A DNA stretch of 64,000 nt from Mytilus californianus (lineage: Eukaryota), in contig NW_026262723.1 of the NCBI RefSeq assembly GCF_021869535.1, positions 92,814,001 to 92,878,000 of the forward strand, in the 5' to 3' direction. Below are positions 1 through 64,000 of the stretch, piece by piece (positions within the stretch are counted from its first letter, which is position 1; every line of letters starts with the position of its first letter). The translations under genes and the position numbers were made by a program. Below the pieces are notes generated by a model that made no database searches, was not told the DNA's origin, and worked only from the letters and a program-made list of their open reading frames with translations.

Positions 1-3000
1 AGTCCTAGATTGTTTTGACATCTGACTGTCTTTTTTAGGACTTGCTAGGGTGTAAGGCACACACACATCAGTCCCAAAATAGGCTGCCAGAGCAATTTCG
101 GGACTACATGGAGCCATGATGCTGCATTTCTACAATAAGCCTATAAGCATGATAAGTTATAACATCATAAAGATAAACACAAATGAGCAAATCTATTTAT
201 AATTTCTGATATGTAATTTTGAATAAATACCAACTAAGATCATATAAACCCTCATGACAAGTACCATTTGGTATGAGTAATTAAAAAAATGTAGGTCGAT
301 AAAAATGATATGAATGTCAAGATTTGATTTTCGCAAGATCAATATAGCAGATTGTAAGATAGTATGAGAAGGATTTAAATTATGTCTAAAATCAATGTTA
401 AAAGTCTTAGTCCAAAACCTTTATTGGTAATAAAATCAAACTAAGTTCAATGATATTACTAATGACTTAAGATTTAACCCAGTCTTATATTGTTTACAAC
501 TTTATCATCGGTATTGAGAAAACACCTGAATCAGGCCGAAGTTTATGCAAAATCTATATTTACATTTCTTCTAGGTCCTTTTAATAAAAGTTATAATTTG
601 TCAATTATGTCATTCTTGAACTTGATATTAAATTTGAAACCAGTTCTAATATAAATCAGTAGGTTTGATGAAGGAAATTTTGAAACTTTTTTTCATTATA
701 ATTATATACAATAAAATTGAAAAGCTTTAATGTTGAAATTCTTAAAGGAACATAAACTTATATTTAAGCATTAGTTCAACTAGCTCTTTTTATTTTATTT
801 TGTAAAATTATATTTTATTTTAATTTCACTGCATTTTCACCTTCAAATTCTTCAATAAACTGTGATTTGTGAGAATATTTGTAGACATTTGAATGTATAA
901 TATCATTTTAAGCATTACAGTTCTGTTTTTTGTAAGGTCAGCCATTCTGTTTGCCATATTTTACCTTCCATTCTCTAGGCAGTATTTGACCAATACTTGA
1001 CATGTTTTAGAAGGATAAATGTTGATTTATCCTTGTAGGTAGCTAACGATTTCTTGAGGAAATCTAATTACATGTTCTTTGGTCCAGATTTGTGATAACT
1101 AGTGAAATAGAATGTCATGCTTCAAAGGTTTCAGTCAGCCTTTAGTCGAGGGAATTCCTGTTTTTAAATCTTTAGTCTACTTTTCTGAGAATGTGATGAA
1201 AGCAGCAGTATTGCTACAATGAATTCGGTCAGACCTGAGGGATAATGACTTTAACAAGGATGCAAAATTATTCTATTTTATTGTATGGCTTATAATAGAG
1301 ACTAGTTTAGATTAATGAGTAAGGATCAGGGATGACAACAAGTCTATATTTTGTCCAATTTTTGTCAAAATATTTCAGTATTGGCATATTAATTTAAACA
1401 ATATTTTATTCAGTGAATCAAATCATGCAATACAAGATCATACACTACTAACAAATAGGATCCAGAAACAAGCAACATTGTTTACCTTAATCTGTTTCCA
1501 AAAAATAGAGGACATGCAAAATTATGAATACTTCTTGATGCACGCTCTGTTAAAATTGAATATATTGAAGAAAAAAAGTTTGATTATATTGTAAATTGAG
1601 AGAAAAGAAGAATTTAACATTTTTGCTCCAAATAGTAGCAGAGTACCACGATATACACTATAAAAATAACCCATAAGTTTTTTTAGCCACTTGTATTTGT
1701 ATAGTAAAATGGACGATTGCAGGATTTACTGAAATTTTGATTGTTTAGAGTATGAACACCCACATGTCTACATGAATAGTCTTGCCAAAAAAAATCATTT
1801 ATTAAGATATTTTGTGAGGCAACTGTGGAGTAGGACTAATATAAATAAAAATAGATTTGTGTTATATATAGTTGTATATAGTTTTGTAATAATTATCTCC
1901 AATGACCGAATACTCTATCTTTATAAGGTAGACAATTTGAATGATGTTATTAAACCAAATTTAAGTAATTTGAAGCTATTTTTTTTAGTTATCTGGTCAT
2001 ATTTCTCTTTTTTTACCATCTTTTAACAACAAATCTGTAAGTAATACCAATGAATATAGATGAGAAAGAATGCAAACCTTAACCTTTAAAAATAAAAATA
2101 AATAATTGTTTTCAAAGTATGTGACAAATATATAAAATAAAAATAAAATAAAATAAAATATAATTGTTTACAAATATATTATACACCTCCAAATATTTCT
2201 GATATTGGATTATGGTTTTTTGTCCTGTTACCTAAATCTACATATAGCTCAATTACACAGCAATCCAATGACACAAAATAAACAAAACAATCTAGATAAA
2301 ATTGAGAATGGAAATGGGGAATGTGTCGAAGAGACAACAACTCGACCAAAGAGCAGAAAACAGCCCAAGGTCACCAATGGGTCTTCAACACAGCCAGAAA
2401 ATTCTGCATCTGGAGGCAGGCTTCAGCTGTCTTCACACAGTATTCAACAAGTGTCTATACAGTATGCAAAGATCTTAATTCGAGTCTTAGAAAAATTGTG
2501 AATAAGTTTTTCAGAGAATATAAATAATTTCCTATCGGACAACAAGCATTAAGATATATTAAATAACTAAAGACATTACCACTAACTCTAGGTTCTTTCA
2601 CAAAACCTCTTACAACACAAATGTATTGTAAGTTATACTGAAGTGTTCATGACTTACAAGATTTTTTTTTTCGTAGTATTTTTTCAAATGAGTCGCTGAC
2701 ATGAGGTTAAACTATTTTTTTCTAGGTCTCAACCCATTATTAAAAAGACCTGAATTTAGTGCATATCTTAGTTAGTTACAAGACAAACATGTTGATAACT
2801 TTTCCATGACAGATTTATTTAGTAAGTCTATACCTTGTACATTGTAAATTTTCATCTAAATCCATTCAGATTAGATAAGTCAGAAATAATCTTGTGTTGG
2901 CTGTTTTTTTTAATATCATTTATAAAAATGATTAATTAATTGTAAATAGTAGGTTCCATGAAATGTAACTTCCTGTTTCTTTTTCAAAGATCCAATTGTC

Positions 3001-3578
3001 AGAATCTATTGGAGAAATTTGAACCAAAGTTAAAGTTGACTTGAGTCATACTAAGGGGTTCTACCTAAGATTTCTGTCTAATGATCATTGTTAGCTGAAT
3101 AATATTTTCATGTTGAAATGAAATAAAAATCAAGAAAGTGGAAACAGGCAAAATATTGTTTTAATGTCTACTCCTGTTTGTTATGATATTATTTTTTTTT
3201 ATAAGTAACTACTGATGGTATATATTAGTAAAAGGAAATTTTGTTTATAATAATAATAATAATAAATTCTTTATTTAAAGAGGGTAAACTCAGTTAGTTA
3301 CAATAAACTAATCTTCCCTGAGGCCCTCACATACAAATTACAATACAATAAAAAAACAGATATTTACACATAGTTAATTTACAGTCAATTAGTTCAATGT
3401 AATATTACTAACATGATAAGATATAAGGCTGTTCAAGATGTACATGTAGTCAAAAAATCAAATACAAATATAAATAATGAATATACAAATACATTGCAGA
3501 AAACATAATCTTATCAGGACTGTGTTAAGTACTTCTTGATACTTTGTTTAAAAGTATAAGTGTTTTGAGCTTTACGCA

Positions 3579-4200
3579 TACTGTAAATTCAGATTTTGCT
3601 GATGTTTTTATGAGTGCTAAAGAAAAGCGATGGTATAGGTGTCACAAAAGATTCAACTCACATTTTAATTTTTATATCATCACTTGTATGCAGTATTTTG
3701 TGAAAGTGCGATAATTAATGCATGCAAAAATTTCTGAATTTACAGTATATGCCAATGAGACAACAACCAAACATTTTTACATGAGTTTACTGTACTGTAA
3801 ATTCAGATTTTGCTGATGTTTTTATGAGTGCTAAAGAAAAGCGATGGTATAGGTGTCACAAAAGATTCAACTCACATTTTAATTTTTATATCATCACTTG
3901 TATGCAGTATTTTGTGAAAGTGCGATAATTAATGCATGCAAAAATTTCTGAATTTACAGTATATGCCAATGAGACAACAACCAAACATTTTTACATGAGT
4001 TTACTGTACTGTAAATTCAGATTTTGCTGATGTTTTTATGAGTGCTAAAGAAAAGCGATGGTATAGGTGTCACAAAAGATTCAACTCACATTTTAATTTT
4101 TATATCATCACTTGTATGCAGTATTTTGTGAAAGTGCGATAATTAATGCATGCAAAAATTTCTGAATTTACAGTATATGCCAATGAGACAACAACCAAAC
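3579..4200. repeat. 214-bp unit x about 3, each containing a MITE-like element with TACTGTAAATTCAGA terminal inverted repeats
   Basis: starts at 3579, 3793, 4007; tactgtaaattcaga...tctgaatttacagta; copies look identical. Confidence 0.9.
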
Positions 4201-4465
4201 ATCACACAAAACTAAAGCCATCTAGTACCGGTAGTCAAGATACTGTATTCAACAATAGATAAGGGGAAGTATTTAGGGTAAAGTATAGGCTAATGCCTTC
4301 ATCATAAAGAATTGTAAAGAGGAGGGATTAGGTCTTCTTGGAGCTTTTTGTTGTATTTAGTTTTAAATATTGTATTTTTTCATTTATCTTAGTGATAATT
4401 ACATGTTGTATATAATTTTTATTGGGGCCAATAATATATTTTAATGTTTCTATTCTATTTTTCAG

Positions 4466-4537
4466 TGATCTGAGTGATAATAATATAACTTCTATTGGTG
4501 CCAATGATTTATCATTTTTGACGAACCTGGAGGAATT
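4466..4537 (+). CDS. PKD1: exon 1 in window, LRR (DLSDNNITSIGANDLSFLTNLEE)
   Basis: ttttcag/gtaagt, 72 nt, phase 2-2, LxxNxI LRR motif. Confidence 0.9.
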
Positions 4538-7500
4538 GTAAGTACTCTGACATATACTTTTCTTGTTAGAAAATGCTGATATGGAGCTACAGTGTCATTT
4601 ACAGGCATACACACTAACACACACAACATGAAAATCCAACTAAGGATTATTTCAATGTTTCATAGAACAAAACAAATTTGAATAAAAAGTGGTAAATGAT
4701 CACACTAATAACCAATAAACATCTAGAGGTCAACGTCTGCATTAATGACAATCACCTCAAATCTAAAAAGTCAGGAATAAATAAAACAAGCTGTTAACAT
4801 GATCAAAGATCTGTAATGAACACCAAATTCTCCAAATAACCAAAAATATTTGGATTTAACAGGAGAAAACCCACTGACTGCTGGATTTTGCATTGTATGA
4901 ACCAGCTATCATTGAAAGTGATTTTAAATGATTTGTTTCATATAATATTACCTCATTTAAGTCAAACGTAAATAGATAAAAAAGAAACGCATAGCAAAAA
5001 TTTTGTAGCTTATAGATTTTAACTTCTATGTCATTTGGTCTCTGGTGGAGAGGAGTTGTCTCATTTGGGTGCTGTTTCAGGAGTTGGCGGCAGTGGCATC
5101 AGCAGTGTATTAGTTTGGGATTAGGTCAGTTTATGGGGATCCACTAGTGGTGGGTCAATGATATTTGGTATGCAGTTTTATTAGCATTGGCACATCTCAT
5201 TTCCATGGAGATTACTTGACATATCTCTGTGTCAACAGTTTATTTGCATTAATAATCTACCGTTCTGTTCACTAAAGACTAAAAATGAGTATATCAAGAA
5301 GTTAACTCTGGTCTCTAGTGGATCTCATTGGCAATCATACCAAATACTTTTAAAATTTTTTATATTACACGATATCATCTCTGAGATTGTGTGCAGTAAT
5401 TGAAAGCAAGTATTAAGCAGTTTATAAGGCATGATAAAATTATGCCTTCGTTTTTGTAATATCATCTGCTGTTCTTTTAAATAGATGTTATATTTCATAA
5501 ACTATGTAGAAAAATAACCCAGATCATTTGAAAAGTCCATAGTCATTTTTTTCTTAAAATTCAAATATGGAAACAAACAAAAATATTTGTTTTGCAGCTG
5601 TATGGATGAGTGAATTAAATCAAGCATTCTAATATCAGCCACTGGACTCCCAAATATATTAGGAGCAGCATAATAGTATAAAAGGTTATGATGACATGTA
5701 ACATTTTTGTGTATTTCAGATACCTACAGGGGAATAATATAAACAGTATTCATTCAAATGCTTTTCATGATACTAGTGATTTGATAACTATGTAAGTATA
5801 GACGTATAACAGACTGGCTTAATAGTTCATTATGTTTTATTCACAGCTTTATCATTGATGGATCCCTCTAAATATTACTGATGAGTTTGATTCTACAAAC
5901 CTAACAAACACTCCCAATGTCATTGGTTTGTCTGATTCACATTTAGAGTTTGATTCTGTGGTAGAAAATATATTGAATTGTCACATTAGTTTCTGCAGTT
6001 TAACCTTACTTCTATTTTGTCAGAAACATATAAAAGCAAGCACATGTCATGTAACACCGGTGCATTATAAGTAGAACACACAGGTGAGTAAAATAGGTGT
6101 ACATAAAAAATTAGATCATTGATTAGGTTATGGTTAAGAGTTTACTAGGCTGTTGCACATTTTGTATGTAGTGAAGCTGTGACAAATGCATGACATACAC
6201 AGAAATTAAATGTTTTCAGTTGCTCTGTGGGTAACTTCAGTATTAATCAATATTCATCTAATTCAAATACAAATTCAGAGAAGAAAATCTGCACATTTTA
6301 TAGGTGAACAATTGCATGTTGATAGTATTTTCTCATTTTTCTCAGATCATATAGATTTGTACAATAATTACCTATATTTGGTAAAATCACATGACTGATT
6401 TGTTACATGTTAACTTACATATTGCATAAATAACATTTTATAATTCATGAACATCTTATTTTGTACCAATTTCTTAAATATTTTGTTTTAGCAACGGTGG
6501 CAGTTATAAATAAAGTGCCTTAAGCATTATTCCAGAATCAAATATATGATTAATAAAATAATTAAATACGAATATATACATAAAACTAGAAACATAATGG
6601 CTAAAATACCCAAAGCATGAAACAATATAAGAATCGTTTACAAAGATGTGGGTAAACATTAACAAGACAGCAACCAAAAGACAAAGATAACAAAGACATC
6701 TATAGAGCAATTTACAAGTCTTCATCAATAGACAGGTGTCTAAAAATGTCAAGATCTAGATCGTACAGAGTCTATACAAGTTATGAATGAATTTAACAGA
6801 AACAATCAAAGGTCTGCCATCAACACCCAATTCTCCAAGTAATGGAAAACATAAGGATCTGACATTCAACAACTTCTGCAGTGGTCCCTGACTAGGGACA
6901 CAGGCACATGAAAGTGTGGCGGGTTTATCTAGTTTGTTGAGATTTCACCCTCTTATCAGTTTCTTATAACCTTCATACACCTCATATAAAAAACTAAAAT
7001 AATGCTCTACTGGTTTAAAGAATGTAAAGATTATGGTATAAGTGAATGGGGCATATGAAGTTTCCTTTATCCATCCTTGTATGTATTCTTGGAAATGTAA
7101 CAGGTGAATAGACTTATGTTTTTGCCTTGCCTGTGAAGATGTTCAACTAGGTCACCAGACATATCTCTGTGTCATTCTTTTTCTTGTAGTTATTGATAAA
7201 TAATGAGACAAATATCCTTAGAAGAATTTTAGATTTTAGTTTTCTAGGATTAAGTTTGATTTAATATATGATTACTGTGTAAATGGATTTAAGGTCTACT
7301 TGATTTTTACGAGGACAAAATGATCAAGCAGGTAGACTATTTGAGTTTTAATCACTTGTTTTCCACAGAAACTTGTCAGATAATCCTATTGCAACCCTTG
7401 AAGATGATTTGTTTAAAAAGACCAAGAAATTCGAAACAGTGTAAGTCTTCATTTGGTTTATTTCTGGTATTAACTTTATACAATTTTATTTTCTTGTCAA

Positions 7501-10500
7501 TTTTATCTTGTATTAAAACTGGCTTTCTATGTACATGTAAATAACTTCTTTTTCAGAAGTAGGGCCATGTTACAAAAAATCAATAATAAATCTAGGTCAT
7601 GTGTTTGGAACATGCCACACTCTTTGCACCTAGAAGAATCAGAACTTTTCAGACAGGGATTTCTAGGTGGCCTATTTTAAAGGAAAACCCCTGACCCTAT
7701 CCAGTATACCTTTGTTTTTGATTTGCTGTCTATACTATGCACCCTTCTCTTAGTTGACACACTTTTAAGATCTAACCTATTGATACAATTTTAACCTTTT
7801 TCTTTATGTGCCTTTATATTTTCTAGTGGACATTAAGCAACAATAATCAATCAAGTAATAAAAAAATGCATGGATATCATGGAATCATAAATTGTTTTTT
7901 CTAGGATACTAGATGACATTAAACATATTAGCTTTATAGCCTTATTTCACTATTATGTTCAATCTGATTAAAAAACAGATCCTATGTTCAAGCTTTGTTT
8001 ACAAGGATCTAACAACACTCCATTTCTCTTTCTGTTTTAAAGAACTTTTCGGGATCCTCTAGTTTTGTCGTAATGATACACACCTTCCATAATTTGGAGG
8101 CTGAAATTTCATTGGCTGATTTAACAATCACCAGAACAGAAAGTAGAATGGAATGTTGTCAGATCCTTGTAAGCGAAGCGTGGACACAGGATCTGTATTT
8201 TAATAAGATTAATTGTATTATGCTACCAGTTGAGATTAGAAAAATTTAACTCAAATTATTGTTTTATTTTAGATTTATCTGAATTATATTTTTTACCCCT
8301 CTTTATCTTAGTAGTAAATCATTTAACAGCATAAGTAACCATCTTCAGATCAAAAAATATCTCATTTTGTTTGTCACAGTTATATAAAATGAACAAAAAA
8401 TTAAAGATTGATAATGGCCCTTCATTGACATGCTTCATATTGATATACATTTGTCTGTAAAATTAACAATATATACAAAACTGCTTTGATTAGTTTTAAC
8501 ACAGTGTATAGACTGATGGAAAAAGCAAGTTCTGCATTGATTTTAATGTTGTCTGAATTGTCATTTTGAATTATAGATGAATTTAAATATAAAATAAGTG
8601 ATGGTTATTTATCCCTTCAAAACAGTTTCAATGCAAAACACTAAATTATTGTCGTGTCCTATCAATTAATTTGGATGCATAGTTGCATGGGTGTTTTATA
8701 ATAACAAAACCAAACTGATGAAACACTAGATAAGTGTCTGGTCCTATTAGGCAATATGAGATGCAGAATGGATGTTTTATAATAACCAAATTTAATTGCT
8801 GAAACTCTAAATTAGTGTGGGGTCCTATCAGGCAATATGTGATGCATAGATCATAGGTGTTTTATAATTACAAAAATTCAAATTCAACCAATTAGGTTAA
8901 CATCCTGTTTCATTTTGATTATTTACAATTTTTTGTTCCAGAGTCAAGCCACTTAAATCATCTTATATTTCATAAAATTAATGGCAAAGGATGTAGCATG
9001 CACTGATTATTTAATGTAGATAGAGATTTTTTCTAGTGTTTTTATTTAGATCAACTAATGCTTAATTTGTGAAAAGTTCACACACTATTAAAGTTTTATC
9101 AGTAGTCATAATAAGGTATATAGAAAAAGTTTAATTGGTTTCTTATGTGTACTTAATAAACATCTTCAAATAAGGTTGTTCATAGTCTGTAGCTAATCAT
9201 TAAAATAATGTAACATTTATATCAATCTGTATGTTGTATTTTACTTTGCTTTTTTCACTAATCTGTAAAGTGACTAGTTCAAGTCTATATCATTTCAAGA
9301 GGCTTTATTGTTGCACCTAACATAGCAGATGTTAATATTTGTTAACTGTAAATATACTAATAGTGTTCTTTATTTTGATTAAGTGTTACTGGTATAAAGT
9401 ATTAATCCTAACTGGAATTTTGATGAAGTAAATTATTGGACAACTTACATAGGTATTTTATACTAATCTTACAATGTAAAATTGAAGTCTTCTCTTTCAT
9501 ACTATTTCCCAAAAAGGGTCCCTTCCCCGTCCTATGTGGTTGGGAATAGATTTTTGATCATAAGATTGATTTTCCATGTTTTTTTTTTATTTTCAGAAAC
9601 CTTAGCCATACACAGTTATCAACACTTCCAGATGATCTTTTTCAAGATGTTAAATGCTTGAAAAATTTGTAAGTAGTTTGTGTGGATTGAAGTATTACAA
9701 CTGTCTTAACTGTATACTGTGGATTCACTTATTTACGTGGATACCAATTTTCGGGAATATTTGATTTTTTGGTTTTGCAAAATTCTGCATACAAATCTGT
9801 ACTTTGTTGAACATTTTAATTTGTGGTTCACCTGATCCCACAAAATCCACCAAAAATTGGTATACTGTCAATAATATTGAATCCACAGTAGTGGAATCAT
9901 TTGTGTGAGAAGTCAAGTCAGTATGTTGCTTTTTCGATTAAATATATAAGCTTTCTTTGGTGCATAGTTTATTGAAGATTAGTTTTCTTTATCCATTTTA
10001 AAATAAGTTGTCTCAGGATTAGCAAAATTTATGCCGTTTGGTAAATGTAAATTTCTTTATTGAGCTAGCATTTAGAAAATGTTAACTTTAATATATAAAT
10101 GAATAGACATATAGGGGATGAGACAGCAACCAAGTATCTCATGGCAACCACAATTAATAGTTGTCACCAAATGGTCAAATGATCATGAAAATATCATTCA
10201 TAGAAAGCATGTCAGTTTAATAAAAAAATGGTCTTCAACACTTCCAAGTATTTATGTTTGATATTACAAAACTATGGTCTTTTAAAACACTTCCAAGTAG
10301 TCATGTTTGCTTTTACAAAACTATGGTCTTTAACACTTCCAAGTAGTCATGTTTGCTATTACAAAACTATGGTCTTTTAAAACACTTCCAAGTAGTCATG
10401 TTTGCTATTACAAAACTATGGTCTTTTAAAACACTTCCAAGTAGTCATGTTTGCTATTACAAAACTATGGTCTTTTAAAACACTTCCAAGTAGTCATGTT

Positions 10501-13500
10501 TGCTATTACAAAACTATGGTCTTTAACACTTCTAAGTAGTCATGTTTGCTATTACAAAACTATGGTCTTTTAAAACACTTCCAAATAGTCATGTTTGCTA
10601 TTACAAAACTATGGTCTTTAACACTTCCAAGAATTCATTTTTGCTATTACAAAACTATGGTCTTCAACACTTCCAAGAATTCATGTTTGCTATTACAAAA
10701 CTATGGTCTTCAACACTTCCAAGAATTCATGTTTGCTATTACAAAACTTTGGTCTTCAACACTTCCAAGAACTCATTTTTGCTATTACAAAACTATGGTC
10801 TTCAACACTTCCAAGAATTCATTTTTGCTATTACAAAACTATGGTCTTCAACACTTCCAAGAATTCATGTTTGCTATTACAAAACTATGGTCTTTAACAC
10901 TTCCAAGTAGTCATGTTTGCTATTACAAAACTATGGTCTTTAACACTTCTAAGTAGTCATGTTTGCTATTACAAAACTATGGTCTTTTAAAACACTTCCA
11001 AATAGTCATGTTTGCTATTACAAAACTATGGTCTTTAACACTTCCAAGAATTCATTTTTGCTATTACAAAACTATGGTCTTCAACACTTCCAAGAATTCA
11101 TGTTTGCTATTACAAAACTATGGTCTTCAACACTTCCAAGAATTCATGTTTGCTATTACAAAACTATGGTCTTCAACACTTCCAAGAACTCATGTTTGCT
11201 ATTACAAAACTATGGTCTTCAACACTTCCAAGAATTCATGTTTGCTATTACAAAACTATGGTCTTCAACACTTCCAAGAATTCATGTTTGCTATTACAAA
11301 TTTTTATCAGATGTACCTTGTTGATATGGTTTTTTTCAACTATGGGTAAAATTCATAGGACATGAACCTGTAGATTTATCTTAATTCCTTCTGTCTTCAC
11401 TTTAACAATTATGTGTTAATTCCTTCTGTCTTCACTTTAACAATTATGTGTTAATTCCTTCTGTCTTCACTTTAACAATTATGTGTTAATTCCTTCATTT
11501 AACACATAAGGGTTTATATCAAATTGTCTAGTCAAAAACAAATTAATTCTTTTTCAGGGATTTAAGCTGGAACAATTTTAGTATTGTTATAGATGTATTC
11601 AAAACTTTAAGATGTTTAGAAGTAGTGTAAGTATAATTATCATATAACAATATACCTTTTTTCATCAACAGAGGTTGTCTCCCATTAGCAAGTTATCTGC
11701 CATTCATAGCAGTGTACAGTAAGATGCATATTAAATAACATTTTATTCAAAGTAATAGATAGTTTCATCAAATGCAAATACAAATACTTTTTTTAATAAT
11801 CATGTCAACTTTTATAAGTACACAAAATCATGCTACTGATCAATTACTTGTTATACATGAAGCAGCTCTTGCAAATGGGAGGTAACTTACATGAAATGAA
11901 AAAAGTAAATATATTTGAAAATTTTATTCACAGTGAAACCTGTAGTAGATACACTTGGTTTGCAACATAGTATGTTGTTAATGTATTTCATAGAGCTTTT
12001 TATTATCATTCAAATCTTAAGTATGAAGTTAGTGGCATTATGAGCACGCAAGCACAGAAAATATATGTTGCCTAATTTTAAGTAGAACAAATTGTAGAAA
12101 ATGTTTTTAACAAAGGATTAAAGCTTTTTAAGTTAACATAAGAATTTAAACATGATTTCAAAAAGAAGTTTCAATTTACATTCAATGGTAGCAAAGCATG
12201 CTGTTATTAATATTTTTGAATCAATCTAAAATTTTGTGTCATTGTTAAATTTGTTTTTTCATTTTATTAATTCAAATTTCTATTTTTATTGGTACTGTTG
12301 AATTATTGCTTGAATATTGGTGAATTTTGTTCCCAGTAGACTTTAATATTGCACAAGCTTGCAAGTGCAATATATATTTATGAGGGATACTATTCAACAA
12401 TGTTCAGGCAATAACCCTTTTATTGTAGAGCTTAAAAACTGTTTTAAACAAATTTTTGTCACTGATGATGTGACTAATTTGAAGTTTTATTTGCACTATT
12501 GCAATAGGCTATATTATTGTGTGGTATATGGTATAATATGTAAAAGCCTTTTGAATAAGGATCTGTTTATTATACAAATACATATTGTTTTCACAGTAAG
12601 CTCAGAGGAAATGCTTTTGCAACTGTTGGATCTATTCAATTAGATTTTAATGAGTTGAAAAATTTGGTTGAGTTGTAAGTAAACTGATAAAATTGTTCTA
12701 TGTAGAAATTATCTGACTAAAACAGGTGGTAGTTTTTATTTTTTTCACTTCTCTCCTTTAATTTCCCTTAATCTTGATCTTAATTCTTACTATATTTAGT
12801 CTAAGTTCTTTAGCCATTTCATTATTTTCTTAAGAGCAATAAGTGCACAGTAAAATTAATCTACATAGTATTACTGTTAACTTTATGGCATGAATTTTTA
12901 TATTAGTAGACATTTTTATTTATATTACTTTTTAGAAAGACATTTTCAGTCACAATTTATTTCATTTTAATTAAGCCTTTGACCTATGGGCAAAGTTATG
13001 ATTCAAGTAGGCTTTTGTTTTGGATTAAGGACTTGATTTTATTTTTGCTTATACCTTTCAGCTTCGTGTTTTTAGTTGACAGAAAGTAGATTGACTTACA
13101 TCTCTATCTTTTCACTTATTTTGCCTCTATTTTATAAAAAATCCCTTGGAGCGGATACTTATATGTGAAACAGTTATTAACTAACATATTTCTTATAAAA
13201 TGGTGTATAATATATATATACATAAGGTGTTGGTTATGTTCATTTTTATAAGAAGGAAACAAACCTGTTGTTCATAATCAGTCATTTTTCAGTAGTAAAT
13301 TAGAACATTTCATTGTATTATCGCATAGATATATAGATTCCACCACTGCAACAAGTGTGTAACGATATTTCTCCACTCAAGAAAGTTAAATTTTAATATT
13401 TAAAGCGCGAGGCTTGCCGAGCTTTTTAAATAATTAAAATTTATCTGTTGAGAGTGGAGAAATATCGTAATACACGAGTTATAGTGGTGGAATCTGTTTC

Positions 13501-16500
13501 TCTAATGATTTTTATCCTTACTTTTCAAAGATTTGCAGAAAGTTGTGTTCTTTATATGTGACGTCATCAGGCATGGTCACCTTTTTTCATGACGCCACAA
13601 TAGGAAAATTCAGAAGAAACCAAGAAAATTTGACGTCATAATTAAATTTCGACCAATCATTTGCTGAGAACAGACATTTCACTAGTGAGGAGAAATATTT
13701 TTCTCACACCGATCAAGAAATGTGAAAATGGCACAAAAATTAGAGAAAAATATTTATATCAGCCCATACTGTTGTCAGGGAAATGGAAGACTATCTTGTA
13801 CAGAATTTAGAAAACAATACATTTTTGGACAAAGGAAATATTTTGCTTTTTAGGGGTTTATCTGTTCTTTTGAGGTAAAAGGGGTATTAGTAGGATACTG
13901 TTTCCATTGGGAAGGCCTAATTGCACCTATTATTCACCTGCATGTTAAAGAAATATCTATTAACATAAATGTATAGTACATTTATTTTACTCCTAATTTT
14001 TATATTTCTGATTTTATAATGATAGTAAGTGGAATTATTTTGGAATAATTTTTATTTTAAAAACTATTTCATATAGATTTTGTTATTTTAATTGGAAAGA
14101 AATAAAGTGAAAGTTTTAATCTCAGGGTATTAACAAATTTAAGATACCAATTAAAACAGTTGTATAATCCTGTATTTCAGAATGAGTTGAATAGACTGAC
14201 CTAGATTACTTTGAAATTAATTACAATGTACTATTTCTTTGTAGAGATATTAGCCATAACAAGTTTACCACGTTCCAAACCAATGTATTAAGTTCACTGT
14301 CAAGTTTACAAAAATTGTAAGTTAAATATCCCAAAGCTCAATTACTGTTATGGACTGAAAACTCAATACAAAGTAATGCTGACACACACAAAAATTCAAA
14401 TTCACAAATGATACTTTCAGTTAGAGCACTTCACCTCCCTGGCATCTTCCATAAGTAATGCTGACACACAAAAATTCAAAGTCACAAATGATACTTTCAG
14501 TTAGAGCACTTCACCTCCCTGGCATCTTCCATAAGTAAGTCATACAACAAACAAAATAGATGGACAATCCAAGAGATTGCTTTAAAGGCTTAAGAATACT
14601 GTAGTCTTTTATAAATCAGCATAACCCCAAAATCAATGAAAATTTTATTCTCCATGAATAATGATGAATCCACTGTATATCTTATGCAGATTTAAATGTC
14701 AAATTATTCTTAGGTCAAGTTACTCATTTTCATGCATGCATAAATAGATGTGAATATAAACAACAGGACCAATCAGAGGTGAACTATTTATATACCGGTA
14801 GATAAATGAAGACAATAATTCTTAGAAGTTGTTGATGATTTATATTTTGTTTCTGACTCGACAAACCACAAAGTAAATTGTTGCTTTTTCTTTTATCCTT
14901 TTAAGATGTTTGGTACACAGAATCCATACATTGCAGGATATCCCAAAAAGTTGTATTTTTGCCTGACAGATATTGAAATGATAATTGGCTAATTTTGTTT
15001 ATGATAAAGTAACATGCTGGGGACTGTTAAATAACAAAATCAGTGCTCTTCTGAATTCTGCATTTAGGAATAAAGAATTTTTAATCCGGTGGCCTAAGTC
15101 CAATTTTAATATGAAAATAAGGAGATGTGGTATGATTGCTAATGAGACAACTATCCACCAAAGTTCAAATAAAGTGTAAGCAATTATAGGCAACCATACA
15201 GCCTTCAACAATGAGAAAACCCATACAGTCAGGACTTGCAAATATTACTTTTTTAAGACCCTTGATGCATAAATCCTTGTATCCAGCTAACTTTAAGTCA
15301 TTTTAAAATATCACAGAATTTGAATTGGGCAGCCATATTTATACATAATAACATACTCTTATGATTACAGAAATATAGCAAACAATCCATTTGACTGCAC
15401 CTGTGATTTATTGTCTTTCCGTAATGAACTAGTCACGCTTGAAACATCAAGAAATGTGGAGTTTGAAGATAGAAATGATGTCAACTGTTCCAATGCTCCT
15501 TCAGTCAACCTCCTGGATCAGGCATCAGAAAGGTTTTGGTGTAAGCATGTACTATATAATCTCTATTATGAATGATTGGCATGCATTGAAATCTATGCAT
15601 ACAAATATACTATTATTATTATAGCATGCTGAAGTAAAGATCTTGAACAAAAGTAGATTAATTAGCCAGAGAATTTTTATTTTAGAATTTTTGTTCAAGT
15701 TCTTCTTTTTATGATATAGCAATGAAATAAGGATTTCTATAAATTACATAAATTATATAGTTGTATAGTTAATACATGTACATACAGTTTGCTTTCTCCT
15801 CTATTTCATTGCTATATTGTATATAAGATATGTAAAATATGCACAAAATAATGAATCAAATATATAAACTGACATCACTTTCCCTATAAATACAAGTGTC
15901 CACATTAAAAAAAATAATCACTGTTTTTCCTTAAAGCTTATTGTGGTCATTATAAGACATGTTTTATTATCGTTTTTTTTAATGGTTTTTCACTCTTTAA
16001 TTTGATAGACTTAAGTAGCTTATAAACTTGTTGGCTCTAGGAAAATCATCTATTTAAGATGATAGAATAACAAGAGTGTTGGTAGTTCCAACAGGTTAAA
16101 AGTTAACATATTTTTAACTTTGTATAAAAATTATGTTGAAAAAACGAATTTTTGTCAGTGCATTCCATTATTTCAGAGTTTTTAGCATATTATATATTTA
16201 TTTTACTTTTATTACAAAGGAAGAATGGGAGTTTGCCATTCTGTTTTATTCCCCCATAAAACTTTGAAGAAGAAATTTAAAAGCCTGTGAAAAAATTGAC
16301 TCATATAGGATAAATATGAAGTTAACCTGTAAAAAGGGGAATAACTCCAAATGTTAAAGAAAATTTTTAATAAAAATAAATTTGGAATGAGTTTGGCTTG
16401 TCAGCTATATTTCTAAAGCCATCAAGTTAAAGAAATTTGAATAGCATTAGTTTTAATGAAAAATCCATAAATTTGTAGCTTGCCAACATTCCATCCAGCG

Positions 16501-19500
16501 CAGAGCTCTTGCCAGCTATATATCTCAAGGTTATAATTTTTATTGGTTTGAAATTGTGGTGCTGGCCATAAGTTTGTTCTAAACTATTTTATGCAACAAA
16601 GCAAATAACATGCAAAAGGGATTGGAGAAAATCAAATATAATTGGAATATCTTAACATGCTTTTGGTTGAATTTAATTTGGTTAATACTGATAATTTTAT
16701 TGGTGAATTAGTTGGGTGGATGATATTTTTTTATATGAAATCTATATATTGATTGTTTATGTTTTATGTGTTTTAACACTGGTGCTGGGTTGAACAGAGT
16801 TTTATGTAGATTGTCATAGGTGTTTTTGGTTCACAGTCACATTTTTAACAATTTTTCCCTTCACATTTTCTGAATATTTAGTGATAATAAGTACAACACA
16901 GTTTCAGATTTATGCAAATGATTTACAAACATTTACATGTGCTTACCCGAAAAATAAAACCCCAATATTAAACTTTAAATTAAAACATTTTTGTTTTATT
17001 AGCTTTCTTATCTGACTGGTACAATAAGACAAATATAAGTAAGTCCCTGTGAAAAAATACTGCCAACATGGATATTTTTGCACTTTCAATGCACAAAATT
17101 TTCGTGCCTTTGACCTTGAAATTGCTGATTTGTATGAAATATTTTCACAAGGGATATTTAAGCACATTTTACAATATCGTGAAATAAGCAAAAATAATCC
17201 CTGCACGAAAATTTCCACGTTTGCAGTAGCCAGAATATTTCATTGTGCTACATACAAAACATCTTGCTCAATAAACAATCTTCTAGGGATTGCTGGGCAA
17301 TGTTCTGCAGCTCCCACTGCTTTTTTTAAATGTTGCAGTAAATACTTGAATTGATTGAATAACAAATTAGATTTTTTTTTTATTTTTGTAGATTTCACTT
17401 AGGTTTGACTAATTTAGACTTAAATATTTAAAAATGTAGATTTTTTTTCTCAGAATAAAAAAAAAAGCTAAAGTAATACAATCTTTTTTTTTCACTAAAA
17501 ACTAAAATTATACACAGATTCTGATTCAAATAATGATTAAAATTAGATGCCTAACCAAATAAGAAATAGTATATTATTTAATTAAAATCCTTTCCATTTC
17601 CCCACTCCCTTCTCCTGACTAACAATATATAATCTGTCTGCTTTATTAACCCTGCTTCTGCTTAAAACTGACCAATCAACATCAAGCAAGTTTACTAACA
17701 CAAACAAGAATGTTTTTTTATTTCAGCATTGTAGGAAAAAGATCAATTTTAAAAAAGGCATAAAGTAATGTAAAATAAATAGAATGTACTTTTAAATGTA
17801 TTTTTATGTACTTTTATTATCACATTTACCTGAATGTGTACACTTTTGTGGTCTATTGTGAGTGCATGAAAACATTATTTGTAAATTTCTTGAAAAAATG
17901 TATTATTAGCTAAACTGTAATGCATATGTTTTTAATGTTAAGAAAATCATTTGGTAATTGTGTTCTCTTGATTTGAAGATCAAAATCTTTTAAGTAGATT
18001 ACCCAATGTATTAGATAGTAGTGATCCTCAATCCCAAATATTCATTTTACATAAAAAGAATTGATATATGTATTAACTGTTCTTAGAAATTTAACTAATA
18101 GCTTCTCTCAAGTCTTGTTTAGAGTAATTTAGTAAAAACTAGTTATTTTAAAAAAAGTTATTGAAAAGAACTAGATATTTAAGTGAAGTATTTTGTGATT
18201 GTTTGTCGATGTTATTTTTATCAGTCTAACATCTCACATATAGTGCACATGTGTTCTCCCTGTTCATAAAATATCTATATATATATAATATTAAAAAATT
18301 TCAATATTAAATAATATAGGAAACGCAATAAGAAAAGTTTTCTTTTATAATAATATATTTACATGTACTTGGAAAAGAATAATTTTTTTTTCAATCGATA
18401 AGGTTAGTGTTAATGTTAATTCTATTTTGCATTCTTTTTTCACCCTTTATATCTTGAAATTGAAACTTTATATCCTACTAAAAATAAATGTTTCCCTACT
18501 ATATACAGTAAATTCTCTTTCTACTTTATTGTTATACTCCTTCAAAATAGTTTTTGTGGTTAAATTTTAGAAAAGATACATTATTGATAAGATTAAATTG
18601 TCTTTTATGGGAGAGCACGCTTGACAATATAAAGATATGGCATAAATTGTTAATGCTTTTATTAACTGACACATTAGTATAATTTGTATCACATATTATC
18701 ACAAAGCATATCACGAGATGCTTTTATATGTATGGCATTGTATGTAAATCAGCTTTTGTATAGTGTAAAAAAGTTTGTCTAGTTGTTTAAACATAATGAA
18801 ATTGGGAGCATATTCTTCTTATTTGTTTCACGAAAATTAGAAACACAGATACTTTTCAGATTGGACAAATTAACGACCAACTATGGACTTTTATAAATTA
18901 TAGATAAACCTGAACTCCTTTCATATCCAAACACAATCATATTTTACCATGTTCAATTTTGGGGGGCCTTGGTGACAGAGTGGTCAGTAGGTCGACTCCA
19001 ATCATTATTGTCTAGGATTGTGATTTTTAATGCCGAAGGTCGGTGGTTCTCATTAGGCATTCTTGCTTACTCCAAGAATTAAAACTGACAGCCATGATAA
19101 AGCCAATAGTGTTGAAGTTGGCCTTAATCATGAACAACTAATCAATCAATCAGTTTTTGTCTCATATTTGGTATGCAATTCACAGTTAATAGAAATGTAT
19201 AAGGTACTGTGGATTCATTATTATTCGTTGAATACCAATTTTCGTGGGTTTCGTGGGTACAGGTAAACCACGAATTCAAATGTTCAACGAATAACATATT
19301 TTCAATAGGCTTAGTATACAGATATTGGCAAAACCACGAAATCAAATATCCACGAATATGCAAGTTTTCAGAAATCCACGAAAATTGATACCCACGAAAA
19401 TAAATGAATCCACAGTATACATGAACTTAAGACATCAATCACAAATGAATGTTTGGAAACTATGTATGAACGGAACAATGCTTTTATTTCTGTTCTTCAT

Positions 19501-22500
19501 CTAAAGAAGTAACTACAAGGTCGCTTATTAGTCTGTTTTAATGCGATGTGTGGTTAAACATCTATGAGAAAACAATACTAAAAATATACATCTAGAGGAG
19601 GATCTTCAACAATGAACAAGTTAAACACTGTATAGCAATCTCAAAAACCTTTATTTCAATTTTCTTTTTTTTTTCCTAGGTCAAATTACAATTTTTTTGG
19701 ATACCAACAAATGTTATACATAATTTCTGTATAAGTTTACAACCATATAACCAAACCATGTCCAGTGATTTAAGCCAAAATAAGGGTTAGTAAATGTAAT
19801 GTTAGGATATAGGACAGAACCGCATAATTAAAAAGAATAATATGCAAGATTTTAAAAAAAGCGTAACTGTTCTTGAAATATGAGTTCTGGTTAAGGCATA
19901 GGACAGAAAGAGAATGACCAGAATCAAGGAATTGTGTAACTTTTTGATATTTTTGTAAGGATAGAAGCTCATATCCCTAATTTTTGGACATTAATCAAGG
20001 TGAGAATTAGGAACAGGTTCAAGGGATTTATGGACCCTTAAATATGTTGCAACAGCTTTAAGATAGTTATAATATTGTTTATACAGATCCTAGAAATAGT
20101 TCACAAATTTTAAAGATAACCACCTTAAAAATTATCCAGGCCAAGTTTAAACTCAGTTATCTAGGTGGTCTCTAAGGGTTACATACTTGGCATCATTTCA
20201 GAGTCAGTGTGAGCTGTAGCAATCAATTGTATATCATTAAACATGTTCATAAATTTTTTCTCTGAAACCATACTTCTATGAAATCACTTGTTCTCAGGGA
20301 CGATAAAAGTTCCACTTTTTAACGAATTCGAATCTGGTGAATAATTTTAACAGTTCTCTGTGGAAGAAATAAACTTTATTCTTTTCACCTTTTACCGTAA
20401 AAGTAGCCTTTAGAAGTTTACTTACCTAATTTACAGGCTATTATTGTCCTCCAACAAACACAGGATTTGGCAAAAATACTGATGATTCAAAGGCTAATAA
20501 TGATGATACTTGTGAGTCAGTGCACATCAATTAAATGTATTTTAATTTAATAGTATTTTATTATTTTCATTTTCGAAACTTATTCATTTTATAGCTTGTA
20601 TTAAATTAGTTCAAATTGCACCACATTAGTTCACAAATAAAGATTTTATATGTAATGGTGGATCATAAAGTATTTTGCAAGTCGAAATGAAAGATGGTTT
20701 AGCTAATGAAATATTTATGAAAGATATTTTGAGAAGATCATTTAAGCAATGAAGCCATTCCACAATTCACCAAATTGATCTCACATTTTGTATTGTTCAA
20801 CAAATACATTTTATAAATGCACACATTATTCTGAATTTTCTCTATAATTGAAATTAGATTGAAATCTCAATCGCTTTGCATTTGGATTGAAGTTTAAACT
20901 TGCAGAATATTTGATGAATTATGTATTGATGTTAATTTCTATTATTTTATTTTACTCTATGCCTTTTTAATTGATTGTTCATTTTCTATATTTTAGTTTG
21001 TGTTTTGTTTTGTTTTATTTTATGCTTGTTATTAACACTATTTCCTAACACATACAGCGTGTTCATCACATAAATCAAAACGTTCAACGCCAGCATGGAA
21101 AAGTTATTGCAGTTCCTTGTCAACCACACATAGATTCTGTGTCGGTGAGTCAGTTGTTGGCACTTTTAACTGTGGTTTGTTCCCCCCTGTGTTGATGGGA
21201 CTTTGTGGGAAAGCTATTTCTATCTTTAATATAGAGTCACAGCTTACTATTGCCCATTGTTAGAGCTAGTTATGATCTCTTTTCTCATCTTTTATCTGTC
21301 AACTTCTTGTTATGAGAAAACAATTGTTGTGTATATTTTACTATGGGTGGATCTGGAGTGAAATATACACAACAATGCAAAAGTACATGTATTTTCAATA
21401 TTGTGATATAGGTATGTGATTCAATCATTATTTTGGAGAATATTTGTAATTGATGTTATGACTTAGTTTGTTAAATATTGTATAATTTCTGCAACTGACA
21501 CTATTGTTCTATTATATCAATTGTATCTCAAGAGTTCTTCACCCCCCCTTCTGGAAATATCTTATTCCCTACAATGACTTGATTATTCTTGTTTATCTCA
21601 AACCAGTAATTAACTATGATAGAAACTTGGTTACATAAAGAGAAGAATAGAAATTATGAAAATGAAATATGTAATTTTTGCAAAAAATGTAGTTAATATT
21701 TGCACCCCTTCAATTCAACTTTTTTTTTAAACAAGGTAATGATTCAAGGGACGGGTTATGGTTGAGGCATAGGATCACCCTCACGGTAGAATATTAGTGT
21801 TTCTTTTTGTTTGTTTGGTTTTTTTAATACATATTTCAGATTTTAACTGCTGCTGCCCTTATTTTTGTTACGCCCTTGTGGTCCCCCTTTTTTAATAAAA
21901 TGTGGATCTTCCCCTTAATAATAATTGTTTGATTGGCTAATTCAGGCTAAATTTGAATAATCAAGTCAGTATATGTTTGGTGTCCCAGGGTACTCTATTT
22001 CTCTTCTCCTTGTGTGGTAGTTTTATATTGAGTATGAAATACATCAAAGAGGCTTTATAAAGAGGTACGTTATTTTCTTACAATTGTTACAAATACGAAA
22101 GACATGGTGGTAATTTTTAGAATGAGAATATATTCCTTGTCATCATGTAAATTTTATGATTACTTGACCTGTTTGATGAGGATTCAGGGTAAAAAGGATA
22201 AATGTATATGCAAATCAGATATGACAGGTTTGTAGGTAATCAGGGTTGTTTCAATACTCTTATTTTTATTTACCACATTAGATGCACATTTGTGTATTAA
22301 CATAATATATGTATATCACATTTTCCCAATCCATTACCAATATATTTATAGTTAATTTAAAAATAGCATTTAAGAAGTAAATATAATCCTCTACATTGGA
22401 GATACATTATTTTTGAACTTTGGACTACCATTCTGTACATGAAATAAGTTCTCTGTTTTATTGAGAGGATTATGTTGACTTTATCGTAGTCCAGATTTGG

Positions 22501-25500
22501 ACTATCATAATTAAAAGTAGTGCTAGTTTATAGCTTATGGGAGCAGTGTAGGATTCAGTGTGTGTTTTTCTTCAATTTGATTTCACTGGATTTAAGTTAT
22601 GATAAATTAATAGATTTTAAATATGCAAAAAAGTTTAAATTTCAGCTAACAACAAAAAGGGTTACTTAAGTATAATGGTAGGTTTGTCATCTTCAAGATT
22701 TTAAATGTACATGATTAATTGTCTATTAGTGACTAATTTTGAAAATGAATACATTACAGTAATTGAGACTACAGTACTCTTGAAAATCTGACATCAAAGG
22801 AATAAATATGATAAGAACTGTACTTCTTGGTTACAAAAATTTCAGTTAGTGTTGAAATTGATTGAAGACTCCAGGAATAGTTGTTGCCCCCGAATTACAC
22901 AAAAATTTGGCATGGACATCAATTGTTTTTTAATTTCAATTCTTGCTAGGAGAAAAAAATTTAAGAAAAAAAAACTGTTAACCGTAAAGGAATAAATTAT
23001 TATCTCCTGTAGATGCTTCAATATTAGATTGTGTATTTCTTGTCTGTAGGTCCTGGGCGACTTGGTTCCTGTTACTTTGATGCAGAGGACAAGGTCAAGT
23101 ATGATGTTTTATTTACAAACACAGAAACTGCAACAGACAATCAAACTTGTATTGAGAAGTGTTTTGACAACAATTCAACATTTGGTATTTTTGAAGACAG
23201 TTTATGTATGTGTGGATACAAACACATAGATTCCAGTAATGAATGCTGGTGTGCATCAAAGGCTTATGTTGATGGGAGTAACATGGCTTGTGTTGACTCA
23301 ACATCAACTAATATTGTCTATGTCAGTACTGTGTATCCTATTTCTGCAGGACTAACAATTGTCCCTTTTGATCGAGTAACGGCAGGACAAAGTCAGACAT
23401 TTACAGCTGAAGTTCAGTTATCGACCATAGTTCAATATATATGGTCATTTGGCGACTCTAGTGAGAGTACATCAGGAACGTCATCCAGCATGACATATAC
23501 CAATAGCCACACATATGCAACAGCTGGGACATACACCATGACAGTTATGGCATGTACCACCAATTCAGCATGTGCCTCCCTATCTGTGTTAGTAGAGGTA
23601 CGGCCATTATTTTCATCAGACAGTATAGATATCACATGTCCGTCATCGTCGCCATCACTGTCATCAACAATAACAGTGACAGGAACCATCAGTGCTGGAT
23701 ACAATACAGAATACAAGTGGACTAAACTACCTACTGATAATGTCACAGCTATTACAGGTATGTGATATAAATAGAATTGAGGTATACATCATAGTCAATG
23801 AATATAAGTCAAGTTGGGGTTGTTGTTGCCATTTTTAGGTAACTGTATGTGAACAAACTATATATTTACAAAAGTACAAAAATGTAATAAAAATACCAGG
23901 ATAATACTACAAAATTAGAAAAAAAATAAGAATTAACTATGCAAACTTCAGAAACAACATATAATTAGTATACTTGGGTAGTATGCATCTGACTTGTCAA
24001 ATTATATTGTATTGATTTCTAACATTTTTTAATTAGGGCCCCGCCGAATGGCGGACACCCTATAGTGATCAGTCTGTCTGTCCGTCTGTCTGTCCGTCCG
24101 TCTGTCCGTCTGTCCGTCCTTAACAAATCTGGAGAACCGTTATGATTTCAAAGTTTATACTTGACATGTTTATTAACCAACACCAGAGGGTGTGTCATAA
24201 TGAATGTACAACTTCCTAGGTCAAAGGTCAATGTCAAAAACTTTGGTTTTAGTTGACAACCCCATGTCCTATGGTAAAGATCATGTCCGCTCTATATCTT
24301 GAGAACCGTTATGATTTCAAAGTTTATACTTGACATGTATATTAACCAACACCAGAGGGTGTGTCATAATGTATGTACAACTTCCTAGGTCAAAGGTCAA
24401 GGTCAAAAACTTTGGTTTTAGTTGACAACCCCATGTCCTATGGTAAAGATCGTGTCCGCTCTATATCTTGAGAACTGTTATGATTTCAAAGTTTATACTT
24501 GACATGTATATTAACCAACACCAGAGGGTGTGTCATAATGTATGTACAACTTCCTAGGTCAAAGGTCAAGGTCAAAAACTTTGGTTTTAGTTGACAACCC
24601 CATGTCCTATATTAAAGATTGTGTCCGCTCTAAATATTGAGAACCGTTATGATTTCAAAGTTTATACTTGACATGTATATAAACCAACACCAGAGGGTGT
24701 GTCATAATTTATGTACAACTTCCTAGGTCAAAGGTCAAGGTCGTAAACTTCAGTTTCATTTGACAACCCCATGTCCAATGATAAAGATACAAATTTTTTA
24801 CCACACATTATTCACAGCGGGGCCCACAGAGATGGCTCCCATCTCAATGATATCTAGTTTTTCCAACTTGCCAGAATTTTCAATATGGTTATGAGCGAGA
24901 CACTAGACACAATTAGATTTAAATAATTCATGGGATGAATTTTGTTTAACAATGTGAACATGCATAATAAAACCGTTCTGATATTATATATTAGAGATAG
25001 ATGAATACTGGCAGCTTTGACCACTTGTCTTGGCAGAGAAAACAATTCTTTTCTGATGTTTTATTCCTTTCCTGGAATAACAACTTTCAGTTTACTGAAT
25101 TGATAAATACCGGTAAACCTTTCAAATGAGAATAAAACATGGTCTTGATATAAAAATAAGAAGATGAGGTATGATTGCAAATGAGACAACTCTCCACAAG
25201 AGACCAAATGACACAGACATTAACAACTATAGGTCATTGTACAGCCTTCAACAATGAGCAAAGCCCACACCGCATAGTCAGCTATAAAAGGCCCCGAAAT
25301 GACAAATGTAACAAACGACAACCACTGAATTACAGGCTCTAAAGCATTAATTTATTTAAAGTAGCCACAAATATTTAGTATTTAAGTAAGCAATTTGATT
25401 GTACATGTAACAACATATATCATATTATTAACTTGCTAATATGCTTATTACTGCTTTCAGATTACTGGTATTTTATTAATTCACCATAGAAAGGTCAAAA

Positions 25501-28500
25501 TGTATTTATATTTTATATTAATAAATTAATGGGTATTATTGATTTAATAAGGACAATGTTTAACAAACATTGGCTAATAGCTTTCAATCAAATAAAATTG
25601 TCTGAATTTTTTATTTTCAGAAGGCCAGTGTGAGGCAACATGGGACTTCTTTAGAGGTCGGTGCCTTCAAGCTCTACTATCTTCTTACACCTACAGTGGA
25701 GCCACATCAACTTGTAATGGTGGCCATTTACTGACTATACACTATACACAGGAGATAACTGATGTCCTCAGCCAATATTCATGTATGTATTATGTTATGA
25801 CCTATGTCCTCAGCCAATATACATGTATGTATTATGTTATGACCTATGTCCTCAGCCAATAAACATGTATGTATTATGTTATGACCTATGTCCTCAGCCA
25901 ATATACATGTATGTATTATGTTATGACCTATGTCCTCAGCCAATATACATGTATGTATTATGTTATGACCTATGTCCTCAGCCAATATACATGTATGTAT
26001 TATGTTATGACCTATGTCCTCAGCCAATATACATGTATGTATTATGTTATTACCTATGTCCTCAGCCAATATACATGTATGTATTATGTTATGACCTATG
26101 TCCTCAGCCAATATACATGTATGTATTATGTTATTACCTATGTCCTCAGCCAATATACATGTATGTATTATGTTATGACCTATGTCCTCAGCCAATATAC
26201 ATGTATGTATTATGTTATGACCTATGTCCTCAGCCAATATACATGTATGTATTATGTTATGACCTATGTCCTCAGCCAATATACATGTATGTATTATGTT
26301 ATGACCTATGTCCTCAGCCAATATACATGTATGTATTATGTTATTACCTATGTCCTCAGCCAATATACATGTATGTATTATGTTATGACCTATGCCCTCA
26401 GCCAATATACATGTATGTATTATGTTATGACCATTCCTTGATGACTGGTTTGTTCTTGAAGCTATTATAGAAAGGGTTACTACATAGAAATAAGACGTGG
26501 TATGAGTGCCAATGAGACAACTCTCCATCCAAGTCACAATATGTAAAAAGTAAACAATTATAGGTCAAAGTACGGCCTTCAACATGGAGCCTTGGCTCAC
26601 ACAACACAGCAAGCTATAAAGGGCCCCAAAATGACTAGTGTAAAACAATTCAAACAGGAAAACCAACAGTCTAATCTATATAAAAAATGAGAAACGAGAA
26701 ACACGTATGAACCACATCAACAAACGACAACCACTGAACAGGCTCCTGACTTAGGACAGGTGCATACAAATGTATGTATTGTTTTTTTTACTGGCAAATC
26801 CAGAGACAGCTTTATCAATAATAGATGTTAATGAGACAGCAAGTATACGTATAAAAAATAATTATATGTGGTATTAGGGCCAATGCGACAACTATCCACC
26901 AGAGTCCAATTATCCTGATGATATGAAAAAGGAGTAGGTCCAGTAAGACTCCTTTTTGGCTCCAAAATATAGCTGTTTTACAAAATTGTTAAAATGTAAC
27001 TTTTTAGTTATTTATTGGAAAGTAGAATACTTCTGCTACATAAATATGGGCTGTTTTTGACAATATAATGCACATATATCGGGTACTAGCATCATTTAGT
27101 CATGCTAAATTACTGAATTCTACACAATTTTAGCATTTGAGTTAAATTTTAGACGGTTTCCATCTTAAATGGAAGTGGCCGCATTTGTGTTCATTCTTAA
27201 TATTTAAATGTAAGTTGTATTTGATGATAATACATAACATATATAAAGGTTGAGAGTGAACAAGGATGCAGCCACTTTCATTTTTGACAAAAACCATCTG
27301 AAAATGTACATATTATGGCATATTTGATAGATTTTTCATATTTAAGCTTGAATTTGAGCGACTGAAATGACTAAATCAGTTCAAATCTTTCACGAAAAGT
27401 AATTGAATCAACTGAAGTAGTGTTTAAAAAGTGTCCAAAATCTTTCATCAGATGAACCTGAAATTTGATGCCAACATCGGCCCTTACCGGTCCTACTCCT
27501 TTGTTTTTTTCCAACACTTATAATATATGGCTATACTTAGGAAAAGATTTCCTAAAGTAATGCCGTAAACAGTGCAGGAAGACACAATCCTTAGGGAAAA
27601 TGCAGTAACAATAAGAGAAATATTGTACCTGGTAGTCTTATTTTCAAACTATAAACTTCCAACAATTATATTTGCAACTACTCTAATTGAAAAATTTGAA
27701 AGAAAAAAGAGTAAAATATTTACTAATAGTTTGACATTATTGTTCAGCTTTTTCGACAATACTACTTGGTGCAACTAAAGATGGTAATGGATACAAATGG
27801 ACCAATGGGAATAAAGCTTACTTCATGGCAGCTGATGTTACAGACTCATCTGTTGGTGGATGTGTTGTGATTGACAGGACCAGTGGAGCATTGAAAGGCA
27901 TTGATTGTTCTTCTTCTCACAGTATTCTTTGTCAAGAAGGTAAATATTTATACTTTGTAATTTTTAGAAGCATTCAAGGTCAAATAACTGTGCAAATAGA
28001 TATAAGAAGATGTGGTATGAGTGCCAATGAGACAACTCTCCATCAAAGTAGTATTATATTATAATGCCAGAAAAGAAAGGAGTACTGGGCATAAAATCAG
28101 AAATCCAGAGGAAAATAACAAGCTTTGAAAAAGTTAACATCACTAAAAAGTTAGCAATCAAACTCACACAAACACCTGAACAAGTAAACAACACTGAAAA
28201 CTTAAATAAAAAACAACTTGCACAAACACTTGAACAAAGTAAACAACACTGAAAACTTATTTAAAAAACAACTTGCACAAACACTTGAACAAAGTCAACA
28301 AAACTGAAAACTTATTGAAAAAACAACTTGCACAGACACTTGAACTAAGTAAACAACACTGAAAACTTATTTAAAAAACAACTTGCACAAACACTTGAAC
28401 TAAGTAAACAACACTGAAAACTTATTTAAAAAACAACTTGCACAAACACTTGAACAAAGTGAACAACACTGAAAACTTATCAAACAAACTATGGTCTATC

Positions 28501-31500
28501 ACAGACACTTCAAGAAGATGTAGAAGAAGAATTAATATATTTTGAAGTTGTTATAAAAGGTAGCCTTTGTTACATGGAAAAACTATTTACAGAAATTCAG
28601 AATAGCAGTAGTAAGTTTGTAGCATTGAATACTACATTTATGTAATGTAATTTTCACTTGCATGACATATAAATACCACATACATTAACATATATATTGT
28701 CAAGTCTAAAAAAAACCAAACAAAATGTGTCCTTAATTTCACACTGAAATCATCAATTTTAATTCTTTTGTAAAGGAGATCATTTTACTTTTTTAGCTTT
28801 AAAACTCCATTAGAAGATCATAGATATTTTAGAGGTTTTTCAATCTTAACTAGCATTTAAGAAAATTGGTTCATATTTCACTTTTTGCAAAAATGTTTAA
28901 ATTTTTTCTTATTATCACTTCTGTTGCTCATGGTTAACCACTTCTTCCTGTCAGGCTTAGAAAGAAAAGCCTCCTCCCTAATTCTGGAGTAATGGTAGCC
29001 CTGATATAATTATTGTTAAGAATAAACCAGTTTGACTACAACAACATATCTCCATCCATGGGGACATGTGAGTGGGCATCAGATGATTGGTGATAACTAT
29101 TATAATAAGTTGGATCATTTGATTTTATATTTCATCCTAAATGATATCAGTATTCAAATGAAATGTGCACTTGCTTTAGAATTCAAAAGATATATGATAT
29201 CAGTATTTAGATGAAATGTGCACTTGCTTTAGAATTCAAAAGGTATATGATATCAGTATTTAGATGAAATGTGCACTTGCTTTATAATTCAAAAGGTATA
29301 TGATATCAGTATTCAAATGAAATATGCACTTGCTTTATAATTCAAAAGGTATATGATATCAGTATTCAAATGAAATGTGCAATTGCTTTAGAATTCAAAA
29401 GGTATATGATATCAGTATTCAAATGAAATGTGCACTTGCTTTAGAATTCAAAAGGTATATGATATCAGTATTCAAATGAAATGTGCACTTGCTTTAGAAT
29501 TCAAAAAGTATATGCTATCAGTATTCAAATGAAATGTGCACTTGCTTTAGAATTCAAAAGGTATATGCTATCAGTATTCAAATGAAATGTGCAATTGCTT
29601 TAGAATTCAAAAAGTATATGATATCAGTATACAAATGAAATGTGCACTTGCTTTAGAATTCCAAAGGTTACATACTAGAAGGATAACACATTAGCCACAC
29701 TCTATGTATTAACACATCTAACTATGTATACCTGTTCTCTAACCTTGGTCTGCATCTGTAGAAATCAACTGATGACCTTGACATATTTGACCTATTCTGG
29801 TTATTTTTGACAAACAAACATAGTGATAGTTAATTAAAATAAAAAAATTGAAGAAATTATGGCTGTTAAAATTGAATTCATGTGCATATTGACCTAGTAA
29901 TATTAACCCAAATAGTGGAAAGTTATGCATCAATAGTCATTTGTTAAAAGAATTCTGGATACATGACTGACAGGAAGTGACTTATAGACGACTTTCGAAT
30001 TGGTGCACTTTCTCATTATTTCCACATGTCACAATGCTTATATGATTACATCACAGTAAGAACCGATTGTTCGATGACGTCATTTACACCTACTGACCCT
30101 GGGTCGAACGATGTAACTCATTCATAAAAAACAACTCAAGATTGGTGTTTTGCATAAAGTAAAGAATTTTATAACACAAACTAGCTATAAATTAATGGTT
30201 ACTTATTCAACATTTTATTATAAAATGTAGAAGGTCCAGTAACAACAACACTTTACGGAATGCTCCAGTAATTTATTAAGATCGACATGTTTCAGTGGTT
30301 AGGCCACCGTCATCAGGATAGAAAACAATACATAAAATCATGCTGAGGTACAAAATCGGGTTGAGAAAATTAAAACGTCACAATGTTGCTATGGTGAGTA
30401 ACGTTATAAATAGCAATTGAAAGAGAAAGTGAAAGTAAGTATATATAGAAGTGAACTATTAAAATAAAATAAAATAAAATAAAATAAAAATACAATGTTT
30501 TTGTTGTTAAAATGTTTGTTAAAATTGTTCTGCCATCATGTGTTAGCATTCTTGCACAGTGGAACGAATTATACAATAAATTATTGTCAGTTGTGTTCTG
30601 TGTAAACTTTGTGTTCAATTAACGTCGTTATTTCCAAATATAGACGACATTTTACTGGCAATTCCGTACCATTTCGAATGGCTTCCCTTGGCCAGAGGTA
30701 CTACTTCCAATCGCGTCGGGAATGCTGTAAAGTGTTTGACCGCCAAAGGTATAGGGAAAATTAAATGAAATGATATCGCTGGTCTATGATGAATGTAAAT
30801 GTTGTGTTCCTCCATTAAACTATCGGAAGTGGCTGGTAATCTTGTAATCTGGTAAACTTGGTAGTATGTATGATTAACGTATTTTCTGGAACTTACTTCA
30901 AAGTCAATTTCTTAATAAGAAGTCTGGTGCATATAATTGCCAATAAATTCTGTAAGAGAAAAATAGTCTTATCACATTTCTTTTCCTCCTTTGCACTCGT
31001 TTTTGGTTGAGATGTTTCATCATAATTTACTTTCTTTGCGCCTGTTGAATGCCTGATAGCATTTTAGGAAGGCCGGTTCCTGTTGGTGCCTCAATGATAT
31101 AATTGTTTGTTTTACTACTACTGTGCAAGAATGCTAACACATGATGGCAGAACAATTTTAACAAACATTTTAACAACAAAAACATTGTATTTTTATTTTA
31201 TTTTATTTTATTTTATTTTAATAGTTCACTTCCATATATACTTACTTTCACTTTCTCTTTCAATTGCTATTTATAACGTTACTCACCATAGCAACATTGT
31301 GACGTTTTAATTTTCTCAACCCGATTTTGTACCTCAGCATGATTTTATGTATTGTTTTCTATCCTGATGACGGTGGCCTAGCCACCGAAACATGTCGATC
31401 TTAATAAATTACTGGAGCATTCCGTAAAGTGTTGTTGTTACTGGACCTTCTACATTTTATGTTTTTATCGTAACGACCCTGCATACCCGAGGTATCCACT

Positions 31501-34500
31501 TTATGGAATCTACTGACAGAAGATTTACCAGGCGTTGGTTCACTTGTGTTGTAATTTTATTATAAAGATGAAAAGTCTTACTTTACATAGCAATTAAGTT
31601 TTTGTTCTTATTTTTTAGTTCCAAATACAGAATGTTTTGATGGTGGACATTATTACTCGGATAACAATCACTGTTACAAGTTATATGAGACCAATGTTAA
31701 TTGGTCTGTGGCGGCCAGTAACTGTCAATTATTGACCAATCAGTCACAGTTAGCTGTTATAGACTCTCTTTCTCTGAAGACTTTTATCATAACCTATGTG
31801 TTTGGAAGGTAAGTTTGAAGTTGGATACAATGGAGGTTTACAGATGATTTCAAAATTACACATTTTATGACTTTAAGTTCATTTATTTTTGTGGACACAT
31901 CAGTTTTTATGAGTTAACCAAATTTGGTTCAATTTAAATTGATTTCATAATTTAAAATTTGCTCCAACTGAAAAACTGCTCATATGTATACCATTGAGGG
32001 TTTGAAATTCATTTCTTGTCAACTGGGACATGTATATTGTGGAAACCAGAAAATAATGTGTAACTTTTTTCATTTTGTTATCCAAAGAATTCTTAAGAAC
32101 TATATTTATTACAGATCATTCATGATGAAGGCAATTCAGTGTTGATGTTTTACTCTGATCATTTCTTCTAGACTCGAAGAAATTTAAAGTTTTCCATATG
32201 ATTTTAAGATTTGTTCCGTGTTGATGACATGGTGAAATTTGTAAATATAAATGTAAAAAAAAACCAATTCGTAGAAATCCACTTTTATGAAATTTTATTG
32301 TTGGATTACTTGGTAACAATTTTGCATTTATACAAATGTTTTCGTGATATGACATATATTTGATACAAAAGATACAACTGTAACAAACTTTGCCAAAGAA
32401 CATTGTGAATATTGTTGAATTTAATTTGAACTAAACTGAGAATAAAATAGATTTATTTCTTTTAGTGTGACTCAGTCAGCTTGGATTGGTCTTACAGACA
32501 AGGTGTCAGAATCTTACCTGATGTGGACAAACAACCAATCAGTAGTGAACTACAATCCTGTTGGCACTGCCCCAGAAACAGACTGCATAACAGTAGACAA
32601 AACTGGTTCCTGGTCTCACTACAGTTGTCAAGAATCTAAATACTATATTTGCCAATATTCTTTAAGAGGTAGTTAATTTTATTGTAAAAATAGTGAAAAA
32701 TGATTCATGAATGCCAGAGTCTTACTTATACATTTGCCAGTATTGTTTAAGAGATATTTTAGAGTAAAACAGTTGACAAAAGTGGTTCTTTGTCTAACCA
32801 TAGACAAATCTGGTTTCAGATTACTGTTATTCTATAAGAGATATTTAACTTCCAATCAGTACAAATGTAATATATATTGTATGTCACTAAAATATTTCTG
32901 TTACTTTGTCCCACCCCAGTTCAACCAAAGGTACTGCATGAAACTTTTTCTAAATCTAATTATTTTATTGCTAATCTTGATGTAACAATCTTAGAAATTT
33001 GTCTTTCAAATATTTTCTTTGTTTACGATGAGAATGGTGTTGGAATGTCTTCATATCCCTTCTTTTTTTCAGAAACTGTAAAGATACCAACATACCTAGC
33101 AGGGATTGGTCGTTTGGTATCAACTGGGTCAACATATAGCTTGACTTCAATAGCTTCCACCAGCTTGCCAGCCAATACTGTATCCATAACAAACACGTTT
33201 CCAGGTGTGTATTCACAACTAATTGTTGTTCATATAAATATTTCTTCAACAAAATACATTGCTAAGTAGTTGTTTGCATGTTTTTTCATAATAGACAGTA
33301 GTTTATTACATGCAAGAAAATGGACAAAACATCGTTATGAGTTTGGTTGAAATAAATAATCAATCGTTTCTCTAATACATTTATTAATTACAAAAGTGAG
33401 ACAAGCTTTGTAAGTTAGTTTAAAGCATTTAGAAATCCTTTAATATAATTTTGTGATAATTTTTTGTAGTAAATGCATTTGTTGGTATGTTTTAAATACA
33501 TATTTTTTCTTTAGCTGCATTTCTCATTCTACTGCTTGCTGTTTGCACAAAATACTAGATATGATTTCATAGAGGACAGTCTCATTACCTTAAAATTGAA
33601 TTAATGATAAAGTTTTTAATCATATAAGTAAATGTTGCTCCTCCACAAGGTTAAAACCAAGAAAATTCCACATTTTTGTAGCAAATGGTAGACATACCAG
33701 AAAGTATTTAAAATCGAGTAAAGGAAAAAAAACAAACAAATAAAACCCCAAAACAACAATTAGATTAATACTTTTGTAAGTCAGATGAATTTATTTGTCT
33801 GTCATTAGCATTTGATATATCACTTATAGTTTATAAATTTTATAACCTTCTTTATTAAAGTAGATACAATACAATGTCTACATCCACTTTATTTGAACTT
33901 TGGTGGATAGTTGTCTCATTGCCAATCATACCACATCTCCTTATTTTTATATCTATAATTTTTTTCCATTACAAAATCTATTACCTTACTGTTGAGAAAA
34001 ATGCTGCATTTTTTATTTATTGAAGTGAATCGTCCTTTTGCCTGTTATAAATCAGCTACTTACAGTATAAAGACTCAGATCTTAATTGACTAGGATTGGC
34101 AGTTACCTGCTGAATGTTGGTGATTCTCTCCGGGCACTCAGGCTTCCTCCACCAATAAAAACTGGCCACCACAACATAGCCAATAGTGCTGAAAGTGGTG
34201 TTAAACATCAACAGTCAATCAATTATATAGTATAAAGAATAATTTCTACCTTTTGTGACATTTAATGAAAACATTGGCATACCATATTCCCAATTTTAAT
34301 GGATGATAACATCTTTTTTAGCTCATCTGGCCCTATGGCCATCACCTGGTGTCTATTGTCATAGTAGTCATCATTGTCTTTGTTGTTGTAAACTTTTTAA
34401 AAATCTCCTGTGAAATCACTGGACCAATTTAATTGACTGATCCTTTGGTTATCTAGTATAAAGTTTGTGTTATTTTTTCCTTCCAAGTTCCAGTCAACCA

Positions 34501-37500
34501 ACATGGCTTCCATGGCTAAAAAAAGCATTACAGTAAAATGCATTAATTGTCATATCTTGAAAACCATTATCATTAGAAAAAATCTAGATGAGTAAAAGCT
34601 GTGAACACCTAAAATGATCAGCAATAGAAGAAGACCTAAAATAATCGTCAGAGGAACGAACTTTAAGATGAGTCCTTATAGGAGCTATTGTCTTTAAATG
34701 ATAATTATTGATGAATATTCAAGTTTTTTACTGTTTTCTTAACTACCTTTAATAGATAGGTAAAAACTTTAAACCGCAAGAATGTATGCCATTAAATGAT
34801 GATATTTTTAATAATTTTGTAGTTTTTGCCTTTTACCTCAAAAACTGTAACAGATAAGTAAAAAACTATAAACTACAAAATTGATCAGCAATAGAATATC
34901 TCGGAAAATGCTTACATGACCGAAACAATTGGGTGACTCCTTTTAGGAGTTACTGCCCTTTAAAGACGATTTTGTCTAATTTTCAAGTTTTTGCTTATTA
35001 TAATAAAAACTATAATAGAGATGTAGAATCTGTAAACAGCAAATATTATTAGCAATACAAGATATATTTTTGAAGGTGAGCGATTCAGGTTCATAGGAGC
35101 CCCTTGTTTTACAATGTTGTGTGTTTTAGCTTGTACCTCCTGTGTGACTGTATTTTTCCTTAATTTTGCTTATTAGTAGAAACCAGTAGATATTATCTTT
35201 CCTTCTTAGAATATAAAGAGATGCTTCCTTAAGGATGTATACTGCTGACGTTTCAGTCTCGTTGAAATCTCGTTCTAGAATTATTTCCAAAACATGTGAT
35301 ACAAGTGGAAAATATCAATGAATTCAAAAAATGTTATAATCAAACTTAACTCAGTGAAAAAATTGTGTATTTACAATAAGTAGTTTTTGAGTAATAAATT
35401 GTTCAAATTTTATTACCAATCAAGTCAGTCTTTTTAGCCAAAATTTTGAGAAATGGGTGAGGGGTACAAGAAATGATTTTACCAGAAACATATACAATAC
35501 AACCCATATCACTTTTTTCTTTTCAAATTTCTTAGATATGTATTTTTTCAATCATTTATAACAAAGAAGTTGAAATCATATGCATTTTGCTCTTAAAATA
35601 GAGAAAAATCACAAATTTACAAAATTGACAGCATGGTAAATTTGACACAAAAAAGCATCAAACTATGATAAAACTTTCTTATATTAACACCTACCTATAG
35701 TTTTTTTAAGTTAAATTTATTCAGATTGGTGCAATGCATCTTTATAAAAAGTATGAAAAAAAGTTTAATTGTGGATCTGTGATTTTTTTCATGATAATAG
35801 CACAAAAATGGGTAAAAATTGATGAAAAATGGGAAAATCATCAAAACTGGGTACTTTCAAAGGGCCGTAGCAAAAAAAGAAGTGCACCACCATATGCTTT
35901 TTTCTTCACCAATTATTTTTTTACAGTCATATAAACCCAAAAATCAGGTTAAGAAAAAAAGTTTAATTCTAGAAATTTTTGGCTCCTCAGAGGTGTACAT
36001 CCTTAAGGATATTTAATATTAGCATCAATACCATTTATATAGCCTTTCATGTTACCTACCTACCAATGTTCATAAAGTACTACAGCCTGTCCATTTATGT
36101 CTTTCAACCATTTCTGCAATTTCAGTTGTCAGATGATGGCTTAACCATACCTTCTCCATTTAGCTGTATTTCAATGGCAATTATGTGATCAGCAGCAATT
36201 TATTTTGAAATGTATATTTTTAGAGTAATAAATTGAAAATTTAAGATAGGTAAATATGATAATTTTATAGCATTGCTTTTACTTCTGTTTTATTAATTTT
36301 GATGAGAATTTATGTGATGGTCTTTCATAAAATGTTTTGACTTGTTACTATTATTATGGGAAATTCTATTTCTCTATTTTCTATTTTCAGGATTATGGTT
36401 TTCCCATGGAGGAGAAATACAGCAGTGGAATTTCAGAACCAATGCCTTGACAAAAGATACTGTTATCTCCTTCCAAGTCTACACACCAATATGTTCCTCA
36501 GGAACACTTATAAAACCAGGTATATCTCCTAAATATATTGATATGTTCCTCAGGAACACTTATAAAACCAGGTATATCTCCTAATCAATAGATTGATATG
36601 TTCCTCAGGAACACTTATTAAACTAGGTATATCTCCTAGTGAATATATTGATATGTTCCTAGGAACACTTATAAAATCAGGTATATCTCTTAGTCAATAG
36701 ATTGATATGTTCCTCTGGAACACTTATTAAACTAAGTATATCTCCTAGTCAATACATTGATATGTTCCCCAGGAACACTTATAAAACCAGGTATATCTCC
36801 TAGTCTATACATTGATATGTTCCTCATAAACACTTAAAAAAACAGGTTTATCTCCTAATCAATATATTGATATGTTCCTCAAGTATATCTCCTTCTAGTC
36901 ATTACATCAGTATGTTCCTCATGTATTTTTCCTTCTAGTCAGGACATCAGTGTGTTCCTCAGGTACATGTATGCCTCCTTGTAGGCAATACATTAGTATG
37001 TTCCTCATGTAAATCTCACTATGGAACACTTATAAATTAGATATATCTTCTTCAAAGACAACATACAAAATTATTACTGTGGGACCCATAAGTCTATGCT
37101 CCAATGTGTTTCACAGGATCTTCCAATTTAAAACACCAGTATGCTCCCCAGAAACACTTGCAGAACCAGGCATATCTATTTAGTCTACACACCAGCCTGA
37201 TTCTAAAGAGTACATTTAAAATATTTATAAAAGATGTTAGGTATACTTCAATGAGACAGTAACCCTACAACACAAAAACCAAAACTTATATTATTCGTGG
37301 TTCATCGATCTAGACCAGTTTTTTAGAAACCTAAAAAATGATCTTGATCACAAAGATCTTTAACAATTTAATTATCTGTAATCAGTTAAACAGGCAAGAC
37401 ATTTAACTGTTTCCAAGCTAGTTAAAATCTTAAATATTCATGTATTTTTTGCAATATTGAGTGAAATTACTTTATAAAGTCATAAAAATAAAGACAAGTA

Positions 37501-40500
37501 GCTGATGTTGATTATAATTTTAGATATGTACTAAGAAACTAAAATATTCTTAAATTTAGTTGATGTGAAAACTTTTAGAATTTATGTAAACAACTTTTTT
37601 TTTAGGTTGTGATGGGAATGGTGCCAGATATGCTTCCTGCTCCACTACTGTAACCACCTGTAGTGCTACACCTTATTGTAATGAAGGAAAAGAAAGCTGT
37701 TATCACACCAATGACTGTATCCCAGTCTCTGACCCCTGTAATTGTAACCAGTTAGACACCACAACATATCCATATTGTAGTACACCGTTTGTTGGAGATC
37801 AACCAAAGTATCGACTTGTTGGACAGACTGTAGTTAATCTCCCCAGTGGTCCAGCTGGTTATTTTTCAGTAAATGCTGATGGATTGAAGGTTAGCGAGGG
37901 AGACATCATTGCATTCCAGACAAACAACAGCGTTGATGTTATATTATGTGATAATACTGATTTAACTCTGCTTCAGAATATACTGCAAAAAATCCAAGGT
38001 GCATGGGTGTCTGTTGGTGATGAAGTAGACATGTCATCATCTGCCTCTCCATGGCGTAACAATACAGCATGTTACTTCCAGGCAGTTTATACTATTCCAG
38101 AGACTGTTACATTGCCTCCATCTTTACAGTATTCTACCGTAGCTGGGTCATACACTTATGAGTTAAGTCTTCCAAATGATAACATTGCAAAATCCTGTAC
38201 ATTCACTGTAGAAGAAGAAGTTGGAGATTTTGACTGGATATATCCAATCGTCCAATCAACAAGTGGAGGAACCAGTACATTTTATGTTGAAGCTGATGTT
38301 CAAACATACTTAGTATTTGCAGCTAAGAGAGGTACAAATCTACAGGTTTCATGGTCAGTTGACGGGAATGATTACACATCTACCTTTCAGTCTTCATGTC
38401 CCAGCAGTGTTACATCAGAAGTTGGAACTGCATGTGATAGTAGTAATTACTGGATATCTGAACCATTTGCCTATGTACAATATACATTTTCTTATAACAG
38501 TGGAACTTCTGTACCAGTCATTATCACAGTAAACAATACTGTTGGATCATCTACACAGACATTTGCTAGCCAGGCCTTTCAGCCTCTTTCTCTCGATTTT
38601 AACCTGACAGATTTCAGCAATGGATACCTTGTTGAAATCAATAAGGCCATCGATTTTACAACTTCTGTTGGCAGTGGAAATCCAACAAACTTTGAGTATT
38701 TTGTAAATGGAACTAAAGTGCATACTTCAACATCTTCTGGAACATTCACATATACATTCACTGCTAAAAATTACTATGAAGTATCTGTGGAAATATCAGA
38801 TGGTTTCAAAACAGCTAACAAGTCCATTAGTGTAACAAGTAAATATGCAGCAAATGTCCAAAGTCTAACCTTAGTTGGAGTACCTACTACAGCAGCAGTA
38901 AGCACTGCAGTTCAGTTTCAAATTACTTGCACTGTAAATGCTCAAGCTTATGTTACAGTTCAGTGGGAATTCGAAAGTGGTACAGTTTCAGAGTCATTGG
39001 AAACTACAACAACTTCACTTACTCTTAGCAAATCCCATACACATACAATAAATGGAACATATACATTCAGGTTAACAATCACTGACGACTTTGGTATTGT
39101 AGCAACTCAAACTCAGACAATCCGTGTTGTAGAACACCTTCCATCTGTTTCTTTATCAGCTAGTTCCACATCGATTAGGACTGGATCAAGCATTGATTTT
39201 ATTGCAACAGTTCCTGAAATAGCTTCCAAAGATTATGGAACATTGTCATATACCTTTGATTTTAACGATACAACTACTGAAGTTAGTTCCTCAAAAGAAA
39301 AAATTCACACTTTTGGTACAGCTGGAACCTATTACGTTACAGTTCAAGTTTCAAATCAAGCTGAAATTGTGCAAGATACAGTTATTGTTGGTGTATTTGA
39401 TACAATAACAGGTTTAACAATTACCGCAGACAGAATAGTCCAAGTGTCCACCACAACTTCTATAACTGCATCTGTTACAACAGGAAATGCATTAACATAT
39501 AGCTTTGAAATATCTGACAATGCTTTGTCATCTGGAAATATAACTGACAATGTTTACAATCCATCGTTGTCTAAGACTGGTCACTTCAATATAACCTTGA
39601 CGGCTTGGAATGATCTGAGTAGTGCAACAGTAACCAAGGAACTGTATGTTGTGGATACGACAACTTTAGAAATTATTGGATTCGAACACAATGCCTATCA
39701 AGCTACAAATACTCTGCTTGCTGTTACAGTGGATGTACTGTATTATGATATCAGTGATTTAATCATAACATGGACATTTGATGGTAACCTTGTCAAGGGC
39801 ATTGGAGGTCTTTCAACATCCTATACATTTACAACATCAGGAATCTTCAACTTTACCGTGGTTTTGCAGTCAAGTTCAAATACAGCTGTAGTGGTCAGTG
39901 GTTATTCTACTGTGGAAATACAGGACTCTGTGGCAGGACTAATAGTTTCCAATGATGGTCCGGTGGGACTGGCTTCGACTGGTTCTGCTGTTGTCACAGT
40001 AACAGCATCAACAACAGGTGGTGATAAATTACAATACACATGGGATACGGGAGGAACAGTACAAACAACTACGAGTAACTTTATTACGTTAACTAAATCA
40101 ACGGAAGTTTCCGAAACTGTTGTTGTGATGGTTTGGAATGATGTTAGTTCACAAAATGGGACAACGACATATAAAGTTCAGTATGCTGTTGAAGGGTTGA
40201 AAATTACATGTCTTAATTGTACGGAGAGCAGTGGTGTCACTTATCTACAATCAACAAAAACAGCATCATTTGTTGCCTCCTTGACATCGGGTTCTAACGT
40301 AACATATAACTGGTCGTTTGGTGACGGAGGTACAGGAACAGGAATATCTCAGACTCATTCATATATCTCAGGAGGAACATTTACCATCACAGTGTCAGGT
40401 GTCAATGATGTTGGGACTGTTATAGCAACATTCAATATTACTGTTCAGGAGGAGATAAGCAGTGTTTCAATTAACTGTACAAATAATATCAAATTTGTCA

Positions 40501-43500
40501 ACTCCACATTTACGTTACAAGCCAACCCTGTTGGTGGAAGTGATATCACTTATGCATGGCAGGATTGTGGAACATGTCTTCAGAACTATCAGGCCTCAGA
40601 TGTATACATTACAGGCATTTACTATCAGTCTGGAACTTACATAGTATCAGTCAAGGCATTCAATCAAATAAACTTTGCTGTTCATTCAAAATTTATCACA
40701 GTGATAGATTATATAACTAATGTTACTGTGACTTCTGACTTGATTCAAGGTCAGTATGCTGCAAAAGGTCAGGCTTATACATTTGCTGCTGTAGCAAATA
40801 CTGATAACTCTCATATGTATTATACCTGGAAGGTCAAGACAGGGTCAACAACTATGTACACCTCAACTGTACACACATCCAAAAATTTAACCTACACATT
40901 CACTAATTCTCTACAGTATGAGGTTGAAATCAGAGTTTGGAATACTCTATTTAGTGAATACACTGCTACTGTTGATGTTATGGTAGAAGAAGAAATAACT
41001 GGTGCTTACATCACATTAGATAAGACATCACCCATAGCAACAGGGGAAGTTTTAACAGTCGCTGCTGTGACATCAACTGGAACAGAACTTTCATATAAAT
41101 GGATTCTACAGAATTCAACAGGACAGTATACACTGAATGAAACAGCGAAGTCTTTTACCTATACTTTCAGTGGTAAAGGAGACTATGTGCTTATCTTAGA
41201 AGTGAGTAATGATTTAGGCATGGAGACTGTAAATAAATCCATCAGTGTTATGGAAGCTGTTACCGGTGTAAACATCAGCTCAGTTGTCAATGAATCTTAT
41301 CCATATATTGCTGTAGGCTCATATATCACATTTTCAGCAGTTATTGGCACAGGAGAAAGTTACACAACAACATGGACATTGGCTGACGGTGTTTCTTCAG
41401 CACTAACATTCAGTGGAGTCAATTTTACACACAATTTTACCACATCTGGTACGTTTACAATTACAGTCACGGTACAGAATCTTGTTAGCACTGATACTTA
41501 TTCCTTCATAGTTTATGTTCAAGGTTCTATTGCATCCCTGACCTTGGTGACAAACACAAGTTTGGCTGAGACTGGACAGTCTGTACAATTTACTGCTAAT
41601 TACAACACAGGTGCAGACAATTTGGTGTTTGAATGGACAATAGAAGGAACATTGATTAATGGAACGTCTGATACCTTGTCACATATATTTAACACCGCTG
41701 GAACATTTACAGCTCATATAAAAGTATACAATCATATTAGCCAGATGACAGCTGTAGTTAATGTGGTTGTGGAAGTACGTATTTCTGGTTTCAGTATAAC
41801 AGGTTGCAATGCAGTTCAGGAAATCAACAATGCTGTATCAGCAAGTTTCAACGTATCTCAGGGAACAGATGTAACGTATAGTTACAGACTGGACACGGAA
41901 TCTTCATCCTCCATTACAGGCTCTGGATCTTCAATATCATACACATTTACAACGACAGGACTGTATAATTTGTATGTGAATGCTACCAATCAGGTCAGTC
42001 AGGAATCACTGCAGTGCTTGTTCACAATTATAGGACCTATATCAGGTCTGGCTGTCGATACTTCTAACTCCAATTTTTTTGTGAACTATACAGTACATTT
42101 GCAGGTCACAGGAAATAACCTTATTGGAGTAACTTATAATTGGAGGTTTTCACCAATAAATGAAAATATCACTACATCGGACAGCTTACTACAGAAGATT
42201 TTCACAACATCTGCAACATACCAGTATGAATTAGAAGTCTCAAATGGAATAAGTTCTGCTACAATAACAGGATCATTTTTCATAGTGCCTTTACATTGTG
42301 ATACAATGACTGTGGCAAAGGGAGGTCAGTCAGAAAAAATAAGAAAGAAATCATCAACATCTACTTTCGAAGTGACAGTTGACAAAAAGGGGTGTACATC
42401 TTACACTCTAAAGTATGATTGGAAGGTTTACAATTCTTCGACAGGTTGTGCTGGAACACTCAATAATCAAGTCACTTTAAACTCGGCCACAGTTACAAAT
42501 ACTCCCAAACTAATGCTAGACAGCAGCCATGATATAGGTTCATACTGTGTACAGCTGACCACTTGGTACGATGACACGCCACTAATTCAAACAATTGGAT
42601 ACAACTTGACTGTCATGGATTCTGACCTTATAGCCATTATTGCTGGTGGTAGTAAACTGAAGTATCCACAGTCTGATCCCATTACGGTTGATGGAAGTGG
42701 ATCATTTGATCCTGACAGTAGTTCCACAGTCCTACAGTACAGCTGGGCATGTTCAGTCACTTATCCACTGGTGAGTTAATATACTTTTTTTTTCTATTTA
42801 AATCTTTCAATTATTGACTTTTTCTTCTTCTTGCATTTATTTTAATCTAACCTTTCTCTGAAACTAATTTTTTGTTATAAATCTGAATTTTACATTATTC
42901 TCACCTGCATATATCATTTTAACTTTTATAGTTTTGTAAAGTTTTCACAAATTTCTTACTTGCTTATGAAATGCTAATGCATAACTTGTGTAGAATCAGT
43001 CTAAACAATGAAAACTTGATTATTATTTCCATTACTTCAGTAGTAAGATAAAGAAAACTCAGTAATTGAAAACTCAGTAATTGTTAGATGACATTTGAAA
43101 GAAAAGCAATTTATACCAAAGTTAGAAATAAAAATTGTGTTAATTTTTATCTTAAGCTTCTAATGTAAAGAACATATGCATTTATTGTTTCCTTAATATT
43201 GCTTTAATTATTAAAACTTAACCCTTTCTTGTTTTCTTCATAACCATATGTCTTTGTAGATTCTGTAGTACTGTATTTAAATTAGATTTTGTTCTTAGCT
43301 TTTTATGACAAAACAATATGATTCTTCAAATATGTTTAAAGGTTCATCCCTCCTAAGGCCTCCTTTTTGATTTAATAGATGTTAAGAGCTGCAGATTATA
43401 TGATAGCAAATGCATGTTTTCATTTGCAAATATTTCATTACAGTTTTAGATATTGAAATCAAAATAAGCCAGTATGACTTTATTTGATTTTAACATGTAA

Positions 43501-46500
43501 CAGTTGTTTTAAATGGTCTTACAACAATCTAGAAATTATTGACGATTTGTGAGAAAATTGGCGAACAAATGAATGGTTTTTGCTATAATGTTCAAATTAA
43601 TCTTAAAAACAAATCAAAAATAGGATCTGGTTTATTTTATTGGAAAAAAACAAATTTTCAGAAATCGACCAGACCTTCATTGTTTACTGCTATGTGGATT
43701 AATCCTGGTTTTCATCATCTTTTCCACAGTAATTATTAAATCATGGAAAAATAATGTTGTATTTCATTTTTGTGTGTGCAAATTTTTTTTTCTTTAAAAA
43801 AGAAGCTTAAAAAGTTAAAATATGATAGGTTTTAACTTATATAATACCATTATGAAGTTTTGATCAGGCAGAAATTCTTGAAAAATGTATTATACAAACT
43901 AAACATCAATAGAGTGATTACTTTAAACATAATACTGTGGATTCATTTATTTTCATGGATTCCAATTTTCGTGGATTGAAGAAAAATTGTTGTTTCGTGG
44001 ATTAAAATTGATTTCATGGATTTACCAAAGTCTACATACATGCCTATATAAAATTGATATTTCATTGAACATTTGAATAATGGTTTACCTATACTAAAAA
44101 AATCAACAAAAATTGGTATCACACAAAAAAATTCTGAATCCACAGTACAAGTGAATCATGGTTGTTTGTCATTACTTTTAATGTTGTATAATATTTCTCT
44201 GCTGTTTACCAGGATGCAGGACTTTTTACAGTAAGATAGTTATTAACCATGTAGCTAGCTTCAAGTTTTATGGTTTACACATATAGCTTTTCAGCAAAGC
44301 ATATTGGGATGTGGAAGCATTCAAAGATAATATGGCAAAGATATGTTTTGGGGGGAAACATAATGATAATTTATGTTTTGATTGTATTCTTTTAGATACA
44401 TAAGTGAAAAAATAAAAGGCATATTATCTTTGAATATAATATAATGCAATTGAAAGATTGATAGATTTTTAGTGAACACATTTCAGTAGCATCATGGTGA
44501 CAGTGTAAAGCATGGTATTGAGAATGCTTTTGGGATTTAAAAAGGTTGCACATTTAAAGCATGTTCACATTAAATCGACAGTAAGAAGGCATGATATAGG
44601 GATTTTAAAAGTAGAGCATGCAAGGTTAAAATAGATATTGCTATTATTCAAATAAAGTATGGAGTGTTTTAGTAACTACATTGTGTAATGGAATGCTATA
44701 TATATAAAGAAGTTTATGATGCTGCATATTAAACTCTTTTAACAACAACACTATAGGAATTGCTGCAGTAATTTAATGAGATTGACATACTTTGCATCCT
44801 AGGGCACCGTTATGTGTATAAGCTGTATAATGATTATTTTGTAAGAAATTAAATGATAAAGAAAATGTCTGTTGAAGAAAATTGATTTAACTATGATAAT
44901 CAACCACGAAAGATTTTTTAGTCTTAGTCTTGATCCTAAAAATCTCGTCTAATTTCACATCAAATAACCTATACATAGCAATGTTTTAAATGGATCATTA
45001 AGTCCCAGTTCCATTAAACATTAAATTACATTGTTCTATGAATAAAAGCAGAGATTACTCAATGTATATATAACTGAATAAAGCAAAAATATTTTTTTTT
45101 AAAAGCAACATCTTTCATTACTAAATTTGCTGGGTTTTTTTTACAGACATTACCAACAGGTTACACTGATGCTTGTGCTACCGTAGGGACAAGTTCAAGT
45201 AGTACTGTTACCATGACAACTGCTAACCTACTCTCAGGAGAGACGTACACAATAACATTGACTGTGTCTGCCAGTGGAAGAACTTCAGGAAACTTTACAC
45301 AAGAGGTAAATTTATACTTGAAATTATAATTGATATAAAAACAATATTTTTATAAAAATGTTTCTGGTTCTGTTTTTATAATTTCAATATTGGTATACGA
45401 TGAGAACAAAACATTTAAATATCATATATCGATACCACAAATGAAAGAAACGTGCACTAGAAAAATTAACATACACATATATACTGTAAGGATAACACCT
45501 TAAACACCACTGAAGTACAAAAATCAGTCAGATATGGAAAGAAAAGTTTTCTTTAGGAAGGTATTTTTACGCAGCAAAATTTTTCAAGTGACAAACTCCA
45601 CCACCAAAATATAACCTATAGTTATGCATACACTTTAACAGAGTGATAGATAGTTTTTATCAGCAATTTGCTCTTTCATGATAAATGTTAATGCTTTGAA
45701 AGTTAAATAAAAAAATCAAATTTTCTGCACCACTGATATTTGATTTCAGATTGAGATATCCTCTAGTGATGTACCTGTACCAATCCTTAACTGTATTACA
45801 TGTCAGTCCACCAGTAGTTACCTTGTTAATGAAGGGGAACACTTGGCTTTCACTGGAACCTGTCTAAACTGTGATTCAACTGATACAAAATACTATGAAT
45901 GGTCTGTTTATACCCTCGATTCAAGTTCAAATAGAGTTCAGCTGTCACTGACTTCAGCCATGTCAACAACTGGTATAAATAGTGAAAATTTTGTCATAAC
46001 TGCCGGAAATCTACCAGCCACTAATTCCTACTACATTTTCAAGCTTGAAATCAGTAAAACTAATACAGTGGTGACCTTGCAAGGTGAAACTGAACTAATA
46101 CTGAAAGCTAACAGCAAAGCAACAGGGGGCACTTGTTCTCTTCTGACCAGCACAGCTATTGATCCATTAATTGATCAAGTTGAAATCTCGTGCACAGGGT
46201 ACAGTGATCCAGATAATGCTAATGGGGAACTCAATTACAAGGTTGTATCTCACAGTAAAGATTCTGCATCTGCTGATGAATCTGTTGTTATATACTACGG
46301 AACACTGACTTCACCAGCATTTTACTTGGCACCATGGCCAGGAACAACACGTTCAGCTGTCAACATCAAAGTATATGTAGTTGATGAAGATGGAACAGAC
46401 ACTCTATCTCTGGACACGTAAGTATTGAAACATTTAATGTACCTGGTATCGAAAATAACAACTTTACGATTCTTTTTCTTTTTAATGTAATTTGTTCATA

Positions 46501-49500
46501 TGTTTCCTTATAAACTTTAGTTTGAGGAGACAGTTATTTATCTCTCACAAACTCATTAAGCTGAAAATATCTGAAATGAAGGTTGGAGGTTCTCATTGTT
46601 TACTCTGGCTTCCTCCACCAATAAAAACTGGCCGCCATGATATAGCAAAGGTTGCTGAAAGTGGTGCTACACTCCAACAAACAAACAAACAAACAATGAA
46701 ATGTCTAAACTGATTAATGTATAAAAAAATTGATTGTTTAAAATATGCTTACAAGAACCATTTAAGGAATGACTGTAATATTTGTTCTCTATGAAGAAAT
46801 AACATAAAAAATGTGGTGCACACTGAATAACCCGCATAGTGAGTTATTTTAAAGTTTGCCCCACATTTTTGAGGTTATTTCGAATAGATCGAAAAAATAT
46901 TACAGTCATTCCTTATGATTTAATTCTAAATTCCATTTTTAAGGAGTAAATCATGAAAAAACGTTGATGATGGTAGTCTCATGACAAAATTATGTCTATG
47001 AGCTGAAAGACAAAAAACTTTCAGCCAATCAGAAGACTTGTAACATCCAAAATGGAATTATTTTTGTATAATCAATTTTATTTATTTACACATTTTTTCA
47101 AAGCAAGAATTTAAAGGGGATGGAAATTTAATAATAATCATCATTAAGTTTTCAAAATTTTGCAGAGATGTATCAGTGAGTAGTACTGTAACCCATGGTA
47201 ACCAGCTATCATTTGTACAGATCCACACAACTACGACCTTAATTAACCTTGTCAATGACAACAATCCAACTGCACTGCTTCAGTATGGTATAGCACTTAT
47301 CCACGAAATGAATGAAATCTCACGACAAGAATATGCCTCTCCCTCCTATAGCCATGTAGATGATAGGAACACAGTAAGGAATAGGATAACACTATCAATC
47401 CTCGGTCTGCCATTAGAAACTATCTACCAACAGCAGCAAATGGCATTCATACTCAATCACCTAACTGTAAGTTGTATTATCATACAAATCATTTACACTT
47501 TAACAGGAATCATTTATATATAAATGTTCTGATACACATATTAAATATAAAAATAAGATGATGTGGTATGATTGCCATTGAGTCAACTCTTAAGTATTAG
47601 TATGTTCTAATCAATTAAACTTTATTTTACTTGTAATGTTAGTATTTCAGTTCTTAGTAAATATGAATAGTCAATAGTTACATTCCAAACAAAATTGTGC
47701 TACTTTTATATCAAGAAAAATTGAGTATTGATACACAGTATGGTGAAATGCAATTTATCCTTGTGATTGCATTGCCTCTTATCAACAGCATATTAAGTTA
47801 CTTCATATCAGAATATATGGTCATTTATGGAAATGAGTTTAGTCTTAGCTTGGTATGTCATTGTAAACATTAACCAATGAGAAGATTGAGTTTCCTAGTT
47901 GCAGTTGTTGAAATCTTGTTTAGTAAGAGAACCAATCAAAACAGGGTGCTCTTTTCAAAAATGTCCAATCAGATAGTTTCAAGACAAGGTTCACTAATGT
48001 AGTCCTCAGAAGTTTGCTTCTGTGGAAATTAAATCCTTACTGAACTCTTAACAAGAAATTTTATAAAAATTTCTGGGAGATAAAATTAAAATTAAAGAAT
48101 TATATTAGCTATATTTTTTATAATTTCAGAAATATCCTAGAGAATTTCAAACTAGTATATGTCAAACATTGGTTTTGAATGAAGTTGATATCTTAAAGAA
48201 CGATATGGAATCCCAAGCTGTCCAGGGTGCAGACAAGAGTGAGTTCACCTCAGGTCTTCTTCTAGAGGCTGTATCTAACAACATGGATGCCGTCAATGCA
48301 GCAGTATACAGCTCGGTCAATATATCTAACGTCACTTCTCTAGAGAGTAATGCAGTGTCAGATTACAAGCCTGTTATTAGTTCATTGGATTTAACAACAA
48401 CAACAGCATCTACTGAGGATCACAAACAGAGTATCATTACAAGGGCATTTACATTTGGTGACGATATTGTCATATTGAATTTGAAAACACAACTACCTGC
48501 TGAAGACCCTATAGTTATAACATTAGATAGTATAAAAGTATTTGGAAAAAGAACTTGGTCAGATGACATAGAACAAATGTATACATCAGAAGGTTGTGTT
48601 GCAGTCCTGAACTCAGAAATGTTAGGTTCTTTATACCCTACAAAAAGTGAAGTCTTCCAAATCATGATGGTTGTACCCCAGAATCCATTTACATGGGGAA
48701 GTAGTGGGGATGTGGAACTTAATACTAAAGTGATAGCTGCAGGATTTACAGACACTTCTGGCAATGAAATATCTGTCTCAAATATTCCAACAGGGAAAAA
48801 GCCAAAATTTATTATCTTAAAAAATCAGGCAACAGTCTACAACATGACTAATAGTCTAATTAATAGTACAGACTACGCCCCACAAGAAGGTTTAACATTT
48901 GCATCAGTAGTTGTGGAGAAAGGATCTGCAAAGAAGGTTGTTATAGATACATCTGACGGGTACGGAGGTTCTGCTCTACATTTACAGATACGATTTGTTG
49001 TGGTTGCTAATCCTAGTGCCACAACCAATGCCACAGGAGTTATTAAGACATTTTTAGGAAAAAACTATGAAGCTACAAGGTCCAGCTATGAGACCACGAA
49101 AGAGATCAAAGTAGAACATATGGCCACTCAAGCAGATCATAGACTGTATACACTGTTTGTAGATCATAGGTATGTATACACCTATAGGTATTTTCTGAGA
49201 TTTTGTCTTACCGTTCCTACTCGCTTATTAGTCGGAAAATTGGGAGTAAAATTCATAATCCAGAGAGGGGGACCGACTAATAGACGAGATCTAGCGACCA
49301 GAGGAAAAATCCAAGCTTGAGAAAAGTGGTCAGGAGTGAATTTCCTGGTAAAAACTACGTTTTTGATTGCCAAACCTACATAAATCAATAAATAAAAAGT
49401 TTTTGTTGAAAATAAATGACTACAATACTGTCTTTGTGTTTTATTTGTTCTTTGGTAAACATTTTCTGCAAATTCGTGTTGAAATTCTACTGTTTCCGGT

Positions 49501-52500
49501 TTGTGTATTGATTTTCATGGTCACATGGTTTTCCTATAAACCCAAAAGAAGAGCCAAGAACCAAAAATGAAAAGGAGATAACAATGTACCAAATATGTGA
49601 AAGGATGTTTTCAGCGGAGTTATTGTGTCATTATTGTGATATCATGATATCAATTCAATGCTTATAAATCATATAATAATCAAAAAATAATTTTAAGATT
49701 CATTCCCAAAATCAAAATATTATTCATTAAAGTGTCTCAGGTAAACAAAAATTACAAAATTGATTGACAAGCCAATATAATCCATTGATAACCCCAATTA
49801 AGAGACAAAGAGTTGTATTTACTAAAGGTGTGAAAACTATCAGTGATAGGTAAACAGATGACACTAATGAGTTGGAGTTAGTTATTTTAATATAGTGATT
49901 AGCTTCACTTAATTTTTTTAATCCTTTAATCATCACAATATAATAAGAATTATGAAGTGTACATGCTCATTTAACACCAAGTTATGTATGCTGTGAAAAA
50001 TATTTTCATCAAGTGTTGATTGACTTTAAATTTTTCAGGTTCATATTGGTTTATATTCGCTTTTCTCAAACAATAGGTTATTAGTCATACCCTACAAAAT
50101 CATTGATGCATTATGTAAACAACACATGGCTAATCTAACATTTGAACAGTGAACACCAAGAGAAATGAATACATCTTTATTATTAACAGCAATATAAATT
50201 ATCATGATGAGCATCAACTAAATTCAAACCAAACAAACATTAATGCAGAAATGAATATTATTCCTGGATTTGCATTGGTTTTACCGGCGTTCAGTTACTG
50301 TCAGCTGAAAAAAAAATGCCCAAATTTTGTCCGACTTATACGAGGGTCAAGACTAAATCCTTAGAATTTGGAGCTGAAAAGGGCCCCCGACTTATAGTAG
50401 GATCGACTATTAGGCGAGTATCTACGGTATATATATCTGCCACCTACTCATATTTAATTTGCATCTGCCAAGTTATAACTTCTACCAAGTTTTTGGTACC
50501 GTAGTAAAACGGGAAGTCAGATAAAATCACTTATGACCTTTGCATAGTTTTATAACTAATGAAGAATTGATAATAGAATAAGTAGTTCTTTTTTTTCATG
50601 TTTTCATTTTGAGTTTTGATTTGGAAGTAGTTTGATTCATTATCTCATTATGCCTAGATACTATGATTATTTGAGGTTATACATGTATGAAACTTATAAA
50701 ATGTTCATGACAAAAAAAAACAAGGGACTAAATTTAATTTATGCATCTTGTACTCATTTTAAAAAATTTATATCTTGTCAGTTATGCTCTAAACCGAATA
50801 TTTGATAAGCAATTAAAATCGAATGAACAAAAATTTAGTCACTGAAAACAAGGTTTTGACTCCCAGAGAGATTGTCTCTAAATTTAATATCAATTTTTCC
50901 AATTTTCTTTTATAGTGAATTTGACACTGATGCATCCTATGCTGTGACTGTGTACAATGACGATCCTAATTATGATGTCAACATCAGTGCTGCCATCTAC
51001 TACTCCACATGTCAATTCTTTGATACATCAGCTAACTCGTGGGATACAAATGGATGCTCACCTACTGATGAGTCAATCGAAAAGTATGCTGTGTGTGAAT
51101 GCGAGCACTTAACACCATTTGGAGGAGGAATGTTGGCTCCACCAAACACTCTGAGCTTTGCTGACTTAGTGGTAGGTTTCTGAACATATAATGAATTATG
51201 TAATTTGATAGTAGTCATTTAAACGATAAAGGTTTCAACTGGTTTGTAGACTTTTTTCAAATTTAAGAGCATTTTTCTCTCCTATGGTTCAAACATTTGA
51301 TGTTTTTGTTTCTGGCTTAAAACTATCAAACTATAGTAATGCCAAAATAAAGACCAGTATAAAATTGAGTACAGTGTGTCTTATTTACTAGCCTTTTCAA
51401 ACATAAATAACTCAAACTTTTATTATACGACTGCAAAAAAATTTTTGTGGTCGTATATTGGTATGACGTTGGCGTCGTCGTCGTCCGGCGTCGTCGTCGT
51501 CGTCGTAGTCGTCGTCGTAGTCGTCGTCGTCTGGCGTCGTCCGGCGTCGTCCGAAGACACATTGGTTTTCGCACTCTAACTTTAGTTTAAGTTAATGGAT
51601 CTCTATGAAATTTTACCACAAGGTTCAATACCACAAAAGGAAGGTTGGGATTGTTTTTGGGGGTTATGGTACCAACAGTAAAGGAATTAGGGGCCAAAAA
51701 GGGGCCAAAAATAAGCATTTTTGTAACTTCCAGACATAACTTGTGTGTTAGTGTATGGATCTCTCTGACATTGTACCACAAGGTTCCATATCACAAAAGG
51801 AATGCTGGGATTGATTTTGGGGGTAATTGCCTCAAAATTTTAGGAATTAGGGGCCAAAAAAGGGGCAAAAAACAAGCATTTTTCTAGTTTCATAACAATA
51901 ACTTGTGTGTAAGTGTATGGATCTTTCTGAAATTGTACTACAAGGTTCCATATCACAAAGGGAAAGCTGGAATTGAGTTTGGGGGTAATTGCCGAAACAT
52001 TTAGGAATTGGGGGCCAAAAAGGGGCCAAAAATAAGCATTTTTCTAGTTTCCAGACAATAACTTGTGTTCAAGTGTATGGATCTCTCTGAAATTGTACTG
52101 CGAGGTACCATACCACAAAGGGAAGGCTGGGATTGATGATGGGGGTAATTGCCTCAATATTTTAGGAATCAGGGGCCAAAAAGGGGCAAAAAACAAGCAT
52201 TTTTCTAGTTTCAGGACAATAACTTGTGTGTAAGTGTATGGATCTTTCTGAAATTGTACTACAAGGTTCCATATCACAAAGGGAAAGCTGGGTTTGAGTT
52301 TGGGGGTAATTGCCCTAAACGTTTAGGAATTTGGGGCCAAAAAGGGGCCAAAAAACACATTTTTCTAGTTTCCAGACAATAACTTGTGTTCAAGTGTATG
52401 GATCTCTCTGAAATTGTACTGCAAGGTACCATTCCACAAAGGGAAGACTGGGATTGAGTTTTGGGGTGATGAATCATAAGGGGGTTCAAAATATTTGTGG

Positions 52501-55500
52501 GGGGGGGGATTTTTTTTTTTTTCATTTTTTTTTTCTTTTAAAATTTTCCATTTTAAGTTGGTTATTTCTGATTTATATTTAAAAGCAAATAATAATGATA
52601 TGGTAGGAGATACACACCAAACAGGATGTGTAAATTATTATATAATAAGTATTGTGCAATAGCAAGAAATTTTCAATTGCGCAGTATTGCACAATAGCAA
52701 GAAATCTTCAATTGCACAGTATTGCGCAATAGCAAGAAATCTTCAATTGCACAGTATTGCTCAATAGCAAGAAATATCCAATAGCACAATATTGCGCAAT
52801 AGCAAGAAATTGTCAATTGTACAGTATTGCGCAATAGCAAGAAATATTTAATTGCACAGTATTGTGCAAAAGAAGATACTTCGTATAAATTGCTTATTTC
52901 TTGACCAATTTCAATGGGGTTTTATTCTTGAATTCTTGGGTTTCTTTAATATGCTGAATCTAACCGTGTATTTAGTTTTTGGATTTTGGGCCCCGTTTTT
53001 TTAATTGGTCCAAATTGAGGTCCAAAGGGTCCAAAATTAAACTTTGTTTGATTTCATCAAAAATTGAATTATTGGGGTTCTTTGATATGCCGAATCTAAC
53101 CATGTATTTAGATTCTTAATTTTTGGTTCCGTTTTCAAATTGGTCTACATTAAGGTCCAAAGGGTCCAAAATTAAACTTAGTTTGATTTTAACAAAATTT
53201 GAATTCTTAGGGTTCTTTGATATGCTGAATCTAAACATGTATTTAGATTTTTGATTATGGGCCCAGTTTTCAAGTTGGTCCAAATCGGGGTCCAAAATTA
53301 AACTTTGTTTGATTTCAACAAAAATTGAATATATGGGGTTCTTTGATATGCTGAATCTAACCATGTATTTAGATTTTTTATTTTTGGGCCGCGTTTTCAA
53401 CTTTGTCCACATTGAGGTCAAAAGGGTCCAAAATTAAACTTTGTTTGATTTCATCAAAAATTGAATTCTTGGGGTTCTTTGATATGCTGAATCTAATCAT
53501 GTATTTAGATTTTGGATATTGGACCATAATAGGTGAATGTCCAATTTAAAATTTTTAAGTTCTTAGACCACATTCATTCTGTGTCAGAAACCTATGCTGT
53601 GTCAAATATTTAATCACAATCCAAATGCAAAGCTGTATCAAGCTTGAATGTTGTGTCCATACTTGCCCCAACTGTTCAGGGTTCGACCTCTGCGGTCGTA
53701 TCAAGCTGCGCCCTGCGGAGCATTTTATAGAAAATTGGTAAAAGTAAGGCATTTTTCTAATAGCTCATATTTGTAATCAATTTTACCAGATTATTTTCAG
53801 TAAAGTGGAATACAAAAACATGTTACCATTTATTTCTTATCATGATTATGTTTTGAAGTTTTACATAATTTGAAATGCCAAAACCTATTGCTATATGAAG
53901 GTATCTGTCTTTCTATAATATGCAAGTCATTAGAAATCAGATTTCCTATGATTTAAAATATATATAATTACTGAAACTTTTATACCTTTATTGCAGAATC
54001 TTGATTTGGTGAACAATCCGGTCGTGTTTGTGACATGTTCTTTGATATTTGTGGTGTATGTGATAGCAGTAATTATCTGTCGTCGACTAGATCGCAGTAA
54101 CCTTGAAAGAATATCTTCTATACCCTTATGTGGTAAAGATGGATCCTTTAAATATGAAGTGACTGTAGTCACGGGTAGACAACCTGGTGCAGGTATGTAA
54201 ACATATAAAAATGTGGAGAAGTAGTATGATTGTCAATGAAACATCTATCCACCAGAATTTAAATGACGAAGATATAAGCAATTATAGGTCACAGTACAGG
54301 CTTTAAAAATGAAAAAAAAACCTATACTATATAGTCAGCTATTAAAGGCCCAGAAAAAAGTGAAACCGTTCTAAGAAGAAAACTAATGGCCTTTTATAAC
54401 AATAAGATTTACGAAAAACTATCTATATTTAATAAATAAACAGACTTTTGAAATGGTATAAAAGAAAGGTTCAAGATAAAGTAATGAAATTGTTTAAATA
54501 TTTTTCAATACAATGAATATTATAATTGAAAATAAACATCTATAACATAAGCAGTGAATGAATGCTGTGTTTGAAAACGTTAAAAATATTTTCATTTGTT
54601 TCTAAATTTACAGTAATAACTCAAAATTCAAATTGAACTATTTTTCGAGTTCAATTATCATAGTAGGATTGTAATCAAACACAACAAAAAAGCAAATATG
54701 AAATAGAAGTATGAGATTTGTAACAGGTTTCTTTTTCTTTTTTTGGAAACATTTTAGAACCAAAAGTAAAGTCATTGGTGCAAAATATTTGTGGTTATAT
54801 TTCCTTATCTTTTTATAAACAGGAACTACTGCAAATGTTGGTCTCAGATTGTACGGAGAATATGGGAGAACAAATTCTAAACAACTTGATAAAAAGTGGG
54901 CATTTCAAAGAAACTGTCAGGACACATTTATCATGGCACATGACACAAACCTTGGAAATATTGAAAAGTTGATGATTTGGCATGACAACTCTGGACTGGA
55001 TCCTAGCTGGTACCTCATTCAAGTTATAGTCAAAGATTTGCAGACGGACCATAAATATTACTTCTTTGCTAATTTCTGGATGTCACTAGAAATAGAAAAA
55101 GGTTTTATCCAGAAAGAATTATTAGCTGCAGGTAAGTCATACCATTAGTTAGTTTTTTTTAAACCTTTTCAAAGATATGCAAAATTTAGTCAGGAAATTG
55201 AAAAAAACTTTGTTGAATGAGTTGCACTGAGCATATTTGTTTTTTTTCTTTTAGCTAATTTTCATTTGTAAAAGCAGAATTTGATTTGCAAGTGTTTAAC
55301 AAAATACAAAATCATATAGGCTTTCATGCAATGTTTGTTAAAACAGAAAATCAAGTAATGACAAAAATACAATTTTCCCTCAATCCACAAAATTTATACC
55401 CTTGAAAAAAATGAATGCACAGAACATGTTGTAAACTGTAAGAAGTTATGAAATAGAGAACATAGGTTAATTAAAAGTAGATTGATATAAAAAAAAAAAA

Positions 55501-58500
55501 TGGTTGATTTACTTTTAATTTTTTGTAGGATCTTCAGAAATTCAGAAATTTGGCAGAATGTTTGGCAGAGCTGTTTCTAACTGCATGGCAGATCGTCATT
55601 TATGGTATTCTGTCATTGATCGACCAGCTATGAGCAGGTTTACACGTGTCCAGCGAGCTACCTGTGTCGTGACTATTCTTTACACATTCATGGCAATCAA
55701 TGCTATCTGGTATGGACTGTTGAAACAAGAGGATAATGGAAATGTATCATCCTTTGGCTGGGAAGAAGTAGTTCTATCTCTTGTTACCAATGTAATAGCC
55801 TTCCCATTCACTCTCATAATCATCTGGATGTTTAAGAGAAGTAAATCTAAGGTAAGAAATCTAAAGGAATAAAGAATTCTATGTGTCCCTCTTACCAGGA
55901 CAGTGGGTGCTTGTTCTCTATTTGCAGTATCATGTGTTCATAAGCCATTTATATAAACCTTCTTTTTAGAGGATTTAGCTTATATAATTTACATAAGGTT
56001 TGTAAATGTGAAATATGTGTCTACAACGACCAGTTTCAAATCAACTTGAAGATAGATATTTTTCATTGAGATAAGCGATCAGAAGTCACATGATAACTTT
56101 CACACATATCTCAATATGAGTAAAAACTAACTATATATCAGTACATAAACAAATCTCAATTCATTTATGAAATATGTATTGTTATATATTACAGAATAAC
56201 ATATTTGAGCGTGTATTGTTATATATTACAGAATAACATATTTGAGCATGTATTGTTATATATTACAGAATAACATATTTGAGCATGTATTGTTATATAT
56301 TACAGAATAACATATTTGAGCCAGCACAGAGAGTAGGAACAGCCCAGACTATTGAGATAGACTATGATCCTAACTTGGCTGGTTCCTTCAAAACCAATGA
56401 TGAATTAATTTCATACTATGACAGAGAAAGTACAACAGACTCATTAGTGGTAAGATTTTATTTATAGACAAATGTCAACAAAATATGTCAAATTTACAAT
56501 TCTAAATAGTTCAGAGCATAAACAAATTGTGAAGAATGAGACCAGCAAAGATCTGTTATATATTGTGTCATTAATTTATTAGATTTTTGCAACTTTTGTG
56601 TTGTTACAGTGTGTATAATTGTGTATTTATGTTGGCAGGAATCAAGTATGACCCACAACCATCTAAGGAGAAGTAGAACATTGAAGATGACAAGACAAGC
56701 CACAGATGATAGTCTTACTAAAGCTGTGAACTCCATTGACAGTGGTATCGGAAGTATGGGAGCTAGTACAGAAAGCAAGGTACTCATTGCTTGTAGTCTT
56801 ACAGTAAAGGAAAAATATTTTATCTCCATTGTTTTCTTGATAATCTGTGTTGATTCCTGTGGATTTATTTGTATTCTTAATATACAAATTTTTGTTGATT
56901 TGTTGGATTATAGGGGATCCAAGAATGAAGTGTTCAACAAATATTTTGTATAGTATTTTAAGCAATCTTGGTTAAAACCACTATTTTTCCTCATTCTGTG
57001 AAAGTTGATTCACAGTATTTACCTTGGTAAAAAATAATTGAAAATCCATAAAAAGTGTACATTATTTTGTTCATATTTTATGTTTTTATGAAATAAAAAA
57101 AGAAAAGAAACACACTTAAAAAAAAAAGAAGAAATTATTCACAATAGTGGAACATTAACAACATAATGAATGGCGATTTATAATTGTGGTAAACATTTGA
57201 TATTTATTTTACAGTTAAAGAGAACCAACAATCCAACTTTATGGTCTAAAACAGAAGTAGGTCATAAAGATGAAACATACATTACCAAGACTGAAAACAA
57301 TACAGACAAAAAAGAGGAGGTATGCTATAATAAACTTAATAGTTGTATAGCAACATAATTTTTTCCACGGAACATACCTAAAAAGTTAGCATGCAATATT
57401 CACCAATATTATGCAAAATATGTGAAAGGAATTATTGTAATTTTCCAGAAGTTTTTAAAAAAAAATTTTGAAAGGGAAACATTATGGTAAAGGAATAAAC
57501 ATAAATTGTAAAAAAAATAAAGACTAAGTAGAGTAGTAGGAAGACAAAAGACATATTAACAAATAACAAACATATTTGAACAGATGTTGAATAAGTGAAA
57601 TATATATTTGCTACATTTTAGATGAAGGAGGTAGCTGATGGAATTCTTCAGTATTTAGATGATGTTGAGTCTGAATGTATGACTAAAGAACAATCTGTTA
57701 TACAGAAACGTAACAGTATGGGAGGAGGAGGAGGAAAATCAACACTCAAGTAAGTTATGAACAGGAAAGACAATCATTCAGTGACATACTTAAATGTGAG
57801 GAGAAAAGAATTGTAGATGATCATAATGTTATTCTATCTTCTGCATACTTTTTTAGGTGTATTAAGGGTAAGAAAAAATATGATACAATACAATGAAAAT
57901 CTGTTATTAAGGGTATGATAAAATATGATACAATAAAATGAAAATCTACAGTCTAAGAATTTTTGTATTGTAGAAGAACGGGTACAAAGAAAAATGAATG
58001 GAAAGAAATAGATGATATCCTTAATTCAGACAATGAAGGAAAACAATCAAGATCTCGTCCATTACGTAAGAAGGATTCTACCAGTACCATTGGTTCTTAT
58101 GGTAAACCTGGATCATCACAGTCAGGCAAGGGATATAACCCAAGGGAAGACCCTACAATTAATGGACAAGACAGGTACCTAGCAGATTTTTTTGTGTTTA
58201 ATACGTTATGTGCTGTGTTCTTAAAACGAGAAGTCTGAATGCCTTTGAAAATTTTATCCCAAATATTATGTACCAAAATTTAGAATTAAAAACACTTTAG
58301 AAATACAATAAAGCATAAAAAGTTACAGGAATTACTTAAAATATTTGACAGACCACACCAAACAACAAGCAGTTCCTTAAAGAAGATAGATTTACAACCA
58401 AATTCACACAACATTGAACAACTCATGGTTATAGTCCAGCAGTAGATAATTAACATCTTGTGCTATTTTTAGTGATCATGTGATTATTTATGCTATAGAT

Positions 58501-61500
58501 ATTTAAGTAAAGATGAAATAAGTTGTCTGTTATAAAGATTTGAGAGAAAAAATTTCAGTTTACTTACACTAAGTGGATTTCTAGTTGAAAAGGTGGCCTT
58601 CACTGTTAATTTGTTCTTTCCATATTTTAGAAAACTGCCCTCTGCAGGAAGTACTTTCATGTGGGCCAATAAACTGAGAGCCTCTAGTTCAATGGACTCT
58701 ACTACAATCCAAGGTACTTCCATGCCTGCAGTAGAAGGAATTGGTCCATTAGAACCAGACATGGGACTAGCCCAGCAGTCCAGTGAAGGATTGGGTATGT
58801 TACAGAGAGTTCTTTTTATATCGCTTCACTGAAAATGTGTTCAAATTAGTAAATGTTTGTGTTTTTATGAAATGCTTTGAAAATTGTCTTTATATGAGTA
58901 TATTTATTGTATGACCTTGACTTTCTCTTAGATCTATGTTTCATGGACCTTAATCAATTCCATGCTTAAGTATTTAAAACCTTGGCACTTGTATTCTCTA
59001 GATAATACATTTTCATTTGTTTTATGTCATTGTTTTGATATTTATTTTCAGATCGAGAAGATCTTCTATTACTAGAAAAGCGTGAAGATTCTAAGAGTTG
59101 TACATTACCTGCCTGGTTTGTCTATGTTGCTTATGTGATCTGCTTTGTACTGTGTGTCACCTCAGTCATCATGGTTATCTTGTACGGACAGACATTTGGA
59201 GCAGATATAGCACTGCAATGGATATTGGCATTACTGTTCTGTATTGCTATGTCATTCATTATTATAGAACCATTAAAGGTATGTGAACATGATAAGTAAT
59301 GTTAGCCAGATGTCAATTTTTTACTTCAATGCTTCAAACCGCATAATGACTAGCCTTTTGATATACTGTTTCCTGAATCCACATGATTTAATGCACACCA
59401 AGTTGTTTCAAAATATACCATTTAAAATTGAATCTACTTCCCCAATTGTATCTTCTGACAGCTTTTAAAAAAACGTTGTTTAATGAATAGAATTTTTACT
59501 TAAATGTTAATGGACTTCTGGAAATGATGTTGCATCATTGGAAGATATCTATAATGGAAGTTCTGAATAGTCCAGACATCAAATCTTAATATTCCTACTT
59601 CCTGGTTTCTTTTACATACTTATCTGTTAATTGCTATGTTTGATTCGATTCCATAATACTTGTATCATTTTATGAAGAATTGTAATGTTTTTTTAGGCAT
59701 TATGTGCTGTCTTATTTGGTTCCACTATATTATTGTCAAATTCATAAAGAGTTGTAATGTTTTTTTAGGCATTAGTAATAGCATTCTATGCATCAAGTGT
59801 ACTGAAGAAAGAAGATACAATTGACGATGATGCTATAGATATACAACCAACAGTGGATACATCTAATGAAACAGTCAAGGTAAATATCTAAATTAAACAG
59901 GAAAAAAATTAAAATTAAAAAGGAGGTGGGACAGATGTAAATAAAACAACAACCCAACAACACAAAAAACAAATAGACCTCTTGTGGTTAAGTTTGTTTT
60001 GGTGTTGCATGTTGCATAGATTGTCATATGAATGATCTAGTCTGGAAATTAACCATAAGACAAGGGGGAAGCCCCATTGTCCTCCTTTTAAAGTTCATTA
60101 TGTAGTCATGAAATTCACTTTTGAATGAAAAGTAAAGTGTTGAAAACTCATATAAAAATTGAACAAATTTATAGTTAACAGTGTAAAATTGGTTTTAATT
60201 TTAATCCTGTAGTCTTTGTTTGGTGGCTTTCTTCATTAAATGAAATATTTCAGGAAAACAAGTTTACACCACTAGCAGGGTTTGCCCTATTGAATGCCAA
60301 AGAAGAAGGTCACAAGATACTGAGAATGAGACTGATGCTCAGACAGTTTACAGCATACATATTCTACCTCTGGTTGGTGATGACACTGTGCTATGTCAAC
60401 TTCAGTTATGATACATATCTTTTCAAGACATCGGTTGATAACTCCATAATTCAGCCAACAATACCTGGTACAGAGAAATCATTTGTTAACATGAGTAATG
60501 TTGATGATTTCTGGGCATGGAGCCAGTCTGTACTGGTTTCTGGTTTACATCATAGAGAGCTGTATACAGATTTAGAATTCGGAACACTACTTGGAGTGGC
60601 ACGTATGAGACTTGTCAGAAGTGTTGAAGGTAAAAATAAATGTTAAAACACACAACTAGAAAAATTTATATTTTTAATGAATAGCTAAGATAGTTTAGGA
60701 ATATTTTATAAGCACATTGATGTTTTTGTTTATGCAAAATCTTAAGCTTCTCGCACCAGTTTTCAAAAGTTAAGATTGGACAGTTTAAAAAATATACTGT
60801 TATTTATATACGAAATGACTTATAATTAGAATAAAATGGTTAATGAGATACATTTTTTTAAATACAACATAGATGCCGTTGAAGCCAAGTCTTTATCTTT
60901 TTGTCTAGTTACCATAACAGTCGTAAATTAAACAAAAAACTCAAATAAGAAAATAATTACTTTAAAAATAAATGAATGTTAAATTTTGTTTTTAAAATTA
61001 TTGTTATTGTCAAAAGGGAAAATATGTTCCTCATAAACATTCAAATGAACTATCTTCTTTCTAGAACCATGTCCTGCAACAGAACACCCACTACACTCTG
61101 GTCTGGACAGCCTTACTAACAGGACATGTTGGGGTAACTATGGTTACAATGAAGATGAAATTAACTATAGTGAAGGATGGAATTATTCACAGAATTTGTC
61201 ATGGAGATATTCTACTGGTTCCCAAACAGGAAGTAAAACTCGCTATGGTTATGTATATACGTATGGCGGAGGAGGGTATGTCCAGCAACTAGGGACAACA
61301 TACAATGATACTCTTACAAAATTACAAGACTTACAGGCTAAAAATTGGATTGATGAAAAGTAAGTTGTATTTGCTTTATATAGAATGTATTGCAGTATTA
61401 AGGATTGGCATCATGAAGTTTCAACGATTTAGAGAAATCTAATGAAAAACATTTTGTTTCCTTTCTTTGTCCAAAAATCTACTTAGGATATCTTATCTAA

Positions 61501-63519
61501 GATGTCCTACTTTTATTTTATCTAAGAAGTCCTACTTTTATTATACTTTAAAGTACAGTTCCTGTTTTCTTGTTAGGAGTCCAGTTCAGTTAGATCATTA
61601 TTGTTCATTTAGTATGTATATTTGCACATTGTCATTGTAAATAAATCTAGCTTAAATTTCCGAAACACTTGTTTAAGAGTTTATGATATATAACCTGACT
61701 TGCAACTGAAATATTTGATTTATAAAAAATGCAGGTCTGAAACAGAATTTGTAAGAAAATGTATGTTAATTTAAAAAGAAATCATAAGCCTATCGATCAA
61801 GAGTTGTACAGATTTTTTCAGGAGTTATATACCTTATTACGATACATGTGTACTTTATTTTCAGAACAAGAGCAATATTTATAGATTTTACCATGTATAG
61901 TGCTGCCAATGATCTAACCACTGTTGTCAACTTAATGATAGAGTTCCCACTTACAGGTATGTCAAACTAAAACCATAATACAGTCGTGCCTATAGCTAAC
62001 TATTCACAGGTATGTCATGCTCAGACTAGATTGATATGCAGGTATGCCATACTTAAAACAAATTACAAGTGTGCCAAACAAAAACCATTTTACAGGTAGT
62101 CTGTACTTTATAAATGTTATCAGTATTGTTGAAACAAGTAATTTGTGGATATTCAGGAGGGAAAAAAAGCTGTTTATATTTAGGGATATTAGTCATGCTT
62201 GTACGATGAAAATATAAAAGCTATATGGTAGTTTTTGAAATAGATTTTCATAGAAATGGTATGTTTTATTTTAGAAGTTTCATCGACAGAAAAATTATCT
62301 TTAAAACTTGTGTACATGTGTTTTTCTGAATCTTTTCAGGTGGTTTGAACACTTCCTCAGATATACAGAGTCAAATATTACTTAGATTTGTACAAGAGGT
62401 TGTGGATCCATTAATGGTCTGCCAGGTACGTTATTATATTTTTTTCTTCTGTAAGCTTGAAGTATACTATTTTAGATAGCTAATTATTCCTATTAGCTTT
62501 TTTTTATGATATATATTTTTGTTGTCTTCTCAAGAATACAAATGTTTTTTTTTTTATTTTCTTATTATGAAGAAATACTGCAGTTTTTCATACTTGTACC
62601 AATTTGATAATTTGTATAAATATCGTTGAGATATTGTAATGACAGTAAGATTTTACTTTGATCTTTACAGTGTATCCTGTTCTTAGTGAATATCTACCTT
62701 GTTTGCCATATTTTCAATGCAATCAAAGACCACAGAAAGGAATATTTCACCCATCCCTGGAACTGGTTTGAGATGCTGACTACACTTATGGCCATTGTTA
62801 TCAATGGATTATATATTGGTTGTGTGGCAGAGGCTTCCAGTACCTTCAACGACTACTTTAACAACAAAAATGGCTTCACTAATTTCGAGGCTATCTCTGA
62901 TACACATGTTGCTATGAGATATATTCAAGGCATTCTTATATTCTGCCTTATGATAAAGGTATGATATTTTAAAATAAGCTTTAATTGATGTTTCTTCTAA
63001 AGCTCATATAACAGAGAAAAAAATGCATAAAGTTTCTTGTGACTTTTGTCTACTACAACATTATTTTAACTGAACCCAGTTAATTTTTGCAAGTCAAATA
63101 TTACAAATGTAGCAATCTTTATTTTATACTCATTTGCTGTAAAGCTTGTTATCATCTCAGAGATTAAAACATAATCTATGTAATTAATGTTATGATATTA
63201 TGGATTTTTTCATATTGATTACCGGTATAATAAAATTTGAAGGGATTTTTTTAATGAAATTTGTGGAAGATTAAAAACAGTTGAATAATTTACCCCTCAA
63301 AAAAATTATTTGGTGTTGGAATACACATGTATGTTTTTATTCAAGTTCTGTAATATTTAAAATTTATCAATTTGCTTTATTCAGGTTGTGAAACAGTTAA
63401 GATTTGTCAAATTCCTATATGTGTACGAGAGAACATTGAGTGATGCCTGTGGTAAGCTGGCTGGAATAGCTGTCATCTTTATCATCCTTTTCTGTACATT
63501 TGCCATGGCAGGATACCTG
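4466..63519 (+). CDS. PKD1: Polycystin-1 (PKD1)-like gene, 40 exons in window, partial at both ends (about 4,488 codons)
   Basis: 40 AG/GT-bounded exons join in one frame. Domain order LRR-LRRCT-WSC-PKD-CTL-Cys-rich-PKDn-REJ-GPS-TM1-PLAT-TMs is diagnostic of PKD1 rather than the PKD1L paralogs. Orthology not tested by search. Confidence 0.93.
5720..5791 (+). CDS. PKD1: exon 2, LRR (YLQGNNINSIHSNAFHDTSDLIT)
   Basis: tttcag/gtaagt, 72 nt, phase 2-2. Confidence 0.9.
7369..7440 (+). CDS. PKD1: exon 3, LRR (NLSDNPIATLEDDLFKKTKKFET)
   Basis: ttccacag/gtaagt, 72 nt, phase 2-2. Confidence 0.88.
7967..8204. mobile_element. MITE-like element with terminal inverted repeats and terminal hairpins
   Basis: attaaaaaacagatcctatgt vs acacaggatctgtattttaat; inner inverted repeat 8001-8024 / 8147-8170. 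Confidence 0.65.
9597..9668 (+). CDS. PKD1: exon 4, LRR (NLSHTQLSTLPDDLFQDVKCLKN)
   Basis: ttttcag/gtaagt, 72 nt, phase 2-2. Confidence 0.9.
9715..9890. mobile_element. MITE, TACTGTGGATTCA family
   Basis: tactgtggattca...tgaatccacagta; related copies at 19205 and 43933. Confidence 0.8.
10228..11300. repeat. 46/49-bp minisatellite, about 23 units, with a 417-bp higher-order duplication
   Basis: unit ttcaacacttccaagaattcatgtttgctattacaaaactatggtc; identical ORF starts at 10542 and 10959. Confidence 0.92.
11381..11496. repeat. 35-bp tandem repeat x about 3.3
   Basis: ttaattccttctgtcttcactttaacaattatgtg at 11381, 11416, 11451. Confidence 0.9.
11558..11626 (+). CDS. PKD1: exon 5, LRR (DLSWNNFSIVIDVFKTLRCLEV)
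   Basis: ttttcag/gtaagt, 69 nt, phase 2-2. Confidence 0.88.
12597..12674 (+). CDS. PKD1: exon 6, LRR (KLRGNAFATVGSIQLDFNELKNLVE)
   Basis: ttcacag/gtaagt, 78 nt, phase 2-2. Confidence 0.88.
13335..13750. mobile_element. non-autonomous element with long palindromic head (13335-13495) and a second inverted-repeat block
   Basis: about 70-bp imperfect arms around gcgaggcttgccga; tttctctaat...attagagaaa second inverted repeat. Confidence 0.65.
14245..14316 (+). CDS. PKD1: exon 7, LRR (DISHNKFTTFQTNVLSSLSSLQK)
   Basis: ctttgtag/gtaagt, 72 nt, phase 2-2. Confidence 0.9.
14371..14537. repeat. about 80-bp tandem duplication
   Basis: gtaatgctgacacac...ggcatcttccataa twice. Confidence 0.9.
15371..15540 (+). 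CDS. PKD1: exon 8, LRRCT (NIANNPFDCTCDLLSF...VNCSNAP)
   Basis: NPFxCxC motif; ttacag/gtaagc; phase 2-1. Confidence 0.88.
17058..17228. mobile_element. MITE with TACTGC-type TIR
   Basis: tactgccaacatggatatttt vs reverse complement of aaaatttccacgtttgcagta. Confidence 0.65.
18961..19152 (+). mobile_element. degenerate tRNA-head SINE with (ATCA)n tail
   Basis: ggggccttggtgacagagtggt head; body similar to 34095 and 46581 copies. Confidence 0.5.
19205..19417. mobile_element. MITE, TACTGTGGATTCA family (opposite orientation to 9715 and 43933)
   Basis: 13-bp perfect TIR with subterminal ccaattttcgtgg. Confidence 0.8.
20437..20511 (+). CDS. PKD1: exon 9, Cys-containing linker (YYCPPTNTGFGKNTDDSKANNDDT)
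   Basis: ttacag/gtgagt, 75 nt, phase 1-1, open frame compatible with neighbours. Confidence 0.75.
21058..21144 (+). CDS. PKD1: exon 10, Cys-rich linker (CSSHKSKRSTPAWKSYCSSLSTTHRFCV)
   Basis: atacag/gtgagt, 87 nt, phase 1-1, open frame. Confidence 0.75.
23050..23757 (+). CDS. PKD1: exon 11, WSC domain + first PKD domain (WSFGDS)
   Basis: ORF track 23031-23765; ctgtag/gtatgt; GSCYFD...CIEKC...CMCG WSC pattern. Confidence 0.93.
24030..24860 (+). mobile_element. Helentron-associated (HINE/pearl-like) element with (GTCC/GTCT)n and 169-bp x about 4 array
   Basis: subterminal IR gggccccgc (24036) / gcggggccc (24817); 3' hairpin gagatgg-ctc-ccatctc; ends ctagtt; units at 24132, 24301, 24470, 24639. 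Confidence 0.8.
25621..25782 (+). CDS. PKD1: exon 12, C-type lectin 1 N-half (CEATWDFFRGRCLQ)
   Basis: ttttcag/gtatgt; donor is the first unit of a 42-bp array. Confidence 0.88.
25762..26432 (+). repeat. 42-bp x 16 array containing the exon 12 3' end and 5' splice site
   Basis: GTATGT at 25783 + 42n up to 26413. Confidence 0.95.
26487..26772 (+). mobile_element. dispersed repeat family (taagaagatgtggtatgattgccaatgagacaactctcc...), longest copy
   Basis: related copies at 15114, 25151, 28001, 47548, 54205 (+) and 33885, about 5020, about 5310 (-); recalled as an abundant mussel repeat, not verified. Confidence 0.7.
26930..27500. mobile_element. non-autonomous DNA transposon, probably Kolobok-like
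   Basis: TIR aaggagtaggtccagtaag / cttaccggtcctactcctt (17/19); TTAA target not intact. Confidence 0.6.
27748..27939 (+). CDS. PKD1: exon 13, C-type lectin 1 C-half (ILLGAT...YKWTNG...CVVI...DCSSSHSILCQ)
   Basis: gttcag/gtaaat, phase 1-1, CTL Cys pattern. Confidence 0.85.
28165..28490. repeat. 55-bp minisatellite x about 6
   Basis: acactgaaaactta at 28191, 28246, 28301, 28356, 28411, 28466. Confidence 0.9.
29141..29670. repeat. 53-bp minisatellite x about 10
   Basis: tatgatatcagtattcaaatgaaatgtgcacttgctttagaattcaaaaggta. Confidence 0.92.
30270..30330 (-). ncRNA. minimal type I hammerhead ribozyme, antisense copy
   Basis: minus strand reads CUGAUGA-C-GGUGG-CCUAA-CCACU-GAAAC-AUGUC-GAU. Confidence 0.65.
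31350..31410 (+). ncRNA. minimal type I hammerhead ribozyme, sense to PKD1 pre-mRNA
   Basis: CUGAUGA (31364-70), C, GGUGG-CCUAG-CCACC stem II, GAAA, palindromic ACAUGU stem III, GUC cleavage triplet (31394-96), stem I AUC/GAU plus UAUUG/UAAUA. Confidence 0.7.
31619..31808 (+). CDS. PKD1: exon 14, C-type lectin 2 N-half (NNHCYKLYETNVNWSVAASNC)
   Basis: ttttag/gtaagt; CY...W..A...C pattern. Confidence 0.9.
32466..32668 (+). CDS. PKD1: exon 15, C-type lectin 2 C-half (AWIGLTD...DCI...WSHYSC...YYICQ)
   Basis: WIGL motif; ttttag/gtagtt. Confidence 0.9.
33073..33204 (+). CDS. PKD1: exon 16, post-lectin segment
   Basis: tttttcag/gtgtgt, phase 1-1, open. Confidence 0.82.
34095..34223 (+). mobile_element. 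SINE fragment (V-domain-like ctccgggcactcaggcttcctccacc)
   Basis: shares ggcttcctccaccaataaaaactggcc with 46581 copy; caatcaat tail. Confidence 0.6.
34315..35108 (+). mobile_element. degenerate HINE-like element
   Basis: tttagctcatctgg start, aggtgagcgattcaggttcataggagcccttgtt end (gctcacct/aggtgagc-type IR plus hairpin). Confidence 0.55.
35233..36002. mobile_element. non-autonomous Kolobok-like DNA transposon
   Basis: TTAA|ggatgtatac...gtgtacatcc|TTAA. TTAA target duplication with purine-purine termini fits Kolobok rather than piggyBac. Confidence 0.72.
36391..36519 (+). CDS. PKD1: exon 17 (GLWFSHGG...FQVYTPICSSGTLIKP)
   Basis: ttttcag/gtatat; donor is the first unit of a 52-55-bp array. 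Confidence 0.85.
36489..36960 (+). repeat. 52-55-bp x about 8 array containing the exon 17 3' end and 5' splice site
   Basis: atatgttcctcaggaacacttataaaaccag|gtatatctcc at 36489, 36541, 36596, 36651, 36705, 36760, 36815, 36870. Confidence 0.9.
37606..42770 (+). CDS. PKD1: exon 18 (5,165 nt): Cys-rich LDL-A-like segment, about 15 PKD repeats, start of REJ
   Basis: ORF track 37884-42779 extends upstream in frame to ttttag at 37605; donor gtgagt; WSFGDG-type repeats; ITVDGSGSFDPD...YSWAC REJ motif. Confidence 0.96.
43933..44147. mobile_element. MITE, TACTGTGGATTCA family
   Basis: 13-bp perfect TIR. Confidence 0.8.
45147..45305 (+). CDS. PKD1: exon 19, REJ
   Basis: ttacag/gtaaat, 159 nt, phase 0-0. 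Confidence 0.87.
45750..46417 (+). CDS. PKD1: exon 20, REJ (LNCITC...GGTC...GYSDPD)
   Basis: ORF track 45843-46421; tttcag/gtaagt. Confidence 0.92.
46581..46696 (+). mobile_element. SINE fragment with (CAAA)n tail
   Basis: ggcttcctccaccaataaaaactggccgcc...gctgaaagtgg. Confidence 0.6.
46763..47060. mobile_element. non-autonomous element with palindromic head (46763-46915) and second inverted-repeat block
   Basis: perfect 21-bp IR taaggaatgactgtaatattt / aaatattacagtcattcctta; then aattccatttt / aaaatggaatt. Confidence 0.65.
47166..47466 (+). CDS. PKD1: exon 21, REJ/GAIN helical region
   Basis: ORF track 47176-47523; tgcag/gtaagt. Confidence 0.9.
48130..49169 (+). CDS. PKD1: exon 22, REJ/GAIN region
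   Basis: ORF track 48169-49320; tttcag/gtatgt; 1,040 nt. Confidence 0.92.
49209..50429. mobile_element. non-autonomous TA-flanked (Tc1/pogo-like) element
   Basis: taccgttcctactcgcttattagtcg vs reverse complement taccgtagatactcgcctaatagtcg; repeated ccgact(a/t)ata subterminal motifs; no transposase ORF. Confidence 0.6.
50916..51171 (+). CDS. PKD1: exon 23, GPS motif (CQFFD...W...GC...CECEHL/TPFG)
   Basis: HL/T at 51106-51114; tatag/gtaggt. Confidence 0.94.
51419..53726 (+). mobile_element. large HINE-like element with (GTC)n and three internal tandem arrays (160, 35 and 126-136 bp)
   Basis: 5' tatacgactgca...ggtcgtata hairpin; 3' tgcggtcgtat IR plus gctgcgccctgcggagc; arrays read directly. 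Confidence 0.8.
53997..54192 (+). CDS. PKD1: exon 24, TM1 and start of PLAT (YEVTVVTG)
   Basis: NPVVFVTCSLIFVVYVIAVIIC hydrophobic segment; ttgcag/gtatgt. Confidence 0.93.
54823..55131 (+). CDS. PKD1: exon 25, PLAT/LH2 domain (GTTANVGLRLYG...FQRN...WHDNSG..PSWYL)
   Basis: canonical polycystin PLAT motifs; aaacag/gtaagt. Confidence 0.95.
55529..55851 (+). CDS. PKD1: exon 26, TM2-TM3 (HLWYSV...SRFTRVQRATC)
   Basis: conserved polycystin-1 motif; ttgtag/gtaaga. Confidence 0.94.
56174..56321 (+). repeat. 37-bp x 4 array containing the exon 27 3' splice site and exon start
   Basis: atgtattgttatatattacag|aataacatatttgagc; AG ends at 56194, 56231, 56268, 56305. Confidence 0.93.
56306..56449 (+). 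CDS. PKD1: exon 27, cytoplasmic loop (uses 4th of 4 tandem acceptors)
   Basis: only this acceptor gives an open phase-0 frame; 144 nt. Confidence 0.8.
56639..56779 (+). CDS. PKD1: exon 28, cytoplasmic loop
   Basis: ggcag/gtactc, 141 nt, phase 0-0. Confidence 0.75.
57215..57319 (+). CDS. PKD1: exon 29, cytoplasmic loop
   Basis: ttacag/gtatgc, 105 nt, phase 0-0. Confidence 0.78.
57622..57749 (+). CDS. PKD1: exon 30, cytoplasmic loop
   Basis: ttttag/gtaagt, phase 0-2. Confidence 0.8.
57974..58174 (+). CDS. PKD1: exon 31, cytoplasmic loop
   Basis: ttgtag/gtacct, 201 nt, phase 2-2. Confidence 0.8.
58631..58794 (+). CDS. PKD1: exon 32, cytoplasmic loop
   Basis: ttttag/gtatgt, phase 2-1. Confidence 0.8.
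59052..59278 (+). CDS. PKD1: exon 33, TM4-TM5 (LPAWFVYVAY...YGQTFG...IEPLK)
   Basis: LP.W and EPLK polycystin motifs; ttttcag/gtatgt. Confidence 0.93.
59650..59775 (+). repeat. 72-bp degenerate duplication of the exon 34 acceptor
   Basis: ttgtaatgtttttttag|gcatta with AG ending at 59696 and 59768. Confidence 0.8.
59769..59879 (+). CDS. PKD1: exon 34 (uses downstream of 2 duplicated acceptors)
   Basis: ttttag/gtaaat, 111 nt; upstream copy leads to TAA. Confidence 0.85.
60254..60629 (+). CDS. PKD1: exon 35, TM6 (S1) and start of TOP domain (FWAWSQSVL...LGVARMRLVR)
   Basis: ORF track 60290-60646; tttcag/gtaaaa. Confidence 0.93.
61065..61359 (+). CDS. PKD1: exon 36, TOP domain (YGGGGYVQQLG...WID)
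   Basis: polycystin YxGGGY and WID motifs; ttctag/gtaagt. Confidence 0.92.
61865..61956 (+). CDS. PKD1: exon 37, TOP domain (TRAIFIDFTMYS...IEFPLTG)
   Basis: TRA.F.DF..Y and EFP motifs; tttcag/gtatgt. Confidence 0.93.
62340..62425 (+). CDS. PKD1: exon 38
   Basis: ttttcag/gtacgt, phase 1-0. Confidence 0.87.
62671..62958 (+). CDS. PKD1: exon 39, S2-S4-like segments (YFTHPWNWFE)
   Basis: ORF track 62686-62964; ttacag/gtatga. Confidence 0.92.
63385..63519 (+). CDS. PKD1: exon 40, S4-S5-like segment (KQLRFV...FCTFAMAGYL)
   Basis: ttcag/gtatgt; QLRF motif; gene continues beyond window. Confidence 0.9.
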
Positions 63520-64000
63520 GTATGTATCATACAGGCTGAACCATTTATTATTTGAACCTACCTATTTATTTAGAGGTCAGAAGTGGTGTATGTATCAATG
63601 TTGGCAGTAAATGGAAACAAAATTAGTCATCAAATAATCTTTTACAATCTATACACAAAACAGCTGGCCCTAAATTAGTTTACTTATTGTAAATCATATT
63701 AGTTTTTTTCCAATTGCAAGATAAGAGTAAGCAATTTATCATTGGAACATTATTTACAATTCTATTATATAAATCAAGTTTAATCTGAATGTCAGTCCAA
63801 TGTATTACAGTACACTTTATATGGACATTAAATGGGTAAAACTCTACAATCATTCTTTCTTCATGTAAAATATGTACACTCTTCTGTAGCACAGAGCTTG
63901 TCTTTGCTTTTGGTCATCTTCATACATCTACAGAACAATTTTCCAAAAGTCTTAAAATTTTGAATTCTATACAAAAACCTTAACTTTTATAGGAACTTAT

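What the first reader, a model, noticed from the sequence alone, without database searches (positions are those of the whole stretch)
31350..31410. Minimal hammerhead ribozyme in intron 13, sense to the PKD1 pre-mRNA
Seen: CUGAUGA-C-[GGUGG CCUAG CCACC]-GAAA-CAU-GUC|GAU, with a palindromic ACAUGU stem III and a stem I (AUC/GAU, then UAUUG/UAAUA). Predicted cleavage is between 31396 and 31397. The antisense copy differs in this motif only by a loop change and a C-to-U giving a G-U wobble, so the fold is kept. Established: Penelope-like elements carry minimal type I hammerheads with palindromic stem III, often with core variants, that cleave mainly as dimers. Inference: this copy is transcribed with PKD1 and could cut the intron between the two lectin domains. 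The two copies face opposite ways and cannot dimerise in cis, so activity may be low or need a trans partner.
Basis: partly seen in the sequence, partly recalled or inferred. Interest (0 to 1): 0.75.

Follow-up and report, generated by a model that had tools for sequence, protein, structure and literature searches.

The report
Penelope-type minimal hammerhead in mussel intron
The hammerhead ribozyme motif is real, but it is the ordinary minimal hammerhead carried by Penelope-like jumping elements; here it sits in one young, non-coding, inverted-duplicate insertion in an intron of a mollusc polycystin-1-like gene and is unlikely to cut the host RNA.

Summary
The motif is confirmed. A complete minimal type I hammerhead lies at 31364-31396 (+), with the predicted cut after C31396. 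A second copy lies at 30284-30316 (-).

It is not a chance match. The core-only pattern occurs 219 times in this 1.65-Gb genome against 5 for the reversed control. The hits fall into several families with different but complementary stems. All 6 helix II pairs show changes on both sides, one helix I pair switches AU to GC, and 92% of cells pair against 17-40% when partners are slid.

Direct pairs of the same motif about 3.9 kb apart flank RT + GIY-YIG ORFs, that is, autonomous Penelope-like elements (PLEs). Window 31317-31561 is 81% identical to the ribozyme region of one of them.

Both window copies belong to a single insertion (30226-31558, target duplication ATTATAAA) of a non-coding element family with a unit of about 1.14 kb. 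The two copies lie head to head, as is typical of PLEs.

It matches every published feature of metazoan PLE min-hammerheads (PMC4209133), so it is a new member of a known kind. Earlier notes of this scan report similar elements elsewhere in this genome.

Cutting of the host pre-mRNA is unlikely. A monomer cannot form helix III, only one sense copy is present, and the 341-bp inverted repeat is predicted to bury the motif in dsRNA. RNA reads cross the site with no pile of ends. Rfam models find nothing, here or in an autonomous PLE copy.

The parts
31350..31406 (+). Minimal type I hammerhead, sense to the host gene. Helix I 31350-31354/31402-31406 and 31361-31363/31397-31399; core CUGAUGA 31364-31370; extra C 31371; helix II 31372-31386; GAAA 31387-31390; palindrome ACAUGU 31390-31395; predicted cut after C31396.
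30274..30330 (-). Second hammerhead copy (core 30316->30284 on the minus strand). It has G10.1-U11.1 in place of G-C and has lost the sixth helix II pair.
30226..31118 (-). Near-complete non-coding unit of the repeat family: body, hammerhead, and a 58-nt tail after the cut site ending in CTTCTACA. It lacks the first ~180 nt of the 1.14-kb unit.
31120..31558 (+). Inverted partial copy: 3' body, hammerhead, tail and a ~100-nt extension. The part 31317-31561 is 81% identical to the hammerhead/5'-UTR region of an autonomous RT+GIY-YIG element.
30220..30560 (.). Left arm of the 341-nt inverted repeat, 99% complementary to 31120-31460, with 559 nt between the arms.
31120..31460 (.). Right arm of the inverted repeat.
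30217..30224 (.). Left copy of the target-site duplication ATTATAAA. The match extends to 13 nt if the element-end AT run is counted.
31559..31566 (.). Right copy of the target-site duplication ATTATAAA.
27940..31618 (+). Host intron (GT at 27940, AG at 31617-31618) that contains the insertion.
   Evidence: An RNA-seq contig of run X9 joins 27939 to 31619.
37884..42779 (+). Giant downstream exon of the host gene with 9 PKD domains and the start of a REJ domain. It identifies the gene as polycystin-1-like on the + strand.

Best explanation
The motif is the minimal hammerhead ribozyme (min-HHR) that Penelope-like retroelements (PLEs) carry in their terminal repeats. Here it belongs to a non-coding, non-autonomous family with a unit of about 1.14 kb and at least a few hundred copies. 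That family shares its hammerhead/5'-UTR region with an autonomous RT+GIY-YIG PLE of the same genome.

One integration event put a head-to-head pair into a 3.7-kb intron of a mollusc polycystin-1-like gene: a near-complete unit on the minus strand and an inverted partial unit on the plus strand. The event duplicated ATTATAAA.

In the element's own life cycle the ribozyme is thought to work only as a double hammerhead. The palindrome ACAUGU of two sense copies, in tandem units or on two transcripts, forms a 6-bp helix III, and each RNA is cut after GUC. This part is inferred from the literature.

In the host pre-mRNA the single sense copy is most likely inert. It has no partner in cis, and it is predicted to be locked in a ~341-bp duplex with the antisense arm.
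For: Shown here:
- The motif and its second copy are present.
- The core-only pattern has 219 genome hits against 5 for the reversed control, in families with different helix II sequences.
- 92.4% of cells pair against 17-40% when partners are slid by 1-3 columns. All 6 helix II pairs have double changes, and helix I pair 10:48 is AU in 20 and GC in 7 sequences.
- Direct motif pairs ~3.9 kb apart flank ORFs with RVT_1 and C-terminal GIY-YIG (L061 1992-4241, L062 4257-6497).
- Window 31317-31561 is 81% identical to L061 1102-1347.
- The family shows 5'-truncated solo copies, partial tandems (L054, hammerhead period 1143 nt, longest ATG ORF 54 aa) and recurrent head-to-head pairs.
- Among the first 100 genome hits, 12 nearby pairs are (-,+), none is (+,-), and 3 are direct.
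- A target duplication flanks the composite.

From the literature:
- PMC4209133 defines metazoan PLE min-HHRs by a nucleotide between A9 and 10.1, a conserved G10.1-C11.1 pair, a palindromic 15.2-16.2/loop 3, a long helix II and a short helix I. It reports dual motifs 100-700 bp apart on opposite strands and low, dimer-only activity in vitro.
- PMC11167929 found no RNA-seq ends at a PLE hammerhead site and found cleavage dispensable for insertion in vitro.
Against: - No Rfam hammerhead model matches, even at E<=10 on 91 nt. However, the same holds for the motif inside an autonomous PLE, so these models seem unable to detect this architecture.
- No self-cleavage was shown. The RNA reads are few (depth about 10) and come mostly from other copies. 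They cross the site with no pile of ends.
- Nearest-neighbour energies do not favour the active fold: the double hammerhead is -21.0 kcal/mol against -34.7 for the dimer MFE, and the monomer without helix III is -7.2 against -15.0 for the monomer MFE.
- Covariation rests on about six related families, so the independent events are few.
- Within this family (85-99% identity) no compensatory change is seen, and the hammerhead region varies about as much as the element body (0.028 against 0.032 per site).
Confidence: 0.85

Rival explanations
1. The sense hammerhead is active on the host transcript. It cuts the polycystin-1-like pre-mRNA in this intron by pairing in trans with transcripts of other family or PLE copies, and so affects mRNA yield.
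For: The motif is complete and lies in sense within a spliced intron. Related PLE transcripts with the same ACAUGU palindrome are present in RNA-seq; reads carry the compensatory 31376 G>C / 31382 C>G pair.
Against: There is only one sense copy in the intron. The predicted 341-bp duplex with the antisense arm buries the motif. No ends pile up at 31396/31397. Published min-HHRs cut poorly even as dimers (PMC4209133). The host exons are spliced across the intron. A cut inside an intron need not change the mRNA.
Confidence: 0.06
2. The locus is a foldback or MITE-like DNA transposon with 341-bp terminal inverted repeats, and the hammerhead-like string is a passenger.
For: It has a long, 99% identical inverted repeat with a short spacer, flanked by an 8-bp duplication.
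Against: Most family copies are solo and variably 5'-truncated, or in head-to-tail partial tandems. None is a paired TIR element. The two arms end at different points of the unit: the plus arm carries a ~100-nt extension that the minus arm lacks. The ribozyme region is homologous to an RT+GIY-YIG element.
Confidence: 0.04
3. The family is a non-LTR retrozyme in the strict sense. Its tandem units would be cut at each hammerhead and ligated into abundant circular RNA, as described for mussel 350-390-nt repeats.
For: Partial tandems with a 1143-nt hammerhead period and no ORF exist. Mussels express retrozyme circRNAs (PMC7229834). A 2026 preprint argues that animal retrozymes derive from PLE terminal repeats (10.64898/2026.07.22.740005).
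Against: The unit is about three times longer than described metazoan retrozymes. The ribozyme is the minimal PLE type, not the canonical type I with a helix III hairpin. No back-splice-like joints or ends were seen in the reads (tables 5 and 6). Only 1.1-1.4-unit arrangements were seen, not long arrays.
Confidence: 0.05

Closest known systems
Minimal hammerhead ribozymes (min-HHRs) of metazoan Penelope-like elements (Cervera and De la Pena 2014, PMC4209133)
   Same: Conserved core boxes; one unpaired nucleotide between A9 and G10.1; a G10.1-C11.1 pair; a palindromic 15.2-16.2 plus loop 3 (ACAUGU); a long helix II (6 bp); a short helix I with an ill-defined loop 1; many sequence families per genome with compensatory changes; location in the repeated region next to RT+GIY-YIG ORFs; dual motifs a few hundred bp apart on opposite strands.
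   Different: This copy sits in a non-coding derivative with a ~1.14-kb unit, not in an autonomous element. This particular mollusc family is, as far as I could see, not individually described. Activity is untested.
Metazoan non-LTR retrozymes, including the Mytilus galloprovincialis 350-390-nt repeats (PMC7229834)
   Same: Non-coding, hammerhead-bearing, head-to-tail repeated, and probably mobilised by PLE enzymes.
   Different: The unit is about 1.14 kb instead of 170-400 nt. The hammerhead is the minimal PLE type instead of the canonical type I. Only partial tandems and inverted pairs were seen, and there is no circRNA evidence here.
Intronic hammerheads of amniotes (HH9/HH10, RF02275 and RF02277)
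   Same: A hammerhead lying in sense inside an intron of a protein-coding gene.
   Different: Those are single-copy, ultraconserved and monomer-competent, with full helices. This one is a young transposon copy (arms 99% alike), dimer-dependent, and not matched by those models.

Membership tests
Hammerhead ribozyme, type I | Conserved core C3-U4-G5-A6-N7-G8-A9, G12-A13-A14, A15.1-U16.1 and H17 at the cut site | tested here: met
   CUGAUGA 31364-31370, GAAA 31387-31390, U31395, C31396. The same core is present in the minus copy.
Hammerhead ribozyme, type I | Helices I and II supported by covariation, with helix I open (type I) | tested here: met
   Alignment A2 of 29 genomic copies chosen by core boxes only: 92.4% of cells paired against 17-40% when slid; 6 of 6 helix II pairs have double changes; one helix I pair is AU in 20 and GC in 7 sequences. 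These represent few independent families.
Hammerhead ribozyme, type I | Match to the curated Rfam covariance models (RF00163 and relatives) | tested here: not met
   No hammerhead hit at gathering score or at E<=10. The same motif inside an autonomous PLE also gives none, so the models seem unable to detect this minimal architecture.
Hammerhead ribozyme, type I | Site-specific self-cleavage | tested here: inconclusive
   RNA reads at depth about 10, mostly from other copies, cross 31396/31397, and no pile of ends was reported.
PLE minimal hammerhead (PMC4209133) | [quoted passage not shown] | tested here: met
   C31371. In genomic copies it is C in most, and U or A in some.
PLE minimal hammerhead (PMC4209133) | Conserved G10.1-C11.1 pair and a long helix II | tested here: met
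   G31372-C31386, with a 6-bp helix II and a CUA loop. The minus copy has G-U.
PLE minimal hammerhead (PMC4209133) | Palindromic 15.2-16.2 and loop 3, so that helix III forms only in a dimer | tested here: met
   ACAUGU at 31390-31395. The monomeric 2-bp/2-nt-loop hairpin is rejected by the energy model, while a nested double-hammerhead structure is allowed.
PLE minimal hammerhead (PMC4209133) | Residence in the terminal repeat of an RT + GIY-YIG element | tested here: met
   This holds for sister families: L061 and L062 have the motif on both sides of RVT_1 + GIY-YIG ORFs. The window copy is in a non-coding relative that shares 250 nt at 81% identity with L061.
Metazoan non-LTR retrozyme | Short (170-400 nt) tandem units with a canonical type I hammerhead, expressed as circRNA | tested here: not met
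   The unit is about 1143 nt, the hammerhead is of the minimal type, and only partial tandems were seen. No circular joints appear in the reads, but depth is low.
Foldback / TIR DNA transposon | All copies bounded by the same paired inverted termini | tested here: not met
   Most copies are solo and 5'-truncated or in direct partial tandems.

The most novel reading that the evidence does not exclude
The insertion is not neutral for the host. The sense minimal hammerhead, or more plausibly the 341-bp near-perfect inverted repeat around it, acts on the polycystin-1-like pre-mRNA. Possible routes are trans-dimer cleavage with abundant PLE transcripts, long intronic dsRNA that attracts editing or small-RNA pathways, or altered splicing between the two lectin-domain exons.
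Probability: 0.05. Interest if true: 0.55.

Novelty: new member of a known kind. Interest (0 to 1): 0.2.

Why it matters
The result shows that the flagged ribozyme is ordinary transposon cargo, not a host regulatory device. It also documents, in one mollusc genome, a clean set of min-hammerhead families with compensatory stems. These link autonomous RT+GIY-YIG Penelope-like elements to a non-coding derivative with a ~1.14-kb unit. That fits the recent proposal that animal hammerhead-bearing non-autonomous elements descend from PLE terminal repeats. It is also a practical warning: Rfam hammerhead models do not detect this class, so scans that rely on them will miss it.

Tried and rejected
- Rfam scans of the whole window at gathering score, of 1.2 kb at E<=10 and of 91 nt at E<=10 gave only noise hits (snoRNA, sRNA, riboswitch) and no hammerhead. 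The same was true for the motif in an autonomous PLE.
- I looked for compensatory changes within the 32 copies of the window's own family. There are none: the copies are too alike, and changes in helix II are single-sided. Covariation appeared only when other families were brought in by a core-only pattern.
- I tested for lower variability of the hammerhead than of the element body among copies. The difference is negligible (0.028 against 0.032), as expected for dead-on-arrival copies.
- I looked for RNA ends or circular joints at the cut site in three raw RNA-seq runs and one contig set. None were found, but depth is low and the reads are mostly from other copies.
- Pfam on the half-lectin exon gave no Lectin_C hit, so the lectin reading of the flanking exons rests on inspection only.
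- My first dimer structure, with intramolecular helix I, was a pseudoknot and could not be scored. I replaced it with the nested double-hammerhead topology.
- The TIR-transposon reading was rejected on copy structure.
- The large protein searches, structure prediction and the metagenome and viral scans were not used. Nothing in the question depended on them.

Full report
**Observation**

- CUGAUGA at 31364-31370
- one unpaired C at 31371
- helix II GGUGGC/GCCACC with a CUA loop at 31372-31386
- GAAA at 31387-31390
- the palindrome ACAUGU at 31390-31395
- GUC ending at 31396

By the hammerhead rule the cut falls after C31396.

Proximal helix I is AUC/GAU (31361-31363 with 31397-31399). The distal UAUUG/UAAUA pairing is also there. 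Its G-U is a G-C in most family copies.

A core-only pattern finds exactly two matches in the window against 0.00 expected. The second lies at 30284-30316 on the minus strand. One removes a possible sixth helix II pair. The other turns G10.1-C11.1 into G-U.

**Host context**

The + strand carries a polycystin-1-like gene. A 1631-codon open exon at 37884-42779 has nine PKD domains and the start of a REJ domain, and further PKD and REJ exons flank it.

An RNA-seq contig from a mollusc sample (run X9) covers 31617-31762. Its upstream loose end matches 27908-27937 of the window. The intron is therefore 27940-31618, with GT and AG at its ends, and the plus-strand motif is sense to the pre-mRNA.

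The exon ending at 27939 looks like the C-terminal end of a C-type lectin domain, and the exon from 31619 looks like the start of another. This is by eye only, because Pfam did not reach threshold on the half-domain. The intron number could not be checked.

**What the two copies are**

The window holds a 341-nt inverted repeat, 30220-30560 against 31120-31460. It is 99% complementary, with 559 nt between the arms.

The repeat belongs to a dispersed family with at least 338 first-look candidates in this 1.65-Gb genome. Most copies are solo and variably truncated at the 5' side.

Comparison with longer copies shows that the near-complete unit in the window lies on the minus strand, 31118 down to about 30220. 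The plus copy is an inverted partial unit that also carries a ~100-nt extension, to about 31558.

At other loci the same extension lies upstream of the full unit. These are head-to-tail arrangements of 1.1-1.4 units. In L054 the two hammerheads are 1143 nt apart, and the unit has no ATG ORF above 54 codons. The window composite has none above 66.

The composite 30226-31558 is flanked by ATTATAAA on both sides (30217-30224 and 31559-31566). The element ends were fixed by comparison with other copies. It is therefore one integration event, not two insertions.

**Link to Penelope-like elements**

A genome-wide search used a pattern that fixes only the core boxes and the palindrome. It gives 219 hits against 5 for the reversed control.

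The hits fall into families whose helix II differs but stays complementary: GGUGGC, GGUGCC, GCCGAU, GCCGC, GCCUGC and GCCAC, each with its matching 3' strand.

[quoted passage not shown] Examples are L061 1992-4241 and L062 4257-6497. This is the defining protein of endonuclease-bearing PLEs.

Window 31317-31561 is 81% identical to the hammerhead region of L061, 1102-1347, which lies between the cut site and the first ORF.

Among the first 100 listed hits, twelve nearby pairs are minus-then-plus (head to head, as in the window). None is plus-then-minus, and three are direct. In L062-L064 the minus member is a truncated inverted element next to a full one.

**Structure support**

I aligned 29 non-identical genomic copies, motif plus 12 nt on each side (A2). 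I then counted pairs for the hammerhead structure:
- 92.4% of cells form standard pairs, against 17.8-40.4% when partners are slid by 1-3 columns.
- No shuffle out of 500 reaches the observed pairing or covariation score.
- All six helix II pairs show changes on both sides.
- Helix I pair 10:48 is AU in 20 sequences and GC in 7.

Helices I and II were not part of the search pattern. The caveat is that the sequences come from about six families, so the independent events are few. Within the window's own family there are no compensatory changes.

**Comparison with the literature**

Cervera and De la Pena (PMC4209133) describe metazoan PLE min-HHRs with these features:
- a nucleotide between A9 and 10.1
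- a conserved G10.1-C11.1 pair
- a palindromic 15.2-16.2 and loop 3
- a long helix II and a short helix I
- many families per genome full of compensatory changes
- dual motifs 100-700 bp apart on opposite strands
- no cleavage as monomers and only weak cleavage as dimers

Every sequence feature is met here.

PMC7229834 notes that mussels hold both retrozymes with canonical type I hammerheads and autonomous PLEs with atypical variants. A 2026 preprint argues that animal retrozymes derive from PLE terminal repeats and are depleted from introns in vertebrates.

PMC11167929 found a PLE hammerhead dispensable for insertion in vitro and saw no RNA-seq ends at its site.

**Does it act on the host RNA?**

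- The hammerhead-competent monomer without helix III scores -7.2 kcal/mol, against -15.0 for the MFE, which pairs part of the core.
- A nested double-hammerhead of two sense copies scores -21.0, against -34.7 for the dimer MFE.
- Folding 30200-31480 as one RNA gives -684.7 kcal/mol, with every base of the motif but one paired to the antisense arm.
- Three raw RNA-seq runs and one contig set gave depth of about 10 over the motif. The reads were mostly 90-99% alike, so they come from other copies. They included reads with the compensatory 31376 G>C / 31382 C>G pair of the autonomous family. The reads cross 31396/31397, and no pile of ends or joints was reported.

This does not exclude rare cleavage, but nothing supports it.

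**Rfam**

No hammerhead model matches at gathering score or at E<=10, even on 91 nt. The motif inside the autonomous PLE L061 fails in the same way. The negative result therefore seems to reflect the models, which do not detect this minimal architecture, more than the sequence.

**Verdict**

This is a real, well-supported minimal hammerhead of the known PLE class. It sits in a young single insertion (three differences in 341 nt between the arms) of a non-coding PLE derivative in an intron. It is a new member of a known kind.

Earlier notes of this scan report similar hammerhead-bearing PLE-type elements elsewhere in this genome. I did not test those loci.

The suggestion that it cuts the polycystin-1-like pre-mRNA is not supported.

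Noticed in passing
L061 271-954 and 4198-4881; L062 6502-7161: The autonomous PLEs carry a further ORF of 219-227 codons with C2H2/BED-type zinc-finger hits. It lies directly after, or slightly overlapping, the RT+GIY-YIG ORF and about 190 nt upstream of the hammerhead. Its role and its relation to the main ORF (separate ORF, frameshift or read-through) were not examined.
   Followed up: no
G000:C1:2443867-2443941 (L031): Two identical min-hammerheads lie head to head only 42 nt start to start. This is the extreme case of the minus-then-plus arrangement. Among the first 100 genome hits, 12 nearby pairs are (-,+), none is (+,-), and 3 are direct.
   Followed up: partly
window 31376 and 31382: RNA-seq reads in two species labels carry G>C at 31376 together with C>G at 31382. 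This is the compensatory helix II pair of the autonomous GGUGCC family, which shows that family is transcribed.
   Followed up: partly
window 25629-26558, 10191-11333, 29032-29773, 28127-28544, 36477-36934: The introns of the gene are full of tandem arrays with periods of 42, 46, 53 and 55 nt, each of 6-17 copies.
   Followed up: no
window 15119-15179, 25158-25218, 26489-26549, 26860-26920, 28004-28064, 54213-54273: A dispersed ~61-nt repeat (core GTGGTATGA.TGCCAATGAGACAACTCTCCA) occurs six times, often next to the tandem arrays. From memory it resembles a common bivalve interspersed repeat. This was not tested.
   Followed up: no
window 31181-31228 and 30452-30499: An (ATTTT)n microsatellite sits inside both arms of the element, and its length varies between family copies.
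   Followed up: no
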